Shown piece after piece: positions 1 through 64,000 of a stretch of 64,000 nucleotides of DNA. Made by a program: the position numbers and the translations under genes. Source of the DNA: an uncultured virus (IMG/VR IMGVR_UViG_3300042890_004141) (taxonomy: Duplodnaviria > Heunggongvirae > Uroviricota > Caudoviricetes); the IMG/VR virus record IMGVR_UViG_3300042890_004141, positions 62,001-126,000 of that record, one strand, 5' to 3'. Every line of letters starts with the position of its first letter. Positions within the stretch are counted from its first letter, which is position 1. The notes beneath the pieces are model-generated. The model was not told the DNA's origin, did no database searches, and saw only the letters and a list, made by a program, of their open reading frames with translations.

Positions 1-481
1 GCCATCTGATATTATCAGCTGAACCTGAAGCTGTTAATGATCCACTAGCATCTAATGAGCAAGAACTGTTCATTAATTTACCTTGTGAAATAGTATTTAA
101 TACTAAAGCTTCAGCTGCTGAGGCTGAGTTTAAAATAGATACTCCACCACCTGATCCACCAGTTACTGAACCTGTAGCGGTTGTAGCTGAAGTGAATGAA
201 CCACTCACTACTCGTGATACCAACAATGTCTCTCCACCGTTATTAAAATAGTTGAAAGCAGCAATTGAGGTGAAATAAGTGTAAACTTGGCTAGCACTTA
301 AAAAAGTAGTACCAAATTTATTCTGATAATCACTGTATGAAGTAACGATTGTAGGAATTTCTACAGGGCCTTTAACAGTAGGACCAATAAGAGCGGCTCC
401 TACAGTTACTGGCTGTTGGGTGATAAATGACTGATCGTTTTCAAGTGCGAGTACGCCAGGGGATATTAAAGTTTCTGCCAT
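1..481 (-). CDS. Tail sheath protein, N-terminal part (truncated by window edge; not in ORF track)
   Basis: Manual translation from ATG at 481: MAETLISPGVLALENDQSFITQQPVTVGAALIGPTVKGPVEIPTIVTSYSDYQNKFG...AFNYFNNGGETLLVSRV. The SPGV..E.D, G...KGP...P and YF.NGG...V.RV pattern is the typical contractile sheath N-terminus. Confidence 0.9.
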   Translation of the reverse strand, partial: MAETLISPGVLALENDQSFITQQPVTVGAALIGPTVKGPVEIPTIVTSYSDYQNKFGTTFLSASQVYTYFTSIAAFNYFNNGGETLLVSRVVSGSFTSATTATGSVTGGSGGGVSILNSASAAEALVLNTISQGKLMNSSCSLDASGSLTASGSADNIRW

Positions 482-536
482 GTTTTAAAAATTAATGATT
501 TTTATTCTATGATAAATATCATAGAAAAAATCAAAA

Positions 537-788
537 TTAACCCACTACAGTAATTTCTCCCTTGTCCAAATCTATACTTCCGTTACCGTACTTAGATTGA
601 AGAGTATTGTTTAATGTAGCTTCTGAGTTCATAACTTCTACTAAAAGATTAGTTAATGTTTCTTTTTGTAAAGTTAATTCTTGGATTCTTATTTCAATAA
701 AACCAAAATCAGCCATTAACTGTTCTCTTTTCACTTTTAAATCCTTAATTGCTTGGATTTCTTCTTGTTCTAAAACTTTTGTTTCCAT
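537..788 (-). CDS. Small coiled-coil protein, putative fibre chaperone; paralog of 21905..22183
   Basis: Ends LQSKYGNGSIDLDKGEI, versus LSDKYGAGTINIESGEF in the paralog. Confidence 0.6.
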   Translation of the reverse strand: METKVLEQEEIQAIKDLKVKREQLMADFGFIEIRIQELTLQKETLTNLLVEVMNSEATLNNTLQSKYGNGSIDLDKGEITVVG

Positions 789-798
789 ATGTTATTTT

Positions 799-1575
799 TT
801 AAATATAAGTTCCAATAAATGTAAAATCAACACCACCAGGAGCAGCACTTTCAAAAGTAATTGATGTATTATTACTTGTAAGAGCGGTCACCACTTGATT
901 AGATTGAGATACTGCTAATCCTAAAAATAAATTTTGATTTAATGTTTTGCCAGTTAAATCAACTGGGCTTACAGTTACTACAGCCTGATATGGAGGGGTT
1001 GTTGATGTTTTACCAGCTCCAGCAAACATTTTTAATATACCAGCTACTGCTACTACTGAACCACTAGGTACATAATAACTTGTATTACCTAAAGTTGAAG
1101 TAGATGTATCTGAAGTAGCAGCTGATACAGCATTAGAGGCTGAAACAGCATAAGAAGCAGTTCCTGCTACACTACCAGATAATGAACCTGTAATAGAGGT
1201 AAATTTACCTACTGAGCCTGAAACTGTCATTCCGCCTAGTCCACCTAGCACATTAAGAGAAGGATTGTAGTAAGGACCGTTAGTACCATCCGCTGCTAAT
1301 TGATAATAATCATCTAAAGCAGCTGTTGAGTTTTTAAATACTAATGTATATTCATTGTTTGTAGAAGCATTACTAGCTACAAATATTTTACTAGAAGAAA
1401 CAGCATTAGTAAAAAAACCACTACCTGTAGTCGCTCCAGAGAATGCAAATGAACCAGATAATGTTATGGCGTATCCCTCAGTACCAGTAAATGCGTCAAC
1501 TGATTGAGTTACTTGTCCGGGTAATATAACATTACCGTTAGATATACCTGATGTAGAGAGGGTTTTTAATGCCAT
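799..1575 (-). CDS. Virion structural or fibre-associated protein, Ser/Thr/Gly-rich
   Basis: Many SGS/TGS/SAS motifs (ITGSLSGSVAGTASYAVSAS); preceded by the ATATTTAT motif. Confidence 0.55.
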   Translation of the reverse strand: MALKTLSTSGISNGNVILPGQVTQSVDAFTGTEGYAITLSGSFAFSGATTGSGFFTNAVSSSKIFVASNASTNNEYTLVFKNSTAALDDYYQLAADGTNGPYYNPSLNVLGGLGGMTVSGSVGKFTSITGSLSGSVAGTASYAVSASNAVSAATSDTSTSTLGNTSYYVPSGSVVAVAGILKMFAGAGKTSTTPPYQAVVTVSPVDLTGKTLNQNLFLGLAVSQSNQVVTALTSNNTSITFESAAPGGVDFTFIGTYI

Positions 1576-1612
1576 ATGTTAATAAATATATGTTTTTTAG
1601 TTAAGTTTTAAA

Positions 1613-3982
1613 TTATAGTCCGAATCTTCCTTTGGTTGCATTATAGTTTTGAGCTATTTCGGTTGCAGATAATGCTCTGTTGTATATTCTAAAAGCAGCC
1701 ATCTTATTAGGAGCTTTATCATAAGAGGGTGTTGTAACTGCAGAAAGCTGGTAAGCGTTTCCGGTCATTAATTCAAATGTAGAAGCTATATTCATAGTAC
1801 TTGCTTGTTGAACTCCGTTAACAAACATTTTTACAGTAGTGCCGTCATAAGTCATACTGTATAGTTTAAAAGTTGCTGAAGGATTTAGTAAGTCTGAAGT
1901 AATTTCTGAATAACCAGCTCCGGGATTAATAGCTATCCTAAATCTAGCAGAAGACGTGTTCCCTACAAGGCCTATAAACGTGTTTCCACTCATTACCAAA
2001 TGTGGATATCCTCCAGTTGAATTACCTGTTAATTTACAGTAGTATTCTAAAGTTACAGCACTGAGAACTGGTTTATTACCAGTAACGGAGTCATCAATTC
2101 CATCAAAGTCGATACAACCACCGCTATCAATGTTAAAGCTAGGTCCATTAATTAAAGTACCGTTATTAGCATTTCCGCTTAAATCAGTCCATGTTGTTCC
2201 TGTTCCGGGGTATGAATCTTTATTAGCTGAATCTAAATTAATTATTAATCCGTTTGTTACTATTTGTTGGCCTTGGAATTTGTCTTTAGTTGCTTGATAG
2301 TTTTGTTGGACTTCTGATGCTGTGAGTGCTTTACTATATATTCTAGTGTTTGCAATTTTTCCATTAAATTCATATCCTCCTGCTCCCGTAAATCTTGCAA
2401 TATACAGAGGTACATTAGGTGTAGTGCCAGAAGATGTACCTGTTGTATTTTCCAGTACTCCATTTACATAAACTTTAGCTTGGTAATTTACACTAGCATC
2501 TACTGTTACAATAACATGAAACCAGGTATTAGGAGCTATTTGAGTAGTTGAAGGTAAATTAGTGTAAATCCATCCACTTCCATCTCCAAAATGTGAGTTA
2601 AAAAAACCATTTGATATTTCAAATCTAATTCCTAAATTCACATCTAGGATTACTTTTTGAGCTGTAGTATAAACATTAGGATTTAACCACATTTCTGTAC
2701 TCCAATTAGATAATGATGGGAAATTAGATGTTACAGCATAATCATCTACTCCATCAAAATTAATAATACCACCGTTTATATTATTAAAAGTAGGTCCGTT
2801 AGTCAATGTAGCACTAGCTACACTACCTGTTAAGTTATACCATGCTGTTCCTGATTTAGGATATGATACTAAATTATTAGCATCTACCATGAATACTAAT
2901 CCATCTTGAACAATATTACTTTGGAAATAGTTTTGTTTAACTTCTGAAAGTGATAATGCTTTAGAATATATTTTAGAATTATTTATATTACCCTGTCTAT
3001 AAGAATTATAAATATCACTTCCTATATAAGCTTTGGTAGCATTAGATGCTGTATAAGTTGTAATAGCAGAATTTGATGAGGCGATAGAAGTTCCGTTAAC
3101 ATATAAAGTCCCTGTGTACGATGCACCATTTTTACTCCATGTACCCACAACATGGAAAAATTTTCCTGTAGCTATATTTGTTGAAGTATAAGTAGTAGAA
3201 GAATCAATTAAGTAACTTTGAACAGTGGTATCTATCTGCCAATAAAAACTACCATTTTGTAATCCGTTTCTCCATTGACCTAAAGTTATATGAGCATAAT
3301 TGCCTGATGGATAGTTTATGTCATTTACAGACATTAATGTATGATAAGCATTATCATTAGTTGTTGTACTACATAACATTTCGAATGTAATATCCTGATT
3401 ATTAAAGGTAGTAGGAGCTATATTAGTTATACTACACGTAACAAAATCATCAACACCATCTAAAAAAATAGTTCCTAAGGAAGAATTAAAAGTAGGACCG
3501 TTAATTAAAGAGCCGTTATTTCCAAAACCACTTGCGTCATACCAACTAGTTCCTGTTTGTGGATATGATGTAGGTTGATTAGCATCAACATACAAAACTA
3601 ACTCATCAGCATCAATCCTAGGAATAGGATTATCCGAGTTATTAATAAAGAAATTATTTGTTACAACCCAGTTATAAGCACTACCTGTTGTAGTAAAGTT
3701 TCTAGGAGAACCCGGTAATGTATTAGCGGCATAAACAATATTTGCCGAACTGTTATTATAAGCCGGATAAAATAAAGGTTTACCTGCCGGTCCTCTACCT
3801 AAACTAGTTGAATTACCTATAAAGATAACATTGTTTTCTGCCGGTACTTCACTCATCCAAGATAGTCCTCCAAAACCTCCTCTGTAGTTACGCTGTTGTC
3901 CATCAACAACATATGAGATACTGTTTTCTTGTATACTACCTGATACTGGTGTTCCGGGGTTATATGATACTGGTTGTGGCAT
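1613..3982 (-). CDS. Multi-LamG (concanavalin A-like) putative receptor-binding protein, three LamG modules
   Basis: Three modules of the form LV...DA...SYP..GT.W.D...NGP.F...FDG.DD...YVNG...IY..AL...E..QNY. Confidence 0.8.
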   Translation of the reverse strand: MPQPVSYNPGTPVSGSIQENSISYVVDGQQRNYRGGFGGLSWMSEVPAENNVIFIGNSTSLGRGPAGKPLFYPAYNNSSANIVYAANTLPGSPRNFTTTGSAYNWVVTNNFFINNSDNPIPRIDADELVLYVDANQPTSYPQTGTSWYDASGFGNNGSLINGPTFNSSLGTIFLDGVDDFVTCSITNIAPTTFNNQDITFEMLCSTTTNDNAYHTLMSVNDINYPSGNYAHITLGQWRNGLQNGSFYWQIDTTVQSYLIDSSTTYTSTNIATGKFFHVVGTWSKNGASYTGTLYVNGTSIASSNSAITTYTASNATKAYIGSDIYNSYRQGNINNSKIYSKALSLSEVKQNYFQSNIVQDGLVFMVDANNLVSYPKSGTAWYNLTGSVASATLTNGPTFNNINGGIINFDGVDDYAVTSNFPSLSNWSTEMWLNPNVYTTAQKVILDVNLGIRFEISNGFFNSHFGDGSGWIYTNLPSTTQIAPNTWFHVIVTVDASVNYQAKVYVNGVLENTTGTSSGTTPNVPLYIARFTGAGGYEFNGKIANTRIYSKALTASEVQQNYQATKDKFQGQQIVTNGLIINLDSANKDSYPGTGTTWTDLSGNANNGTLINGPSFNIDSGGCIDFDGIDDSVTGNKPVLSAVTLEYYCKLTGNSTGGYPHLVMSGNTFIGLVGNTSSARFRIAINPGAGYSEITSDLLNPSATFKLYSMTYDGTTVKMFVNGVQQASTMNIASTFELMTGNAYQLSAVTTPSYDKAPNKMAAFRIYNRALSATEIAQNYNATKGRFGL

Positions 3983-3988
3983 TTAGTT

Positions 3989-4240
3989 TTAGTAATATAA
4001 AGATCCAGTTATTATCCATTCTGGTTGAGAAAGAATAACTAAAGCTTCATTATAATTATAAGGACCTTGTTTGGTATTTAAAGCATTAACTGAAGAGGGT
4101 ATCTCTCCAAGCCATCTGACTGTTGATAAGGATTCATTTTGAGTTTTTCTAGTAGTAGATGGTGAAATTTCTTCTACTTGAGAATAATCAATAGTTCCTA
4201 TTTCAGAAGTGTTAAATATTATATAAGTTGATTCTTCCAT
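3989..4240 (-). CDS. Small accessory protein between LamG genes; paralog of 6656..6937
   Basis: IFNTSEIGTIDYSQV..TRK and YNYNEALVILSQPEW match IFNVTELPLIDFNQV..VRK and YTYDEILTILATPEW. Confidence 0.65.
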   Translation of the reverse strand: MEESTYIIFNTSEIGTIDYSQVEEISPSTTRKTQNESLSTVRWLGEIPSSVNALNTKQGPYNYNEALVILSQPEWIITGSLYY

Positions 4241-4242
4241 AA

Positions 4243-6651
4243 TTAAACTCCATATTGAGATTTAATAGCATTATAATTTTGAGTTACTTCTGTTGATGAT
4301 AAAGTTCGATTATATAACCGACATATTCCCATCTTTCCAGCCCAAGCTGGCCTATCATCTGTGATTACTCCTCCTCCAATATCTAATCTTCCAGAACTGT
4401 ATAATGTAATATTTGGAGTTGGAGAAACAGTAACATTAACTATTAAATTATTATTTAAATAACATCTTAAATTACTTGATGAAGGATTGTAAGTTTCAAC
4501 ATAATGAAAATTATTTCCAAATCCTACATTGCTTGAAAAATTAGGAACCATTACATAATCATTACCAAAATAATATTTATATAAACCATCAGCTCCAACA
4601 TTATAATATATACCGTTAGATTGATTGGGATTTTGTTGGCCATAAGCAAATAAATGCCAGTTATTGCCATTGTTTAGCATATTAGCTACAATCTCAATAC
4701 TATAATTAGGATTTCCTGTAGGTAAGCTTGTAGTAGTATCTGTTCTAAAGAAGTAGTCAGTATCACTATTTGTAGGATTCCAATTAAACATACCTCCACC
4801 GGGTACTTGGTTCCAATTTATTTGTGAATTACCATTAGTTCCACCGACAGGATTTTGTAACCATGCTACATTATTTCCATTTCCTGAAATATCATACCAT
4901 GTTGTTCCTGTTCCTGGGTATGAATCTAAATTGTCTGCTTCTAAATTAAGTACTAATCCGTTTGTTACTGGGCCAGCTGGTGTTTCAAATCTGTATTGTT
5001 CAGCTTGATAGTTTTGGAGGATTTCGGATGCGGAGAGTGCTTTATTGTATATTTTAGTATTGGCTACAGTACCATCAAAATATCTTCCTGAGATATTTAT
5101 TCTTCCAATATCTAATTGGACTGTAGTGTTACTATTTGTATTTGCTCCAGCACCAGAGGATACTAAAACCCCATCAACATATATTTCAGCAGTTGTTGCT
5201 CCTGTTCTTTGACATGATATATGCCTCCAGGCTCCATTATTTACAGATGTTGTAGATATTAAAAACGCACCTCCATCCCAGCCAAAACCAACATATCTAT
5301 TTGTAGGACTTAATTGAATCCATAATCCTGTACCAGCTGCATCATCATATTTAGAAACAACTCCCATATAGTCACTTGAACTTTGATTAGAAGTTTTTAT
5401 CCAACAAGAAACATTAAAGTTTCCTGTTCCAAAATCTAAACCTGTAGAACCAAAATTAACATAGTCATCTGTACCATCAAATACAATTGAACCACCATTG
5501 TTTATGTTAAAAGTAGGTCCATTAGTTAATGCACCATTACCTACACTACCTGTTAAATTATACCACGCTGTTCCTGATTTAGGGTATGATACTATATTAT
5601 TAGCATCTACAGCAAATACTAGACCGTCTGTGACTATTGGTGCTCCAAAATAGTTTTGTTTGACTTGAGCTTCTGTTAAAGCTCTAGGATAAACTTGAGT
5701 GTTTGCTATACTTCCATTAAAGTGATATCCTGTAGTTGAACCATTATACCAACTACCAATTCTTTCACCGTTATTATTGACTTGGATTGTGGCATTATAT
5801 GTTGTTGATAAAACATTAGTACCGTTGATATACATTTTTGCAACACTACCATCATAAGTAACAATAGTGTTATACCATCTATTTGCTATAAAATAAGTTG
5901 AACTACCAACTTGGAAATCTTGCATTCCAATCCCATTAAACATAAACCTTAATTTAAAAGTAGGATTTTCAAAAAATAAAGCATATTGAGTATTCACATA
6001 TCCTTTTTCAAATAAAAATCCATTTTGTGATGCTAATGCTGGAGAAAAAGTACTACTAACTGTAATACTGTCACTATTTAATGCTGTGTCATTAGGGAAG
6101 TTTACATAATCATCAGTACCGTCAAAAGCAAAATATCCATTTGAATTCCATGTAGGACTATTAGTTAAAGTTCCATTTGTGCCTTTCCCACTTAAATCTC
6201 TCCAGTTAGTCCCTGTTTGTGGATATGAAGACATTTTAGAAGCATCTACATCAAATGCTAAACTATCAGCATCTACTCCCTCAAATGGATCATTTGACTC
6301 TAAAATAAAATAACCTCTAGCATTTATTAAATCGTTTAATGCAACATTGGCATCAGAATAATTACCCGGTGAACCAGGTATACGATTAGCCGTATATAAA
6401 ATAGCTGCCGAACCTGTTCCATTACAAGAATAAAACAATGGTACTGCTAGACTAGGATTACCTTCAAACCCTTGAGTATAAGTGTCTGTTACAAAAACAA
6501 TTGGGGCAGCACCGTCTGCCGAAGGTACCCATTTTTTAGAAGCAAAGGTAGTATAGTCCCTATTACCACTGTCTACAGTGTAATTAACATTACCTCCCCT
6601 GATGCTTCCTGATAAAGGACCAGAAGCATTATATGCTATAGGTCTAGACAT
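4243..6651 (-). CDS. Multi-LamG putative receptor-binding protein, three modules
   Basis: Same repeated SYP..GT.W / FDGTDDYV / ALS..E..QNY modules as 1613..3982. Confidence 0.8.
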   Translation of the reverse strand: MSRPIAYNASGPLSGSIRGGNVNYTVDSGNRDYTTFASKKWVPSADGAAPIVFVTDTYTQGFEGNPSLAVPLFYSCNGTGSAAILYTANRIPGSPGNYSDANVALNDLINARGYFILESNDPFEGVDADSLAFDVDASKMSSYPQTGTNWRDLSGKGTNGTLTNSPTWNSNGYFAFDGTDDYVNFPNDTALNSDSITVSSTFSPALASQNGFLFEKGYVNTQYALFFENPTFKLRFMFNGIGMQDFQVGSSTYFIANRWYNTIVTYDGSVAKMYINGTNVLSTTYNATIQVNNNGERIGSWYNGSTTGYHFNGSIANTQVYPRALTEAQVKQNYFGAPIVTDGLVFAVDANNIVSYPKSGTAWYNLTGSVGNGALTNGPTFNINNGGSIVFDGTDDYVNFGSTGLDFGTGNFNVSCWIKTSNQSSSDYMGVVSKYDDAAGTGLWIQLSPTNRYVGFGWDGGAFLISTTSVNNGAWRHISCQRTGATTAEIYVDGVLVSSGAGANTNSNTTVQLDIGRINISGRYFDGTVANTKIYNKALSASEILQNYQAEQYRFETPAGPVTNGLVLNLEADNLDSYPGTGTTWYDISGNGNNVAWLQNPVGGTNGNSQINWNQVPGGGMFNWNPTNSDTDYFFRTDTTTSLPTGNPNYSIEIVANMLNNGNNWHLFAYGQQNPNQSNGIYYNVGADGLYKYYFGNDYVMVPNFSSNVGFGNNFHYVETYNPSSSNLRCYLNNNLIVNVTVSPTPNITLYSSGRLDIGGGVITDDRPAWAGKMGICRLYNRTLSSTEVTQNYNAIKSQYGV

Positions 6652-6655
6652 TTAA

Positions 6656-6937
6656 TTAAGCTGCTGAACCTGAAGGGAATGGATTAGGATCTGTCCATTC
6701 TGGAGTTGCTAAAATAGTTAAAATCTCATCGTATGTGTATTCGATTGATTTTGTAGTTAAAGCAGCAACTGATGAAGGTTGAGGCATATCGTATTTAACG
6801 AATGTTTGAGTTTTATCAACTGATTTACGAACTGTATCAATTGAGGTTTCATAGACTTGATTAAAGTCGATTAAAGGAAGTTCTGTAACGTTAAAAATTA
6901 CAAAGCGTCTGTTTGCGTATTCTTCTTGTGTTGTCAT
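6656..6937 (-). CDS. Small accessory protein; paralog of 3989..4240
   Basis: Sequence similarity to 3989..4240; motif TATAAATAT at 6951 upstream. Confidence 0.65.
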   Translation of the reverse strand: MTTQEEYANRRFVIFNVTELPLIDFNQVYETSIDTVRKSVDKTQTFVKYDMPQPSSVAALTTKSIEYTYDEILTILATPEWTDPNPFPSGSAA

Positions 6938-6962
6938 TTTATTATTTTGTTATAAATATTAA

Positions 6963-8447
6963 TTATAAACCAAATCTTGCTTTTTGTGCATTGTAGTTTT
7001 GAAGAACCTCAGCAGCTGATAGACCTCTACTATAGACTCTTAAAGTAGATAAATTCCCTGGAAAGGCATAAGATGAATTTGAGCTAAACCCAGGACCATC
7101 AAAACTTGAATTTGTAGATGTTGCTGATGTTGAAGTTATTAGTTGTCCATTAATATATAATGAAGCTGTGCCTCCGGTTAGATTACCGGTGTATGATAAT
7201 AAAAGTTGCCTCCAGGTACTGTCCCCAAGATTAATTGTATGAGTTAAACTTACAAATGTTCTTGTCCCATTAATAAAGTTCAAACAACGTAGTGTGTTAG
7301 GTGTATAATAAACAGCGTGACATCCTGGGGTGTCAATAGTACCTGTTCCATATTTTAGTAATTCAACTTGTTTATTGGTTGTTTGTTTGAACCACATTTC
7401 TAAAGTGCTTCCATTATTTAAAGTTCCCCCAGCTATTGTAACAAAATCATCACTACCATCAAATGTTAAAGTACCCCCATTTTGATAAGAATTAAACCCT
7501 ATTCCATTAACTAACGTTCCATTATTACTATTCCCACTTACATCATTCCACAAATATGGTGTAAACGTTCCACTAGTGGTAAATGTATGGATTGTGTATC
7601 CGTTTAGGTATGTAATTGTACCTCCGGTTGCTGCTGGGAGACCTGGGTAACGTACTATAACTATGCCTGAGCCACCGTTACCACCACTTCCACCACCACC
7701 ACCAGAGTTTCCTCCTCCGCCACCACCAGTATTGGCAGTAGCAGCAAACCCATTTACATTAATTCCACCAGCACCATTACCTCCACCACCAAGTCCTCCT
7801 GTGCCTCCTGGTGGGTTTGGGTATGTTCCACCACCTCCACCCCCTGCGTAATAAGTAGAGGTTCCTGAAATAGAATATGCATTTCCATTCCCACCATTAC
7901 CAGCTGTACTCCCATTGGCATTTTGACCAGTTTGTCCAGCTCCACCACCACCACCAGCACCACCACTAGTAGTATTTGGGTCTCCTATACCACCGTTAAA
8001 TCCTTGCCCAGCCGTTCCTAAACCGAAGATTGTACGTTCACTACTAACCCAACCTCCAGCTCCTCCTCCTGAGCCACCATTCTTTACAGGACCATAAACA
8101 TAAGCTCCGGATCCATTAGCTCCTCCTCCACCTCCAATAGCAGTGAGTGAACCAAATACAGAATTATTTCCACTTGTACTTTGACCAGCAGGAGGTCCAC
8201 CAGATCCACCAGCACCAACAGTTACAGTAATAGCAGCGGCATTAGTTAATTGATAAGCACTGTTATATATTAAACCACCAGCACCTCCGCCACCACCAAA
8301 GTCAAATCCACCTCCACCACCACCAGCAACAACTAATACCTCAACATATGGAGGTTGTGAGCGAGTGTATGAATCCGGATCGCCTGCATCTAGGTTTAAT
8401 ACTAAACCATTTGTTACTATACCTTGTGGACCTTCAAATCTACTCAT
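6963..8447 (-). CDS. LamG protein with an inserted glycine-rich domain
   Basis: Starts GLVLNLDAGDPDSY, then VEVLVVAGGGGGG...GGSGIVIVRY, then resumes W.DVSGNSNNGTLVNG...FDGSDD. Confidence 0.75.
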   Translation of the reverse strand: MSRFEGPQGIVTNGLVLNLDAGDPDSYTRSQPPYVEVLVVAGGGGGGFDFGGGGGAGGLIYNSAYQLTNAAAITVTVGAGGSGGPPAGQSTSGNNSVFGSLTAIGGGGGANGSGAYVYGPVKNGGSGGGAGGWVSSERTIFGLGTAGQGFNGGIGDPNTTSGGAGGGGGAGQTGQNANGSTAGNGGNGNAYSISGTSTYYAGGGGGGTYPNPPGGTGGLGGGGNGAGGINVNGFAATANTGGGGGGNSGGGGGSGGNGGSGIVIVRYPGLPAATGGTITYLNGYTIHTFTTSGTFTPYLWNDVSGNSNNGTLVNGIGFNSYQNGGTLTFDGSDDFVTIAGGTLNNGSTLEMWFKQTTNKQVELLKYGTGTIDTPGCHAVYYTPNTLRCLNFINGTRTFVSLTHTINLGDSTWRQLLLSYTGNLTGGTASLYINGQLITSTSATSTNSSFDGPGFSSNSSYAFPGNLSTLRVYSRGLSAAEVLQNYNAQKARFGL

Positions 8448-10183
8448 TATTTTGTTGCGTTATAGTTTTGTAAGACTTCGTCTGCTGTTAATCCTCTGTT
8501 ATATAAGTTAACACTAGCTATGTTACCATTAAAAAATCCACCAACAGCTCCCCCAACATAAGCTCCTATTTGAACAGGAACTGTTGTTGATGTTACGGCT
8601 GTATTGAAGCTTGAATTAGTTTGTTTTAATACACCATTGATATATACCTTACCATTACCTGCACCATCTGATGTGGCAACAACATGATTCCATTGGTTAT
8701 ATTGTATATTTGTAAGTGCAGGATTATTTACGTAAGTCCAATTTGAATTGAACACTCCAAACCAAATATATGGAGTTCCTGTATCATTAGCAATGTACAA
8801 TTCAAAACTTCTTTCATTAGCACCATAAGTTGCTCTAGTACATATAATTTCGTAGGTTCCATTAGGTACAATATTAGCATAAAACCATGCTTCTATTGAA
8901 AAATTAGCATTAGCAAAATCATATGCTGAATTGTATGTAGTATTTATATAATCATCAGTTCCATCAAATACAATAACACCTCCATCTTTAGGACTAAACG
9001 TAGGTCCATTAGTTAAAGTACCATTAACACTTCCTGTTAAATTGTACCATGCGGTTCCTGATTTAGGATATGATACTAAATTACCAGCATCTAAAGCAAA
9101 TACTAATCCACTTGTTACTATTGGACCACCGTAGTAGTTTTGAGCTACTTCTGCTGCTGTGAGTGCTTTAGGATAAACTAAAGCTTGAGCTATATCCCCA
9201 GTTAATATTTCACTAGCTGCTGAAGGAGTATAGGAACTTAAAACATGTACTCCGTTAGTTCCTCCATTACTTCCAATATTAACTCCCGTTTGAGTTGCTA
9301 CTCCATTTAAATAAGCAGTTGCTGTTGAACCATTGTAAGTCATTGTTAAATGATAAAAACGTCCTGTAGCTATAGTGCCTCCGTTGGTGTAAAGTAATCC
9401 ACCCCCACCTCCATTTCTACCATACATGAAAGCATTATTACTGTAAAATCCAATCTGAGAAAGTAATCCTCCTGTACCTAATACTGTTTGGTAAGTACCA
9501 CCACCACTAGTTCTAGCTACAGCAGTTAATGTAAAAGAAGAAGTAGTATTACTTGGTAAAGTTGTGTTAACAGCTACAGCATAATCATCTGATCCGTCAA
9601 AATTAATCCATCCGTTTGAGTTATAAGTAGGCCCGTTAATTAAATTAAATCTATTATTTTGACCACTTATATCATACCAAGTAGATCCTGTTGTAGGGTA
9701 TGAAATAATTTGATTACCATGAATATATAACCCTAAATTATCAGCATCAATTTGCTCATAATAATCAGGCCCAACAGCAAAATAATTACTAGAAGAGGCA
9801 ATCCAATTCAACGCTTGTGAACCAGAGTTAAATGGAGTTTGACCTATTCTATCCGGTAAACCATTTACAATTGTTATAACATCTAAAGAAGATGTACCTA
9901 CTGTTACCCAAAACACAGGAGCTGAATATTCATCTACTGCAGGTAAACCGCCTTCAACATAAGCACCTCCCGCGTTTGAGCGAGATACATAGTAGTTAGC
10001 TGTATAATTATCTGAAATAATTGTATAGAATTGTCCGTTATTTGGAATATCGGAATACCAATTAGTACTGTTGTAGTTTTGCCCGTAATTTTTTCCGGCA
10101 GTTTCTACCCCGTAACTAACTCTGGATGTCTGTAAGCTTCCTGAAATTGGGGATAGGTCATTAACAGCTACTGGGTTTGGCAT
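8447..10183 (-). CDS. Two-LamG putative receptor-binding protein
   Basis: Two LamG modules; N-terminus MPNPVAVNDLSPISGS resembles those of 1613..3982 and 4243..6651. Confidence 0.78.
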   Translation of the reverse strand: MPNPVAVNDLSPISGSLQTSRVSYGVETAGKNYGQNYNSTNWYSDIPNNGQFYTIISDNYTANYYVSRSNAGGAYVEGGLPAVDEYSAPVFWVTVGTSSLDVITIVNGLPDRIGQTPFNSGSQALNWIASSSNYFAVGPDYYEQIDADNLGLYIHGNQIISYPTTGSTWYDISGQNNRFNLINGPTYNSNGWINFDGSDDYAVAVNTTLPSNTTSSFTLTAVARTSGGGTYQTVLGTGGLLSQIGFYSNNAFMYGRNGGGGGLLYTNGGTIATGRFYHLTMTYNGSTATAYLNGVATQTGVNIGSNGGTNGVHVLSSYTPSAASEILTGDIAQALVYPKALTAAEVAQNYYGGPIVTSGLVFALDAGNLVSYPKSGTAWYNLTGSVNGTLTNGPTFSPKDGGVIVFDGTDDYINTTYNSAYDFANANFSIEAWFYANIVPNGTYEIICTRATYGANERSFELYIANDTGTPYIWFGVFNSNWTYVNNPALTNIQYNQWNHVVATSDGAGNGKVYINGVLKQTNSSFNTAVTSTTVPVQIGAYVGGAVGGFFNGNIASVNLYNRGLTADEVLQNYNATK

Positions 10184-10192
10184 AGTGTATGA

Positions 10193-10576
10193 TTATAAAT
10201 ATGGAGAACCGGTAGGTGCTGAACCTGTAGGACATTCAAATCGTTCGCAATAATCTTTTTGGTAAATAGGCATTGCATTACCAAATGTGGTTAACTCTGT
10301 ACCAGGAAAAGGCCATACCTCACTTGAACTGAAATTAGGTAATGGTTCTTGATTCCATAAAATATCTACTGCTGATGCTGTAGACCAAAGTGAGCAAGAC
10401 ATAATAGGCATTCCCATAGGAGAGCTTGCGCTTACATACTGTTCACAAATTGGACCCATAACATAAACTGTTTGGGTATATTGCCAAGTTGTTTCACCAC
10501 CAGGTGTTGTAATGCTTTGTGTTATCTCATTTAATAGAGATAAATCATTCATTAAATATTTTCTGTATTGATACAT
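10193..10576 (-). CDS. Hypothetical protein
   Basis: 127-aa ORF tightly packed in the operon. Confidence 0.6.
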   Translation of the reverse strand: MYQYRKYLMNDLSLLNEITQSITTPGGETTWQYTQTVYVMGPICEQYVSASSPMGMPIMSCSLWSTASAVDILWNQEPLPNFSSSEVWPFPGTELTTFGNAMPIYQKDYCERFECPTGSAPTGSPYL

Positions 10577-10577
10577 A

Positions 10578-10916
10578 TTAAATTGATCCAGTTGGCATAC
10601 AAGGTACTTCTACCCAATTAATAATTGATTCATCCCAAACGTAACACTTACCATCATTTGGATAAGGCACAGGAGCTACCCAATCATAATTTGAGTCTAA
10701 AACCCAAGACGGGTAAGGTTGGGGACATATAAATACATTTGCTTCAGCATCGTAGGTATAACCTATACCCGCGTATTGTTTGCGGAATGAACCGTCTATT
10801 GATGTCTCTATCCAATTAGTAGGATCGCCTTCGGCGCCTGTATTGATAAATTCTTGAGTGGCTACTATAACAGTAGTAACAACACTGTATTGGTTTATGT
10901 GTGCGAAGTATCCCAT
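10578..10916 (-). CDS. Conserved phage protein of the kind found next to glycine-rich fibre genes
   Basis: SFRKQYAGIGYTYD...FICPQPYPSWVLD...WVAPVPYPNDG motif. Confidence 0.65.
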   Translation of the reverse strand: MGYFAHINQYSVVTTVIVATQEFINTGAEGDPTNWIETSIDGSFRKQYAGIGYTYDAEANVFICPQPYPSWVLDSNYDWVAPVPYPNDGKCYVWDESIINWVEVPCMPTGSI

Positions 10917-11095
10917 TGTGTTTTATCTTTTTCTATTTGTTCGTTTATTTCTTCCCAAGTAGGAGGTTGTGTTCCTGTAGGATCATTCCACTTGGTAAAT
11001 GTTGTATTATATAATTCAAATTGAGCATGTGGACGTAATTTTTTAACTGCTACATCTACACCCCATAACCCTAAATATTGTTCAAAAATATCCAT
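10895..11095 (-). CDS. Small XkdW-like tail accessory protein
   Basis: LRPHAQFEL...KWNDPTGTQPPTWEEI pattern; follows a fibre gene. Confidence 0.5.
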   Translation of the reverse strand: MDIFEQYLGLWGVDVAVKKLRPHAQFELYNTTFTKWNDPTGTQPPTWEEINEQIEKDKTQWDTSHT

Positions 11096-11096
11096 A

Positions 11097-13673
11097 TTAA
11101 GTTAAATAACGTACTATTACTATACCTGAGCCACCATTTCCAGCTGTAGTAGCATTAGCACCACCACCACCTCCTCCACCTGTATTTGAAACACCTGAAG
11201 TATTAGGGGTTAAAACTCCATTAATTAATCCAACACTATTACCTCCTCCTCCAAGTCCACCAAGACCTGAATTAGGAATAGTTCCTGAGAAGTTATGACT
11301 ACCTCCACCTCCACCTCCACCTGAGTAATAGGTAGAAAATCCAGTAATTGAATATGCTAAACCATCTCCACCGGCTGTTCCATCTAGAACACCTGAGGTA
11401 TCTGTAGAGTTTTCACCAGCTTCACCAGCACCACCACCTCCACCTGCAGATCTTGAACTATTAAGATCATCTCCTCCTTTATTACCTTGACCAGTAATAC
11501 CTGCAGCACCTGCTACTCCTGAGTCACCACCAGCTCCACCACCAGATCCTCCTATACTAGGTACATTTGGATTTTGATCAGCACCTCCTCTACCACCACC
11601 AATAGCAGTTAATCCGCCAAATACAGAATTTGACCCGTTAGTAGCATTGTTTTGATCAATAGTACCTCCACTACCACCGGCACCAATAGTTACAGTAATA
11701 CCACTACCTGCGGAAACACCATAAGAAGATACATAAAGTAATCCTCCGGCACCTCCGCCTCCTCCTCCTCCACCATTAACATTAGATTCAGCTCCTCCAC
11801 CTCCACCACCTCCAGCAACAACAAGTACTTCTACTTGACCTGTAAATGAAGGAGTAAAGGTTGCTGAACCTGTAAATGTATGAATAGTAAATGGTCCTGA
11901 ATATGAAATTGTACCACCTGAACCTGAATTGAAATTAGTCCAAGCTTGAACTTGGGCTTGACTTATTGAAGTATCAGGAATAGAAGCTAATGTATTTACA
12001 GCAAAATTATTACCAGGGACAGCATAAGTTTGCATATTTGTAAAATAAAGAGCATCAAAATATGTTCCTGTATATAGTAAAGATCCATTTACATACCAAT
12101 ATGAATTGGTATTGGTAAAATACCAAGCAGATCTATTTTTACCTTGTTTAGGAGTAAAACTCCCAGCATAAAAATATCCACCACTATTGTTTCCATCCCA
12201 ATATATTTGTCCTGATCCTCCTAAATTAGCAAAATAAAAATAATCTGATCCTGCAGACGGGTTATTATATAAAAATGTGTCGTAACGATTTCCACTTTCA
12301 AAATTATAAAAATCAAAATCATATAATATAACTCCAGGTTTAGAAGCAAATGCTTTTGTAGGACCAGGTGAATTGAAAACAACATCATTAGCAGCTCTAG
12401 TTACTGTTGCTGAAGTTGTTGGGATGTATGATGTTGCAAAATTTCCTTCTTCGCTTTGGGCTCCCCAAATATAAACATAATCCCCAACTGCGTAACCACC
12501 GGCAAAATAAGGATTAATAGATCGGTTAGCATCCATTTTAACTCCTATGCGATACCATCCATCTTTATAAGGTTCAATTGTACCTGTTCCACTTATTATA
12601 GTTCCGTTATATAAATTAAATTCTGTACCAAAAGATGTATTTCCTCTATATAAACTTAATCTACCAACATTTCCTGCTTTAGCGAATATAGTTGTATATC
12701 CGTCACTTACAGGAGCTGATGTTCCTATTTCTCCACTAGTAGCTGTTAATACTAGTTTAGATGCGTTCATAGTACCGTCAGGAGAGATAGCAGCACTTCC
12801 TGTTACAGTAACACTATATTTACCCCAAACAGCATTAGTAAAATCTTGACTATAAGTGTTTACATTTGTTCTTTGTGGTTCTTGTAATAATTTACCTTTA
12901 CCATTTTTATAATCAATTCGAGGATAACCTAAACGGTCTGTTGTTGGTTGGTATGGTTTTACACCACCTGTATTAAACATAGCACCCCACACAAATACAC
13001 TTGTACCTGTGCCAACGTAACCGGCAGATGTAAATGTTGATTGGTTTAATAACATACATAAAAAGTATAAGTTACCTCCAATCAATGAAGTTGCATATGT
13101 AAAAGTTCCAGTTACATAATACCAACCACCACCTACATTTGTTATTGTAGAAGTTAGAGTATCACCCCCTGTGTTTACAAAATTTTGAGTAATTGTACCA
13201 TTTACTAAATCAACAACTACTTGACTTCTGTAGACACTATCATCTGTAAGACCAAAACTAAAATATTGGTGATTATTGTATTTTACATAAAGAGAAAAAG
13301 ACATTGTTTGTGGGCTTCCATACCCTGTAAATGCTCCTTGATATACTCTATGGGCGGCATTATTACTATTATTAGCTATAGTATCTGCAGTTGTTGTTCC
13401 GTTAGGTGCTATAGTACTGTTTGCTGTTACAGATGTATCATTTAATATCCACGGACTAGATCCAATTGCCTCACTTTGATTTATTAAATTAGCCGGTACT
13501 GTTTCAATATAACCTTGTTGGTTAACTCGAGTACCACCTCCACTATTTCCACCAACAGCACCATCAACAGTACCATCATTAGGTAAAACAGAATATACCT
13601 TATCTTCTTGATAAGAAATTATACTACCCGCAGGATTAAAAATAAAAGAGGAATTATTGAGTATACTCGCCAT
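11097..13673 (-). CDS. Fibre or spike protein with carbohydrate-binding-like repeats and a C-terminal glycine-rich domain
   Basis: EPQRTN, GWY/GWYR, WGA, ATSYIPTT.ATVTRAA motifs; C-terminal VEVLVVAGGGGGG...GGSGIVIVRY shared with 6963..8447. Confidence 0.7.
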   Translation of the reverse strand: MASILNNSSFIFNPAGSIISYQEDKVYSVLPNDGTVDGAVGGNSGGGTRVNQQGYIETVPANLINQSEAIGSSPWILNDTSVTANSTIAPNGTTTADTIANNSNNAAHRVYQGAFTGYGSPQTMSFSLYVKYNNHQYFSFGLTDDSVYRSQVVVDLVNGTITQNFVNTGGDTLTSTITNVGGGWYYVTGTFTYATSLIGGNLYFLCMLLNQSTFTSAGYVGTGTSVFVWGAMFNTGGVKPYQPTTDRLGYPRIDYKNGKGKLLQEPQRTNVNTYSQDFTNAVWGKYSVTVTGSAAISPDGTMNASKLVLTATSGEIGTSAPVSDGYTTIFAKAGNVGRLSLYRGNTSFGTEFNLYNGTIISGTGTIEPYKDGWYRIGVKMDANRSINPYFAGGYAVGDYVYIWGAQSEEGNFATSYIPTTSATVTRAANDVVFNSPGPTKAFASKPGVILYDFDFYNFESGNRYDTFLYNNPSAGSDYFYFANLGGSGQIYWDGNNSGGYFYAGSFTPKQGKNRSAWYFTNTNSYWYVNGSLLYTGTYFDALYFTNMQTYAVPGNNFAVNTLASIPDTSISQAQVQAWTNFNSGSGGTISYSGPFTIHTFTGSATFTPSFTGQVEVLVVAGGGGGGGAESNVNGGGGGGGGAGGLLYVSSYGVSAGSGITVTIGAGGSGGTIDQNNATNGSNSVFGGLTAIGGGRGGADQNPNVPSIGGSGGGAGGDSGVAGAAGITGQGNKGGDDLNSSRSAGGGGGAGEAGENSTDTSGVLDGTAGGDGLAYSITGFSTYYSGGGGGGGSHNFSGTIPNSGLGGLGGGGNSVGLINGVLTPNTSGVSNTGGGGGGGANATTAGNGGSGIVIVRYLT

Positions 13674-13707
13674 TTAGTAACAGTTATATGTTATAAATAT
13701 TGTATCT

Positions 13708-14823
13708 TTATAAAGCAGTAATGAAGTAAGTTTCATATCCTCCATGACACCAACCGTAACCAAGTGGGAATTTCTCACTCATTAAATCATGAATAGAATT
13801 TTCCGGAATGTTACTACGTTCATCAAACTTTAGTTTAATGTGGATGCCTGGATTAGTTTGTTTTAGTTTATCTATAATGTTAGTTAGACTACTGAATGTT
13901 TGTTCGTTAAGGCAAACTATAACTTCGTCAAATTTCATATCTGAAGTACTATCAAAGTACAAATCATGATCAAAGAATAATTCCTTTAGTAGCTGACGTT
14001 CATATACCTTAATATCTTCTTTTACATAAAGTATACTCTGTCTTGAAGATGCTGTATTAAAATCACCCATAGCAAAATCTCTAGATTGATACTTGATAGG
14101 TAGGTAGTATAATGAGGTTGTTAGTTTGTCTGGATTGTTTAAGTAAGGGAACTTGCTTTCAATAAATAATCTTTCTGCTTCAATCTCAGCATAAGTTTCA
14201 CCTGATCTTCCTGGTTCTCTTGAAAATGTGTCTATTGAGTAGTTATACTCATATAAGGTTCTAGGAATATACAACCATTTTCCTTTAGTTTCAACATATC
14301 TAACTATGTTAGTATCGTTTTGATACCACTTTAATTGACCCTCGTCAAAACTAGGTATAATATTTCTCCAAGCCCGTCCCATTGGGGTATAGTTAAAAGT
14401 AGATATTTCTTCATAATCATAGTGGCCTCCTCCTTGAATTTCTACAAATTCACCTTTTTCATTTATATTTTTTGAATAACAGCTTATACCCGCTACATCA
14501 GGATGTTTTAAAAATAAGTGATTGTAAACCTCTAAAATGCGAGGATAAGCATAATCATCACTATCAAACTGAATTACTATTTCTCCGGTTGTTCCAGATT
14601 GTGGATTATAAAAGCATTCTTTTTTTCTAGACTGCTGATAGTACTTTACTCTAGAATCTTTTTTACAAATTTCCTTTAGTAATTCTTCAGCATTGTTATA
14701 GTCTGAAAAGTCATCAGTAACAATCCATTCCCAATCTTGATGGGTTTGGTCTAGAATTTGTTTGTATAGTTTTTCAACTAAATGGCTTCTTCTATAGAAT
14801 GATGTGCTTATACTAAATTTCAT
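13708..14823 (-). CDS. Glycosyltransferase family 2 (start corrected to MKFSIST)
   Basis: QTHQDWEWIVTDDFS and FDSDD (DXD) motifs; ATG at 14823 overlaps the upstream TGA (ATGA). Confidence 0.85.
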   Translation of the reverse strand: MKFSISTSFYRRSHLVEKLYKQILDQTHQDWEWIVTDDFSDYNNAEELLKEICKKDSRVKYYQQSRKKECFYNPQSGTTGEIVIQFDSDDYAYPRILEVYNHLFLKHPDVAGISCYSKNINEKGEFVEIQGGGHYDYEEISTFNYTPMGRAWRNIIPSFDEGQLKWYQNDTNIVRYVETKGKWLYIPRTLYEYNYSIDTFSREPGRSGETYAEIEAERLFIESKFPYLNNPDKLTTSLYYLPIKYQSRDFAMGDFNTASSRQSILYVKEDIKVYERQLLKELFFDHDLYFDSTSDMKFDEVIVCLNEQTFSSLTNIIDKLKQTNPGIHIKLKFDERSNIPENSIHDLMSEKFPLGYGWCHGGYETYFITAL

Positions 14824-15434
14824 GGTTTCCAGATTCCTATCCCACCGAAGTGTTCTTTTTGTCCAAAACAAGTTGTTTTACCTGATGATTTTATAGTAAC
14901 TATGTTAGTTTTAGAACCATAAGATAGGTCCTGCCAAAATTTATATACCTGTCCACCAGCACCATCTCTAAAGATATGGTCAGGATCAATATCATGAAAC
15001 ACAATATACCCTCTAGGTGACAATAATTCTTGATATAATTCAAAATCACGTCTTACACCTTCATATGAATGATCTCCATCAATAAAAATTAGATCATATT
15101 CAGGGCAGAACTCTTTAACTTTATCTCTTGTTTCTTCAGTTTGTGAATCAGCTATAAATAACTTAAAGTCTTCTCCATACATCATATAGTGAGACCAAAT
15201 TGTTCTACCTTTATCCTCATAATCAACAGCTGCTTTTTTACCTGTTGATAATTGAGACATAATATGAAATGAACTTCCTTTAAATCCAATTTCTAGGATA
15301 TTGTTAGCTTGAAATCCTTTAAGCCAGTAACCAAATGTAGTTATCTCCTCATAAACCTGCTGGAATAAAGTAGGTTCGATAAGGAAATCCTTAACATGAT
15401 AGTCAATTAATTCCTGTATACTTATGTCTTTCAT
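14820..15434 (-). CDS. Class I SAM-dependent methyltransferase (Methyltransf_24-like)
   Basis: ILEIG, YDLIFIDGDHSYEGVRRDF, LSPRGYIVFHD. Confidence 0.85.
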   Translation of the reverse strand: MKDISIQELIDYHVKDFLIEPTLFQQVYEEITTFGYWLKGFQANNILEIGFKGSSFHIMSQLSTGKKAAVDYEDKGRTIWSHYMMYGEDFKLFIADSQTEETRDKVKEFCPEYDLIFIDGDHSYEGVRRDFELYQELLSPRGYIVFHDIDPDHIFRDGAGGQVYKFWQDLSYGSKTNIVTIKSSGKTTCFGQKEHFGGIGIWKP

Positions 15435-16384
15435 TAGCTAAAAAAGAATACTGTTCCGTTTTCACTTTCAATATTACATCCATCTTCAAATTGGCATTTA
15501 AATCCTAATGAATTAAAACGTTCAACTATAGAATTTAAACGTCCTTGTGAATTGTGGTATTCTAAAAGAATTTTATCTGTTATTTCGAATATAGCATTTG
15601 ATGTACTATCAATAACATTCCATTCTTCACCTTCAATATCTAATTTTAAAAGATTAATTTTATTCCAACCTAAAGTATTTACTACATTCTGCAGGGTTGT
15701 TGTTTGTACTATTTTAGTATTAGGATTATCGAAAGTAGAAAATTCACTGTGCTGAATATCTAAAGTTGAGATTAAAGGATTATCTTCCTTCCAGTATAAA
15801 GCGGTTTGTTCTTCTCGGTCAGATAGTGCTTCACCGATAATAGTTATATTAATATTATCTAAAAAATTACTAATTAAAGCCTTGATGCTTCTATCATCAC
15901 ATTCTATAGCAGCTACAAGCTTGGCTCCTTTATTTAAAATGTATTGAGTAAATAAACCGACACTGGCCCCAGCGTCAATTACCTTCTCACAATTACTCAA
16001 ATCAAAGTCTTTATATTTGTCATCAACAAAAAACTCTCGGTAATTAACAAATGATGGATGGTAGTAATCGTTTATATTCTGTTTATGCTTGTATAGATTA
16101 GTGTATCTAAACCTCAAAATGATTCTGTCTAAGACTACACCTTCATCAATTAATTCTAAGGTAAAACCTCCAAAATCCTCTCTACTAAAATCAAATCCGT
16201 GTTTAGGGGTTGGTTGGAAGAATACATAAAGACCGGGTTGTACGTCCCATATCTTCATTTTGTATATAGTAGCATCTAAATCAATGTCTTTAGCTACTAT
16301 GTAACCATTCTTAACAGGGTGATAAACACGAAGATCAATTCGCTGTTCATCAAAATTGTAATTTATTAATTCAAAACTTTTCAT
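15434..16384 (-). CDS. FkbM-family methyltransferase
   Basis: VIDAGASVGLF, INLLKLDIEGEEW, ILLEYH. Confidence 0.85.
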   Translation of the reverse strand: MKSFELINYNFDEQRIDLRVYHPVKNGYIVAKDIDLDATIYKMKIWDVQPGLYVFFQPTPKHGFDFSREDFGGFTLELIDEGVVLDRIILRFRYTNLYKHKQNINDYYHPSFVNYREFFVDDKYKDFDLSNCEKVIDAGASVGLFTQYILNKGAKLVAAIECDDRSIKALISNFLDNINITIIGEALSDREEQTALYWKEDNPLISTLDIQHSEFSTFDNPNTKIVQTTTLQNVVNTLGWNKINLLKLDIEGEEWNVIDSTSNAIFEITDKILLEYHNSQGRLNSIVERFNSLGFKCQFEDGCNIESENGTVFFFS

Positions 16385-16409
16385 TATTTATAAAACTTTT
16401 TATTTTCTT

Positions 16410-17156
16410 TTACCCTAGTAACGGGACTATCCCGGCGTAGAGTGGTTCTCCAGTTATGCTAAATGGAGTTGTGTCTCCTCCAAGTACAACTGCTCCTTTA
16501 ACTAAGTTACCGGCACTCAAACCAAGTGTATTCTGTATTGTATAACTGTTTTCTGTGTAAGCTAAAATATTTGCTACAATCCTAGCTTTGTCTCCAGGTG
16601 TAGCTAAGTTAAAGCTAAATGGTGGTTGTGTCCAAGAAATATTATTTATCAAACTTACCCAAGTTCCTTCTGATGCTAGTGGGTTAGATGAATTAGGTAA
16701 TCCTCTTTGTGATTTCCATCCATTCTGAAATAAATCATCTTCGTCGGTGAAAGCGTACTGTACTATGTGAGATCCAGCGGCGAATGTAGAATCATTCAAC
16801 GAAGGTGTTACTATGTAGTAAGCATTACCTGCAGGTTCATTAAGTGAAGTAAAGGTTACTCCTGGTGCTGCTGTAGCAATAGAGGCAGAGTCTATAGTAT
16901 AAGCCGATAATTGAACGAAGTATAATTTACCTCTAGTTGTTCCTACAGGATAGGGAGTATACATTTGAAAGTCTTTTAATGCATTATTTCCTCTACTTCC
17001 AGTAGGCCATGTAAATTTATTATTTGGAGTAGAGGGAGGTGTGATGCCTAAGTAAGCATAGTTGTAGTTACTAGAAGCCATTTGGCCATTCCAAAAAGTA
17101 TCTAATGATCCTGTGTTATTAGCACCTACGCCGGTTGCCATCCAAATTCCTGCCAT
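16410..17156 (-). CDS. Hypothetical protein, probably structural
   Basis: 248-aa T/S/G/A-rich ORF with its own ATATTTAT motif at 17163. Confidence 0.55.
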   Translation of the reverse strand: MAGIWMATGVGANNTGSLDTFWNGQMASSNYNYAYLGITPPSTPNNKFTWPTGSRGNNALKDFQMYTPYPVGTTRGKLYFVQLSAYTIDSASIATAAPGVTFTSLNEPAGNAYYIVTPSLNDSTFAAGSHIVQYAFTDEDDLFQNGWKSQRGLPNSSNPLASEGTWVSLINNISWTQPPFSFNLATPGDKARIVANILAYTENSYTIQNTLGLSAGNLVKGAVVLGGDTTPFSITGEPLYAGIVPLLG

Positions 17157-17159
17157 ATA

Positions 17160-18353
17160 TTAATAAATATCCAAAAGTTTATTAACTGACATAATTACTT
17201 GATCTGGAGTAATAGTTTTAGTACATTCAAATTGGCGAGGGGTATCTTTATGGTCTGGACACCATTCCCAGTCGCCTGGATCTAACCATTTGCGGTTAAA
17301 ACATCCTTTACATGTTTTAGGATCTTCAGGATAAACACGTTCACATTCCTGGAATTCAGTATATGGATGGCTAAATCCTGAAATCATAATTGTAGGTGTG
17401 TTTAAAGACCAGGATAACCAACTTAATCCACTACCTACACCAATAAACATTTTAGCATCCCTAATATCAACCATTCTGTCTTGTAATGGTAAATCTCCAG
17501 TTTTATTAATTACACCTGTTAAAGTACCTCCTAGTTTAGAGTCATGCCATTCATCACCTAAAGGCTCTTGAGTAAGCATTACTACTTTATAACCTTTATC
17601 ATTTAAATAATCAATAACAGTTTGCCATCCTCCTTTATAATTCCAATACTTAGCATGGGCTGAAGCATGAGGAGCAATAACAACATAATCACCTTTAATA
17701 TCTGTTTTTGTTTTAGGTGAGTTTATAATAGGTTTAACTTCAGAGTATTTTAACCCTAAAATTTCACTTGCTGTTTGTTGTAAAGGATATTTTTTAAAGT
17801 CAATTGGTATCTTATCAAATATAACTTTTTTATCATCATAAAACCAACCAAGATTATACATTGCATAAAGGTTATCTACTTGAGAACCAGGTTTTACAAA
17901 CTCAATATGTGGGTAATTTCCTTCAAACCATTCATTGTGGAATGTAGAACAAATTACATCACACATAAATGTTTTTCTAAATTCTTCAATGTAAGGGAAC
18001 CATGCTAAAGTATCACCCATAGCCCCAGAATCAATGTGTATATAAACGCGTTTATCTTTTACACACCAATCATGATCAAATACTAAATTGTTGTTACTAT
18101 AAACTTCTATACGCCAATTAACACAATATTTAATGTTGGTACGAGTCCACATATTGTTATTAATTGTACTTTCATGTAATACACGATTTGTTTTTTTATT
18201 AATAAATTTAACTTTATATTCTTGTTCTGATGGTCCTAAAACTTCTAAGAAAGCACCATTAACAAAATTAACATTAAAAGTGTTTTGTGGTTTTTTGTTT
18301 TTAATATTTAATATTTTAGTATTACTATATTCTTTAACCAATATGTCTTTCAT
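17160..18353 (-). CDS. TibC/Aah-like (autotransporter-type) protein O-heptosyltransferase, GT9-like fold
   Basis: N-terminal beta domain (NFVNGAFLEV...KYCVNWRIEV), GAMGDTLAWFPYIEEFRK, FIGVGSGLSWLSW, ISGFSHPYTEF, and Cys cluster CKGCFN...WCP...FECTK. Confidence 0.8.
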   Translation of the reverse strand: MKDILVKEYSNTKILNIKNKKPQNTFNVNFVNGAFLEVLGPSEQEYKVKFINKKTNRVLHESTINNNMWTRTNIKYCVNWRIEVYSNNNLVFDHDWCVKDKRVYIHIDSGAMGDTLAWFPYIEEFRKTFMCDVICSTFHNEWFEGNYPHIEFVKPGSQVDNLYAMYNLGWFYDDKKVIFDKIPIDFKKYPLQQTASEILGLKYSEVKPIINSPKTKTDIKGDYVVIAPHASAHAKYWNYKGGWQTVIDYLNDKGYKVVMLTQEPLGDEWHDSKLGGTLTGVINKTGDLPLQDRMVDIRDAKMFIGVGSGLSWLSWSLNTPTIMISGFSHPYTEFQECERVYPEDPKTCKGCFNRKWLDPGDWEWCPDHKDTPRQFECTKTITPDQVIMSVNKLLDIY

Positions 18354-19281
18354 ATAAATTTATTAATTCAGCAGAACGATTTAACCAGGACAATTTTTCA
18401 GCGGTTTGTAAAGATAATTTCCTGTAGTCATTATATTCATTTATGATTGTATCTAACCCACGTAACATTTCTTGTAAATCACGAGGTGATCTCCATAACC
18501 CATGGAATGTAGTTTCTTCTTCAATCCATCCAAGTATAGGTAAACCACAAGCTGCTGCCTCTAATATAGTTAAATTAGGATGACCTGCTTCTAATTCTGA
18601 TGGGTGTAAAAAGATTGTATGTGAGTTATAAAGTTGTCTTAATTGTTCATTAGACGGCTCAGTTAAAATACTTAACTTAGGATAACCAAATATCCAAGGA
18701 TTGTCATTAAACCAATTTTCATTATTTTTTGGACCAGCTATTGTGATAGGTAAATTAGAAGCCATAGCTACTTTAATACCTAATTCAAATCCTTTTCTAT
18801 CATAAGAACCATATCCACCTAAACCATTATTTGCTAACATTAATAAACTATGATAAACAGGTGTTGTATCATTTGGTTTAAATGTATCTGTATTTACTCC
18901 ATGAGAAAAATAATGCACATTAGGCAATTCAAAATAATCAACTAAATAACGAGCAGGTACTAAAGAAAAAATAGATTTTTCCATAGCCTTTCGATTTTGT
19001 TTATAAACATCTGAGTCTTTACCGTAATGGTAAGCATGGTGGTCATGATGCTGGAAGATATAAGGTATGCCTTTGTCTGCTAATTCTAGGGCTAAGTTAG
19101 CAACATGAACCATTACTAAATCATAATCTCCTTTTTTAATTTCATTAGCCCATTTTATATCTACTTCATGACCTAATTCTTTTAAATTGCATGTAAATTC
19201 CCATACAATTTTTTCTATTGCTCCCCATGTGGGTGGAGGAATTGGTATTCCACATCCTGGATTTACTTGGCAGATTTTCAT
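18334..19281 (-). CDS. Glycosyltransferase family 4 (GT-B)
   Basis: IPPPTWGAIEK, HGVNTDTFKP, FLHPSELEAGHPNLTILEAAACGLP. Confidence 0.85.
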   Translation of the reverse strand: MKICQVNPGCGIPIPPPTWGAIEKIVWEFTCNLKELGHEVDIKWANEIKKGDYDLVMVHVANLALELADKGIPYIFQHHDHHAYHYGKDSDVYKQNRKAMEKSIFSLVPARYLVDYFELPNVHYFSHGVNTDTFKPNDTTPVYHSLLMLANNGLGGYGSYDRKGFELGIKVAMASNLPITIAGPKNNENWFNDNPWIFGYPKLSILTEPSNEQLRQLYNSHTIFLHPSELEAGHPNLTILEAAACGLPILGWIEEETTFHGLWRSPRDLQEMLRGLDTIINEYNDYRKLSLQTAEKLSWLNRSAELINLYERHIG

Positions 19282-19283
19282 TT

Positions 19284-19892
19284 TTAATTATGTACAAATA
19301 AACACTTATCTATAAAATATGGAATTAACTCATGTTTCATATTTTCTACTAATATTCCATCAGCTGCTGCTTCATGTTTATCTATTGAATATTTTTTTAT
19401 AACTTCACTTTTTGTAGTAAATTGACCAAAATCAATATAACTATGTTGGATTTTAGGAATAAAATGTCCATAATCTTTTTTATTATGACTATGAATATTA
19501 CTATATTTTCCTAAAATCATTTCCCAATATACAAAATTTACTTCAGGATTCCTAGTAATTGCTAGATTAATTTCTTCAAGCAAAATAGGCATAAAGTAAT
19601 TATCATCATTAGTATGGATAATCCAATCACCGGTTGCTAATTGGGTACCTACTTCTCTGCTATGATGACCCCAATGGCCGTGTCTTATTTCTGTATTTGT
19701 ATATTTAAATCTAGGATCTTTAAGATAATCTTCTAATTGATTTTTATGATTATTATTAAAACCATCATGCACTAAAATAACTTCCCAATTACTATAAGTT
19801 TGACAAACAATACTTTGAAGATTACATTTAAGCAAGTGTGTTTGTTCCCAACATGGAATAATAAAACTAAATTTTGTTTTTTCTATTTTCAT
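19284..19892 (-). CDS. Glycosyltransferase family 2
   Basis: FSFIIPCW, QTYSNWEVILVHDG, ATGDWIIHTNDDNY. Confidence 0.85.
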   Translation of the reverse strand: MKIEKTKFSFIIPCWEQTHLLKCNLQSIVCQTYSNWEVILVHDGFNNNHKNQLEDYLKDPRFKYTNTEIRHGHWGHHSREVGTQLATGDWIIHTNDDNYFMPILLEEINLAITRNPEVNFVYWEMILGKYSNIHSHNKKDYGHFIPKIQHSYIDFGQFTTKSEVIKKYSIDKHEAAADGILVENMKHELIPYFIDKCLFVHN

Positions 19893-19894
19893 AG

Positions 19895-21886
19895 TTAATA
19901 TAAAGTTAAGACTCCGTTTTTAGGTAATTGATTTTCAATATAATATTCATCAACTATTATTTTTTTATTTTCTATTTGAGTTTGATCATGTATATCATAA
20001 GATGAATAAACTATAATGTATGTTTTTTTAGGATCAAACATAACTTGTCTAAACCAAGCTATTTTATGTAAAACATTTACTGTTTCTTCAAAAAGCATAT
20101 TCTCATCTTCGTAAACTGTAATGTTAATATTTCTACTATCAGTTGAATTAGCGATATTTAAAAACACGGCAAATTGGTCTGGATGTTCTTTAATAGGTAG
20201 TACTGAAAAATATTCTACTCGGGAGTAATCTTTATGGGTAAAATTATCTTTTACTAATTTAGTAAATTCAGATTCTTCTTCCCAATATATTTTATCAGCA
20301 TCTTGATTAAAAGTATGGTATGTTAAATTTTCTAATCCGTTAGATTCACTACCCCATTTTACCATTAATGAATCATATTCTTTAGATGTTTTAATAGGTA
20401 AAAAATGATCTAAATAAAATTGAGGTTTAGTAGCTAAAAAATAAGTAATAACTGTATTGCCTTCTAGTTCTTTTCTTAAACCAACATATGCTTGTTTATT
20501 ATTTAATATTAAAGATACATTGTCGATATAAGAAGCATTTTCTAAAATATAATCATAATTTAAAAAGAATATTTTTTTAATACCTAAACTATTAGCTAAT
20601 GAAGCTGCATTGTAATAATTAGTATACACAGATGGTCCATGATAAACATCATTGTTTTCTCCAGATAACATCAAATCTACTCTCCAACTACTATAATCAA
20701 ACCAAGTATAACTATAGAATGTATGTTTAGTTAAAAGATTATTATTATCATAGATACAATAATCAACTATTTCTTGCAGTTCTTTAGGAATTGGTAAGTG
20801 TGATGTTAATATAATTTTTCTACCTGTTTTCTTTAAAGACTCAATACATTCTTTAGTTGTTTCAACTATAGAGTTTAAAATTGGGTAGGTTGAAACTACT
20901 ATTGCTTCTTCTTCAGTTTTAGGTAAATTAGAATAATATAAAGTAGATTCAATTAAACTTAAATTATAACTAAAATCAGTAAAGTCTAAGTAATTTACAT
21001 TATAATCATCCCAATAATTAAGATATACAGGTAGGTTATATATTAAAACAGGTATTTGATATGAAACTGCTTCTCTAATTACTAGAGGCATTGTTTCTTT
21101 ATCATTGTTTGTGCCCCTGGATGTAAATAGGAATAGATCCATTGCTTGATAAAAAGCATCTACATCTGTTCTTTCATTCCACCAAGTTAAATTATTGGGT
21201 TTGTTTTTCATTAACGGTTCCCAATAATGTCTAAAGTTGTCGGCTTGATTACCTACACAATGGAACTCATATTGAGGTAACGCTTTAGCATATTCAAAAA
21301 ACTCAGCTTGGTTTTTACGGGGAGTAAATAATCCAATATGAAGAATATGTTTTTTATTAGGATCTAATCCTAATTTTTGTAGTGCCCCTGTTCTATCCGG
21401 TCTTTCAATATATTCAATAGGATATTCAACTAATACTTTAGGAATGTCTATATCTTTATATTGATTAATCTGCCATTGTGATACAAACATAAACTTATCC
21501 GGGAAAAATTTCTTCTGAGTTGTGTCATAAGATGAGTCATGAGATGTTTCTACAATTTTATACTTTCTGTCTTGAGTATAAATTTGCTCAGCTATCTTAC
21601 TATCCATAAAAAACTCAGGTATTTCCTCTAAATGAATAATATCGGGTTGGATATTATTAATAATATTGATTAATTGCTGTTTATTATCGTCTAATGTGTA
21701 GAACTTTTCAGGGGCAACTAACTGCGTTATCTTATTGCGAGTCACTACTAATATACCACCAGTACAATCAACCCATTCAACTAAATAAATATCATAACTA
21801 TTTTTTAATAGTTCAATTTTTTTAGCTAAATATTGAGGTAATCCTCCTGTCGATAAATGAGGCGCTACATATAGTAGTTTCTCCAT
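19895..21886 (-). CDS. GT4-like glycosyltransferase fused to a second, unassigned C-terminal domain
   Basis: PHLSTGGLPQY, GLFTPRKNQ, DLFLFTS...ETMPLVIREA; C-terminal half has IILTSH and FFLNYDY. Confidence 0.8.
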   Translation of the reverse strand: MEKLLYVAPHLSTGGLPQYLAKKIELLKNSYDIYLVEWVDCTGGILVVTRNKITQLVAPEKFYTLDDNKQQLINIINNIQPDIIHLEEIPEFFMDSKIAEQIYTQDRKYKIVETSHDSSYDTTQKKFFPDKFMFVSQWQINQYKDIDIPKVLVEYPIEYIERPDRTGALQKLGLDPNKKHILHIGLFTPRKNQAEFFEYAKALPQYEFHCVGNQADNFRHYWEPLMKNKPNNLTWWNERTDVDAFYQAMDLFLFTSRGTNNDKETMPLVIREAVSYQIPVLIYNLPVYLNYWDDYNVNYLDFTDFSYNLSLIESTLYYSNLPKTEEEAIVVSTYPILNSIVETTKECIESLKKTGRKIILTSHLPIPKELQEIVDYCIYDNNNLLTKHTFYSYTWFDYSSWRVDLMLSGENNDVYHGPSVYTNYYNAASLANSLGIKKIFFLNYDYILENASYIDNVSLILNNKQAYVGLRKELEGNTVITYFLATKPQFYLDHFLPIKTSKEYDSLMVKWGSESNGLENLTYHTFNQDADKIYWEEESEFTKLVKDNFTHKDYSRVEYFSVLPIKEHPDQFAVFLNIANSTDSRNINITVYEDENMLFEETVNVLHKIAWFRQVMFDPKKTYIIVYSSYDIHDQTQIENKKIIVDEYYIENQLPKNGVLTLY

Positions 21887-21904
21887 AACCTTTGTTAAAT
21901 AAAA

Positions 21905-22183
21905 TTAGAATGAAGCTACTTTGGTATTTTCAACTTCAGTAGGGATAAATTCACCACTTTCAATGTTGATAGTACCAGCACCATACTTGTCAGAAAGAGT
22001 TTTACCCATTTCAGATTCTTCTTCTTTTAAATCATTAAAGAATTTAACAAGTTCAGTTTCTCTAGCTTCAAGTTGCAATTTAGCAATTCTAAGATTACCA
22101 AATTCATTTACAAGAGCAGTGTTTTTTTGTTGGATTTCTTTAAGAGCGTCAATCTCTTTTTTAGTTAATTTTTTTGTAGCCAT
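21905..22183 (-). CDS. Small coiled-coil protein, putative fibre chaperone; paralog of 537..788
   Basis: KLTKKEIDALKE...FG...KYGAGTINIESGEF. Confidence 0.6.
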   Translation of the reverse strand: MATKKLTKKEIDALKEIQQKNTALVNEFGNLRIAKLQLEARETELVKFFNDLKEEESEMGKTLSDKYGAGTINIESGEFIPTEVENTKVASF

Positions 22184-22212
22184 AAATTTATTTTAATAAC
22201 AGTTTATATCAA

Positions 22213-22244
22213 TAAATATATGAAAAATAATTTAAATATCCAAA
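22213..22244 (-). promoter_or_regulatory. Bacteroidota-type primary-sigma promoter overlapping an ATATTTAT motif
   Basis: Minus strand reads TTTGGA-N18-TATATTTA, the same spacing as the sites at 56433 and 57829. Confidence 0.5.
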
Positions 22245-22249
22245 CTATC

Positions 22250-25200
22250 TTAGAAAACACCAGTAATTATTCCTCCTACAACATTTATGTTTTGAGTTCC
22301 TGGAGGGTTCATTGGGATGTTTATAACTCCAGTATATCCAGGAGCTGCTCCTATAGAATATCCAGTTGAAGCATTAATTTGACCAGAAACATCTAGAGGA
22401 TATCCGGGAGATGCTGTACCAATTCCTAATCTACTATTTGTAACATCAGCATATAGGAAAGATACACTTTGTATTTGAGTTGTACTTGTAGTTCTAACTA
22501 GATAATCAGGTTGATTAGTAAACGTACCACCACTAATACCAGAAGTACCATTAAATGATAAACCTGAAGTACCAGCTGAACCGCTTGTACCTGAAGTACC
22601 GCTTACTGCAGATAAACCAGCAGCCCCTGCTATACCTGAAGTACCAGAGCTACCGGATGTGCCTGATGTGCCTGAAGTTTGAGACGCTCCTGAAGCTCCT
22701 GCCGCTCCAGAAGTACCATTTGATCCATTCGTACCTGAAGTTCCTGAAGTGTTAGAAGATCCTGAGGCTCCTGCTGTTCCGTTTGAACCTGCTGAACCTG
22801 AAGTGCCAGAAGTATTTGATAAACCACTTGCTCCTGCTAGTCCTGAAGTACCACTTGAGCCTGAAGAACCACTTGAGCCTGAAGTACCAGAAGTGTTTGA
22901 GGATCCAGAAGGACCGGCTGTACCATTTGATCCTGTTGAACCACTAGAACCAGCAGTACCTGATGTGTTTGAAGATCCTGAAGGGCCAGCGGTTCCATTA
23001 GAACCTGTTGAACCTGAAGAACCACTAGTTCCTGATGTACTTGATACACCTGAACCACCATCTACTCCTGATGTACCTGTACTTCCAGACGAACCACTTG
23101 AGCCAGATGTTCCTGAAGTATTAGATGAACCTGAAGGGCCTGCGGTTCCATTTGAACCTGTAGATCCGCTTGAACCTGAAGTGCCAGAAGTGTTAGATGA
23201 ACCTGATGGACCTGCTGTACCATTTGATCCTGTTGATCCAGAAGAACCAGATGTTCCTGATGAACTTGAAGAACCAGAAGCGCCTGCTGTACCGTTAGAT
23301 CCTGATGAACCTGAAGTACCAGAAGTGGCACTTACTGCTGAAAGACCAGCAGCACCTGCTATACCAGAAGTACCTGAAGAACCGGATGTACCACTTGTTC
23401 CTGAGGTTGTTGAACTTCCAGAGGCACCTGCTGTTCCATTAGAACCAGTTGAGCCAGAAGTTCCAGAAGTATTAGAAGAGCCTGAAGCTCCAGCCGTTCC
23501 ATTAGAACCAGTAGAACCACTAGTACCTGATGTGTTAGATAAACCTGAGTTCCCTGCTGTACCACTTGAGCCTGTAGAACCACTAGTTCCAGAAGTGCCG
23601 GAAGTATTGGAGGATCCAGATGGACCTGCTGTACCATTAGAACCGGTTGATCCTGAAGTACCGCTTGTACCTGAAGTAGATGATGCTCCTGAATTACCTG
23701 CTGCACCTGATGATCCATTTGAACCAGCTGAACCTGAAGTTCCAGATGTATTAGATATACCACTAGCTCCTGCTAATCCGGATGTTCCGCTTGAACCAGA
23801 TGATCCACTAGAACCTGAAGTGCCAGAAGTGTTAGATGAACCTGATGGACCTGCTGTACCATTTGATCCTGTTGATCCAGAAGAACCAGATGTTCCTGAT
23901 GTATTAGAAGATCCAGAAGGACCTGCAGTTCCATTAGAACCTGTTGATCCACTTGAACCTGAAGTACCGGAAGTAAAGGATGTACCTGAAGGGCCTGCTG
24001 TTCCATTTGAACCTGTTGACCCTGATGATCCACTAGTACCAGAAGTACTTGAAACGCCTGAACCTCCATCAACACCAGAAGTACCTGTTGAACCAGAAGA
24101 TCCAGAAGAACCAGATGAGCCGCTTGTTTGTGATGCTCCACTAGCTCCTGCACTACCATTTGATCCTGTAGAACCAGAAGTACCAGAAGTGCCTGAAGAA
24201 TTTGATTGCCCTGAATTACCTGCTGTACCTGAACTCCCTGTTGAACCAGATGATCCGCTTGAACCTGAAGTAAAAGATTCTCCAGATGCTCCTGCGTTTC
24301 CTGAAGTACCATTTGATCCTGAAGAACCGCTTGATCCTGAAGTACCAGAAGTGCCTGAAGAAGAAGATGATCCAGAAGCACCAGCAGTACCATTAGAACC
24401 TGAACTTCCTGAGGTACCAGAAGTAGCACTTACTGCTGAAAGACCAGCAGCGCCTGCTATACCTGAAGTACCAGATGAACCGCTTGTTCCTGAAGTACCT
24501 GAAGTATTGCTACTACCTGATACTCCTGCACTACCATTTGATCCTGTTGATCCTGAAGTTCCTGAGGTACCTGAAGTGTTGCCTGTGCCTGAAGCACCTG
24601 CTGAACCATTTGATCCAGCTGAACCAGATGTACCTGAAGTTCCACTAGTACCTGAAGAACCACTATTTTGTGATAAACCTGAAGTACCTGTTGATCCAGA
24701 AGAACCAGAAGTACCTGAGGTTGAACTTTGTCCTGAATTACCTGCCACTCCAGAAGAACCATTTGATCCACTTGAACCTGATGTTCCAGAACTAGCTGAT
24801 TGTCCTGATGATCCATCAACACCTGATGAACCACTTGAACCTGATGAACCACTTGATCCAGAAGTACTAGACACTCCTGAAGAACCATTTGATCCTGATG
24901 ATCCAGATGAACCACTAGATCCACTTGTACCAGAAGTAGAAGAACTTCCTGAGGCACCGGCTGAACCATTTGATCCAGCTGAACCACTAGTACCTGATGT
25001 ATTTGATATACCACTAGCTCCTGCTAATCCTGATGTACCAGAAGAGCCAGAGCTACCTGACGATCCAGAAGATCCGCTTGAACCAGATGTCCCAGATGTG
25101 TTACTTTGTCCTGAAGAACCATTTGACCCTGATGAACCACTTGTTCCTGATGTACCACTAGAACTACTTTCTCCTGAAGAACCATTTGACCCTGATGAAC

Positions 25201-27205
25201 CAGAAGTACCACTAGTACCAGAAGTTCCAGCACTTCCACTTGCCTGAGAAAGACCTGAGGTACCTGTTGATCCAGAACTACCTGAAGTTCCAGAAGTTGA
25301 AGATTGTCCACTATTACCCGCTGCTCCAGAAGAACCATTTGATCCACTAGATCCAGATGTACCTGAAGTACCGCTTGTACCAGAAGAATTAGATTGTCCA
25401 CTACTACCTGCTAATCCAGAAGAACCGTTTGATCCAGAGGAACCACTAGTGCCTGAAGTTGAAGATTGACCTGATGATCCATCTAACCCGCTTGAACCAG
25501 ATGAACCGCTTGAGCCAGAAGATCCGCTTGTTCCACTAGTACCTGATGATTGAGATAGACCAGAAGTACCAGTTGATCCACTTGAACCTGAAGTACCAGA
25601 AGTACTTGATTGACCACTATTGCCTGCTACTCCAGATGAACCATTTGATCCAGAACTACCTGAAGTACCTGAAGTTGAGGATTGACCTGATGAACCATCT
25701 GCTCCTGTTGAACCTGAAGATCCAGAAGAGCCACTGGTTCCTGAAGTTGAAGATTGTCCTGATGAGCCATTAATACCTGAAGAACCATTTGATCCACTAG
25801 ATCCAGATGAGCCGCTTGAACCTGATGTTCCACTTGTTGAAGATATTCCTGAGCCTCCATCAACACCAGAAGTACCTGAGCTGCCTGAGCTGCCTGAACT
25901 ACCGCTTGTACCTGATGTACCGCTTGTTTGAGATAAACCATCAGTTCCGGCTGAACCATTTGAACCTGAAGAACCACTAGTTCCACTAGTACCAGAAGAT
26001 TGTGATAGACCAGAAGTACCTGTACTACCGCTTGATCCAGAAGTACCTGATGTGCTTGATTGGCCGCTATTTCCAGCTACACCTGAAGATCCATTTGAAC
26101 CTGAACTGCCTGAGGTACCAGAGGTAGATGATTGTCCTGATGAGCCATCTAATCCACTTGAACCTGAAGATCCAGATGAACCACTGGTTCCACTTGAACC
26201 TGATATTCCTGATGATCCATCTACTCCGCTTGAACCAGATGAGCCATTTGAGCCTGAAGAACCACTAGTTCCACTAGTGCCTGATGATTGAGATAAACCT
26301 GAAGTGCCTGTTGATCCACTTGATCCAGAAGTACCAGAAGTAGAAGATTGACCTGAGTTACCTGCTAAACCTGAGGAACCGCTTGAACCTGAACTACCTG
26401 ATGAACCTGACGTTCCAGAAGAACCATCTTGTCCACTAGAACCAGATGAACCACTTGAGCCAGAAGATCCTGAACTACCTGATGATCCACTTGTACCACT
26501 ACTGCCATCATTACCACTTGAACCAGCAGAACCACTAGATCCAGAAGATCCACTTGTACCACTGATTCCTGAAGATTGTGATAGACCAGAAGTACCAGTT
26601 GATCCACTTGAACCTGAAGTTCCTGAAGTAGATGATTGTCCACTATTACCTCCTGCTCCTGAAGAACCATTTGATCCTGATGAACCAGAAGTTCCACTAG
26701 TACCTGAACTTCCTGAAGAACCACTTGAGCCGGATGTACCACTAGTTCCTCCACTTGTTCCTGAAGAACCTTCTACACCACTAGTTCCTGATGAACCTGT
26801 TGAGCCTGATGATCCACTTGTGCCTGCTGTTCCACTTGTACCTGAAGAGCCAGATATTCCTGAGGTACCAGATGAACCTCCTGAAGTACCTGAACTTCCG
26901 CTTACACCAGAAGTACCATTTGACCCTGATAAACCACTTGAACCTGCTAATCCAGAAGAACCATTTGATCCAGATGTACCTGAAGTACCTGAGGTGCCTG
27001 ATGTGCCTGCTGTTCCACTTCCGCCTCCGCCTCCTTGAACTAAAGATACAACACCATCATCGTTTATAGTTAAAACGTAACCTTCCCAACCTTCAGTTAC
27101 AATAGGTAAATTAAATTTATTAAAAGCTAATGACCTATCAAAAAAACCTCTACCTTGGTTTGGGTTGTCTAAACGATTATTACCTCTGTATCTGTTTTCG
27201 GCCAT
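22250..27205 (-). CDS. Giant Gly-Ser-Thr triplet-repeat (collagen-like) fibre protein, 1651 aa
   Basis: About 1500 aa of GSS/GTS/GSN triplets; short unique N-terminus; C-terminus has the RLGIGTASP fibre motif. Confidence 0.85.
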   Translation of the reverse strand: MAENRYRGNNRLDNPNQGRGFFDRSLAFNKFNLPIVTEGWEGYVLTINDDGVVSLVQGGGGGSGTAGTSGTSGTSGTSGSNGSSGLAGSSGLSGSNGTSGVSGSSGTSGGSSGTSGISGSSGTSGTAGTSGSSGSTGSSGTSGVEGSSGTSGGTSGTSGSSGSSGSSGTSGTSGSSGSNGSSGAGGNSGQSSTSGTSGSSGSTGTSGLSQSSGISGTSGSSGSSGSAGSSGNDGSSGTSGSSGSSGSSGSSGSSGSSGQDGSSGTSGSSGSSGSSGSSGLAGNSGQSSTSGTSGSSGSTGTSGLSQSSGTSGTSGSSGSNGSSGSSGVDGSSGISGSSGTSGSSGSSGSSGLDGSSGQSSTSGTSGSSGSNGSSGVAGNSGQSSTSGTSGSSGSTGTSGLSQSSGTSGTSGSSGSNGSAGTDGLSQTSGTSGTSGSSGSSGSSGTSGVDGGSGISSTSGTSGSSGSSGSSGSNGSSGINGSSGQSSTSGTSGSSGSSGSTGADGSSGQSSTSGTSGSSGSNGSSGVAGNSGQSSTSGTSGSSGSTGTSGLSQSSGTSGTSGSSGSSGSSGSSGLDGSSGQSSTSGTSGSSGSNGSSGLAGSSGQSNSSGTSGTSGTSGSSGSNGSSGAAGNSGQSSTSGTSGSSGSTGTSGLSQASGSAGTSGTSGTSGSSGSNGSSGESSSSGTSGTSGSSGSNGSSGQSNTSGTSGSSGSSGSSGSSGSSGTSGLAGASGISNTSGTSGSAGSNGSAGASGSSSTSGTSGSSGSSGSSGSNGSSGVSSTSGSSGSSGSSGSSGVDGSSGQSASSGTSGSSGSNGSSGVAGNSGQSSTSGTSGSSGSTGTSGLSQNSGSSGTSGTSGTSGSAGSNGSAGASGTGNTSGTSGTSGSTGSNGSAGVSGSSNTSGTSGTSGSSGTSGIAGAAGLSAVSATSGTSGSSGSNGTAGASGSSSSSGTSGTSGSSGSSGSNGTSGNAGASGESFTSGSSGSSGSTGSSGTAGNSGQSNSSGTSGTSGSTGSNGSAGASGASQTSGSSGSSGSSGSTGTSGVDGGSGVSSTSGTSGSSGSTGSNGTAGPSGTSFTSGTSGSSGSTGSNGTAGPSGSSNTSGTSGSSGSTGSNGTAGPSGSSNTSGTSGSSGSSGSSGTSGLAGASGISNTSGTSGSAGSNGSSGAAGNSGASSTSGTSGTSGSTGSNGTAGPSGSSNTSGTSGTSGSTGSSGTAGNSGLSNTSGTSGSTGSNGTAGASGSSNTSGTSGSTGSNGTAGASGSSTTSGTSGTSGSSGTSGIAGAAGLSAVSATSGTSGSSGSNGTAGASGSSSSSGTSGSSGSTGSNGTAGPSGSSNTSGTSGSSGSTGSNGTAGPSGSSNTSGTSGSSGSSGSTGTSGVDGGSGVSSTSGTSGSSGSTGSNGTAGPSGSSNTSGTAGSSGSTGSNGTAGPSGSSNTSGTSGSSGSSGSSGTSGLAGASGLSNTSGTSGSAGSNGTAGASGSSNTSGTSGTNGSNGTSGAAGASGASQTSGTSGTSGSSGTSGIAGAAGLSAVSGTSGTSGSAGTSGLSFNGTSGISGGTFTNQPDYLVRTTSTTQIQSVSFLYADVTNSRLGIGTASPGYPLDVSGQINASTGYSIGAAPGYTGVINIPMNPPGTQNINVVGGIITGVF
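23172..23901. repeat. Exact 91-bp direct repeat (23172-23262 and 23811-23901) inside the GST-repeat gene
   Basis: gaacctgaagtgccagaagtgttagatgaacc...ccagatgttcctgatg is present at both positions. Confidence 0.85.
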
Positions 27206-27253
27206 TCCTGTGTTTACGTATAAATATTAAAACTCTAGAGTTAATTTTTAACT

Positions 27254-28126
27254 TTAGTTAGTACTTGGTAGGTTTGAAGGAGGAATAGTAGTTTCTGTAG
27301 AGATAAATATTTGAGTTTTATTTGAAAATTTCTGTAATGCAGTTATATCTTTTTGTAATAGTTCTGGGATTATATATCCATTAATTTTAATACTAAATGT
27401 ACTTCTTACTATACGTTCATCATCTTGAGATAATTCGGTTTGGAAGCCAAACGAATCAATCATTGCTTTAAATTGATAACGTTGAGGATCACCCCAGTAA
27501 GCATCTGAGGCATATTCCATTGATTCAACTATTTTATTTAGTTGTTCCACATAATAAGTAAATACAGCACATTCATATGTTACTGTTAAATAATCAGGCA
27601 TTACAACAGCATAATATTCTTTTTGAGGAACACGATTGTTTAATACCTTAAAATTATCATAAGCATTTTGTTGACTGTAACGTTTAGTAAACACACCAAA
27701 GTTATTTGGATTGTTAGCATCTAACTTATTAGCAATAGCTCTATTTTTAGTTATGTCTGTTCTTTTAAACATAATCAAAGGAGCCATAATTTTACCTTTT
27801 TGATCCCTGTAGTAACCATCTTTTTGATATGATTTCCACTTTTCAGGTGAACCATAGATTACAGGAACAGGCAAACGAGAACCATTTTGTGTTACTGATG
27901 GTTGGATTACATTTTCAAAGTAATAGAATATAGCCTCATCAATATCTTGAATTCCAACACTAAATGGTTTAGTTGTATCACCTTTAAAAGTTGTATTTAA
28001 AGCTCTATTGTTAGTAGGGGTTGGGTTAAAATCATTAGGATTACCTGACTGTGAATAGGTAGGCACATGCTGCTCTTTTGAAAGCTGCTTTTGAGTTTTT
28101 GGTATGGGTTTTCTAACTTGAGCCAT
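27254..28126 (-). CDS. Tail completion / sheath terminator protein (T4 gp15-like)
   Basis: VPVIYGSPEKW, APLIMFKR, PDYLTVTY, QLNKIVE motifs; follows the neck genes. Confidence 0.6.
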   Translation of the reverse strand: MAQVRKPIPKTQKQLSKEQHVPTYSQSGNPNDFNPTPTNNRALNTTFKGDTTKPFSVGIQDIDEAIFYYFENVIQPSVTQNGSRLPVPVIYGSPEKWKSYQKDGYYRDQKGKIMAPLIMFKRTDITKNRAIANKLDANNPNNFGVFTKRYSQQNAYDNFKVLNNRVPQKEYYAVVMPDYLTVTYECAVFTYYVEQLNKIVESMEYASDAYWGDPQRYQFKAMIDSFGFQTELSQDDERIVRSTFSIKINGYIIPELLQKDITALQKFSNKTQIFISTETTIPPSNLPSTN

Positions 28127-28647
28127 TATAATCTTGATAATTCAATGTTAACTTTATCAGACGGAGTGTAGTGGGCGTTACATATAACAGAAACACTATA
28201 ACCAAATTCGTTTAAGTCTGTTTCATATGGATTATTTCCATTACCATCTGTATAAGGATATTCAGGGTCTTTACCTACAAAGAATTGAGCTGTACTAACA
28301 TTATCTATTTCCCAATATCCATTTTGGAACATAATAATATCTCCTATGTCTGGATAAACATTAGCGTCAACTAAATCATCTCGTAAAAATTTATAAGTAA
28401 CATTCCATTTAAAATCAGCTCCAAAATCACTTACAGGATATTCAAACTGACTTGTAGCGATTAAAGCATATAATAAAACAGGGTCAGCGAAATTTCTTCC
28501 AGTAGATGCTTCACCATACATGTTTACTTTAGTAGTAGTACTATTGTATTTATAGAATACACACTGTTGTGAAATAATGTTCTGCATCAACTCTCGGTTG
28601 ATGTATCTAAACATTGAAATATCTCTAGCCTGTCCAAATAATGCCAT
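28126..28647 (-). CDS. Neck / head-completion protein (gp14-like)
   Basis: NMYGEA, PDIGDII...YWEI motifs; synteny with neighbouring neck genes. Confidence 0.6.
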   Translation of the reverse strand: MALFGQARDISMFRYINRELMQNIISQQCVFYKYNSTTTKVNMYGEASTGRNFADPVLLYALIATSQFEYPVSDFGADFKWNVTYKFLRDDLVDANVYPDIGDIIMFQNGYWEIDNVSTAQFFVGKDPEYPYTDGNGNNPYETDLNEFGYSVSVICNAHYTPSDKVNIELSRL

Positions 28648-29837
28648 TATCCTATAAAAATTGTCATTGGTACATTACTAATTTCAGCTACTCGAGCTAC
28701 TGATTCTGCTTGCCTTCTTTCAAGCAATGCTTGACGAGATGTTGAATCAAAGTATTCTCTTAACCGTGTTACTAAATTATCTTTTTCTGAAGTAGCAGCT
28801 GCTACTAAGGTATCACCATTTAATGTTACTTCAGCTCCTGGAATAGGGATTTGTGAGTATTTGTTACGAGTATAGCCTAACATTTCTTTAGATAATGCTA
28901 AAGTATATTCAAATATCCAACTTCTACCTACAGAGTTAATATCATTATAGTTAGGGTTAGTATATGGTACATTTGAGGAATTAGAAATTTTACCAATACC
29001 ATTTGTTACCGCTGAATCTAGCCTATCTTTTAACTTAATAAACTTAAATACTAAGTATTGACCATAGTATAAATCATCTTCACCACTAAATTCTCCACTA
29101 AAACCAGTACCAGGTACTGGGAATACCGAGATAATATTGTTTACAATATTAAAGCTATAGTTAGATAAAGTTACAGTGTTTTGCATTTCAATTGCTTGAA
29201 TGTTCTGTATAGTGTAACTTGTAGGCATCATTAAGTAGTTAGCATATCCATATCCAAACCCATAAACACCAGCTGCTGGTACACCACCTAAACCTGCTCC
29301 ACCCTGTCCAGACATGTATGGAGAGTACAATTGACTAATTGCTGGAGGTGATTCATAAAATACTTCTTTAATTTCAATACCACCTGTGATACTTTGAGAT
29401 ATAGCCCAATCTGCTAAATCATAAGATTGAACTCCTGGAATTAAGTCTAATCGGCCTTTAAACCAAGTTACATTACCGCCAGCTCCTGCTTCTTCACCAT
29501 ATTGTTGAGACAATCTAACAATATTAGCCATTGAAGGAGTAATAATACTATCGTTAATATCAATAGCTTGTGTCACACCTTCTAAAGATAAATAGTTATC
29601 TCTTAATTGGTATGCATATAATTCGTTACCATAAACTGTAGTTGCTTCTTCAAAAGCAGTGTAAAAGTTTATAGCTTGTAATTCTACGTTTTCGATAGGA
29701 TAACCTAAACGAATAGCGCAAAACTTAGCTACTTTATCAGCATCAACTTGGAAATCATATTGATTATCGTAAAAGCCAAAAGGTGTATCTCCAGGGAAAA
29801 ATGATGATGAACCAGGCCAAATAGGAACGTTTGCCAT
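28647..29837 (-). CDS. Neck / head-tail adaptor protein (gp13-like)
   Basis: RLGYPIENVEL, WIFEYTLALSKEMLGYTRNKY...PGAEVTLNGD, ends PMTIFIG. Confidence 0.75.
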   Translation of the reverse strand: MANVPIWPGSSSFFPGDTPFGFYDNQYDFQVDADKVAKFCAIRLGYPIENVELQAINFYTAFEEATTVYGNELYAYQLRDNYLSLEGVTQAIDINDSIITPSMANIVRLSQQYGEEAGAGGNVTWFKGRLDLIPGVQSYDLADWAISQSITGGIEIKEVFYESPPAISQLYSPYMSGQGGAGLGGVPAAGVYGFGYGYANYLMMPTSYTIQNIQAIEMQNTVTLSNYSFNIVNNIISVFPVPGTGFSGEFSGEDDLYYGQYLVFKFIKLKDRLDSAVTNGIGKISNSSNVPYTNPNYNDINSVGRSWIFEYTLALSKEMLGYTRNKYSQIPIPGAEVTLNGDTLVAAATSEKDNLVTRLREYFDSTSRQALLERRQAESVARVAEISNVPMTIFIG

Positions 29838-29876
29838 ATTTTTTATTTATAAATATTAAAAAAGAAAGCAATAATT

Positions 29877-30056
29877 CTATCCTATCTGTTCTACTTTGTA
29901 TTGTCTTCCTGTTGGGTCGTTTAATTGTAATTCAGCGGCTTTTAATTCTGCTTCTTTTAGATTATCATAATCATAAATTGGATCGTCTGATTCTAGTTGG
30001 GCAACCCAGATATCATCTAGTCCAGGGATAAATTGCATAAATATTCTATAGATCAT
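29877..30056 (-). CDS. Small hypothetical protein, 59 aa (missed by ORF track)
   Basis: MIYRIFMQFIPGLDDIWVAQLESDDPIYDYDNLKEAELKAAELQLNDPTGRQYKVEQIG*; fills the gap between two operon genes. Confidence 0.6.
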   Translation of the reverse strand: MIYRIFMQFIPGLDDIWVAQLESDDPIYDYDNLKEAELKAAELQLNDPTGRQYKVEQIG

Positions 30057-30058
30057 AA

Positions 30059-30613
30059 TTAAACTTGATATGTTATATATCCTGAGAGTATACCACCTGT
30101 TGTGTTATTGTATAAAGATCTACCATTTAACCCAAAACCATTAGCACCTGAATTATAGTAATCTAAAGTAATTCTATCTTCACTACTAGCTACATACCCT
30201 TTAACTTGGGTACCTGCCGCACCTACACCTAATAAACTTCCTTCAGTAATTACTAAAGAAGAAAATACAGCAATACCGTTACTTGATGTATAAGGTAAAT
30301 CATCAACAGTTCCTGTACCTGTGTTTGCTCCTGGAGTGTAGCCGGTTATTTCAATATCAAACCAAGCATGAATTACATTACCAACTCGAGTATAAACTCC
30401 TGTTTGAGTGATGTAGTTTACAGAGCCTAAATCATTGTTAGTAGTATCAAGGGTAGGAGTCCATGTACCTTCTTCATAAAAATTTAAAGTAGTTTGTCCA
30501 AAATTAATTGATGAACCGGAAATTGCTCCGGATACATGAAGTTTAGTTCCGGGAGTTGCTGTACCAACCCCTAAATTTCCTTTTCTGATTATAAAATCGT
30601 AATCTGTTGCCAT
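30059..30613 (-). CDS. Short fibre-tip or fibre-associated protein
   Basis: GNLGVGTATP repeat unit, then YEEGTWTP...GVYTRVGNVI...LPY, a common fibre C-terminal domain. Confidence 0.7.
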   Translation of the reverse strand: MATDYDFIIRKGNLGVGTATPGTKLHVSGAISGSSINFGQTTLNFYEEGTWTPTLDTTNNDLGSVNYITQTGVYTRVGNVIHAWFDIEITGYTPGANTGTGTVDDLPYTSSNGIAVFSSLVITEGSLLGVGAAGTQVKGYVASSEDRITLDYYNSGANGFGLNGRSLYNNTTGGILSGYITYQV

Positions 30614-30625
30614 AACTGTGTTTTA

Positions 30626-33600
30626 TTATAATGCTCTATATGCTGTTTTAATTTCCCAAGTTCCACTTGCGATGTTTGCTGTTAATACTAAATTACCCCC
30701 TACAACAGAAGTTGAAAAATCTACGGGGGCTGTATTACCGATGTCAGCTGTGCTGGTGTCTGTATATCGTGAGGTTGAATTATTTTGAACCGCCATTATT
30801 GTTCCCGCTCTCATACTTATTGACCCTGAGGCTACATAGTAATCAAAGAATGCTGCCTTAAATGAACCTGTAGGTACAAAAGCAATGTTTGTATTTCCAG
30901 TAAGTGAACCTGAGAATGTTGTTGATTCAATGGTTGTTGTACCTTGGTTCTCTATTGCAATTGATCCTGAAACTTGAAGGTTATAGGATGGTGATGTAGT
31001 ACCAATACCTATGTTACCTGCTGAGGTAATACGCATTCTTTCGGTCATTGCTCCTCCATTAGGTCTGGTATCTAAGGCCAAATAACTTGCAAAGTTCCCT
31101 GAGGTATTATTTTCTTTACCGCTTCTAACTCTTGCACCTGTAGCTGTTGTAGTACCACTATATGCTTGACCAAGAACTAATGCTGCTCCTGTATCTTGAG
31201 CAAAAGATGAATTTCCATATAAAGACAAAGTACCACCATCTCCATCAGTATTAGATACAGATGTTTGCACCACTTCTAGTTTTGGAACTACTCCTCCGTA
31301 CCCTGCTTGAGATGTTGTATTTATTAATAATGACCCACCACTAGTAATACGCATTCTTTCGGTATTAGAAGTTTCAAATGACATATTTCCAGCAGCTGTA
31401 TTAACTACAGATATGGAATTAGCAAGCGTTGTATTTCTGTTTAATAATATTTTGAAATCAGCTAAAGCACCATCTGTAGCTCTAAATATTTCAGCAATAT
31501 TACTAGCCGCTGATGGTATATCTAAATGTAGTTTAGCAGCTGGAGTATTAGTACCAATACCTACATTACCTCCATTGATAATATACATTGATCCGGTAAA
31601 ATTACCTCCAGAATTAGATGAGAAACTATCACCAACTCCAAAAGCTAAGGTTCTGTTACCTGATGTAATAACGTTAGGACCCGCTATTCCTGCGCTATCA
31701 TTATTTCCCATAATGATATATGAAGGACAACCACCACCAGCTGCTGGTGCTGCTAAAGATAAAGCTCCACTACTTCCAGGACCACAAACTCCATTAATAT
31801 GAAGATTTGTTACAGGAGAAGCAATACCAATACCTACTCTACCTGATCCAGAAACAACTAAGTGGGCTGCTCCTTCAGAAGCACCGTTTGCTAAAATTTC
31901 AACTCCAACACCACTAGATCCCCTAACAATTAAATTATTACCGCTAGTGTCTGTAAATATATCAGAAACAATTGTTCCACTTTGTCTAAATCTAAGATAT
32001 GGGTCTGAAGGATTATTAATGGCAATTCCACCACCTTCTACTTCTAATTTATCATCTGGACTAGTAGTACCAATACCTACGTTTCCTGAGTTAGTAACAT
32101 AAAATAAACTACTAAAATTTTTATATACTGCAAAGGGAACACCTGTTGAACTTGCTCCGATATTAACATACATACCATTTGCATTGGTAGTACCTAAATT
32201 ATCTACACTAACTGCCCAATCTGAATTTAATGTGCCGCCTAAAATAGAAGCCCCATTGACTTGTAATTTAGCACTAGGATTAGTAGTACCAATACCTACG
32301 TTACCTACATCGGTAATGCGCATACGTTCGGTAGCAGTTGAATTATTGTAAAACCGTAAAGCACCGCTTTCCCATAAAATAGTTGGATTAGCACTCCATA
32401 ATTGAATATCATCCGTTAAACGAATTTTGCCTGCAACTTCAAGTTTTTGTGTTGGACTAGTAGTTCCAATACCTACGTTACCATTAGATCTAGCTACATA
32501 TAATGAAGCTGAATTAGCTGTGTCAAAGTTAGGAGCAACTACAAAACCGGATTGTGTAGATGATGTAACGTGACCAAACCACATTAAATCATTAAAGCTT
32601 GGATCCTGTGCTCTAAAGCCCCAATACCCGTTGCTTCCGTCTCCAGCAGCTGGGGCTACTAAATTTACAATAGCATAGTCACTACCTTTAAAGGTAGACA
32701 TACCTTGTCCTGATACGTGAGAACCAGAAACAACTAATTTAGTAGATGGGGTAGTAGTACCAATACCTACGTTACCGTTACCTAAAACTATAAATCTGGT
32801 TGTTCCACTATCTGTTGCAAATCCAGAGGATAAAGTTACTTCTGATCTAACTTGGAATGCTGTACCATCGCCTCTAGTAGTTCCTACGGTAACACCAGAA
32901 TTTGCACTTGAACCCCAACCATTAATAATACTAGTATAACTTGCATCTTGTTGGTCTGTAACTATTCTTAAACTTGGATTACCATTAATATCAGGCATCC
33001 ATATACCAGGACTAGTTCCTGGATCAGAGTCAATTAAAAGAGTACCATTTCTTAAATGTAATTTTTCAGTTGGACTATCTGTTCCTATACCAACTCTTTG
33101 ACTATTATCAATAGTCATAGCTGTTGTAGCACCATTGGTTTTAACTTGGAATTTTAAACCTCCAATTGTAGGCCCTACACCACTTTGGTTCCAAAAATAT
33201 GCGGCAGAAGCGTCTGCTGTAACTGAAGGATTTGAAGTTAATTTTAAAGCTCCGTCTACTTCAAGTTTTTGAGATGGACTAGTAGTACCAATACCTACAC
33301 TACCGTTAGCATTGACTACAAATGCAGGGGTTGAATATGTTGTTCCTCCTATTGTTGTTGAAGGAGTAATTTCAAAAGTATTTGCTACATTGTACTGAGC
33401 TCCTAAAAGCCAGTTATAGAAAGTACCAGTACTAACATAGTATTCTAATCCAGCGTTTGAATTAGAACTGTTATCCATTCTAATTCCTATATTAGATGAT
33501 TTTACAGTTAGTGGTCTTGTTGGGCTAGTAGTACCAATACCTACGTTCCCACTAGCACTAATATATAATGGATATGAAGAAGCTACATCGCTGTATAATC

Positions 33601-36600
33601 CAAAATCACCAGAAACATATCCAATGTATCTGTACTTATTAGTACCATTTAAATTAAATGATTGATATGTATAGTTTCCAACAGAAGCAGCGAAATCTAA
33701 TATTAACTGTTCATTTGTTGAACCTGATACTCTTAAGTTACCGTTCCATACATCTAGTTTGGTAGATGGACTAGTAGTCCCAATCCCGACATTCCCTAAC
33801 AAATAATGTGAACTACCAGTTGCCTGAATTGAACCAGTAAATGTCTGTGTATTAGCTAAACTATTACCAAATATATTTGAACCTGAAGAATAAATAACAG
33901 ATGAGGTAATTTGTTGTACGTTTAGCTTTTGTGCTGTGATTGTACCTGCTACTGTTAAGCTGCCGGAAATGTATCCGCTGCCTGAAACCTCGAGGTTGTA
34001 GGTTGGGTTAGATACACCAATACCTACGTTACCTCCAGAGGTAATACGCATACGTTCAGTAAATCCGGCTTGTGTACCTGGATTTGTTGATGTACCAATT
34101 ACTAATGGTGAATTAGAATCATAACTAATTGAAGTTTGTGAATCTGATTCAACATTTATATTAAATTGTTTAGAGTTTGAAGCGTTAGTTCTAGTTATTG
34201 TAAATTGGGTATTTCCGTCACTAGCTATATTTAATGATGCTGATGGACTAGTAGTACCTATACCAACTCTACTTAAAAAATAACTAGGTGTTCCTGAATA
34301 TCCGGATAGTTTTGAAATAATATCATTATTACCTGTTCTAACTTCTAAATACCCGTCTGCACCCGACTCGTATATTCTAACTAGTTTAGCTGAGTTTGCG
34401 TTTCGTTCTAATACAAATCCATCACCGTAACTACTAACCTCACCCGGAGATTTTACTGTTAATTTACCTGCAGGACTTGTAGTACCAATACCTACATTAC
34501 CACCTCCGGTAATACGCATGCGTTCAGTAGGTGTAAAAGCATCTCCTGCGGTTTTAGAAGCAGCATCATCAGCAAAGAATTTAAGTACTCCATTTAATCC
34601 ACCACCAGTACCACTAACAGAGATACCAGCTGCACCATAAGTAGCTGTTATAGATGTTTTATATCCACTTGAACCGGAAACACCATAAAAATTAGACGAT
34701 AACCATAAATCACCACTGCTATATTCACTAAATATATTACTGTAATCTTCCCATGTTATTCTTTGTCCTTGTGAAGCTGCACCTAAACTTAATCTAGCAG
34801 ATGGACTAGTAGTACCAATACCTACGTTACCGGAAGTATTAATATACATTCTATTTGTATTATTAGTATAAAATCCTAAAGGCGTAGCGTTGGTTGATCC
34901 TATGTAACCTTCGTTAGAAACAAGACCTGCATACATTAAATATGTACCTGAGTTCTCAATCTTTATAATTTGGTCACCGGTACCGTATATGTGAAGATTA
35001 TTAGCAGGACTAGTAGTACCAATACCAACCCTACTTCCACTATACACCAATCCACTATCGGCTGCTAATGCACCACCGCTATTGTATACAATTTGTGTTG
35101 TTGAACCTGGAGCTGATACTGAACCTGAGAATGAACCTGTGAATGAGGTTGCTGTTACACCACCTGCTACTTGAAGTGTGTTAGATGGGGTGGTAGTCCC
35201 TATTCCGACATTGCCGTTAGCAGCCAATCTCATTGTTGTCAACAAAGTAGCTGCAGTACCTGCAGCGCCCGTTGCAACCCTATTGAAATCTATTGTCCCA
35301 TCCTGCATATACATTTGCGTAGCAAATCCAGTATTCCTTAGTCGCCAGGTTGCTCCGTTAAAGTATAAGTTCTCTGCATACCAGCCATTATTGACCGCGT
35401 AAGATTGCATCTCTAGTCCACCTGTCCTAATTGATGAATTACTTGGAGATGATTCTACTTCTAATTTAGTAGATGGACTAGTTATGCCAATACCTACGTT
35501 ACCTGCGTAGGTAACGGTTAATCGGTCTGCATTTGCTGTGCCAAGTTTTAGTGAACCCGTTGGGTTAGATGCATCACCATATATGTAGGTAGTTCCATCA
35601 CCATAACCCCATTGAAGGAGCGTAGTGTTATCAATAAGAATATTTCCACCACGCACGTTCAGTTTTGCTCCTGGACTGCTAGTCCCGATACCTACACTAC
35701 CTCCAGCAGCGATTCTAACTCTTTCGCTTGCTCCTTCGTGGAATTCAAAAGATGAATTGTTTGTATAAACAATTTGGTTTCTTGTTGTACTATTATAATA
35801 AGTGTGGACGGTTGTTGCTCCAGAAACTCCTACACTAATATCACCTTGAACGTCTAGTTTTTGTGATGGCGTAGTAGTACCAATACCTATGTTACCTGAA
35901 GATGATATAAATAATCTAGTAGTACTAGCACCAGTTAAAAACGATAAATTCTCATTAGTTTGAGAAATAGCTGCTATAGTACCGTTAGTTGTATCACCTA
36001 ATGTTAATTGGTTTGTATTAGCAACTGTAGCAAAATAACCTTGTCCTCTTACATCAAATTTGTAGACAGGACTTGTAGTACCAATACCTACATTACTCCC
36101 GCTAAATACAAAATTAGAAGCGGCTGCTAATGCACCGCCACTATTAAAGAGTACCTGAGTAGTAGAACCAGGTGCTGCAATACTACCGGAAAATGAACCT
36201 GTGAATGAGGTTGCAGTTATATTTCCTTTTACCTGGAAGGTAGCTCCGTCATCATTAGATCCTCCAACAATAACATTACCTCCCTGTAAGTAAGAAACTC
36301 CGTTTGTATTTAATACTATATTTACAGTACCAGAGGCATTTGCCCCATATATAGATGGGTGGTTATTAGAATCTTGATAAATACTAATAGCACCTGAACC
36401 GGCACTTGGAGTAAATGATGTAAAGAATGAGTTACTTGCTCCCGATTTTACTTCTAGTCTATAGCCTGGTGTAGTGGTCCCGATCCCCACGTTACCTGAA
36501 CCGGAAATATAAATTCTTGATAAGCCGGCGCTTCCATCGTAAATATTTAACGCGTCTGATGTACCTATTAATTCAAATAATCTACCGTTAGAAATTTGAA

Positions 36601-37381
36601 GTTTAGTTCTTGTAAGGATATAGCTGTCTACATCTAAACCACTAGCAAATCTACCAGTGCCGTTAACATCTAATTTATAAGCAGGTGTAGTAGTACCAAT
36701 ACCAACCAACCCACCAAACGAGGCCGTTGAAGCATTTTGTGTAATTGAACCTGTAAATACTGCAGGTCCGATGTTTGTGAATGTCGAAGAACCGGAAACA
36801 GTAAGTGAACCTGAGATAAGAACGCTACCGCTGACGTCAAGTTTAGCGTTAGGAGAGGTTGTACCAATACCTACATTATCAGAACTATTTATAGTTAAAG
36901 TTGCAGCTGAACTTGCTCCTAAGTGTAAATAGTTAGCTGCTCTTAAAGCAGTACTATCGGTTTGAGCATTTTGAAATATATTTCCAGCGTTACCATACCC
37001 TAAGATAGTTCTGAATGTAGTATTTTCATTAATAACTAAACCACCATATTGAGTTGTAGAATCTATTCTAATGTTAGCAGCATCAGAACTAGCAGCTCCT
37101 GATATATGTAGATTGTTTTGAGGACTAGCAGTACCAATACCTACGTTACTTCCGCTAAATACAAAATTGGATGCTGCACCGAATGCACCTCCGTTATTAT
37201 AAATGATTTGAGTATCTGAACCCGGTACTGTGACAGTAACCGAGGAGGTGGACATGTAGTATACCTGTTTAGTACTGTCGTCAAATGAAAGAATATATCC
37301 TTTTGAAGCTGATGTAGCTGAAGGTAAATATGTACTTCCTGAAACTATTAAACCTGTTCTTGTTACAAACTCGTTAGCCAT
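30626..37381 (-). CDS. Long tail fibre, 2251 aa, with about 25 GNVGIGTTSP repeats
   Basis: Repeated ERMRI..GNVGIGTT.P..KL.V.G units. Confidence 0.85.
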   Translation of the reverse strand: MANEFVTRTGLIVSGSTYLPSATSASKGYILSFDDSTKQVYYMSTSSVTVTVPGSDTQIIYNNGGAFGAASNFVFSGSNVGIGTASPQNNLHISGAASSDAANIRIDSTTQYGGLVINENTTFRTILGYGNAGNIFQNAQTDSTALRAANYLHLGASSAATLTINSSDNVGIGTTSPNAKLDVSGSVLISGSLTVSGSSTFTNIGPAVFTGSITQNASTASFGGLVGIGTTTPAYKLDVNGTGRFASGLDVDSYILTRTKLQISNGRLFELIGTSDALNIYDGSAGLSRIYISGSGNVGIGTTTPGYRLEVKSGASNSFFTSFTPSAGSGAISIYQDSNNHPSIYGANASGTVNIVLNTNGVSYLQGGNVIVGGSNDDGATFQVKGNITATSFTGSFSGSIAAPGSTTQVLFNSGGALAAASNFVFSGSNVGIGTTSPVYKFDVRGQGYFATVANTNQLTLGDTTNGTIAAISQTNENLSFLTGASTTRLFISSSGNIGIGTTTPSQKLDVQGDISVGVSGATTVHTYYNSTTRNQIVYTNNSSFEFHEGASERVRIAAGGSVGIGTSSPGAKLNVRGGNILIDNTTLLQWGYGDGTTYIYGDASNPTGSLKLGTANADRLTVTYAGNVGIGITSPSTKLEVESSPSNSSIRTGGLEMQSYAVNNGWYAENLYFNGATWRLRNTGFATQMYMQDGTIDFNRVATGAAGTAATLLTTMRLAANGNVGIGTTTPSNTLQVAGGVTATSFTGSFSGSVSAPGSTTQIVYNSGGALAADSGLVYSGSRVGIGTTSPANNLHIYGTGDQIIKIENSGTYLMYAGLVSNEGYIGSTNATPLGFYTNNTNRMYINTSGNVGIGTTSPSARLSLGAASQGQRITWEDYSNIFSEYSSGDLWLSSNFYGVSGSSGYKTSITATYGAAGISVSGTGGGLNGVLKFFADDAASKTAGDAFTPTERMRITGGGNVGIGTTSPAGKLTVKSPGEVSSYGDGFVLERNANSAKLVRIYESGADGYLEVRTGNNDIISKLSGYSGTPSYFLSRVGIGTTSPSASLNIASDGNTQFTITRTNASNSKQFNINVESDSQTSISYDSNSPLVIGTSTNPGTQAGFTERMRITSGGNVGIGVSNPTYNLEVSGSGYISGSLTVAGTITAQKLNVQQITSSVIYSSGSNIFGNSLANTQTFTGSIQATGSSHYLLGNVGIGTTSPSTKLDVWNGNLRVSGSTNEQLILDFAASVGNYTYQSFNLNGTNKYRYIGYVSGDFGLYSDVASSYPLYISASGNVGIGTTSPTRPLTVKSSNIGIRMDNSSNSNAGLEYYVSTGTFYNWLLGAQYNVANTFEITPSTTIGGTTYSTPAFVVNANGSVGIGTTSPSQKLEVDGALKLTSNPSVTADASAAYFWNQSGVGPTIGGLKFQVKTNGATTAMTIDNSQRVGIGTDSPTEKLHLRNGTLLIDSDPGTSPGIWMPDINGNPSLRIVTDQQDASYTSIINGWGSSANSGVTVGTTRGDGTAFQVRSEVTLSSGFATDSGTTRFIVLGNGNVGIGTTTPSTKLVVSGSHVSGQGMSTFKGSDYAIVNLVAPAAGDGSNGYWGFRAQDPSFNDLMWFGHVTSSTQSGFVVAPNFDTANSASLYVARSNGNVGIGTTSPTQKLEVAGKIRLTDDIQLWSANPTILWESGALRFYNNSTATERMRITDVGNVGIGTTNPSAKLQVNGASILGGTLNSDWAVSVDNLGTTNANGMYVNIGASSTGVPFAVYKNFSSLFYVTNSGNVGIGTTSPDDKLEVEGGGIAINNPSDPYLRFRQSGTIVSDIFTDTSGNNLIVRGSSGVGVEILANGASEGAAHLVVSGSGRVGIGIASPVTNLHINGVCGPGSSGALSLAAPAAGGGCPSYIIMGNNDSAGIAGPNVITSGNRTLAFGVGDSFSSNSGGNFTGSMYIINGGNVGIGTNTPAAKLHLDIPSAASNIAEIFRATDGALADFKILLNRNTTLANSISVVNTAAGNMSFETSNTERMRITSGGSLLINTTSQAGYGGVVPKLEVVQTSVSNTDGDGGTLSLYGNSSFAQDTGAALVLGQAYSGTTTATGARVRSGKENNTSGNFASYLALDTRPNGGAMTERMRITSAGNIGIGTTSPSYNLQVSGSIAIENQGTTTIESTTFSGSLTGNTNIAFVPTGSFKAAFFDYYVASGSISMRAGTIMAVQNNSTSRYTDTSTADIGNTAPVDFSTSVVGGNLVLTANIASGTWEIKTAYRAL

Positions 37382-37403
37382 TCTTTATTATTTGTTATAA
37401 ATA

Positions 37404-40295
37404 TTAAAATATTTTAAGTAGTGCTTTTAATTGCCATCCTGAAGTTGGTGTCTCTAATACAATCACAGTATTGCTACCACTATAGTTTGCTGTGAAGTAT
37501 ACATTGTTAGTGTTTCCAATATCGACTGTACTAACATCATAATGGACTGGCGTAATTGAACCGTCCCACGCAACATAGAAATCTCCTGTACGTACATTAG
37601 AGTTAGATCTTACCATATATTCCATATGGGCTGTATAAGCATATCCAAAAGGAATTGTTACAATTAAATTACTACCTGAACCTATTAAATCATTTTCTAC
37701 TACATCAAACGTTACTGTGTTAAGTACAAAGTTTGATGAGTACATACCATTTACTAAACTTGAAGTGATCATAAAATCACTACCAGTTAATTGTAATAAT
37801 GTGTTGTCGTATGTAAATCCTACACTAGTTACTACTCCATTTGCTGTTCCGTCTGAAACTAAAACAGCGTATTGTGATGGGTTAGATACAGATAAACTAG
37901 TACCTGAAGATCCAGCTGTGCCTGAAGAGCCTGAAGTACCAGCGGTACCCGCTGCTCCTGAACTGCCTGAGCTACCTGAGGTGCCTGATAAACCAGAGGT
38001 ACCACTTGTACCTGAGGATCCTGATTCGCCTGAACTACCTGAACTACCTGAACTACCTGCAACTCCAGAAGTACCACTTGAACCACTAGCTCCGGCTGCG
38101 CCTGATGTACCTGAAGTACCTGAACTACCTGAAGATCCAGAACTACCACTAGTTCCTGATGAACCAGAAGAACCACTTGAACCAGATGAACCAGCTGTAC
38201 CACTTTCTCCTGAAGTACCTGATGAGCCTGAAGTTCCTGATTGTCCTGAGGAGCCAGCACTGCCTGAGGTACCTGAGGTACCTGAAGAGCCAGCACTGCC
38301 TGATGAACCGCTTAAACCACTTGATCCACTTTCGCCTGAAGTTCCAGATGAGCCTGAAGTTCCAGATTCACCAGAACTACCACTTGAACCTGAACTACCG
38401 CTTAAACCAGATGAACCTGAGCTACCGCTTAAACCACTAGATCCTGCTGTCCCACTTAAACCAGAAGAACCACTTGTACCACTTTCGCCTGAAGTACCAC
38501 TTGAACCGCTTGTACCACTTTCACCTGATGTTCCACTTGAACCTGAAGTACCTGATTGTCCTGAAGTACCGCTTGAACCTGAAGTACCTGATTCGCCTGA
38601 TGACCCTGAAGTGCCTGATGAACCAGCAACACCTGAAGTGCCTGAGCTACCAGAAGATCCTGAGCTACCGGCTGTACCTGAACTACCGTCTCCACCAGAT
38701 GCTCCATCTAGGTTTGTAGTCCAAGAAGAATATGTTGCTGTACCCTCAACACTAGATATTTTTATTGTTAATGATCCTGTGCCTGAATTGTATGAAACTA
38801 CATCCCCGTGAATTTCTTCACCAACAGCATGAGCTACAATTACGTGTTGAGATACTGTATATGATAATCCTGTACTTGTAGTTATGGTTAAATTATTTCC
38901 AACTACAAGTGTACTTAAATTAATTGAATCAGTTGATGTACCAATATAGGAAGCACTTTGACCTGATGAGCCTGAAGTTCCATTAGCCCCTGAAGTACCG
39001 CTTGAGCCTGTCGCACCTGAAGAACCACTAGATCCTGAAGTGCCTGCTTCTCCTGAGGTTCCACTTGAACCACTTGTTCCTGATAAACCTGAGCTACCTG
39101 AAGTGCCAGATTCACCTGAGGTGCCTGAACTGCCTGATGTACCACTTAAACCTGAGCTTCCACTAGTTCCTGAAGAACCAGAAGAACCACTAGTACCTGT
39201 TGTACCAGAAGTACCAGATAAACCTGAACTGCCTGAACTACCACTTGTTCCTGAAGTACCACTTGCACCAGAAGTACCTGATGAGCCTGAAGTTCCTGAT
39301 TGTCCAGAAGATCCAGAAGAACCATCAGCGCCTGAGCTGCCTGAAGTACCATCAACTCCTGAGCTGCCGCTTGAACCACCAGATCCTGAAGTACCAGATA
39401 AGCCTGAAGTACCTGAAGAACCAGAAGTACCTGATTGTCCTGAAGAACCAGAAGAACCATCTATACCTGAACTACCAGAACTACCATTTTGTCCTGATGT
39501 GCCTGAGCTTCCTGTTAATCCTGAAGAACCTGAAGTGCCTGAAGTGCCTGTTGTACCTGAAGAACCAGAACTGCCTGAAGTACCAGCGCTACCTGAAGTA
39601 CCTGCTGACCCTGAAGTACCATTTGAACCAGAAGTACCAGATGAACCATCTATACCGCTTGATCCAGATGAACCTGAAGTACCATCTATACCTGAAGTAC
39701 CTGAAGTTCCACTTGAACCAGAAGAACCTGAAGAACCTGAAGTACCACTTGTACCAGAAGATCCAGATGTACCAGGAGCACCTGGTAAACCAGATACGCC
39801 TGAAGAACCTGAAGTACCATCAGTACCTGATGTACCACTTGTACCTGCTGTACCTGGAGAGCCAGTACCTGAAGTACCGGCTGTACCAGCAGTACCTGAA
39901 GTACCGGTTGTACCAGAACTACCTGATGAACCTGCTGAACCTGAGCTACCAGATGAACCTGAAGTACCAGTTGTACCTGAGGTACCTGAAGCTCCAGATG
40001 TACCAGATGAACCTCTAGGTCCTACTTGTCCAACTTCAATTACAGCGGATATAGGTTGAGCTACTTCTACAACATTATCAGGAAGTTGAGTATTTACTAC
40101 CGTAACAGTGTTAGGTAGATTATCTAAATTTAATGTTAAAGTTGTTTGTACTACTGTTGTAGGACTAAAAACAGTACTTTGAGTTGTTACTGAACTGGAG
40201 TCAGGGTTTTGAACAACTGTAATAGTATTACCTGTCGGTTCTACAACGACTATAGTATTTTGGCTTTGTATTACATTAATTGAGTTTGACTCCAT
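37404..40295 (-). CDS. Second Gly-Ser-Thr triplet-repeat (collagen-like) fibre protein, 963 aa
   Basis: Repeat opens with GQVGPRGSSGTS; two GSS/GTS tracts separated by a globular insert; C-terminal domain resembles that of 30626..37381. Confidence 0.85.
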   Translation of the reverse strand: MESNSINVIQSQNTIVVVEPTGNTITVVQNPDSSSVTTQSTVFSPTTVVQTTLTLNLDNLPNTVTVVNTQLPDNVVEVAQPISAVIEVGQVGPRGSSGTSGASGTSGTTGTSGSSGSSGSAGSSGSSGTTGTSGTAGTAGTSGTGSPGTAGTSGTSGTDGTSGSSGVSGLPGAPGTSGSSGTSGTSGSSGSSGSSGTSGTSGIDGTSGSSGSSGIDGSSGTSGSNGTSGSAGTSGSAGTSGSSGSSGTTGTSGTSGSSGLTGSSGTSGQNGSSGSSGIDGSSGSSGQSGTSGSSGTSGLSGTSGSGGSSGSSGVDGTSGSSGADGSSGSSGQSGTSGSSGTSGASGTSGTSGSSGSSGLSGTSGTTGTSGSSGSSGTSGSSGLSGTSGSSGTSGESGTSGSSGLSGTSGSSGTSGEAGTSGSSGSSGATGSSGTSGANGTSGSSGQSASYIGTSTDSINLSTLVVGNNLTITTSTGLSYTVSQHVIVAHAVGEEIHGDVVSYNSGTGSLTIKISSVEGTATYSSWTTNLDGASGGDGSSGTAGSSGSSGSSGTSGVAGSSGTSGSSGESGTSGSSGTSGQSGTSGSSGTSGESGTSGSSGTSGESGTSGSSGLSGTAGSSGLSGSSGSSGLSGSSGSSGSSGESGTSGSSGTSGESGSSGLSGSSGSAGSSGTSGTSGSAGSSGQSGTSGSSGTSGESGTAGSSGSSGSSGSSGTSGSSGSSGSSGTSGTSGAAGASGSSGTSGVAGSSGSSGSSGESGSSGTSGTSGLSGTSGSSGSSGAAGTAGTSGSSGTAGSSGTSLSVSNPSQYAVLVSDGTANGVVTSVGFTYDNTLLQLTGSDFMITSSLVNGMYSSNFVLNTVTFDVVENDLIGSGSNLIVTIPFGYAYTAHMEYMVRSNSNVRTGDFYVAWDGSITPVHYDVSTVDIGNTNNVYFTANYSGSNTVIVLETPTSGWQLKALLKIF

Positions 40296-40306
40296 TACAA
40301 ACTCGT

Positions 40307-40723
40307 TTAGGCAGGATTAACTTCAGTAACTTGTTTGCTTAATTGTACTTGACCTTCGAGCAATCTAATTTTTTCACTTCCAGAAGTTAGTTCAATATCA
40401 TAATAAGCGTTACCTGTAAAGACTAAATCTTGTGTTGTTGCCCATCCGGCGTATATTCCTATACTGCCTGATGTTACAGATGTAGTACCATTACTACCTG
40501 AAAAACTTAAAAAAGCACTACTGCTATTAAAATTATAAGTGTCTCCTAAACTAGAAGTTAAAGTTAAATAGGTTTGACCACTACCGCTATAAGCTGAACG
40601 AATTTGCATAGCACCTTCATAACCAGCCAAACTTATAGGTTCACCAACCGAGTCTTTATATTGTAATTCTAAATTTAGAGTAGCACCTTGTTCAATGATA
40701 AAAGAATATTTTCCAGCAGCCAT
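40307..40723 (-). CDS. Conserved virion protein, possible fibre or baseplate attachment (BppU-like)
   Basis: MAAGKYSFIIEQGAT...LAGY...MQIR...YYDIEL...RLLEGQV. Confidence 0.55.
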   Translation of the reverse strand: MAAGKYSFIIEQGATLNLELQYKDSVGEPISLAGYEGAMQIRSAYSGSGQTYLTLTSSLGDTYNFNSSSAFLSFSGSNGTTSVTSGSIGIYAGWATTQDLVFTGNAYYDIELTSGSEKIRLLEGQVQLSKQVTEVNPA

Positions 40724-40764
40724 ATTTTTTATATATAAATATTAAGAAATAATGGAAATATTTA

Positions 40765-41502
40765 TTATCTTTTAGAGTTCCCGTTACTTCCTGAGGTGCC
40801 TAATGTAATTCCTTTTTCATACGCGTCATTATATAGATTAATTAAATCTTCTACAATAGGATCTCTATGGTTTTGTTTTAAAGATATAGCGCAAAGATTT
40901 TTTATCTTTTTAGCAGCTGAGTATAAGAATTTAAATCCTGAATCGCGTTTTTGTTTTAAGTCTACTTGGGCATCATCTCCACAAACAATCATTTTAGATC
41001 CTTTACCAATGCGGGTAACGATCATTTCCATTTGTTCATGAGTAACGTTTTGGGCTTCATCTACAATTACTACAGAGTTTACAAATGTTCTACCTCTCAT
41101 AAATGAAACAGGTACAATTTCTATTTTATCTTCCTTAATAAGTTCTTCAATTTTAGTTTTATCATAAAGTAAGAACATGTTTTGGTAGATTGGTTGTACC
41201 CAAGGATCCATTTTTTCTCTTAAATCGCCTGGTAAGAATCCAATTTCTTCTTTAGATACTGTTGGTCGAGTAATGATTACTTTTTCAACATCTCTCATAA
41301 ATAATTTTTCTAAACCAATTTGGCAAGCAAGTAATGTTTTGCCTGAACCAGCCGCTCCAGCTAATAAAGTAATAGTACTTTCTAATATTTTAGCTTTAGC
41401 TGACTTTTGTTCCTCGTTTAATTGTAACTTAAACTTAATAGGGTTTTTAGGCTTACGCTTTTCTTTGAAGATATCATCTTCATGGGTGGGGTGATTATTC
41501 AT
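40765..41502 (-). CDS. phoH: PhoH-family ATPase
   Basis: GAAGSGKT, IITRPTV, IGFLPGDLREK, FMRGRTF, VDEAQN, TRIG, GDDAQVDL, HRDPIV. Confidence 0.95.
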   Translation of the reverse strand: MNNHPTHEDDIFKEKRKPKNPIKFKLQLNEEQKSAKAKILESTITLLAGAAGSGKTLLACQIGLEKLFMRDVEKVIITRPTVSKEEIGFLPGDLREKMDPWVQPIYQNMFLLYDKTKIEELIKEDKIEIVPVSFMRGRTFVNSVVIVDEAQNVTHEQMEMIVTRIGKGSKMIVCGDDAQVDLKQKRDSGFKFLYSAAKKIKNLCAISLKQNHRDPIVEDLINLYNDAYEKGITLGTSGSNGNSKR

Positions 41503-42035
41503 TTTTTGTTAGGGCTTATTCTTCCTTTTAAAGCTTGACTAATAGCTTTTTTATGTTCTTCACTTATTGATTTTCCTTTACGATTAGAAGATTTTCCTAT
41601 TTTGGCTAATCTCATTTTTTCTAGAGTTTCGGGAGAATATTTTCTATTTTTTAATTTTTCAGCAAATCCCTCTGGTTTAGGTTTTCCTTTAGTTGATTCG
41701 CTTCTTTTATTACATGTTTCTTGGGTTTGTTTAGATCCAGTTTGTCTTTTAATTTGATTATCTATAAATTCTTTAGTTCTATAAGCAGGACCACCACCTC
41801 CTGTATTTTTATTTAGTACAAAAAATCCCCAAACTTTAAATTGTTCTATCCAATAAGATTCTATAGGAGTCCAATCGTTTTTATTATTACTATTTATTTC
41901 ATCAATTATAGTATAAGTAATTTGTTTTCCAAATTTTTGCTTGTGGTCATTTTTTCTGCAGTTTTTGGTTTTACCTATATAAACCCAATTAGGATTATCA
42001 TAACAATTTTCAACTAAATATATTTTAGTAAACAT
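41499..42035 (-). mobile_element. Free-standing GIY-YIG / NUMOD3 homing endonuclease
   Basis: KIY...VYIGKT, ESYWI, LNKNTGGGG, and C-terminal repeats ETLEKMRLAKIG / GKSISEEHKKAISQALKG. Confidence 0.8.
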
Positions 42036-42038
42036 TTA

Positions 42039-42767
42039 TTATAAATATTCATTAAAGTTAATCTTTACCAATGCATCTATACCAGCATTCACATGCATGG
42101 CATCATCTAAACATAACTCGAAATCATATCTATCATCTAATGGTAACACTAAATCAACTTGTGAACCCCATCTTATTAAAGAAAATCTCTCATTTTGAGC
42201 AAAAATATCATTTTGATCCATAGTAAATGGAGCAATTACATTCACATCCTCATCAGCTATCTGGATTAGATAGTAAGTATAGTTAAGAGAAGGTGAATAG
42301 ATTTTATTCCACATACGCTCATTATACTTTAAATATTCCATGTTAGCAGGATTAATCTTTTTATTAAGAATATCCTTTTCTACGGCTAACATAGGCTTAT
42401 TAGTTGACTGTATCGCGTCTAGTGGTTTATATTGCAACGTACCTCCGTAAGGTATACGATTGATGTGAACATCATAGAACGACATGAATATACCAATAAC
42501 TAAAGACGGTCTATTGTACTCATCATCACCTACTACATCTTGTAAGGTGTAATTCATACCCTTAATCTCAACTATAGGTTCAGAAGGATCTTTAATAAAC
42601 TTTTGATATAAAATAGTTCCATCAGCAGGACTATAAAAATGTTCATAGTCTATAAAATTAGGACGGATTGGATCTCTAAAGAAAAAAGTATTAGATAATT
42701 CACCTACAGGTAATTTTTGTAACTGTTTTACCTCACCATTCAACCACTCTGTTAACGTTTGTGCCAT
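42039..42767 (-). CDS. psd: Phosphatidylserine-decarboxylase-like pyruvoyl enzyme (start corrected to MAQTLTEW)
   Basis: FFFRDPIR, SPADG, IFMSFYDVHINRIP, NER, RWGSQVDL (self-cleavage GS motif); TAATG coupling to the upstream gene. Confidence 0.8.
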   Translation of the reverse strand: MAQTLTEWLNGEVKQLQKLPVGELSNTFFFRDPIRPNFIDYEHFYSPADGTILYQKFIKDPSEPIVEIKGMNYTLQDVVGDDEYNRPSLVIGIFMSFYDVHINRIPYGGTLQYKPLDAIQSTNKPMLAVEKDILNKKINPANMEYLKYNERMWNKIYSPSLNYTYYLIQIADEDVNVIAPFTMDQNDIFAQNERFSLIRWGSQVDLVLPLDDRYDFELCLDDAMHVNAGIDALVKINFNEYL

Positions 42768-43681
42768 TATAGTAACGTTTTTAAATGATCTACTCGGTTT
42801 AAATGCATAACCATGCAAGACAACATAGCACCCGATTTCATATACTCAGACAAGTTAAAGATAACAGGTTCCATACCAGCATCACCACAAATCTTTTCTA
42901 ATGTTTTAAGTTTATGAACCTCACCTTCATAGTATTCATGTGACTTTTTCATTTCTGAGATATTAGAGGCACATAAAATCATATTACCATACTTAACTGA
43001 ATTAGTTAATCCACCTAAAGCATCATCAACATCAATATTAATAATATCAGTATGTTTTTCTAGTTCAGCAATTTCTTCAGGGTCAAATAGTTCAGTACAA
43101 ATCAAAGTTTGGTCTTGATTTAAAGCAAAGATAGAACAGTCTAAGTGATACAAGTACTCATCAACCATAGCTACTTTAATAATATCCATGTTGTATTGTT
43201 CCTCCATCCACTCATAGGCTTTAATGTTTGAACGGATACCATAACCACCAATGTATTTGTTACCATAAAGATATTTCAAATCAGCCTCACCTTCCCACTT
43301 GTAAGGAGAAATAGCTGTCTTATAACCCATCATGTTAAAGAACTTTTCACCAACTAACTCTTCACCTTTACGAGGGTCAGAAGTAAAGTTAGATAAAATA
43401 ATATGGTTCTCATTTTTAATATGAGGTAAAGAAATACCCAAATTAGCTACATAAACTTGGTCCTGGAATTTGCCTTCTGAAGGCAATAAATGAACTAAAG
43501 ATCCACCAGCCATAAACTGATATAGATCCATAAATTGTTTATAAGCTTTAGGCTTGTTAACTGTTAATTCCTCATCTGTTAATTCTTGCATCCAAATATT
43601 ATTTGGATCAGATGTTGATAAGGTAAAAGGGAAGTTCATTACATAACTTTGAAATGGCAACTGACTTGGGGTTTCTTTCAT
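42767..43681 (-). CDS. Amidinotransferase / dimethylargininase (pentein) family protein
   Basis: DQVYVAN, R.GE, WEGEAD, YHLDC, SEYMKSGAMLSCM (C-terminal catalytic Cys). Confidence 0.85.
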   Translation of the reverse strand: MKETPSQLPFQSYVMNFPFTLSTSDPNNIWMQELTDEELTVNKPKAYKQFMDLYQFMAGGSLVHLLPSEGKFQDQVYVANLGISLPHIKNENHIILSNFTSDPRKGEELVGEKFFNMMGYKTAISPYKWEGEADLKYLYGNKYIGGYGIRSNIKAYEWMEEQYNMDIIKVAMVDEYLYHLDCSIFALNQDQTLICTELFDPEEIAELEKHTDIINIDVDDALGGLTNSVKYGNMILCASNISEMKKSHEYYEGEVHKLKTLEKICGDAGMEPVIFNLSEYMKSGAMLSCMVMHLNRVDHLKTLL

Positions 43682-43733
43682 AAAATATACTTTATAACTG
43701 TTACGTATAAATATTAGCTAGGTGCCTATAAGT

Positions 43734-43760
43734 AAAAAAGGCCTAGAAAACTCTAGGCCT
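43734..43760 (-). terminator. Intrinsic terminator
   Basis: Minus strand AGGCCTAGA-GTTT-TCTAGGCCT followed by a T tract. Confidence 0.8.
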
Positions 43761-43780
43761 CTCTTTAAAGTATTTTATTT

Positions 43781-44560
43781 TTATGCTATTCTTCCTACTG
43801 TTAATATAACTGAAGGGACATTTGGTCCTATGACAGCTGATGTATTGTAATGGATTCGGAAATTAGTTTGAGTAGCTCCATATCTTAATTCATAATAATC
43901 CCCAGCAGAGGCAGACACATAAAAATTCCAAGCTGCTACTTGAGCATCGTTTGCTCCTCCTGCTAAAGTAATTTGTGTATTAGAATCAGGAACATCTTCT
44001 CCATTTTTTGCTAACCATATATAACTACTTACTGTAGTACCACTTGTTTTATCTATTTGAGCTGAAAATTGAATATCATAAACACCAGCATTAGCTATCT
44101 GAATTTGATTTCTAATAGGTCCTCCTATAGTTATCCCATTAGAAAAATCGGTTGTGCTAAAAGACATTGAATACGGAGTATTCTGAACAGAAGCTGTTAA
44201 CGATGCTGTATGATAAGCAGATAAGTAATAGGATTGGATTGAACTAGTATAAGTGTTAAAACTAGAAGTTGTTACAAATGAACTAGTTTGAGAGTTTGTT
44301 ATAAAAGATCCTGTTTGAGAATTTGTTACAAAAGATCCTGTTTGAGAATTTGTTACAAACGAACTAGTTTGAGAATTTGTTACAAAAGATCCTGTTTGAG
44401 AATTTGTTACAAACGAACTAGTTTGAGAATTTGTTACAAAGTTACTTGTTAAATTGCTATAAGTAATTTGACTAGTAATACCTCCTTGTACAATAGGTAA
44501 TACATCTACTCCTGTAGGAACAGATGCTGAAGGTAATCCGGATATTGGTAAATTAGGCAT
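43781..44560 (-). CDS. Probable capsid decoration or whisker protein with 9-aa tandem repeats
   Basis: MPNLPISGLP...LPIVQGGIT N-terminus; FVTNSQT(S/G)S repeats; C1q/BclA-like C-terminus (AGVYDIQFSAQ). Confidence 0.65.
   Translation of the reverse strand: MPNLPISGLPSASVPTGVDVLPIVQGGITSQITYSNLTSNFVTNSQTSSFVTNSQTGSFVTNSQTSSFVTNSQTGSFVTNSQTGSFITNSQTSSFVTTSSFNTYTSSIQSYYLSAYHTASLTASVQNTPYSMSFSTTDFSNGITIGGPIRNQIQIANAGVYDIQFSAQIDKTSGTTVSSYIWLAKNGEDVPDSNTQITLAGGANDAQVAAWNFYVSASAGDYYELRYGATQTNFRIHYNTSAVIGPNVPSVILTVGRIA
44271..44440. repeat. 27-bp tandem repeat, about 6.3 copies, coding F(V/I)TNSQT(S/G)S
   Basis: gtttgagaatttgttacaaa(agatcct|cgaacta) units. Confidence 0.9.
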
Positions 44561-44562
44561 AG

Positions 44563-44826
44563 TTAAGGTAGTGTAGTGATTATAATATTACTTCCATCTT
44601 CTTGTAATAAATCAAATAAATCTTCTTGTAATAAAAATCCTGATTCAATAGGTGTAGGTGGAGGAATTGGTCCTTTATTTTGATATGATAACCAATTTGT
44701 TCGTGCTTCAGATAGTTCAAATAAATATTGATTATAGTATTGAACTTGTTCGTTTAGAGGTAACCTTGCTACATTAGGTAATTGAACAAATTGTGGCCAA
44801 GATATCTCTTCAAAAATATTGAACAT
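44563..44826 (-). CDS. Small hypothetical virion protein
   Basis: C-terminal FLLQEDLFDLLQEDGSNII motif; follows the MCP terminator and has its own upstream motif. Confidence 0.55.
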   Translation of the reverse strand: MFNIFEEISWPQFVQLPNVARLPLNEQVQYYNQYLFELSEARTNWLSYQNKGPIPPPTPIESGFLLQEDLFDLLQEDGSNIIITTLP

Positions 44827-44852
44827 ATAATGATAAATATTGATAATAAAAT

Positions 44853-44880
44853 AAAAAGCCCCACTTTCGTGGGGCTCTTT
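44853..44880 (-). terminator. Intrinsic terminator after the major capsid gene
   Basis: Minus strand GCCCCAC-GAAA-GTGGGGC then TTTTT. Confidence 0.9.
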
Positions 44881-44908
44881 AATTAATGTTTATCCTATTG
44901 GGTAAATA

Positions 44909-46690
44909 TTAGATGGTGTTCAAACCATTAATATAGATCTTACCGTAGAATTCAGGACGCAACATCTTCTTAGCGTAGCGAGTCAAAAGACCTTTACGTG
45001 GAGTGAAGGTATCAGGATCGTACACCAAAGGAGTCATGATCAAAGGAATGTATGGAGAGAATACAGCACCTGTTTCCAAGAACTGAGAACCTCTGTAACC
45101 CATCAAGATCAAGTTTTCAGTCATGTAAGGGTTTTTGTAAACCTTGTAACGACCGTTAACTGAACCTACCTTTTGTACACCGAAAGCGTACTCCATTTGA
45201 TCAGCTTCACCGTTTGAAGTAGAAGCAAATCCTGGGATTGATTCCAAGATAGTAGCTACTGTTGGAGAAGTAACCAAGAAGTTAGCACCTCCACGTAAAG
45301 TCAACTGGTGGATCTTGTTAGATACTTTTTGGATTTTAGTACCTAAAGTTTGGAACCACTGACCTTGAGTGTTGTAGTAACCTGAAGATAAAGTAGATAA
45401 AGTTGGAGTTGAACCTGTGATAACAGTGTTATTAATAGCTGACCAGTACTCAGTAGCAGCAGCAGCATCTTCGATCAACATATCCAAGATTTCCAAATCA
45501 ATTTCCATTGAAATGTACTCACTCATAATGTTAGTCAATTCAGCTTCAGCATCAATGTTCTGGTAAGCAGCCAAATCTTGAGCAAATTCAGGAGTCCATA
45601 CTGCTTTCAATTTCTTGGTTTTAGCAGTGATAGGCTGTGATTGCATCTTAACGTTAATTTCAGGGATAACGATCTGAGCAGCGTTAGCAGCGTTAGGAAC
45701 TGAGAAAGAACCTGAAGCTTCGAAATCACCACGACCTGAGTAGTTACCTGAAGTTACGTTGTCACCTGAAGTACCAGCACCAGTGAAACCAGCGTTAATA
45801 CCATCTTGAGAACCTACTTTTTCATAGTAAACTGTGAAAATAGATCCTGATTGAGGAGTAGAAGCAAAGTTTGCAGAAGCAGTAAAGAAGAAAGCAATAG
45901 TACCAGCAGTGTAGTTAAAGTTAGTGAACGCAGGCAACAAAGTAGTAGCTGTGAAGTTTGAACCTGAAGTAGGAACGAAACCACGAACGGCATTCATATC
46001 GAAGCTTGGTAAAGCAGCGTTAGAAGCAGTCATAGTTACTTTGTAGATACGACCAGCAGCTACAGAAGCTGAGTAGTCAGAATCGAAATTCAATTCAGCC
46101 CATGAAGCAGAAACGATAGAACCAGTACCAGCACCAACTGTAGTTAAAGCGTTAGCTATAGAAGCAGTAGCTTGGAAAGAAGCTGAGAATTGGTTAGTAG
46201 CGTAAGTGAAACGACCTTCAGGACCACCATACAAACCACCTTCAGCGGCAGGAGTAGAGAATGGGAACTGAGAAGCAGTGTTACGGTTACCGTACAAAGA
46301 CTGACCAGTAGTGTAAGGATTCTTAGTGTTACCATATTGGAAATCCAAGAAGAACACAAGACCAGAAGGCATGTTCATAGGTTGAACTGAAACGAATTCT
46401 TTAGCAACGATAGTTCCGAATACTTTACGAACTAAAGGCAAAGCAATACCAGCCCAGTTTTCACCTTGACCACCTGATGTGAAATAAGAGTTAGAAGCGA
46501 TTTGGTTAGATTCAGTTACCAATTGCTTGGCCTGGTTTTCTAACAAGATTGACATATTATTTTTGTCAACTTCTACTAATCCTTCCAACAATCCAGTTTT
46601 TGACCATTTGCCGGCCAATTTAGCAGCGTCACTTTGGAAATTCTTCCAAGAACCAGCTGCGCTTTCGAGTAATTGTTGTACGTTTGACAT
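44909..46690 (-). CDS. Major capsid protein (T4 gp23-like)
   Basis: LLENQ, VSVQPMNMPSGLVFFL, AKTKKLKAVWTPEFAQDL, DAEAEL, EIDLEIL, PYIPL, FTPRKGLLTRY. Confidence 0.95.
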   Translation of the reverse strand: MSNVQQLLESAAGSWKNFQSDAAKLAGKWSKTGLLEGLVEVDKNNMSILLENQAKQLVTESNQIASNSYFTSGGQGENWAGIALPLVRKVFGTIVAKEFVSVQPMNMPSGLVFFLDFQYGNTKNPYTTGQSLYGNRNTASQFPFSTPAAEGGLYGGPEGRFTYATNQFSASFQATASIANALTTVGAGTGSIVSASWAELNFDSDYSASVAAGRIYKVTMTASNAALPSFDMNAVRGFVPTSGSNFTATTLLPAFTNFNYTAGTIAFFFTASANFASTPQSGSIFTVYYEKVGSQDGINAGFTGAGTSGDNVTSGNYSGRGDFEASGSFSVPNAANAAQIVIPEINVKMQSQPITAKTKKLKAVWTPEFAQDLAAYQNIDAEAELTNIMSEYISMEIDLEILDMLIEDAAAATEYWSAINNTVITGSTPTLSTLSSGYYNTQGQWFQTLGTKIQKVSNKIHQLTLRGGANFLVTSPTVATILESIPGFASTSNGEADQMEYAFGVQKVGSVNGRYKVYKNPYMTENLILMGYRGSQFLETGAVFSPYIPLIMTPLVYDPDTFTPRKGLLTRYAKKMLRPEFYGKIYINGLNTI

Positions 46691-46730
46691 TTTTTTAAAT
46701 TGTTTTTTTTTTTGTTTTTTGTTTTGTTTT

Positions 46731-47966
46731 TTACTTAATACCTGCTAATTTTTGCCAGCGGGTAAATTGATCATTTACTTCCATGATTGGTTTCTTTTCA
46801 ACAACACCAGTTACTTTAGAAGCAGATCCTCTTAACATTGATTCGTTAACAGAAGATTTCTTTTCTTTAAATCCTTCAGATAAGGTTTCAAATACTAATT
46901 TAGCTTCATTTACACTAGCAGCTTTGTCAAAAGCAGCCAATACTTTTACTTTTTGACTTTCAGTCAAGTTTTTAGCTTTGAAGATTTTATTGGTGTAAAG
47001 TAATTTAGCGTTGAACAAGTTAACTTCTTGAAGCTCAGTTTTAATGGTTTTGATAGTGCTATAAGCTTCTTCAAGTTCACCTTTCATTTCTTCCATTTCA
47101 GATTCAGCAAAAGCAGATCCAGCATTGCCAGCAGCTTTAGTGCCAGTACCATATGCTTTACTACCTTTTTCCTTAACGGAAGCAATAGCCATTGTAGCAG
47201 CATCCTCAGCAGTTTTTCCAGTTTTAACTAATCTTTCAGCTTCAGCTTCAATGTCTTTCTTTTCATCAGAAGATGCTTTAACAAGTCCCATAGAAAAAAC
47301 AGCGGCAATAATACCACTAGTTATAGCCATAGCAGAAACCATATCAACTTCATTTATTGGTTTTTTTTCCATTTTGTAGTTTTCTTCCATTTTCTTGTAG
47401 TCTTCAACTTCTTCTTCATCTTCTTCACCTTCTTCTTCATCGCCTTCTTCACCGTCAATTTCACCTTCTAGTTCCCCAGCGGCTACCATATCAGCGATTA
47501 CACTTTCAATGAATTTTTTAAGGTCATCCTCACTCATGTTTTCAAGGTCGATTTCTTCTTCTTCCTCTTCAAGGAAACCTAAAGGTTCACCTTCAGGAAC
47601 TTGGGCACCAATGTTACCATGGGGCTCTGAAGTTTCTTCTGTGATTGATTCTTCCATTTCTAATTCATCTAATTCACGAAGGAGTTCTTCAAGATCTACT
47701 TCATCACTTTTTTCAGCTTCTTCCATGTTGTCCATGTCCATAGCTTCTTCAGTAGTGTCGTACATTTCTTCAAGACCTTCTTCCATTTTTTCTTCGGCTT
47801 CTTCTAAATCTTCTTCTTTGTCCATTTCTGAAATTCTGCGTGATAACAGGTCTTTCATACGGGAGTCAAAAGCTTCTTCAAGAGCAGCCTTTGCATTGGC
47901 GATGGCAGTTTCCTTAACTGCTTTAGCATCGGCAATGGCTTCTTTTAATAAGTCTCTGTTTGCCAT
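46731..47966 (-). CDS. Prohead scaffolding / core protein
   Basis: Highly acidic coiled-coil protein between protease and MCP; EVNLFNAKLLY, ends WQKLAGIK. Confidence 0.8.
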   Translation of the reverse strand: MANRDLLKEAIADAKAVKETAIANAKAALEEAFDSRMKDLLSRRISEMDKEEDLEEAEEKMEEGLEEMYDTTEEAMDMDNMEEAEKSDEVDLEELLRELDELEMEESITEETSEPHGNIGAQVPEGEPLGFLEEEEEEIDLENMSEDDLKKFIESVIADMVAAGELEGEIDGEEGDEEEGEEDEEEVEDYKKMEENYKMEKKPINEVDMVSAMAITSGIIAAVFSMGLVKASSDEKKDIEAEAERLVKTGKTAEDAATMAIASVKEKGSKAYGTGTKAAGNAGSAFAESEMEEMKGELEEAYSTIKTIKTELQEVNLFNAKLLYTNKIFKAKNLTESQKVKVLAAFDKAASVNEAKLVFETLSEGFKEKKSSVNESMLRGSASKVTGVVEKKPIMEVNDQFTRWQKLAGIK

Positions 47967-48111
47967 TTGTTTTTTGTCCTCAAATAATTTTTTTTTGTTG
48001 GAAATACGCTTATTGTTGATTGCTCGAAGCGTAATAGATATTAAAAATCTAGATGCTATATAGAAATAGCATATTTGTCGGGTATACGTATATCAAAATA
48101 TTTTAAAATGT

Positions 48112-48142
48112 AAAAAGAAACCCTCCTTTTTTAAGGGAGGGT
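48112..48142 (-). terminator. Intrinsic terminator after the prohead protease gene
   Basis: Minus strand ACCCTCCCTT-AAA-AAAGGAGGGT then TTCTTTTT. Confidence 0.7.
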
Positions 48143-48170
48143 CAATCAAGGGATACTATCCCAAGAGGGG

Positions 48171-48776
48171 TTAAAATATAGGGCAAGATCCGTTAGCGCA
48201 TAGTATTTCTGTTAATAAAGAATTCACTTTACCATATGAATATGTTTTATGTTCTTTACCTTCTTTTACTAACTGCATATATGATCCTGGATTTGAAGGT
48301 GTTGATACAAAGTCCCAACATAGTAATTCAAAATCATCTTGAACTTCTAATGTACCTTCATTAATTTCTTTTAATGATCCCATTCCACGAGATGATACAC
48401 CTACCATAACATTATTTTCAATAAGTGCTTTTAGGATGTTACCAGACACTGTGGGTAGGATTTCTATTTTTCCTATTACTTTATCTCCTTCCCAGTAAGT
48501 TTCTCTAATAATATGGGATACATTTTTTAATGATATGATTGAAGAATCAGGGTGATCTAACTCACCTGTGGCTCTATTTTCTCTAATCATTTCATTGTAC
48601 TTATCAATTTCACGTTCCCACAATTCTTTAGGATAATATCTACCATTACCATTTTTTACTTCAGCAGTTGCTAAAATACCAACAACCATAGGATTACCAG
48701 AAGGTGCTTTTAAACCTTCAGTAAGTTGTATAGGGGCAACTTTAAATGGTATAGTTTCAATTAATACCTGTTTCAT
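48171..48776 (-). CDS. Prohead protease (T4 gp21-like)
   Basis: NGNGRYYP, GELDHP, VSHII, GVSSRGMGS, DFVSTPS. Confidence 0.95.
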   Translation of the reverse strand: MKQVLIETIPFKVAPIQLTEGLKAPSGNPMVVGILATAEVKNGNGRYYPKELWEREIDKYNEMIRENRATGELDHPDSSIISLKNVSHIIRETYWEGDKVIGKIEILPTVSGNILKALIENNVMVGVSSRGMGSLKEINEGTLEVQDDFELLCWDFVSTPSNPGSYMQLVKEGKEHKTYSYGKVNSLLTEILCANGSCPIF

Positions 48777-49393
48777 TATTTTTTCTTAGGTAAATCTCCG
48801 TATCCGCTAGCTTTCCATTTGCCTTTAGGCGCTACTGGTTCACCACCGCCGATTACGTCAGTCTTATAACCAATACCTTTAACACCAAATGAAGCTTCTT
48901 TATGATAGTAACTGATGTCTTTAGCCATGTTTTTAGCAACAATAGCTTTTAACTCATCAACTGTTTTATCTTTATTTTTAGGATCTTTCATTTCCGTGTA
49001 GTAACCCATTAAGAATGACTGACCGTAAAGGTTATCAATGTTTTTAGGATCTTTATTATCAAATTGGTTGTCTAAATCTTTTTGAACATCAGTATCAATT
49101 TTTTCAAATTCATTTTGATCACCATATTCTTTTTTATCTTTAACACCTACTGCCTCAGCAATATTATCATTAAAGATTTTAAACCAATCTTGTTGAAAAG
49201 GTTTTAATGTAACTACACCACCGACTGCTTCAGATAAAATACTTTTACCTTTTAAGATATTAACAGCGGTTTTATAATCAGTTAAAGGGGCAATAAACTC
49301 AGGAAATACACGACGAGCACTTTTTAAAAAGTCGTCTTTACTTCCTTTACCTTCTTTAATAAGGTTGTATTGTTGTTGTAAGGTCTTTTCCAT
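48776..49393 (-). CDS. Hypothetical head-region protein
   Basis: GYYTEM...AKNMAKDISYY motif; located in the head module. Confidence 0.55.
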   Translation of the reverse strand: MEKTLQQQYNLIKEGKGSKDDFLKSARRVFPEFIAPLTDYKTAVNILKGKSILSEAVGGVVTLKPFQQDWFKIFNDNIAEAVGVKDKKEYGDQNEFEKIDTDVQKDLDNQFDNKDPKNIDNLYGQSFLMGYYTEMKDPKNKDKTVDELKAIVAKNMAKDISYYHKEASFGVKGIGYKTDVIGGGEPVAPKGKWKASGYGDLPKKK

Positions 49394-49405
49394 TTGTTAT
49401 AAATA

Positions 49406-49633
49406 TTATGGGTAAAGTAATATTGCTCCTGATGATAAAGAAGCGCTTGTTACATAGATAGGAATAGTAAATCCAGCTGGGATAATCCAGTCTGTTGTAG
49501 TTAATTCAGATCCATTAGCGTCTTTTAAACCGGTGATAGTAGCTGAACCAGATACTACGGTAAATCCGGCAAAACTTCCTGTTGCTGTTGTTGTGGTTAC
49601 TATTCCGGTGGGGTTTACTGGTATTGTTGCCAT
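49406..49633 (-). CDS. Small hypothetical virion protein
   Basis: 75 aa with TGS/SGS/SAS motifs. Confidence 0.55.
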   Translation of the reverse strand: MATIPVNPTGIVTTTTATGSFAGFTVVSGSATITGLKDANGSELTTTDWIIPAGFTIPIYVTSASLSSGAILLYP

Positions 49634-49636
49634 GTT

Positions 49637-50155
49637 TTAGTTTTTAAATAGTTCTATTATATCGTTTAAGTAATCTTGGGCTAAATCAGTACCATACAAT
49701 ACACTATATGAATCTGGTTTGCTTCTATAATAATCAATTGTTTTACTTTTAGCTTGTTGCAATAAAGGAACTAATTGATTTAATTGGTCTTCTATACTAT
49801 CAAAAGCCCTTAATCGACTTCCAATAAATTCTCTTCTAGATGGATCATTAATTTGCATATCATCTAAAAAAGTATCAACATCTTCAGCTTCTTTGATTGG
49901 TGTTTTTACTAATTTGTATTTAAACTTAGTAACATACATATTATCCTTAACACCAGTTGGACCTGCCTTAGGACCAGGTCCTAAAGTAGCTCCAGGACCT
50001 TCATTCACTTTTTTAAATCCTGCTTGTGTATAGGCACCGTAAGTAGACTTACGAGGTGAAGGACCAGTATGGTTTTCACCCTCGCCGAATGAAGTGAAAC
50101 CTGAATCAGAGGCTATTGTTGAATCTTCTTTTATTTTGTATTTAAAGTTAGCCAT
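49637..50155 (-). CDS. Hypothetical head-region protein
   Basis: In the operon after portal; several I/V-x-E sites. Confidence 0.55.
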   Translation of the reverse strand: MANFKYKIKEDSTIASDSGFTSFGEGENHTGPSPRKSTYGAYTQAGFKKVNEGPGATLGPGPKAGPTGVKDNMYVTKFKYKLVKTPIKEAEDVDTFLDDMQINDPSRREFIGSRLRAFDSIEDQLNQLVPLLQQAKSKTIDYYRSKPDSYSVLYGTDLAQDYLNDIIELFKN

Positions 50156-51005
50156 TAGCAGTTACAAGTTCATCTAAAAGTTCATAGTATTGTAATAAAT
50201 TAACTAAGTCATCATTACCCACACCAGCATTTTTACTTAGTGGAGACAACATATTAGTTACTTCATTTAATTTAATTTGAATTGCTTTATCTGTAACTTT
50301 TTTAGAAACACTCTTTAATTCTTCTTTAATTTCTCCAACTTTAGTGTTGTAAAATTCTTTTAATTTTGGAGCTGAATCAACTGAATTAATGAATTCTTTT
50401 AATACTGTTTTTTGGTTATCATTTAAATTAGCATACTTGCCATTAAATTTTTCTAACATTACTCGGTAAGTTAAAATACGTAAGTCTTTATCATACGATT
50501 TAAATTCCTCAAGTAAATTATCTTCTACTTTCTGTTTAGTAACAGATGATGAAGATAAATGTTCTAATAATGTTAATTTATTTGAAATGATTTGGTCAGG
50601 GTTAGACAAATTCTCGCTATTATATATCTCTATTAACGTATATAATGATGCGAATGCTTTATAATTAGGCAATTTAGTTTTAAAAAATTCCTCTAAGTTA
50701 TAATGCTTTTGAACTTCATTAATTAGATTATATTTTTGTCTTTTTAACGCTCCTCTGTTTAAATCTTTAGATGATTCAATTAAAGTATTAACAATAGTTT
50801 CAGCTTTAGCTTCAGTTGTACTTTTGTATTTTGAAAGAGTTTCATACAATTTGTATTCTCTACCCAATTCAGTCTTTACAAAATATTTATTAAGTATACC
50901 TATAGCTTTAGAGTTTTTTCCAGATAAGGTATCCGCCGTTATTTGTCTAACTAAAAGTTCAAACAAAAGGCCCGTATTCTTATACTTAGAATGTTTAATG
51001 TTCAT
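50148..51005 (-). CDS. Conserved helical protein downstream of portal (possible prohead core component)
   Basis: MNIKHSKYKNTGLLFELLVRQITAD; position between portal and protease. Confidence 0.55.
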   Translation of the reverse strand: MNIKHSKYKNTGLLFELLVRQITADTLSGKNSKAIGILNKYFVKTELGREYKLYETLSKYKSTTEAKAETIVNTLIESSKDLNRGALKRQKYNLINEVQKHYNLEEFFKTKLPNYKAFASLYTLIEIYNSENLSNPDQIISNKLTLLEHLSSSSVTKQKVEDNLLEEFKSYDKDLRILTYRVMLEKFNGKYANLNDNQKTVLKEFINSVDSAPKLKEFYNTKVGEIKEELKSVSKKVTDKAIQIKLNEVTNMLSPLSKNAGVGNDDLVNLLQYYELLDELVTANG

Positions 51006-51038
51006 TCTTGAGATTTTGTTATAAATATATAAGGATTT

Positions 51039-52931
51039 TTATTTCTTTAATTTAGATTCATCAAGTAGTGATTCTTCAACAACAGATTTATTTTTAAATA
51101 AATTCTCAATTAAAGATTTGTTTTTTAAATATACTTGTTTAGCTTCTAAAGCTAAAGGTGAACCACCTTTATAATTAGCTCTAATACCTCCAGATTCATT
51201 TTCATTGTCTGGATCCTTCATACCAGCAGCACCTAATCTGTCTTTACCAAAAGGACTGTCTTGTGTGTTTCTGTTTGTTGGATTTTCTTCAGGACGACCT
51301 AATTTAACATCATCACCATATCCTACAGGTACATTTTCAGGATTAGAATACATTCTTCCTTTACCATATAATGAAGCTAAGTCATGTGGTGTACCATATG
51401 ATTTGCCTGATACTTTAGGATCATTTCCTTCTTCTGAGATTTGTTTTTGTCTGAATGAACGTTTTTGGTCTTCAACAATCAAATCTCTATACTCATCATA
51501 TTGGTCTTCGCTAAAGTGGAAAATGTTATCATAGATCCAATCAGAAGGTAATATTTTAAGATCCATAATCTTTTGAGCTAAGTCTACCTTTTGAGTTAAC
51601 AAGGCAATCTTTTCTTGATCATAGATAATAGAAGGTGTAGTTAAATCTAACTCAAAGTTAGTTAATTGTTCACCTGTATAACCTTGAGAATATAAGTGTA
51701 CTAAAGCAATCTTATATAATTCAGATAATGCAATACGTTGAATACGATTAATAGTACGAGCGAAACGAATATCTTCTGCTGCTAATGTTGCTTTACCTGT
51801 TAAATCTTTTTCATAACCCATAAATGCTTTAGGCACTTTAAGGGCAGCAAACAATTTATCTCTTAAGTAAGTAACATCTTGAATACCATCATATTGTAAA
51901 CCAGGTGTAGTTTCAATCTTAGTTGTTGTATCATTTCCACGAATTGGAATATAAAAATCTTCCAATAAGTTTTGCTGGTTGTATTTTAAGTTATATTCAC
52001 CTGTTTGATTATCCATTAATGGAGTACGCTTCATAGTAGAAATAGTTTTCTGCATAAAGTTTTCTACTTCATTTGGAGGAATAGAACCAACATTAATATA
52101 AAATATACGACGATCTGGACTACGTGAGATTCTATGAATCAACATAGCATCTTCCATCAACACATATTGTTTAAAAATACGACGAGCTGGTTCCAAATAT
52201 GAACGACCATAAGGCAAATAGTTAACGTCTGTTAACAACCTAAAGTGAGCCATTTCATAATTATCAAAATGGATACCTGGTTGGTTATCAAACGTTCCTA
52301 GATTGGGTGTACCGTAATAACCAGAACCACCAGCGAAAATACCTTCAGGTGAGTATTTAAATCTTACAGCATTTGGGTGATCTTTGTCATAATTTTCTTG
52401 ACGTTCAATATGGTAAGCAGTATAAGGAATAACATTATACACACCATATTTTTCAGCAATTTCTAACTTTAAGAAAAAGTCACCATACTTACACATTTGA
52501 CGAATCCAACTCCATAAGTTAAATTCAATATTCAATACATCATAAAACAAGTTATAAAGAATTTGCTGAATATCATCATCACTTGATTTAATATGAAGCA
52601 CTTCTCCCATATCATTTTTTAAAGTACTTTCATCTGAAATAATATCTAAGGCAGAAGCAACAATGGCATCATAATCCATATTATCATAGTCAGAGTAGAC
52701 CATGGTTCTAAGGTATTGCCAGTTAATATTAATCTGTGATCCTAAAAGTGATGTTGATGATGGAGAGTATAAACGATTATATCTATCTATTAATGAATTA
52801 GTAGCTATATCTCCGGATTGTTGAATGGAATCAACATCCATTACTTTTAATGTGTTGCCACCCGTATTTCTTATAATAACATCTGTTGAAAACAGTCGTT
52901 GGAGTCGGGTGAATAAACTTTTATCTGCCAT
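51039..52931 (-). CDS. Portal protein (T4 gp20-like)
   Basis: YGRSYLEPARR, LMEDAMLIHRISRSPDRRIFYINVG, EDFYIPIRG, KLFAALKVP, EDIRFARTI. Confidence 0.95.
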   Translation of the reverse strand: MADKSLFTRLQRLFSTDVIIRNTGGNTLKVMDVDSIQQSGDIATNSLIDRYNRLYSPSSTSLLGSQININWQYLRTMVYSDYDNMDYDAIVASALDIISDESTLKNDMGEVLHIKSSDDDIQQILYNLFYDVLNIEFNLWSWIRQMCKYGDFFLKLEIAEKYGVYNVIPYTAYHIERQENYDKDHPNAVRFKYSPEGIFAGGSGYYGTPNLGTFDNQPGIHFDNYEMAHFRLLTDVNYLPYGRSYLEPARRIFKQYVLMEDAMLIHRISRSPDRRIFYINVGSIPPNEVENFMQKTISTMKRTPLMDNQTGEYNLKYNQQNLLEDFYIPIRGNDTTTKIETTPGLQYDGIQDVTYLRDKLFAALKVPKAFMGYEKDLTGKATLAAEDIRFARTINRIQRIALSELYKIALVHLYSQGYTGEQLTNFELDLTTPSIIYDQEKIALLTQKVDLAQKIMDLKILPSDWIYDNIFHFSEDQYDEYRDLIVEDQKRSFRQKQISEEGNDPKVSGKSYGTPHDLASLYGKGRMYSNPENVPVGYGDDVKLGRPEENPTNRNTQDSPFGKDRLGAAGMKDPDNENESGGIRANYKGGSPLALEAKQVYLKNKSLIENLFKNKSVVEESLLDESKLKK

Positions 52932-52959
52932 TTTTATATTTTATTATATCTTATAAATA

Positions 52960-54525
52960 TTACAATAACCATTTAATGTCCTCTTGTCCGTGATCTGTTT
53001 GAATAGAATATGGATTTTGGACTTGATTACTATTATATCCACCAATATAATTAGTCTTACTCATACTGCCAAGTGTAGCACGAGTCATGTCATGAGACAT
53101 TTGTTGAAATTTTAAAGAAGTATCTCTTAAAAACATAGCTATACCAAAAGCCATCACCAAATCATCATTATAACCTGATTGTGCTTCTGGTCTACCGTTT
53201 TTCCATACAAATACTTTCATTTCCTCTAATAATCGTTTTGAACGAATATTAACAGAACGATCACCAACATACTCTCTAAATTTATTTACAACTAAAGGTC
53301 TAGTTCTTAATGACATGGTAAATCCAGGTGTCATATCTGAGCTGCCTTCAAATACTCGTAAGTATGAATCAGCGGTTAATTGGTCTGATTTGGGAGAATG
53401 ATAAAGATTACGATAACCTCTTTCAATGATAGCGTCTAATGTTGCCCAACCAATTGAGGCATTTTCTACTACTAACATCGCATTATTATATTCAGAAGCT
53501 AAACCAACTAAAAAATAACCATATTCTTTAGGTGGAAGCTGTCCTCGATACTCAGCAACTTGTGTATTAGTTGCAATATCAATTACATGACAAGCGGAAG
53601 AGTCTTTACCATCACCTCTAGCTACGTCTGCTACTACTATATACTCACGTGTATAGTCTGCAGGTTCCCATATCCATAAATTTTGGTCAGCACCTCTTCG
53701 CTCTACAGGGTCTTTAACTGTTGTTTCTTTTAAAAATTCTACCCATTCAGGATAAAATACCACATCACCTGATGTACTAAAATCACAGTCACATTCTTGG
53801 GCGGCTAATCTAGGATCACCTAGTAATTCATCTTGTCTTTTTCTCCAATCCTCATTTCGTTCTGGGTGGACATACCAAGGTAATTTAATTGGCAAGAAGT
53901 CATTTTCAGCATTTTCAGCTGATACCCATGTTTTATGAAACCAGTTTCCAGTACCATAAGGAGTAGACAACACAATAGCACCACCACCAGTTGCTAACGT
54001 TTGTTGAGCAGAAGCCCAAATCTCACCGATTTGTTCAATAAACGCTGCCTCATCGACAATTAGCAAAGATACTGCTTCTGATCGACCAGCATCACTACTT
54101 GCTGAAGTGGCTTTAATTTGAGATCCATTACTTAATCGTAATGTTAGTTTGTTATTTTCTTCAGCTTCAATTTTTAACCATGAAGGTAAGTTATCAAACA
54201 TAAACTTAACCTTGGTTACCATGTTTTTAGCTGTTTCTTGCTTAGTTGCAATACACAACACGTTTTTATCTTTATGGAATAACATTAACCATAAAGAATA
54301 ACCAGCAGCTAAAGTTGATATACCTAACTGACGAGACTTAAGTACAATTGAATATGGATTATCTCTCCATAAGTGTAATACCTTATCTTGGAAAGGATAC
54401 AAATTGAATATCACTCGACCTCTTTGTGGGTGCTGGATATTACAATATTTTTTCATAAAGTGGGCTGGATCTTGGGCACACTTTAAGTATTCTTCTCTGA
54501 TTATTTGTCTTAAATCCTGACTCAT
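52960..54525 (-). CDS. terL: Terminase large subunit (T4 gp17-like)
   Basis: LYPFQ, KSRQLGIST (Walker A), LIVDEAAF (Walker B), STPYG, ADVARGDGKDSS, DDLVMA. Confidence 0.95.
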   Translation of the reverse strand: MSQDLRQIIREEYLKCAQDPAHFMKKYCNIQHPQRGRVIFNLYPFQDKVLHLWRDNPYSIVLKSRQLGISTLAAGYSLWLMLFHKDKNVLCIATKQETAKNMVTKVKFMFDNLPSWLKIEAEENNKLTLRLSNGSQIKATSASSDAGRSEAVSLLIVDEAAFIEQIGEIWASAQQTLATGGGAIVLSTPYGTGNWFHKTWVSAENAENDFLPIKLPWYVHPERNEDWRKRQDELLGDPRLAAQECDCDFSTSGDVVFYPEWVEFLKETTVKDPVERRGADQNLWIWEPADYTREYIVVADVARGDGKDSSACHVIDIATNTQVAEYRGQLPPKEYGYFLVGLASEYNNAMLVVENASIGWATLDAIIERGYRNLYHSPKSDQLTADSYLRVFEGSSDMTPGFTMSLRTRPLVVNKFREYVGDRSVNIRSKRLLEEMKVFVWKNGRPEAQSGYNDDLVMAFGIAMFLRDTSLKFQQMSHDMTRATLGSMSKTNYIGGYNSNQVQNPYSIQTDHGQEDIKWLL

Positions 54526-54929
54526 AAAAGAGCTACTAGAAAACCAATTGTTGTTATAAAGAAAGCACCTACAATACCTCTAAATTTAGATTCAAGGTCA
54601 GTTATCTTTTTATTTCTTTCTTCAATCTGTCCGTCTTTAGCTTTAATAATGCCCTTTTGATCTTCTATTTTACCTTCTAAAACTATTCTTGTAGTATCAC
54701 AAATAAATAAGGCACTATCTTGTCTAAGGATAATTGTACTCATAGTAGAGATAGAGTCACGAGAAATTACTAATTCTTTTTTAAGATTATCTCTATCAGC
54801 TTTAACTAATAAAGCATTTTTTAAGGATTTAATGGGAACTATTACCGTTGAATCACTTAAACGCTGTTGTGAACTGGCTGATGATATCATCATCAGACAT
54901 ACTATTAAGGCGATCGCGTTCTTTTTCAT
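54522..54929 (-). CDS. Secreted or membrane coiled-coil protein, spanin-like (start corrected to MKKNAIAL)
   Basis: Signal peptide, coiled coil, C-terminal hydrophobic helix; overlaps the upstream gene in another frame. Confidence 0.55.
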   Translation of the reverse strand: MKKNAIALIVCLMMISSASSQQRLSDSTVIVPIKSLKNALLVKADRDNLKKELVISRDSISTMSTIILRQDSALFICDTTRIVLEGKIEDQKGIIKAKDGQIEERNKKITDLESKFRGIVGAFFITTIGFLVALL

Positions 54930-55194
54930 ATTGGTCTTTGTATTGTTGAGCTTTTTTAGCAATACCAGCTAATTTAGCTTTGTCTATTTCAATTAATGAG
55001 TCTAAAATTTTCCTAGTAGAATCTAAAGATGAAATAATTGTGTCTTTTTTACTAATTTCAAGCGCTAAAGAATCTATAGTTTTTTGGTATTGTTTGTCTT
55101 TGTCTGAGGAATAACCTTGTTTATAAGTAAATAACCCATAGATTATTACACCTAATAAACAAACTAAAACCAATTGTAAAACAAATTTTTTCAT
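54853..55194 (-). CDS. N-terminally anchored coiled-coil membrane protein, i-spanin-like
   Basis: MKKFVLQLVLVCLLGVIIYGLF transmembrane segment followed by a coiled coil. Confidence 0.55.
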   Translation of the reverse strand: MKKFVLQLVLVCLLGVIIYGLFTYKQGYSSDKDKQYQKTIDSLALEISKKDTIISSLDSTRKILDSLIEIDKAKLAGIAKKAQQYKDQYEKERDRLNSMSDDDIISQFTTAFK

Positions 55195-55195
55195 A

Positions 55196-55636
55196 TTAAT
55201 CTTCTTCAGAAGAAGGAAGAATAATTTTTTCTAATGCTTTTTTATCAGCAGTTAATTTTTTTAATTCATCCTTAATTTTTTCTTTTTTATCACCTTTAGC
55301 TTCAGTGTATTCTTTAGCTAATTCTTTCATTTTAGTTACAAGTTTTTGTAATTTATTTGAAGCAGTAGTGATTGAATCTTTTTTTTCTAATTCTGCTTTT
55401 GATGGTTCTTGGTCTTCATCATCTGATTCAAATACAGGAAAACCAAATAAAACAGCAGCTATTGTTTGCTCATCTGTTCCTAATTTTTTAGCTACATCAT
55501 TAAAGGTAGTAGATGGATTTTTACCAAACATTTCATTATATGTTTTTTTAATTACATCAGATGTTGGTTTAGTATCTTCAGATAAAAGTTCGTATATGTT
55601 ATCTTTAATTTGCTTCTTTAATTCAGACAATTTCAT
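55196..55636 (-). CDS. Probable internal head protein (start corrected to MKLSELKK)
   Basis: LKKQIKDNIYELLSE leader; ATATTTAT motif at 55641. Confidence 0.55.
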   Translation of the reverse strand: MKLSELKKQIKDNIYELLSEDTKPTSDVIKKTYNEMFGKNPSTTFNDVAKKLGTDEQTIAAVLFGFPVFESDDEDQEPSKAELEKKDSITTASNKLQKLVTKMKELAKEYTEAKGDKKEKIKDELKKLTADKKALEKIILPSSEED

Positions 55637-55647
55637 GATAATAAATA

Positions 55648-56178
55648 TCAACCAAAGATTGTTTCTTTAATTTTTGCAATACGTTCTTCAGTAGTACCTG
55701 AAAGTTCAACTAGTTTTTTAATTTTATGACTACTTCTATATAAAATCAAATGAATAATACTGTCAATAGTTTCTCTATATTTCAAATCAGTAGTTCTAAC
55801 TCCATTATCTTCCATTTCAACACCAACAGGAGATACATAAAAAATATAATCATATTCTTCAACTAATTTATAAGCAGCATCACAAAACGCTTCAGCCTCA
55901 TAATAATCAATTGATTTAGCTGCTTTAGTAAACGCCATAACATCAATTACAGTACGATCTGTAATAATATTTTCATACATTAACTCAGCACAACGTTCAG
56001 CTAAAAATATAAATTGACCTTTTAATGTTGAATCAGTATTCAATGGAATACCTAAATCACGCAAGTACTTAGAACGTTCAGTAGCAAAATTATAATCTGC
56101 AAATTCAGGTAATTCTTTCAAAGCATTTACCAATGTAGTTTTACCTACACTCATTGTTCCACACAATCCTATCTTCAT
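55648..56178 (-). CDS. P-loop NTPase / kinase, NadR-like AAA_28 type (start corrected to MKIGLCG)
   Basis: GTMSVGKTT, IITDRTVID, YDYIFY, EDNGVR, GTTEERI. Confidence 0.8.
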   Translation of the reverse strand: MKIGLCGTMSVGKTTLVNALKELPEFADYNFATERSKYLRDLGIPLNTDSTLKGQFIFLAERCAELMYENIITDRTVIDVMAFTKAAKSIDYYEAEAFCDAAYKLVEEYDYIFYVSPVGVEMEDNGVRTTDLKYRETIDSIIHLILYRSSHKIKKLVELSGTTEERIAKIKETIFG

Positions 56179-56179
56179 A

Positions 56180-56428
56180 TTAGTTTCTATTTTGACCTGC
56201 CTGACCCATTGCTGTTTTGTACCAAGGTAAACCTTCACGATTGCGTCTTCTTTCTTTCCAATCATCATGACTATATTGAATACCATGAATATGATATTCT
56301 TTTTTACCATTTGGATGGATTAAAGCTGCTTCTTCCATATTGTGCAATTTCCCTTCCCAAACCCAAGCAATAGTACCATCAGCTTTTACTAATTTTTTAC
56401 TTGGTTGAAATTTATTTTTATCACTCAT
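56180..56428 (-). CDS. Hypothetical protein
   Basis: GKLHNMEEAALIHPNGKKEYHIHG, an LHR.DGPA-like repeat; host-type promoter upstream. Confidence 0.6.
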   Translation of the reverse strand: MSDKNKFQPSKKLVKADGTIAWVWEGKLHNMEEAALIHPNGKKEYHIHGIQYSHDDWKERRRNREGLPWYKTAMGQAGQNRN

Positions 56429-56432
56429 AATA

Positions 56433-56464
56433 TTAATATAACATATTTTTTACAAAAAGCCAAA
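56433..56464 (-). promoter_or_regulatory. Bacteroidota-type primary-sigma promoter
   Basis: Minus strand TTTGGC-N18-TATATTAA. Confidence 0.6.
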
Positions 56465-56466
56465 CA

Positions 56467-57825
56467 TTATTTCCAGCTAATAATATCACCATGCAAATTA
56501 TCCCACTCGCATCCTTTATTAATTAATTTAGATACAGCTAAAATACCTTGAGCACCTGATACTGTAATACCACGAGCTGATAAAGCATCTCCTACAAAGT
56601 GAACATTCTGGTATTCAACTAAAGCTAAATCACTATGATAAACAAGTGGTTCAGGTGAAAGATATTTTACTTCAGGAACATAAACACCCCAATCATCTTG
56701 TAATGTTGGAAATACTTTTTTCATATCTTCAATAAAGTCTTCAATATAATCCCAATACTCACCCATTCCCTGTCTTACAATACTTAAATTATCAATTTGA
56801 ACAGAACTAACTCTTTCACCTTCTGATGTTGTTGATGGTTTACGAGATGGACTATAATATAAACCTGTTCCAGCAAACTGTAATTCATTTACTACTTTAC
56901 GAGACCAAGCAAATGGATCTTCAATGTTATTAATTTCCATAATAATACCAAAGTTAGTCATGTTGTTTCTATAACGTTCATCTTTTTTAGCATGACCATT
57001 ATATGAATGATTACCGTAAGTGTCTTCTACAGCAACATAAGCGGCATTATTATTAGTACAAAACGAACGTAATGAAACACCTTTATCTTCAAACTTACGA
57101 TACAATTTAAAATCATAACTAATGTCAATTAGTTTCTGAAAGTGTTTTTGTGGTGCTTCAAATCGAACTCCAATTTGTACTGATTTAGGTTCAGTTTCTA
57201 GTTGATATTCGTCTTGAATACTTTGAGCAAAGTCAATACCTGATTTACCTACTCCAAAAATCAATTCATTATATTCAATAGCATATTGTCCTTCTTTGCC
57301 TTTAACAGTTACATAAACTAAATTAGATTCAAAGTCAACTTTAAACACACGTTCATTCCAAACAAACTTAACACCTTTAGACACTAAATAATCATACCAA
57401 TTCTTACCAATTTCATGAAGATAATCTGTACCAACATGCCATACAGGAAATAAACGAAGACCAAAATATGGTTTAATAAAGTCTGGTTCTTCTACTGGAT
57501 TTGAACATTGTACTTCTTCAGGTTTAGGGTGAAATCGTTTAAAGTTATTAATAACTTCATCCATTAATTCCATTGCTTTCTTTTCACCAACATACTTTGA
57601 AAGTTGACCTCCAATTGCTGTATGGTAAGTCAATTTACCATCAGACCAACCTCCAGCACCTAGAAAACCTGTCATTACTTCTTCTGGTTTTCGGTTGTAA
57701 GGATCATTACCCATGTCAATGATAGTAATGTTTTTGCCTGGATAACCATTGTCAACTAATTTAGTAGCGGCATTAACACCTGCTACACCTGCTCCTACAA
57801 TTACAATTTTCTTATTCATGTTCAT
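56467..57825 (-). CDS. FAD-dependent oxidoreductase (uncharacterised FAD dehydrogenase family)
   Basis: IVGAGVAG, GGWSDGKL, IGVRFE, RSFC, NGH, PEVKY, FVGD...RGI. Confidence 0.85.
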   Translation of the reverse strand: MNMNKKIVIVGAGVAGVNAATKLVDNGYPGKNITIIDMGNDPYNRKPEEVMTGFLGAGGWSDGKLTYHTAIGGQLSKYVGEKKAMELMDEVINNFKRFHPKPEEVQCSNPVEEPDFIKPYFGLRLFPVWHVGTDYLHEIGKNWYDYLVSKGVKFVWNERVFKVDFESNLVYVTVKGKEGQYAIEYNELIFGVGKSGIDFAQSIQDEYQLETEPKSVQIGVRFEAPQKHFQKLIDISYDFKLYRKFEDKGVSLRSFCTNNNAAYVAVEDTYGNHSYNGHAKKDERYRNNMTNFGIIMEINNIEDPFAWSRKVVNELQFAGTGLYYSPSRKPSTTSEGERVSSVQIDNLSIVRQGMGEYWDYIEDFIEDMKKVFPTLQDDWGVYVPEVKYLSPEPLVYHSDLALVEYQNVHFVGDALSARGITVSGAQGILAVSKLINKGCEWDNLHGDIISWK

Positions 57826-57828
57826 TTG

Positions 57829-57860
57829 TTAATATATCATACTTTACACTAAAAGCCAAA
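57829..57860 (-). promoter_or_regulatory. Bacteroidota-type primary-sigma promoter
   Basis: Minus strand TTTGGC-N18-TATATTAA, same spacing as the 56433 site. Confidence 0.6.
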
Positions 57861-57866
57861 TTAAAG

Positions 57867-57937
57867 ATGGCACCTTTTTAGGGGCGCCACAGCTGCCATA
57901 TATTAGACTCTTGCGAGCGACTGGCTATGAATCAGTC
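57867..57937 (-). ncRNA. Candidate structured RNA / terminator element
   Basis: GC-rich island with stems GACTG..CAGTC, GCTC-GCAA-GAGT and GTGGCGCC..GGTGCCAT followed by CTTTAATTT. Confidence 0.35.
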
Positions 57938-58204
57938 TTTATTTATTTTAATTACAAGTTTTCCTTCGCCTTTTATAACTCGGTGCCACTCATGTCTTAA
58001 TATACATATCAAAAGGTTAGGTTCCAAATTCCAAGGTAATTCATTTTCAAACTGGAATTTCCATCCTTTACCTGGTTCAATAATTTCAATTGTTCTATCT
58101 TCATCATCACGATGCCACATTAGCTCTATAGGGTCAATGTTTTCATCAAATTCCCTAATAATGTATTTGTCTGTAACCTCTAAATCTTTATACGGCTTTG
58201 TCAT
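57932..58204 (-). CDS. Small cupin-like protein (probable start MTKPY)
   Basis: WHRDDEDR...HEWHRVIKGEG His motifs. Confidence 0.65.
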   Translation of the reverse strand: MTKPYKDLEVTDKYIIREFDENIDPIELMWHRDDEDRTIEIIEPGKGWKFQFENELPWNLEPNLLICILRHEWHRVIKGEGKLVIKINKD

Positions 58205-58613
58205 TTGTGATAGGACCACCTACAACCCAAGCATCACAAGTTCGAGCCGCAGCACATTTAAATTTTAAAAACCTGCAGTATCCTAATTGGCCTGCTTCAA
58301 TAACATCAAATGGATCTTCAGTACCTTCATCATCACCAATCCCTTTAGCTATACAATCTAATGTTTTAGTTGTAACATCAAAAGCAGCGCAATTACCACA
58401 ACGAGATGTTTTAGCTTCTTTTACAGAATCAAGCTTCCACATATCTGCTTTAGCCTGCCAGAATTTATTATTTGGTTGATTAGGATTTAAGGGACCATAT
58501 CCATACTCATTAATTGCCTTCTGTCTATTCTGGAGATTAAGTTCAATATTTTGAGTTGGTGCAGGGCATTTTGCTACCTCTGCCTCACTTAGTATATCTA
58601 ATAAATTGATCAT
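58188..58613 (-). CDS. Cys-rich probable internal head protein
   Basis: LLDILSE leader; RCGNCAAF...GYC..LKFKCAAARTCDAW. Confidence 0.65.
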   Translation of the reverse strand: MINLLDILSEAEVAKCPAPTQNIELNLQNRQKAINEYGYGPLNPNQPNNKFWQAKADMWKLDSVKEAKTSRCGNCAAFDVTTKTLDCIAKGIGDDEGTEDPFDVIEAGQLGYCRFLKFKCAAARTCDAWVVGGPITNDKAV

Positions 58614-58939
58614 TTTTTATTTCTAATTAAAAGTTCACCTAAAACCTCTAAACGACCAACTTCTCTTTGAAAATCTACAGGAGACATATTAAGAGATATT
58701 TTTCCTAAGGTTTGATTAAATTCTTGTTTAGCCTTTTTTTCATCAAATTTACCTTTTGATGCTTTATCATAGTAAGGAGCTTTAACTTTAAAATGATTAT
58801 AAGTTAACATAGCTAAACCACCTTTTGATTGAGCTGTATCTGCTATTTTAGATGCACCTTCACCTCTAGTTTTAGCAAACTCTTCAAAAGTTTCTTTAAC
58901 TTTTTTTGCTTCGTTTAATATATCTTGAAATTTAATCAT
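58610..58939 (-). CDS. Probable internal head protein
   Basis: MIKFQDILNE leader; basic composition. Confidence 0.55.
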   Translation of the reverse strand: MIKFQDILNEAKKVKETFEEFAKTRGEGASKIADTAQSKGGLAMLTYNHFKVKAPYYDKASKGKFDEKKAKQEFNQTLGKISLNMSPVDFQREVGRLEVLGELLIRNKK

Positions 58940-58944
58940 TTGGC

Positions 58945-59376
58945 TTATTGTGCTTTTTTAGTATTTTTCACAAATTGTTTTCCTTTTTTACCCCCAGCTA
59001 TCTTTTTAGCAACTGTTGATCTTCTTTCAGATTGGGATAAAGATTGAGCTTTTGCTTGGGGTAAACAACGAGTTGTAGCTTTACCTTTTTTCATAGTACC
59101 ACAATCACCAGTTATATTACCTTGTGTATCTATACGAACCCATTTTTCCTTAAACCAATCACGAAGACTTTCTTGAATTATTTTTTTTAATTGTTCTTCA
59201 TCAATTTGTCCCTTACATACTTTAGCGGCTCTACCTGAAAGATAAGCTGAATGTTTTTCACCTCCGCCTCCTTTAGATTTAGGTTTCATTCTTCTTTGAC
59301 GATATGCTTCGCCTTTTTTACAAAGTTTTTTTTCAGTAATTATTTCTTTAATAAGTTTTTTTAATTTATCTTCCAT
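58945..59376 (-). CDS. Basic probable internal head protein (start MEDKL)
   Basis: LKKLIKEIITE leader; LRDWFKEKWV...CG...CLP module; TAATG coupling to the upstream gene. Confidence 0.6.
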   Translation of the reverse strand: MEDKLKKLIKEIITEKKLCKKGEAYRQRRMKPKSKGGGGEKHSAYLSGRAAKVCKGQIDEEQLKKIIQESLRDWFKEKWVRIDTQGNITGDCGTMKKGKATTRCLPQAKAQSLSQSERRSTVAKKIAGGKKGKQFVKNTKKAQ

Positions 59377-60008
59377 TACCAAAATCCTGAAAAGTTTGAC
59401 TTTAATCCTAATAATTTAGCGTAGCGAGGTAAACGACAAGACCAATAAGATGCTTTAGTTCTATCTTTTTTGTTAGGACAATCATGTCTTTTAGAAAAAG
59501 CAGCTCTTGCTTTTGAATTATTTATTTTAGCTGATAAGCCTGAAGTATCACCAAAGGATACTTTTTTAATTTTACCTTTATCTTTTACATAAACATAAAA
59601 CTTTTTAGCTCCACCACGTTTTGGTTTACCAATTGGTGGGTCTTTTTTTTCTTCTTCTAGTTCCATATCTTCCATTATGAAATCTAATGGAACTTTTTTA
59701 TCTTCATAAATACCAAATTCACCTAAATGTGTTTCGGTTAATATAGCTAAATCATCACCTGAAAAATCTAAAATACCACGAGTGTATAATGTTCTCGCTT
59801 CAGCCCATAAATTAAAATAATTTGATGAACCAGCGCGGTATACATGCTCAGTAAGCGGTTTTTTATTGTCTATATGGTACTTTAATCCCTCAGACAATAT
59901 CTCTCGCGGAGCAACACTTTCGTTTAATATAGGCGCTTTAGTTGGCTTTGTCGCTGTACAACAATCCTTATTTTCTAAAGTTTCCCTAATTAACTGTTTT
60001 AAATTCAT
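59376..60008 (-). CDS. Probable internal head protein with a conserved basic C-terminal domain
   Basis: LKQLIRE leader; KKFYVYVK...KKVSFGD...ARAAFSKRHDC...ASYWSC. Confidence 0.65.
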   Translation of the reverse strand: MNLKQLIRETLENKDCCTATKPTKAPILNESVAPREILSEGLKYHIDNKKPLTEHVYRAGSSNYFNLWAEARTLYTRGILDFSGDDLAILTETHLGEFGIYEDKKVPLDFIMEDMELEEEKKDPPIGKPKRGGAKKFYVYVKDKGKIKKVSFGDTSGLSAKINNSKARAAFSKRHDCPNKKDRTKASYWSCRLPRYAKLLGLKSNFSGFW

Positions 60009-60019
60009 AGTTATAAATA

Positions 60020-60994
60020 TTACTTAAATAATTTAGGAAAATTCATTCCTAACTCTGATGAAGAAACATAAACACCATTTAATATTCTTTCATCATCTAT
60101 AGCATCCACTATAGCATCATTTATAGTATAAAATTTACCTTGTCCTGTTTCACTTACGTTTAATATAAATCCTATTTCTTTACCCATTCTTGGTTTTTTA
60201 AGAAGTTTAGTTTTTAGTATTCTTTTTAAAAGTTTAGCAGCACCTTCTTCAGCAGTAGCATCAGATGATAAACCTAATTTAGCATATAATGAATCAATAC
60301 GAGAATATAAAGGTTTAAACATTTCTACATCTCTTAATGCTTTATTTTTTTCAAGACTAGCCATAATAGAAAAAGCAGGAACAATATCTCTAGCTTTAAA
60401 GTTACCTGGATTGATTGTGATTTGTTTTGTTTCATCAAACTCACTAAATAATGTTAAAATACCAAATACTTTATTTAGTAAAGCTACATTTTCTTTATCA
60501 TTAGCAAATTTACCTAAAGTAATATTTGATGTATCATATGATTTAATTTCACATCCATACCCATCAATAGTTAAATCCGGGTCTTCACCTTTTCTTGAGT
60601 CAGTTACAGTGTGTGGTTTAGCATTATATTCAAAAGCCCAATAAGTAGCTATTTCTCCTTTACCAGCTCCCGCTGTTGGAACATCACTGTCTTTTTTTAA
60701 TGGTAAAATAGGATATAATTTAGACCAAATACCTTCATCTTCACCTTCTAAATTAAAATCAGTACCTAAAGTTAAAGAAGTTTTACAAGTTGGAATTGAT
60801 TCATTTTCTTGTAAACCTAAAGCTTTACGTATCCTTTGATCATAATCAGATTGAGCTTCATTAATATTTTTATCACCAGTAATATTTCCTATTAATTCAA
60901 ACAATAATCTTTTGTCCTTAGGATTACTGATATCAGGATATCCCTTATCAAATTTGTAACTGTATTTTTTAAAAAACAGATCTAGGGCATCCAT
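60020..60994 (-). CDS. Hypothetical protein with a PD-(D/E)XK nuclease-like motif
   Basis: GKGEIA...PDLTIDGYGCEIKSY. Confidence 0.5.
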   Translation of the reverse strand: MDALDLFFKKYSYKFDKGYPDISNPKDKRLLFELIGNITGDKNINEAQSDYDQRIRKALGLQENESIPTCKTSLTLGTDFNLEGEDEGIWSKLYPILPLKKDSDVPTAGAGKGEIATYWAFEYNAKPHTVTDSRKGEDPDLTIDGYGCEIKSYDTSNITLGKFANDKENVALLNKVFGILTLFSEFDETKQITINPGNFKARDIVPAFSIMASLEKNKALRDVEMFKPLYSRIDSLYAKLGLSSDATAEEGAAKLLKRILKTKLLKKPRMGKEIGFILNVSETGQGKFYTINDAIVDAIDDERILNGVYVSSSELGMNFPKLFK

Positions 60995-60995
60995 T

Positions 60996-61922
60996 TTATT
61001 TGAATTTTGTTTTAAGTTTATTTAAAAGTGGAGTTAATTTAGAACTAGATTTTAAAGTAGTATTCATACCATCAAAAATCATGTTTAAAACAGATTCTAA
61101 TTCATTGATATCATTTATACTACTTAAAGCAGTTTTACCAGCTGTGGCTAAATATTTACTTAAAGTAACTACTTCAGGTTTCCCAGTTTCTAACTCGTTT
61201 AATATTTGTTCTTTAATTAATTTTTTTAAGTCTGATTTTTTCATTTTGTTTTCTTTTATTAATTTTGTTGCTAATTTCCCTCCAGATTTAAGAGCGACAG
61301 CAAATGCTTCTATTAATGGTTTTAAAAAATTAAATATAATTTCAACTCCTTTTACAATAGGTTGTAAAAATCCTAAATACGATTGAAAATCTGTTAATTT
61401 CCCTAAAACGTCTGTTACGAATGTAGGTGAAAAGTATTTTGTTAAAAAATCTTTAACAGCATCAGGAGCTAAAGATTTTAATTTTTCTATAATAAAAGTT
61501 ATTATACTTCCTGCTGTAACTAAGGCCATAAATTTTTTCCAACCTTGTAAGGATTTAATTTTATCTATAAATTGTTTAATTTTTTCAATAAAAGAATCTA
61601 ATTTAATTTTTTTAAGAAAATCTGTAAGTGGTTGAATTAATTTTTCTACTCTTCTTTCTAATGGTTTTAAAAAATCATTTAGTAAATCTCCATTAGACAA
61701 TACCTTACCCATAACAACAGCTGCGTCTTTCCAATCTTTAATAGTTGTTATTACTTGATTAAATTTTTCTTTAGCAAAGGTTTTAATTGAATCTAAAAAT
61801 GATTCATATATTAATTGTTCGTGAATAATACGTAATCTTAAAGATTCATTTACATTAACTGATTCATTAAGAGGAATAGGAATACCTAAAGTAAAAGCAA
61901 TATGTTCTCTAGATATATTCAT
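60996..61922 (-). CDS. Hypothetical amphipathic helical protein
   Basis: Hydrophobic helices (FMALVTAGSIITFII); internal KKSDLKKLIKEQILNE motif. Confidence 0.55.
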   Translation of the reverse strand: MNISREHIAFTLGIPIPLNESVNVNESLRLRIIHEQLIYESFLDSIKTFAKEKFNQVITTIKDWKDAAVVMGKVLSNGDLLNDFLKPLERRVEKLIQPLTDFLKKIKLDSFIEKIKQFIDKIKSLQGWKKFMALVTAGSIITFIIEKLKSLAPDAVKDFLTKYFSPTFVTDVLGKLTDFQSYLGFLQPIVKGVEIIFNFLKPLIEAFAVALKSGGKLATKLIKENKMKKSDLKKLIKEQILNELETGKPEVVTLSKYLATAGKTALSSINDINELESVLNMIFDGMNTTLKSSSKLTPLLNKLKTKFK

Positions 61923-61924
61923 AA

Positions 61925-62395
61925 TTAAGCTTCAGCTGTTGTATCTTCTTCTGCTGCTGGTTCTTCGGTAGGTGTTTCTGCTGTTTCACCTTCAGCTCCT
62001 GGTTCTGTTTTTTCTTCAGTCATACCATAAGCTAAAACACGAGCAATAGCTTCTGTAGCTGATTCTTCTTCACTTAAATTTAATAAGTAATATTTTTTAC
62101 CTTCAATTTGTGCTACCCAACTTCTTGGAGAATAAGTTAACATAAAAGGTTCTCCATTTCCAAGTATAATTCTAAAAGTTGTTGGTTTAGGAGCGACCCA
62201 CTGAATATCTGTTACAAAAATCTCATATTGGTCTGTTAATAAATTAACAATAATATCTTTAAGTTCAGGGAATTTTTGTAATACAGGAAACTTAGGAGCG
62301 TCTAAAGAGATTGTGTCCTGAGCCTTTAATGTTTTAGGCTTATATACTTGTTGTACAAATACTTTGATCTTCTCTTTTAGTTCGTCTTTAGTCAT
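61925..62395 (-). CDS. Hypothetical protein
   Basis: WVAPKPTTFRIIL motif; acidic tail. Confidence 0.55.
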   Translation of the reverse strand: MTKDELKEKIKVFVQQVYKPKTLKAQDTISLDAPKFPVLQKFPELKDIIVNLLTDQYEIFVTDIQWVAPKPTTFRIILGNGEPFMLTYSPRSWVAQIEGKKYYLLNLSEEESATEAIARVLAYGMTEEKTEPGAEGETAETPTEEPAAEEDTTAEA

Positions 62396-62398
62396 TTT

Positions 62399-63871
62399 TT
62401 ATTTATTAGCATGATAAGCTTGTAAAGCATCTTCAGCGTCTTTTTTAGAATTATAAGTTTGAGGCCACATTTTACCTGTTTTACCAGATAAAACTCTCCA
62501 TTTACCTTTACTATCCTTTCTAATATTAGAGCCAGGCACTACATCCTCATCAATATAAGGTTTAGCTATTTTTTCAGCAGTTTCAATTTTATCATCATTC
62601 ATAGCTTTTCTAGCTTGTTTGATATTATTTTGATCCTCAGCTGATTTGTTTTTTGGGTCTTTTAAAGCTTTAGCAATTTTAGCTGCTAATTTATCTACTT
62701 TAGTTACTTCACCTTCCATCATTGGAGCTTCATTGTCTATCATATCTTCAGCACTAGCCACACCTACCATAGCATCAATAGCTGGTTCTTTTAATTCAAA
62801 GTCTAAGTAATGTTTAGCTGATACCATCATTTCTTGGGCTTTAGTAATTTTTGACTGCCACCAAGCAGGAAAATCAACCTCACCTTTACCTTCAAATCCA
62901 TCCACCATTTGGTATAATTCCATAGCGTATTTTCCAATACGATATAATTCAGCTTTAATCATATGTGGTTCGTCATCTTCATGACCTAAGTCAAGATCTT
63001 CTTTAAGTATGTCTAAATTTGTAAGTGTTTCTCTAAAATCAGGAACGCTTTCAATCCAACTTATTAAAGCTTCTTCACCTCCAGGATTATTTTCAAAAAA
63101 ATCTTCAAATGAATCATATCCAATAGCCTCAATATATGATTCTACATTAGTAGTACCATAATATCCTTCTTTAACACCTTTTGCTTTTTTAATAGCTTTA
63201 TCTTTAACACCTTTATATTCTTCTTCAGATGATTCTATTTCACCATCTCCATCATAATCTTTTGTAGCTTTTTTAGGATTTTTACCTTCACCCATCTCAG
63301 ATCTATAATCTTCATAAGTTTCAAGTAAACCTTTTATAGCATCTCTAAGACTTATATAATTTTTTGAAGGAGAAATATATGATTGAATATCTTCAACTGT
63401 GAATTGAGGAGTTTCAAAATATTTAATTAAATTATAATCATAATTTTTTCGCTCTTCAAGACTAAATCCTTCTGAAAAAATTAAATCATATAATAATAAT
63501 TTTTTATTTATATTTTCTAAAGTTTTTTTCGTCTTAAACTGGTGCATTAAGTCATTACTATCAATGATACCTTTCTTTTTTAATTCTTCTTTTCTTTTAG
63601 TAAAAAGATTATCAAAAAGTCCAGTTTCATCCATTGTAATAGGTTTAGAATTAGATTCCTGTTGTAAGGTTTTTCTAACGAGTTCTTTTAGTTTTTGTTG
63701 GTTCATTGATTCGGCTTGTTTTTTAGCTATGTTAATAGCTCTTCCATACATAACTGCTTCAGCGTCCTTACCATAACGTTTAACTAAAGAACGTTTTTCT
63801 TTTTTAAGATTTTTAAGAATTTTTGGAATTTTCTCTAGTTCGGTTTTGGTAAGGTGACGCTCGTTAAGCAT
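62399..63871 (-). CDS. Modular probable internal head protein
   Basis: Concatenated short modules separated by L/I/V-x-E sites; DYDGDGEIES, FPAWWQSKITKA, KKDAEDALQA. Confidence 0.55.
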   Translation of the reverse strand: MLNERHLTKTELEKIPKILKNLKKEKRSLVKRYGKDAEAVMYGRAINIAKKQAESMNQQKLKELVRKTLQQESNSKPITMDETGLFDNLFTKRKEELKKKGIIDSNDLMHQFKTKKTLENINKKLLLYDLIFSEGFSLEERKNYDYNLIKYFETPQFTVEDIQSYISPSKNYISLRDAIKGLLETYEDYRSEMGEGKNPKKATKDYDGDGEIESSEEEYKGVKDKAIKKAKGVKEGYYGTTNVESYIEAIGYDSFEDFFENNPGGEEALISWIESVPDFRETLTNLDILKEDLDLGHEDDEPHMIKAELYRIGKYAMELYQMVDGFEGKGEVDFPAWWQSKITKAQEMMVSAKHYLDFELKEPAIDAMVGVASAEDMIDNEAPMMEGEVTKVDKLAAKIAKALKDPKNKSAEDQNNIKQARKAMNDDKIETAEKIAKPYIDEDVVPGSNIRKDSKGKWRVLSGKTGKMWPQTYNSKKDAEDALQAYHANK

Positions 63872-63876
63872 AATTA

Positions 63877-64000
63877 TTATTTTTTATCTTCGTCGATAGA
63901 AGCTTTACGGTACTCAGTAACCAATTTCTTGATTTCACCTAATGCCTTACGGGCACGACCATGAGCTGCTTTAGTAGTTTTAGCATGTTCTGCCTTAAAC
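63877..64000 (-). CDS. Histone H1-like (Hc1-type) small DNA-binding protein, 3' part
   Basis: Manual translation FKAEHAKTTKAAHGRARKALGEIKKLVTEYRKASIDEDKK*; KAA..RARK...K....RK.S pattern. Confidence 0.65.
   Translation of the reverse strand, partial: FKAEHAKTTKAAHGRARKALGEIKKLVTEYRKASIDEDKK

Follow-up and report, generated by a model that had tools for sequence, protein, structure and literature searches.

A candidate phage-encoded O-glycosylation module beside Ser/Thr-rich collagen-like fibre genes in an uncultured T4-like lake phage

The window analyzed here, a stretch of 64,000 nucleotides (positions 62,001 to 126,000 of the IMG/VR record IMGVR_UViG_3300042890_004141), derives from an uncultured lake-water phage represented by a T4-like contig of 135.8 kb (CheckV completeness 83%). 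It contains virion morphogenesis genes coding for the terminase, portal, protease, gp23-like capsid protein, fibre proteins, and tail sheath, and within this virion gene block lies a glycosyltransferase (GT) cluster bordered by fibre genes on either side. All genes of the cluster named in an initial annotation of this DNA, along with their placement amid virion morphogenesis genes, were confirmed, and all of them are on the minus strand:

11097..13673, minus strand, spike/fibre protein, 858 aa (NF048003 GTA_spike_fiber, 1.3e-57; Pfam Gly_rich_2)
13708..14871, minus strand, accessory GT2, 387 aa (Pfam Glycos_transf_2, 8.8e-13, residues 20-145)
14820..15434, minus strand, accessory Methyltransf_24 methyltransferase, 204 aa (Pfam PF13578, 5.5e-14)
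15434..16384, minus strand, accessory FkbM-family methyltransferase, 316 aa (TIGR01444, 2.2e-19; Pfam Methyltransf_21)
16410..17156, minus strand, accessory ORF, 248 aa (nearest Atlas clusters are hypothetical proteins)
17160..18353, minus strand, core enzyme 3, predicted Aah/TibC-family (BAHT) protein O-glycosyltransferase, 397 aa (TIGR04414)
18334..19281, minus strand, core enzyme 2, GT4-like GT-B glycosyltransferase, 315 aa (weak Pfam GT1/GT4 match, ~4e-6)
19284..19892, minus strand, accessory GT2 (GT-A), 202 aa (Pfam Glycos_transf_2, 4.9e-14)
19895..21886, minus strand, core enzyme 1, predicted GT4 + GT-A fusion, 663 aa (Pfam Glycos_transf_1, 4e-12)
21905..22183, minus strand, ORF of a virus-only family, 92 aa (nearest Atlas clusters are all viral hypothetical proteins)
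22250..27205, minus strand, collagen-like fibre protein, 1651 aa (Pfam Collagen, 2e-151)
27254..29837, minus strand, conserved block of three genes (396, 173, and 290 aa), located ahead of the collagen gene in relatives
37404..40295, minus strand, second GSS/GTS collagen-like protein, 963 aa (Pfam Collagen, 3.3e-88)

In the 1651-aa fibre protein, 445 triplets of the G-[S/T]-S type are framed by an N-terminal domain of ~57 aa and a globular domain of ~90 aa at the C-terminus. The 445 G-X-Y triplets are split into 57 runs, and 51 of the 56 breaks between them are exactly three residues long (e.g., STS or NTS), which preserves the triplet register. The X position is occupied by serine in 203 and by threonine in 127 of the 445 triplets, and the Y position by serine in 319, such that serine and threonine account for 50% of all residues, with 17 prolines and a single lysine in the entire protein. 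Among clear matches in relatives, its N-terminal domain is 87-100% and its C-terminal domain 57-100% identical. The gene for the 963-aa collagen-like protein (S 31%, T 14%, G 24%) was missing from the initial annotation. The window additionally codes for a non-collagen Ser/Thr-rich fibre of 2251 aa (30626-37381), while the 858-aa spike/fibre gene lies directly downstream of the GT cluster. The 396-aa protein of the three-gene block is homologous to a protein annotated in phage immuto as 'putative head completion protein'. A second GT/methyltransferase cluster is found elsewhere in the phage genome.

The central enzyme of the cluster had been proposed to be a TibC/Aah-like transferase, and both the profile comparison and the alignment to TibC bear this out. 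The 17160-18353 product reaches 319.8 bits with TIGR04414 (hepto_Aah_TibC), well above the 200-bit cut-off (E 2.2e-95; positions 12-373 of the 374 in the profile), and aligns to TibC (PDB 4RAP) with an E-value of 9e-57 over TibC residues 21-386. It retains TibC D110, K230, R286, W305, and the cysteines 339, 342, 358, and 370; TibC T226 is replaced by serine, and thus three of the four sugar-binding residues are kept. The catalytic, sugar-binding, and iron-finger residues, whose roles in TibC are described in PMC4358343, are invariant across 20/20 phage homologues. Judging from these sequence features, it is a bona fide member of the Aah/TibC family, and we propose it as the priming enzyme. The characterized members of this family glycosylate protein serines (PMC4358343).

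Core enzyme 1 combines a GT-B (GT4) domain with a GT-A-fold domain (~325-555) and a β-sandwich (~558-645), of which Pfam annotates the N-terminal half as GT1/GT4 and leaves the C-terminal half without annotation. The full-length structural model has a pLDDT of 84. Foldseek searches match the N-terminal half to BshA and WaaG (~1e-9), which along with a chlorovirus glycosyltransferase are the top matches of the GT4 domain. A separate model of the C-terminal half (pLDDT 95) was aligned by VIA-align to the WrtF fucosyltransferase (Z 14.1, rmsd 3.1 Å, 166 residues) and glycogenin (Z 13.9, rmsd 3.6 Å, 183 residues), amid many tied matches at Z 12-14; on the strength of the model, this half is predicted to contain a newly recognized GT-A domain. 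Core enzyme 1 is found in all relatives with sufficient upstream sequence.

To study the conservation of the system, we examined the best 80 of 323 viral contigs that encode a TibC-like relative. In these, the genes for the GT4 fusion, the second GT4, and the TibC-like enzyme are contiguous wherever the sequence permits. Core enzyme 2 (mean column identity 75%, n=26 sequences) immediately precedes the TibC-like gene in 77 loci; the remaining three loci offer less than 400 nt of upstream sequence. The conserved core consists of these three genes only. The other enzymes of the cluster (both GT2s and the two methyltransferases) and the 248-aa ORF, which has no family or PDB match, are variable accessories that recur among the 80 loci only in an identical contig (L008), apart from a 31%-identity match to the 202-aa GT2 in another (L061). 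FkbM domains in relatives are either fused to the GT4 gene or placed between the GT4 and TibC-like genes. The 204-aa methyltransferase also shows weak RMNT_CmcI and O-methyltransferase matches, and the true start of the 387-aa GT2 may lie further downstream, given that the ORF as called from a TTG codon shares 52 nt with the upstream gene. The 92-aa ORF, earlier labeled 'chaperone-like', returned no Pfam, NCBIfam, or PHROG match and nothing in support of that label; in relatives its gene either precedes the GT4 fusion or follows the TibC-like gene.

Other loci carry a sulfotransferase or 2OG oxygenases as alternative tailoring genes. A trio of GT2-MT, DUF6445, and 2OG-Fe(II) oxygenase genes was seen in 6 of 82 loci screened (L014, L016, L059-L061, L070) and also in L184; it accompanies Pro-type collagens in 3/3 cases with visible fibres and is absent from every S/T-collagen-only locus among those screened. 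The accessory genes therefore track the fibre chemistry.

Clustering the TibC-like proteins of the same 80 loci at 90% identity yielded 30 lineages. An S/T collagen gene is present in 16 of the 20 lineages with at least 1.5 kb visible upstream of the core; of the 14 with at least 4 kb visible, 12 have an S/T collagen and 2 a Pro/Tyr/Gln/Thr-type collagen, although many of the lineages counted are mutually related and these tallies are not independent events. Conversely, the GT core is present at 9/9 loci retrieved via the fibre C-terminal domain, and the GT core and GST-repeat genes are thus mostly not independent of each other. In one sub-clade (L064-L069, L080) the collagen gene is convergent and downstream of the core. 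Among records with an S/T collagen next after the 290-aa gene, six have the TibC-like gene, a seventh ends in the GT4 fusion, and three further ones end within or just past the collagen; records without collagen in this syntenic slot retain Ser-rich non-collagen fibres, and none of the five has a TibC-like gene. As an exception, the fibre upstream of the L032 core is S/T-rich (27% S+T) but non-collagen. A 268-kb record with an S/T collagen gene at its extreme end and no TibC-like gene is ambiguous, as the contig breaks inside the collagen repeat.

The association extends to distant lineages. In the Microcystis phage Mel-JY01 (43% identity in the TibC-like domain), a GTS/GSS collagen ORF that lies unannotated on the plus strand is followed by a Ser-rich structural protein (508 aa, 18% Ser) and then by a 1226-aa fusion running from a GT4 domain to the TibC-like domain. 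In the 735-kb megaphage LR756501 (TibC-like match 42% identical), an S/T collagen gene and a GT4-fusion-like gene are divergently oriented; after the latter comes a 743-aa ORF whose start resembles the 315-aa GT4 (by eye, over the first residues) and whose end is the TibC-like match. Going by these sequences, core genes appear to be fused in both phages. The same collagen/core gene order recurs in two Flavobacteriales MAG contigs. The cultured relative immuto has no TibC-like gene, S/T collagen pattern, or GT genes in the syntenic slot. In LR756504 a TibC-like gene (38% identity) occurs without GT4 neighbors, and its 636 kb contain no strict G-S/T-S/T run.

With regard to the sugar donor, neither the 135.8-kb contig nor 184 related loci yielded any gene of the ADP-heptose pathway, and none of 81 sampled genomes from the family of a Winogradskyella MAG, itself a weak host assignment, passed the cut-off of the heptose-1-phosphate adenylyltransferase model. 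Candidate donors are ADP-heptose and other ADP-sugars, for example ADP-glucose. No membrane segment was detected in any cluster enzyme (highest 19-residue Kyte-Doolittle mean 1.26), nor was a flippase, polymerase, or initiating phosphotransferase found in the cluster or in the annotation of the window and contig. An autotransporter encoded by the phage was likewise not found, and a look-up of RNA runs listed none that contains this stretch.

Taken at the level of sequence comparison, these observations favor, with a probability of roughly 0.6, a phage-encoded cytoplasmic module for O-glycosylation of its own Ser/Thr collagen-like fibre(s). This reading had been put forward in the initial annotation and is supported by the HMM and co-occurrence tests, which both came out in its favor. 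Our inferred scheme, covering acceptor, donor sugar, sequence of reactions, methyl cap, and glycan function, is as follows: during infection, the TibC/Aah-family enzyme would place an ADP-activated sugar on the hydroxyl groups of serines and threonines in the (G-S/T-S)n repeats of the 1651-aa fibre, the proposed main acceptor, and probably of the 963-aa fibre, a candidate second acceptor. The glycan would then be extended by the GT4 + GT-A fusion (19895-21886) and the GT4 (18334-19281); in this phage the two GT2s may add more sugars, which the FkbM and Methyltransf_24 enzymes may methylate. The predicted end product is a brush-like, densely glycosylated virion fibre, with the glycan potentially serving fibre folding/stability, adhesion, or shielding. 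As the three-gene core is constant among relatives and the set of tailoring enzymes (methyltransferases, a sulfotransferase, or 2OG oxygenases) differs from one to the next, lineages are likely to have diversified the glycan.

Accessory genes often insert at fibre regions, and the phage has its second GT/methyltransferase cluster at another site, points that we count against glycosylation of the phage's own fibre. The virion proteins might also be glycosylated with the collagen as a mere neighbor, the main acceptor being the non-collagen Ser/Thr-rich fibres (the 2251-aa protein or the 858-aa one, itself a possible alternative acceptor) or the globular ends of the fibre. This would agree with the fibre genes on both sides of the cluster, the non-collagen fibre preceding the L032 core, the 508-aa protein separating the collagen ORF from the GT fusion in Mel-JY01, and the L072/L073 fibre, in which collagen is joined to a β-roll and a Peptidase_S74 end, nearer to the β-helical substrates known for the family. 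Nevertheless, the recurring partner is a collagen-like gene, in 14/14 lineages with at least 4 kb visible and in three distant lineages; the oxygenase accessories follow the collagen type, and the relatives with Ser-rich fibres in place of collagen lack the TibC-like gene (0/5 records). We hence consider a non-collagen main acceptor unlikely.

A target other than virion protein appears decidedly improbable, whether phage DNA, a small soluble molecule, or the glycans of the host envelope, where modification could mask receptors or exclude superinfecting phages. Pathways for polysaccharides and natural products, to which there are weak NCBIfam matches, often contain GT2, GT4, and FkbM enzymes, and PHROGs classes the phage GT4 relatives as 'moron, auxiliary metabolic gene and host takeover'. 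DNA-modifying phage glycosyltransferases are documented (bioRxiv 10.1101/2023.12.21.572611; PMC13326640), and the phage carries 7-deazaguanine genes, by which it modifies nucleotide metabolism; these, however, are ~40 kb away from the GT cluster. Against such targets also stand the glycosylation of protein serines by the characterized TibC-family members (PMC4358343), the lack of membrane segments and of detectable lipid-carrier, flippase, or polymerase genes, and the position of the core within the structural block, where it adjoins fibre genes even in lineages of 42-43% identity, with fusions. Finally, TibC forms a dodecameric ring embracing its substrate (PMC4358343) and the iron-finger cysteines needed for oligomerization are conserved, as might be expected of a non-catalytic scaffold for fibre assembly that leaves only the other transferases, if any, active; the invariance of the catalytic base and nucleotide-sugar-binding residues in 20/20 phage homologues, unexpected in a purely structural protein, makes this very improbable.

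Literature searches found no published description of such a phage system. To our knowledge, the substrates of the enzyme family known so far are β-helical autotransporter passengers, not collagen. The closest parallels, TibC-TibA and Aah-AIDA-I of E. coli (TIGR04414; PDB 4RAP, 4RB4; PMC4358343), belong to the same family by HMM and residue alignment, sharing the catalytic Asp, the ADP-sugar-binding Lys, Arg, and Trp, and the four-cysteine iron finger. Also shared are a cytoplasmic enzyme, a neighboring gene for a long surface protein made of repeats, and predicted hyper-glycosylation of many hydroxyl residues in that protein. In contrast to these bacterial systems, the owner here is a lytic-type phage and the repeat protein a proline-poor collagen-like G-S/T-S fibre rather than a β-helical autotransporter; the heptose-stereoselectivity residue (P300 in TibC, S294 in AAH) is an invariant glycine in the phage homologues, and ADP-heptose genes were not found in the phage contig or related loci. 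The phage enzyme is further accompanied by two more glycosyltransferase genes and variable tailoring enzymes, implying an oligosaccharide rather than single heptoses.

On the acceptor side, the exosporium protein BclA of Bacillus anthracis/B. cereus is a collagen-like glycoprotein, O-glycosylated with an oligosaccharide whose cap is the unusual sugar anthrose. It is comparable in being a collagen-like filament of the bacterial type, with triplets that carry hydroxyl residues, and it forms a hair-like nap on a dormant particle. BclA has GXT repeats and its anthrose is methylated; it differs in using another priming enzyme family, in residing on the spore and not a virion, and in having proline-containing triplets, as against 17 prolines in the 1651 residues of the phage fibre. 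Mycobacteriophages of the Che8 type reportedly encode glycosyltransferases that O-glycosylate their own structural proteins in the cytoplasm of actinobacterial hosts ('Virion glycosylation influences mycobacteriophage immune recognition'), the acceptors said to be C-terminal tails of capsid and tail-tube proteins; these differ in lacking a BAHT-family enzyme and a collagen-like acceptor. Serine-rich repeat adhesins of Gram-positive cocci undergo sequential cytoplasmic O-glycosylation by GtfA/GtfB (GT4-type) and variable extending transferases. Mimivirus-type giant viruses also encode collagen-like proteins; they infect eukaryotes, include nucleotide-sugar synthesis in their glycosylation clusters, and glycosylate collagen through hydroxylysine. 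In Mimivirus and its relatives, a virus-encoded multi-gene glycosylation machinery decorates the virion fibrils (see PMC9614988).

The source record of this DNA (135,792 bp; 83% complete by CheckV) is that of a myovirus with T4-like head genes, in which we recovered a terminase, portal, prohead protease, gp23-like major capsid protein and tail sheath, and all genes of the window lie on the minus strand. The nearest deposited relatives of its capsid protein are those of Flavobacterium phage immuto (53% identity), Microcystis phage Mel-JY01 (47%) and Rhodothermus phage RM378 (34%). ORF calling combined with Pfam and NCBIfam scans retrieved the 1651-aa repeat protein and every gene of the glycosyltransferase (GT) and methyltransferase cluster that the initial annotation had described downstream of it, as well as a second GSS/GTS collagen-like protein absent from that list. 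The fibre and the genes transcribed after it, in order, followed by the second collagen-like gene, are:

22250-27205, minus: collagen-like fibre, 1651 aa (Pfam Collagen, PF01391, 2e-151)
21905-22183, minus: 92-aa ORF
19895-21886, minus: 663-aa GT4 protein
19284-19892, minus: 202-aa GT2
18334-19281, minus: 315-aa GT4 (weak match)
17160-18353, minus: 397-aa GT9/TibC-like protein
16410-17156, minus: 248-aa ORF with no family match
15434-16384, minus: FkbM methyltransferase
14820-15434, minus: Methyltransf_24 methyltransferase
13708-14871, minus: 387-aa GT2
37404-40295, minus: second GSS/GTS collagen-like protein, 963 aa

The 92-aa ORF had been labeled chaperone-like, a label we dropped because its ESM Atlas matches are hypothetical clusters only, as are those of the 248-aa ORF. 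PDB sequence searches with the 663-aa, 315-aa and 248-aa proteins and with a profile of the C-terminal domain yielded nothing usable, a 37-residue match to a sugar-phosphate isomerase at an e-value of ~0.005 being the best. We propose that the cluster enzymes O-glycosylate the repeats of the phage's own collagen-like fibre in the cytoplasm, a reading to which we assign a probability of roughly 0.62. In the cytoplasm of the infected cell, the TibC-like enzyme would prime the repeats by transferring a sugar from an ADP-activated donor to their Ser and Thr residues. Extension of the glycan would fall to the GT4/GT-A fusion and the second GT4, and its completion to lineage-specific enzymes, in this phage the two GT2s and two methyltransferases. 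None of the cluster enzymes has a membrane-type hydrophobic stretch, and family scans of the contig ORFs found no flippase, polymerase or initiating phosphotransferase.

The predicted acceptor comprises an N-terminal domain of ~57 residues, a triplet region and a C-terminal non-repeat domain of ~90 residues. The triplet region holds 445 G-X-Y triplets in 57 runs, the longest perfect run being 25 triplets, and 51 of the 56 interruptions are exactly one triplet with the glycine replaced (STS, NTS, QSS, etc.), such that the triplet frame is preserved. Serine (203) and threonine (127) dominate position X and serine (319 of 445) position Y; together they make up half of all fibre residues, and with only 17 P, 1 K, 7 R, 18 D and 6 E among 1651 residues the protein is almost free of proline and charge. 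PHROG scans assigned no functional family to the terminal domains of either collagen-like protein. The fibre C-terminal domain (22253-22552) displays a 'GIGT-SP--PLDV-G' motif that is repeated many times in a 2251-aa tail-fibre-like protein (30626-37381), and both match phrog_5906. A plus-strand ORF (22749-25247, 832 aa) and nested minus-strand ORFs (23062-26754) were rejected as genes, being triplet-repeat shadows of the collagen gene; such shadows, up to 832 aa long, could be mis-called as genes.

The initial annotation had further likened the product of 17160-18353 to TibC and Aah, and a search with the autotransporter O-heptosyltransferase model bore this out (TIGR04414; e-value 2.2e-95, 319.8 bits against a cut-off of 200), with the match spanning profile positions 12-373 of 374 and a genome-level scan giving the identical result. 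Alignment to TibC (PDB 4RAP; e-value 9e-57) allowed us to trace its functional residues. In TibC, according to its structure paper (PMC4358343), Asp110 is the catalytic base and Thr226, Lys230, Arg286 and Trp305 bind ADP-heptose, with K230 serving as the phosphate/heptose ligand, R286 reading the adenine and W305 acting as the heptose-O4 ligand; the same paper places the four cysteines of the iron-finger motif at 339, 342, 358 and 370, and a position governing heptose stereoselectivity at P300 in TibC and S294 in AAH. Of these, D110, K230, R286 and W305 correspond to identical residues in the phage enzyme (D114, K235, R293 and W312), T226 is replaced by S231 with retention of the hydroxyl, the iron-finger cysteines all align with cysteines (C348, C351, C365 and C377), and the stereoselectivity position is occupied by glycine. 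The catalytic, sugar-binding, iron-finger and stereoselectivity positions are invariant in 20 of 20 aligned phage homologues (59-100% identity). The N-terminal β-barrel (Pfam TibC_1st) scores below its cut-off (16.8 versus 27 bits), the pairwise alignment nonetheless beginning at TibC residue 21. TibC assembles as a dodecameric ring; the residues F265/V266 at the tip of its β-hairpin thumb are not conserved in the alignment. The defining substrate of the family is a β-helical autotransporter adhesin whose gene is located close by. Since no autotransporter or pertactin-like match was found among the ~120 contig ORFs scanned with Pfam, and since the conserved neighbor is a collagen-like fibre, we regard the protein as, by sequence, a genuine member of the bacterial autotransporter heptosyltransferase (BAHT) family whose acceptor is presumably different. 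A more divergent TibC-like subtype (195-217 bits) forms the C-terminal part of ~760-770-aa open frames in four records (G102:C1:10758-12703, and also G101, G104 and G008); it adjoins collagens with 91-97% S/T and occurs as two tandem copies in one record.

The 663-aa protein (19895-21886) combines an N-terminal half matching GT4 enzymes (e.g., BshA and WaaG) with a C-terminal half that has no family match by sequence. Modeled alone with 26 homologues (pLDDT 95), the latter folds into a GT-A fold followed by a β-sandwich, and VIA-align recovered the WrtF fucosyltransferase (Z 14.1, rmsd 3.1 Å over 166 residues) and glycogenin (Z 13.9, rmsd 3.6 Å over 183 residues), with many glycosyltransferases and some nucleotidyltransferases tied at Z 12-14; on the strength of this model, the C-terminal half is a predicted GT-A domain. 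Because of this fold, the conserved core described below would hold four transferase-type domains, for a total of six in this phage, in addition to the two methyltransferases.

We mapped the window proteins onto the best 80 of the 323 viral contigs carrying a TibC-like relative. In the mapped loci the 663-aa GT4, the 315-aa GT4 and the TibC-like gene always form a contiguous three-gene core; the 315-aa GT4 lies directly upstream of the TibC-like gene in 77 of the 80 loci, and in the remaining three <400 nt is available on that side. Among these 80, only an identical contig (L008) shares the two methyltransferases, the two GT2s and the 248-aa ORF; the 92-aa ORF is common, with a varying position. 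At the same spot relatives display other tailoring genes: FkbM domains either fused to the GT4 protein or placed between the GT4 and TibC-like genes, an SAM-methyltransferase-like N-terminal extension on some TibC-like proteins (a weak UbiG-like match, e-value 0.0019, with the motif judged by eye), a sulfotransferase, and a trio of a GT2-methyltransferase fusion, DUF6445 and a 2OG-Fe(II) oxygenase. The sulfotransferase (PF13469, 1.3e-18) lies directly upstream of the GT4 fusion in loci L072 (4263-5081) and L073 (6260-7078), where it adjoins a giant fibre made of S/T collagen, a β-roll and a Peptidase_S74 chaperone end. The oxygenase trio was detected in 6 of 82 loci screened (L014, L016, L059-L061 and L070), and additionally in L184; those with visible fibres (L059, L070 and L184) all have Pro-type collagens, and the trio is absent from every locus with S/T collagen only. 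As the trio lineages are related, this association may represent one or a few evolutionary events.

To quantify the linkage of the core to collagen genes, we clustered the 80 TibC-like proteins at 90% identity into 30 lineages, scoring as positive a collagen-like ORF with S+T in at least 50% of X/Y positions or a homologue of the fibre C-terminal domain. Sequence upstream of the core extends to 1.5 kb or more in 20 lineages, of which 16 are positive, and to 4 kb or more in 14, of which 12 are positive; the other two of these 14 carry collagens of another kind, whose X positions hold Pro and Tyr and whose Y positions hold Gln and Thr, and a further negative lineage has its visible 3 kb occupied by the oxygenase trio. 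The collagen gene of one sub-clade lies instead downstream of the TibC-like gene, in convergent orientation, and the pairing has therefore survived rearrangement. Conversely, loci retrieved through the fibre C-terminal domain contain the core in nine of nine cases. The fibre is preceded by 396-, 173- and 290-aa genes (27254-29837). The conserved 396-aa gene retrieved 62 loci with 2 kb or more of sequence beyond the 290-aa gene, and in 50 of these an S/T collagen begins immediately after it, some relatives having collagens of >2800 residues with 97% S/T in X/Y. When ten such collagen-bearing records were examined, the TibC-like gene was present elsewhere on the contig in six; of the remaining four, one breaks off in the GT4 fusion and the other three are truncated in the collagen or shortly after it. 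Among five records lacking a collagen in the slot after the 290-aa gene, none has a TibC-like gene; in one of these, 268 kb long, an S/T collagen gene is cut by the end of the record, which makes this case ambiguous. Three apparent exceptions to the linkage were resolved: in L072 and L073 the upstream gene encodes the C-terminal part of the giant fibre, the N-terminal part of which consists of S/T collagen, and record G103 ends within the GT4 fusion gene.

The pairing extends to distant lineages. Mel-JY01, whose TibC-like domain is 43% identical, displays in order a plus-strand GTS/GSS ORF at the start of the record, a 508-aa structural protein (18% Ser) and a 1226-aa fusion of GT4 and TibC-like domains. 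Its collagen-like ORF (GenBank PP395634, 1-3052) is unannotated and open from the record start, the gene probably being split by the record's start point; the deposited reverse-strand 'hypothetical proteins' (1-651 and 739-2298), which are rich in Pro, Glu and Val, are shadow frames of it. The 735-kb megaphage LR756501 (TibC-like, 42% identical) carries a 699-aa S/T collagen-like ORF and, in divergent orientation to it, a 1161-aa homologue of the GT4 fusion; next to the latter comes a 743-aa ORF whose first residues resemble, by eye, the start of the 315-aa GT4 and which ends in a TibC-like match. A genome collection yielded only two matches, both phage-like contigs binned into Flavobacteriales MAGs, with the order S/T collagen, GT4 fusion, GT4 and TibC-like gene in each. 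In the cultured relative immuto there is neither a TibC-like gene nor a strict G-S/T-S/T run, and its syntenic slot is free of collagen and GT genes.

Two loci depart from this pattern. In L032, the last negative among the 20 lineages, the upstream fibre is S/T-rich and not collagen-like, as might be seen if the main acceptor were a different virion protein; set beside the recurrence of S/T collagens next to the core, we consider such an acceptor rather unlikely in this phage. The clear exception is the megaphage LR756504, with a solitary TibC-like gene (38% identical) and no strict G-S/T-S/T run in its genome. The oxygenase trio tracks collagen type, as expected if the cluster puts hydroxyl-linked modifications on collagen-like chains. 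We judge a target outside the virion, namely the host envelope, DNA or a small molecule, to be improbable. Finally, a non-catalytic role for the TibC-like protein appears, given the invariant catalytic and sugar-binding positions, very improbable.

Within the favored reading, namely glycosylation of the fibre, the identity of the donor sugar can be narrowed to some extent. The family donor is ADP-glycero-manno-heptose. The conservation of the adenine-reading arginine speaks for an ADP-sugar. Three results speak against heptose specifically. Pfam scans of ~120 ORFs found no ADP-heptose pathway genes in the contig, and a tblastn search, a limited test with a single bacterial rfaE-domain-II query, found no heptose-1-phosphate adenylyltransferase in the phage genome or 184 loci. 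Among 81 sampled Flavobacteriaceae genomes, the rfaE domain II model scored above its cut-off in none and the ADP-glucose pyrophosphorylase (glgC) model in 29; ADP-heptose may thus be unavailable if the host is a member of this family, a weak host assignment based on the MAG binning and the host of immuto. A 'cytidylyltransferase-like protein' of Mel-JY01 was rejected as a heptose-1-phosphate adenylyltransferase, having only weak NMN adenylyltransferase matches.

A broader joint reading, which we offer tentatively and consider on balance doubtful, is that glycosylation is a structural principle of these fibres rather than a decoration. Because G-S/T-S collagen is almost without proline, hydroxyproline and charge pairs, it may form a stable triple helix only after dense Ser/Thr O-glycosylation, by analogy with vent-worm cuticle collagen, where glycosylated threonine stabilizes the triple helix. 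The same TibC-like/GT4 core would then serve two interchangeable chemistries, direct S/T glycosylation and 2OG-oxygenase hydroxylation of Pro-type collagens; the donor of the BAHT-type enzyme may have shifted from ADP-heptose to a different ADP-sugar (e.g., ADP-glucose); and each lineage would acquire a distinct 'glyco-serotype' on the giant fibres through variable tailoring with methyl, sulfate or extra sugars. With TibC/Aah the phage module shares an enzyme family by sequence, and with the glycosylated collagen-like protein of the BclA nap of Bacillus spores, self-glycosylation of mycobacteriophage virions and the glycosylated fibrils of giant viruses it shares a logic; it differs from all of these in its owner, acceptor class, constant association with two further transferase genes and exchangeable tailoring set. 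Our literature search turned up no account of this module or of a BAHT-type enzyme in a phage, and to our knowledge bacteriophage virion self-glycosylation is known from a few actinobacteriophages only. If the proposed function holds, virion self-glycosylation would be widespread in aquatic phages, because relatives of the enzyme occur on hundreds of viral contigs, 1769 metagenomic proteins match it at e-values of at most 1e-10, and the lake-water and freshwater runs listed for the cluster represent 24 study codes (2016-2025), four of them possibly the source of this DNA. A bacterial enzyme family associated with virulence would be extended to a new kind of owner and of substrate, there would be a natural route to glycosylated, proline-free collagen, and a variable glycan coat would be implicated in determining phage adsorption, stability, or escape from grazing and defense. 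The presence of the module in the cultured Mel-JY01 makes the question directly testable.

At least half of the sampled words of 13708-22300 were found in 21 of the 24 listed runs, and none of the listed runs containing this region is on record as RNA. Many of the matching metagenomic proteins have been named 'autotransporter strand-loop-strand O-heptosyltransferase' by the JGI annotation pipeline. Elsewhere on the full contig (G000:C1) the phage encodes a second glycosyltransferase/methyltransferase cluster (13567-21192: GT2, Methyltransf_24, GT2 and GT1, interspersed with no-family ORFs), which could act on the same glycan, DNA or another target; GroEL-like (537 aa) and GroES-like (96 aa) chaperonins (24865-26770); a 7-deazaguanine (preQ0-type) set of GTP cyclohydrolase I, QueD-like PTPS, radical-SAM QueE-like and QueC genes (33794-38421), whose presence suggests that the phage DNA is modified; and, at the contig end, a Zeta_toxin/AAA_33 kinase-like ORF (134757-135581; PF06414, 2e-16). 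Between the PhoH and capsid genes of the window (41499-43681) lie a homing-endonuclease-like ORF, a phosphatidylserine decarboxylase-like ORF (PF02666, 5e-24) and a weak DDAH_eukar ORF (PF19420, 3e-6), contents uncommon in a structural block. Four large proteins in a row (1613-10183; 789, 802, 494 and 578 aa), with one to three Laminin_G_3 (concanavalin-like lectin) domains each, could be carbohydrate-binding fibre or baseplate proteins; small LamG proteins come after the fibres in relatives too.
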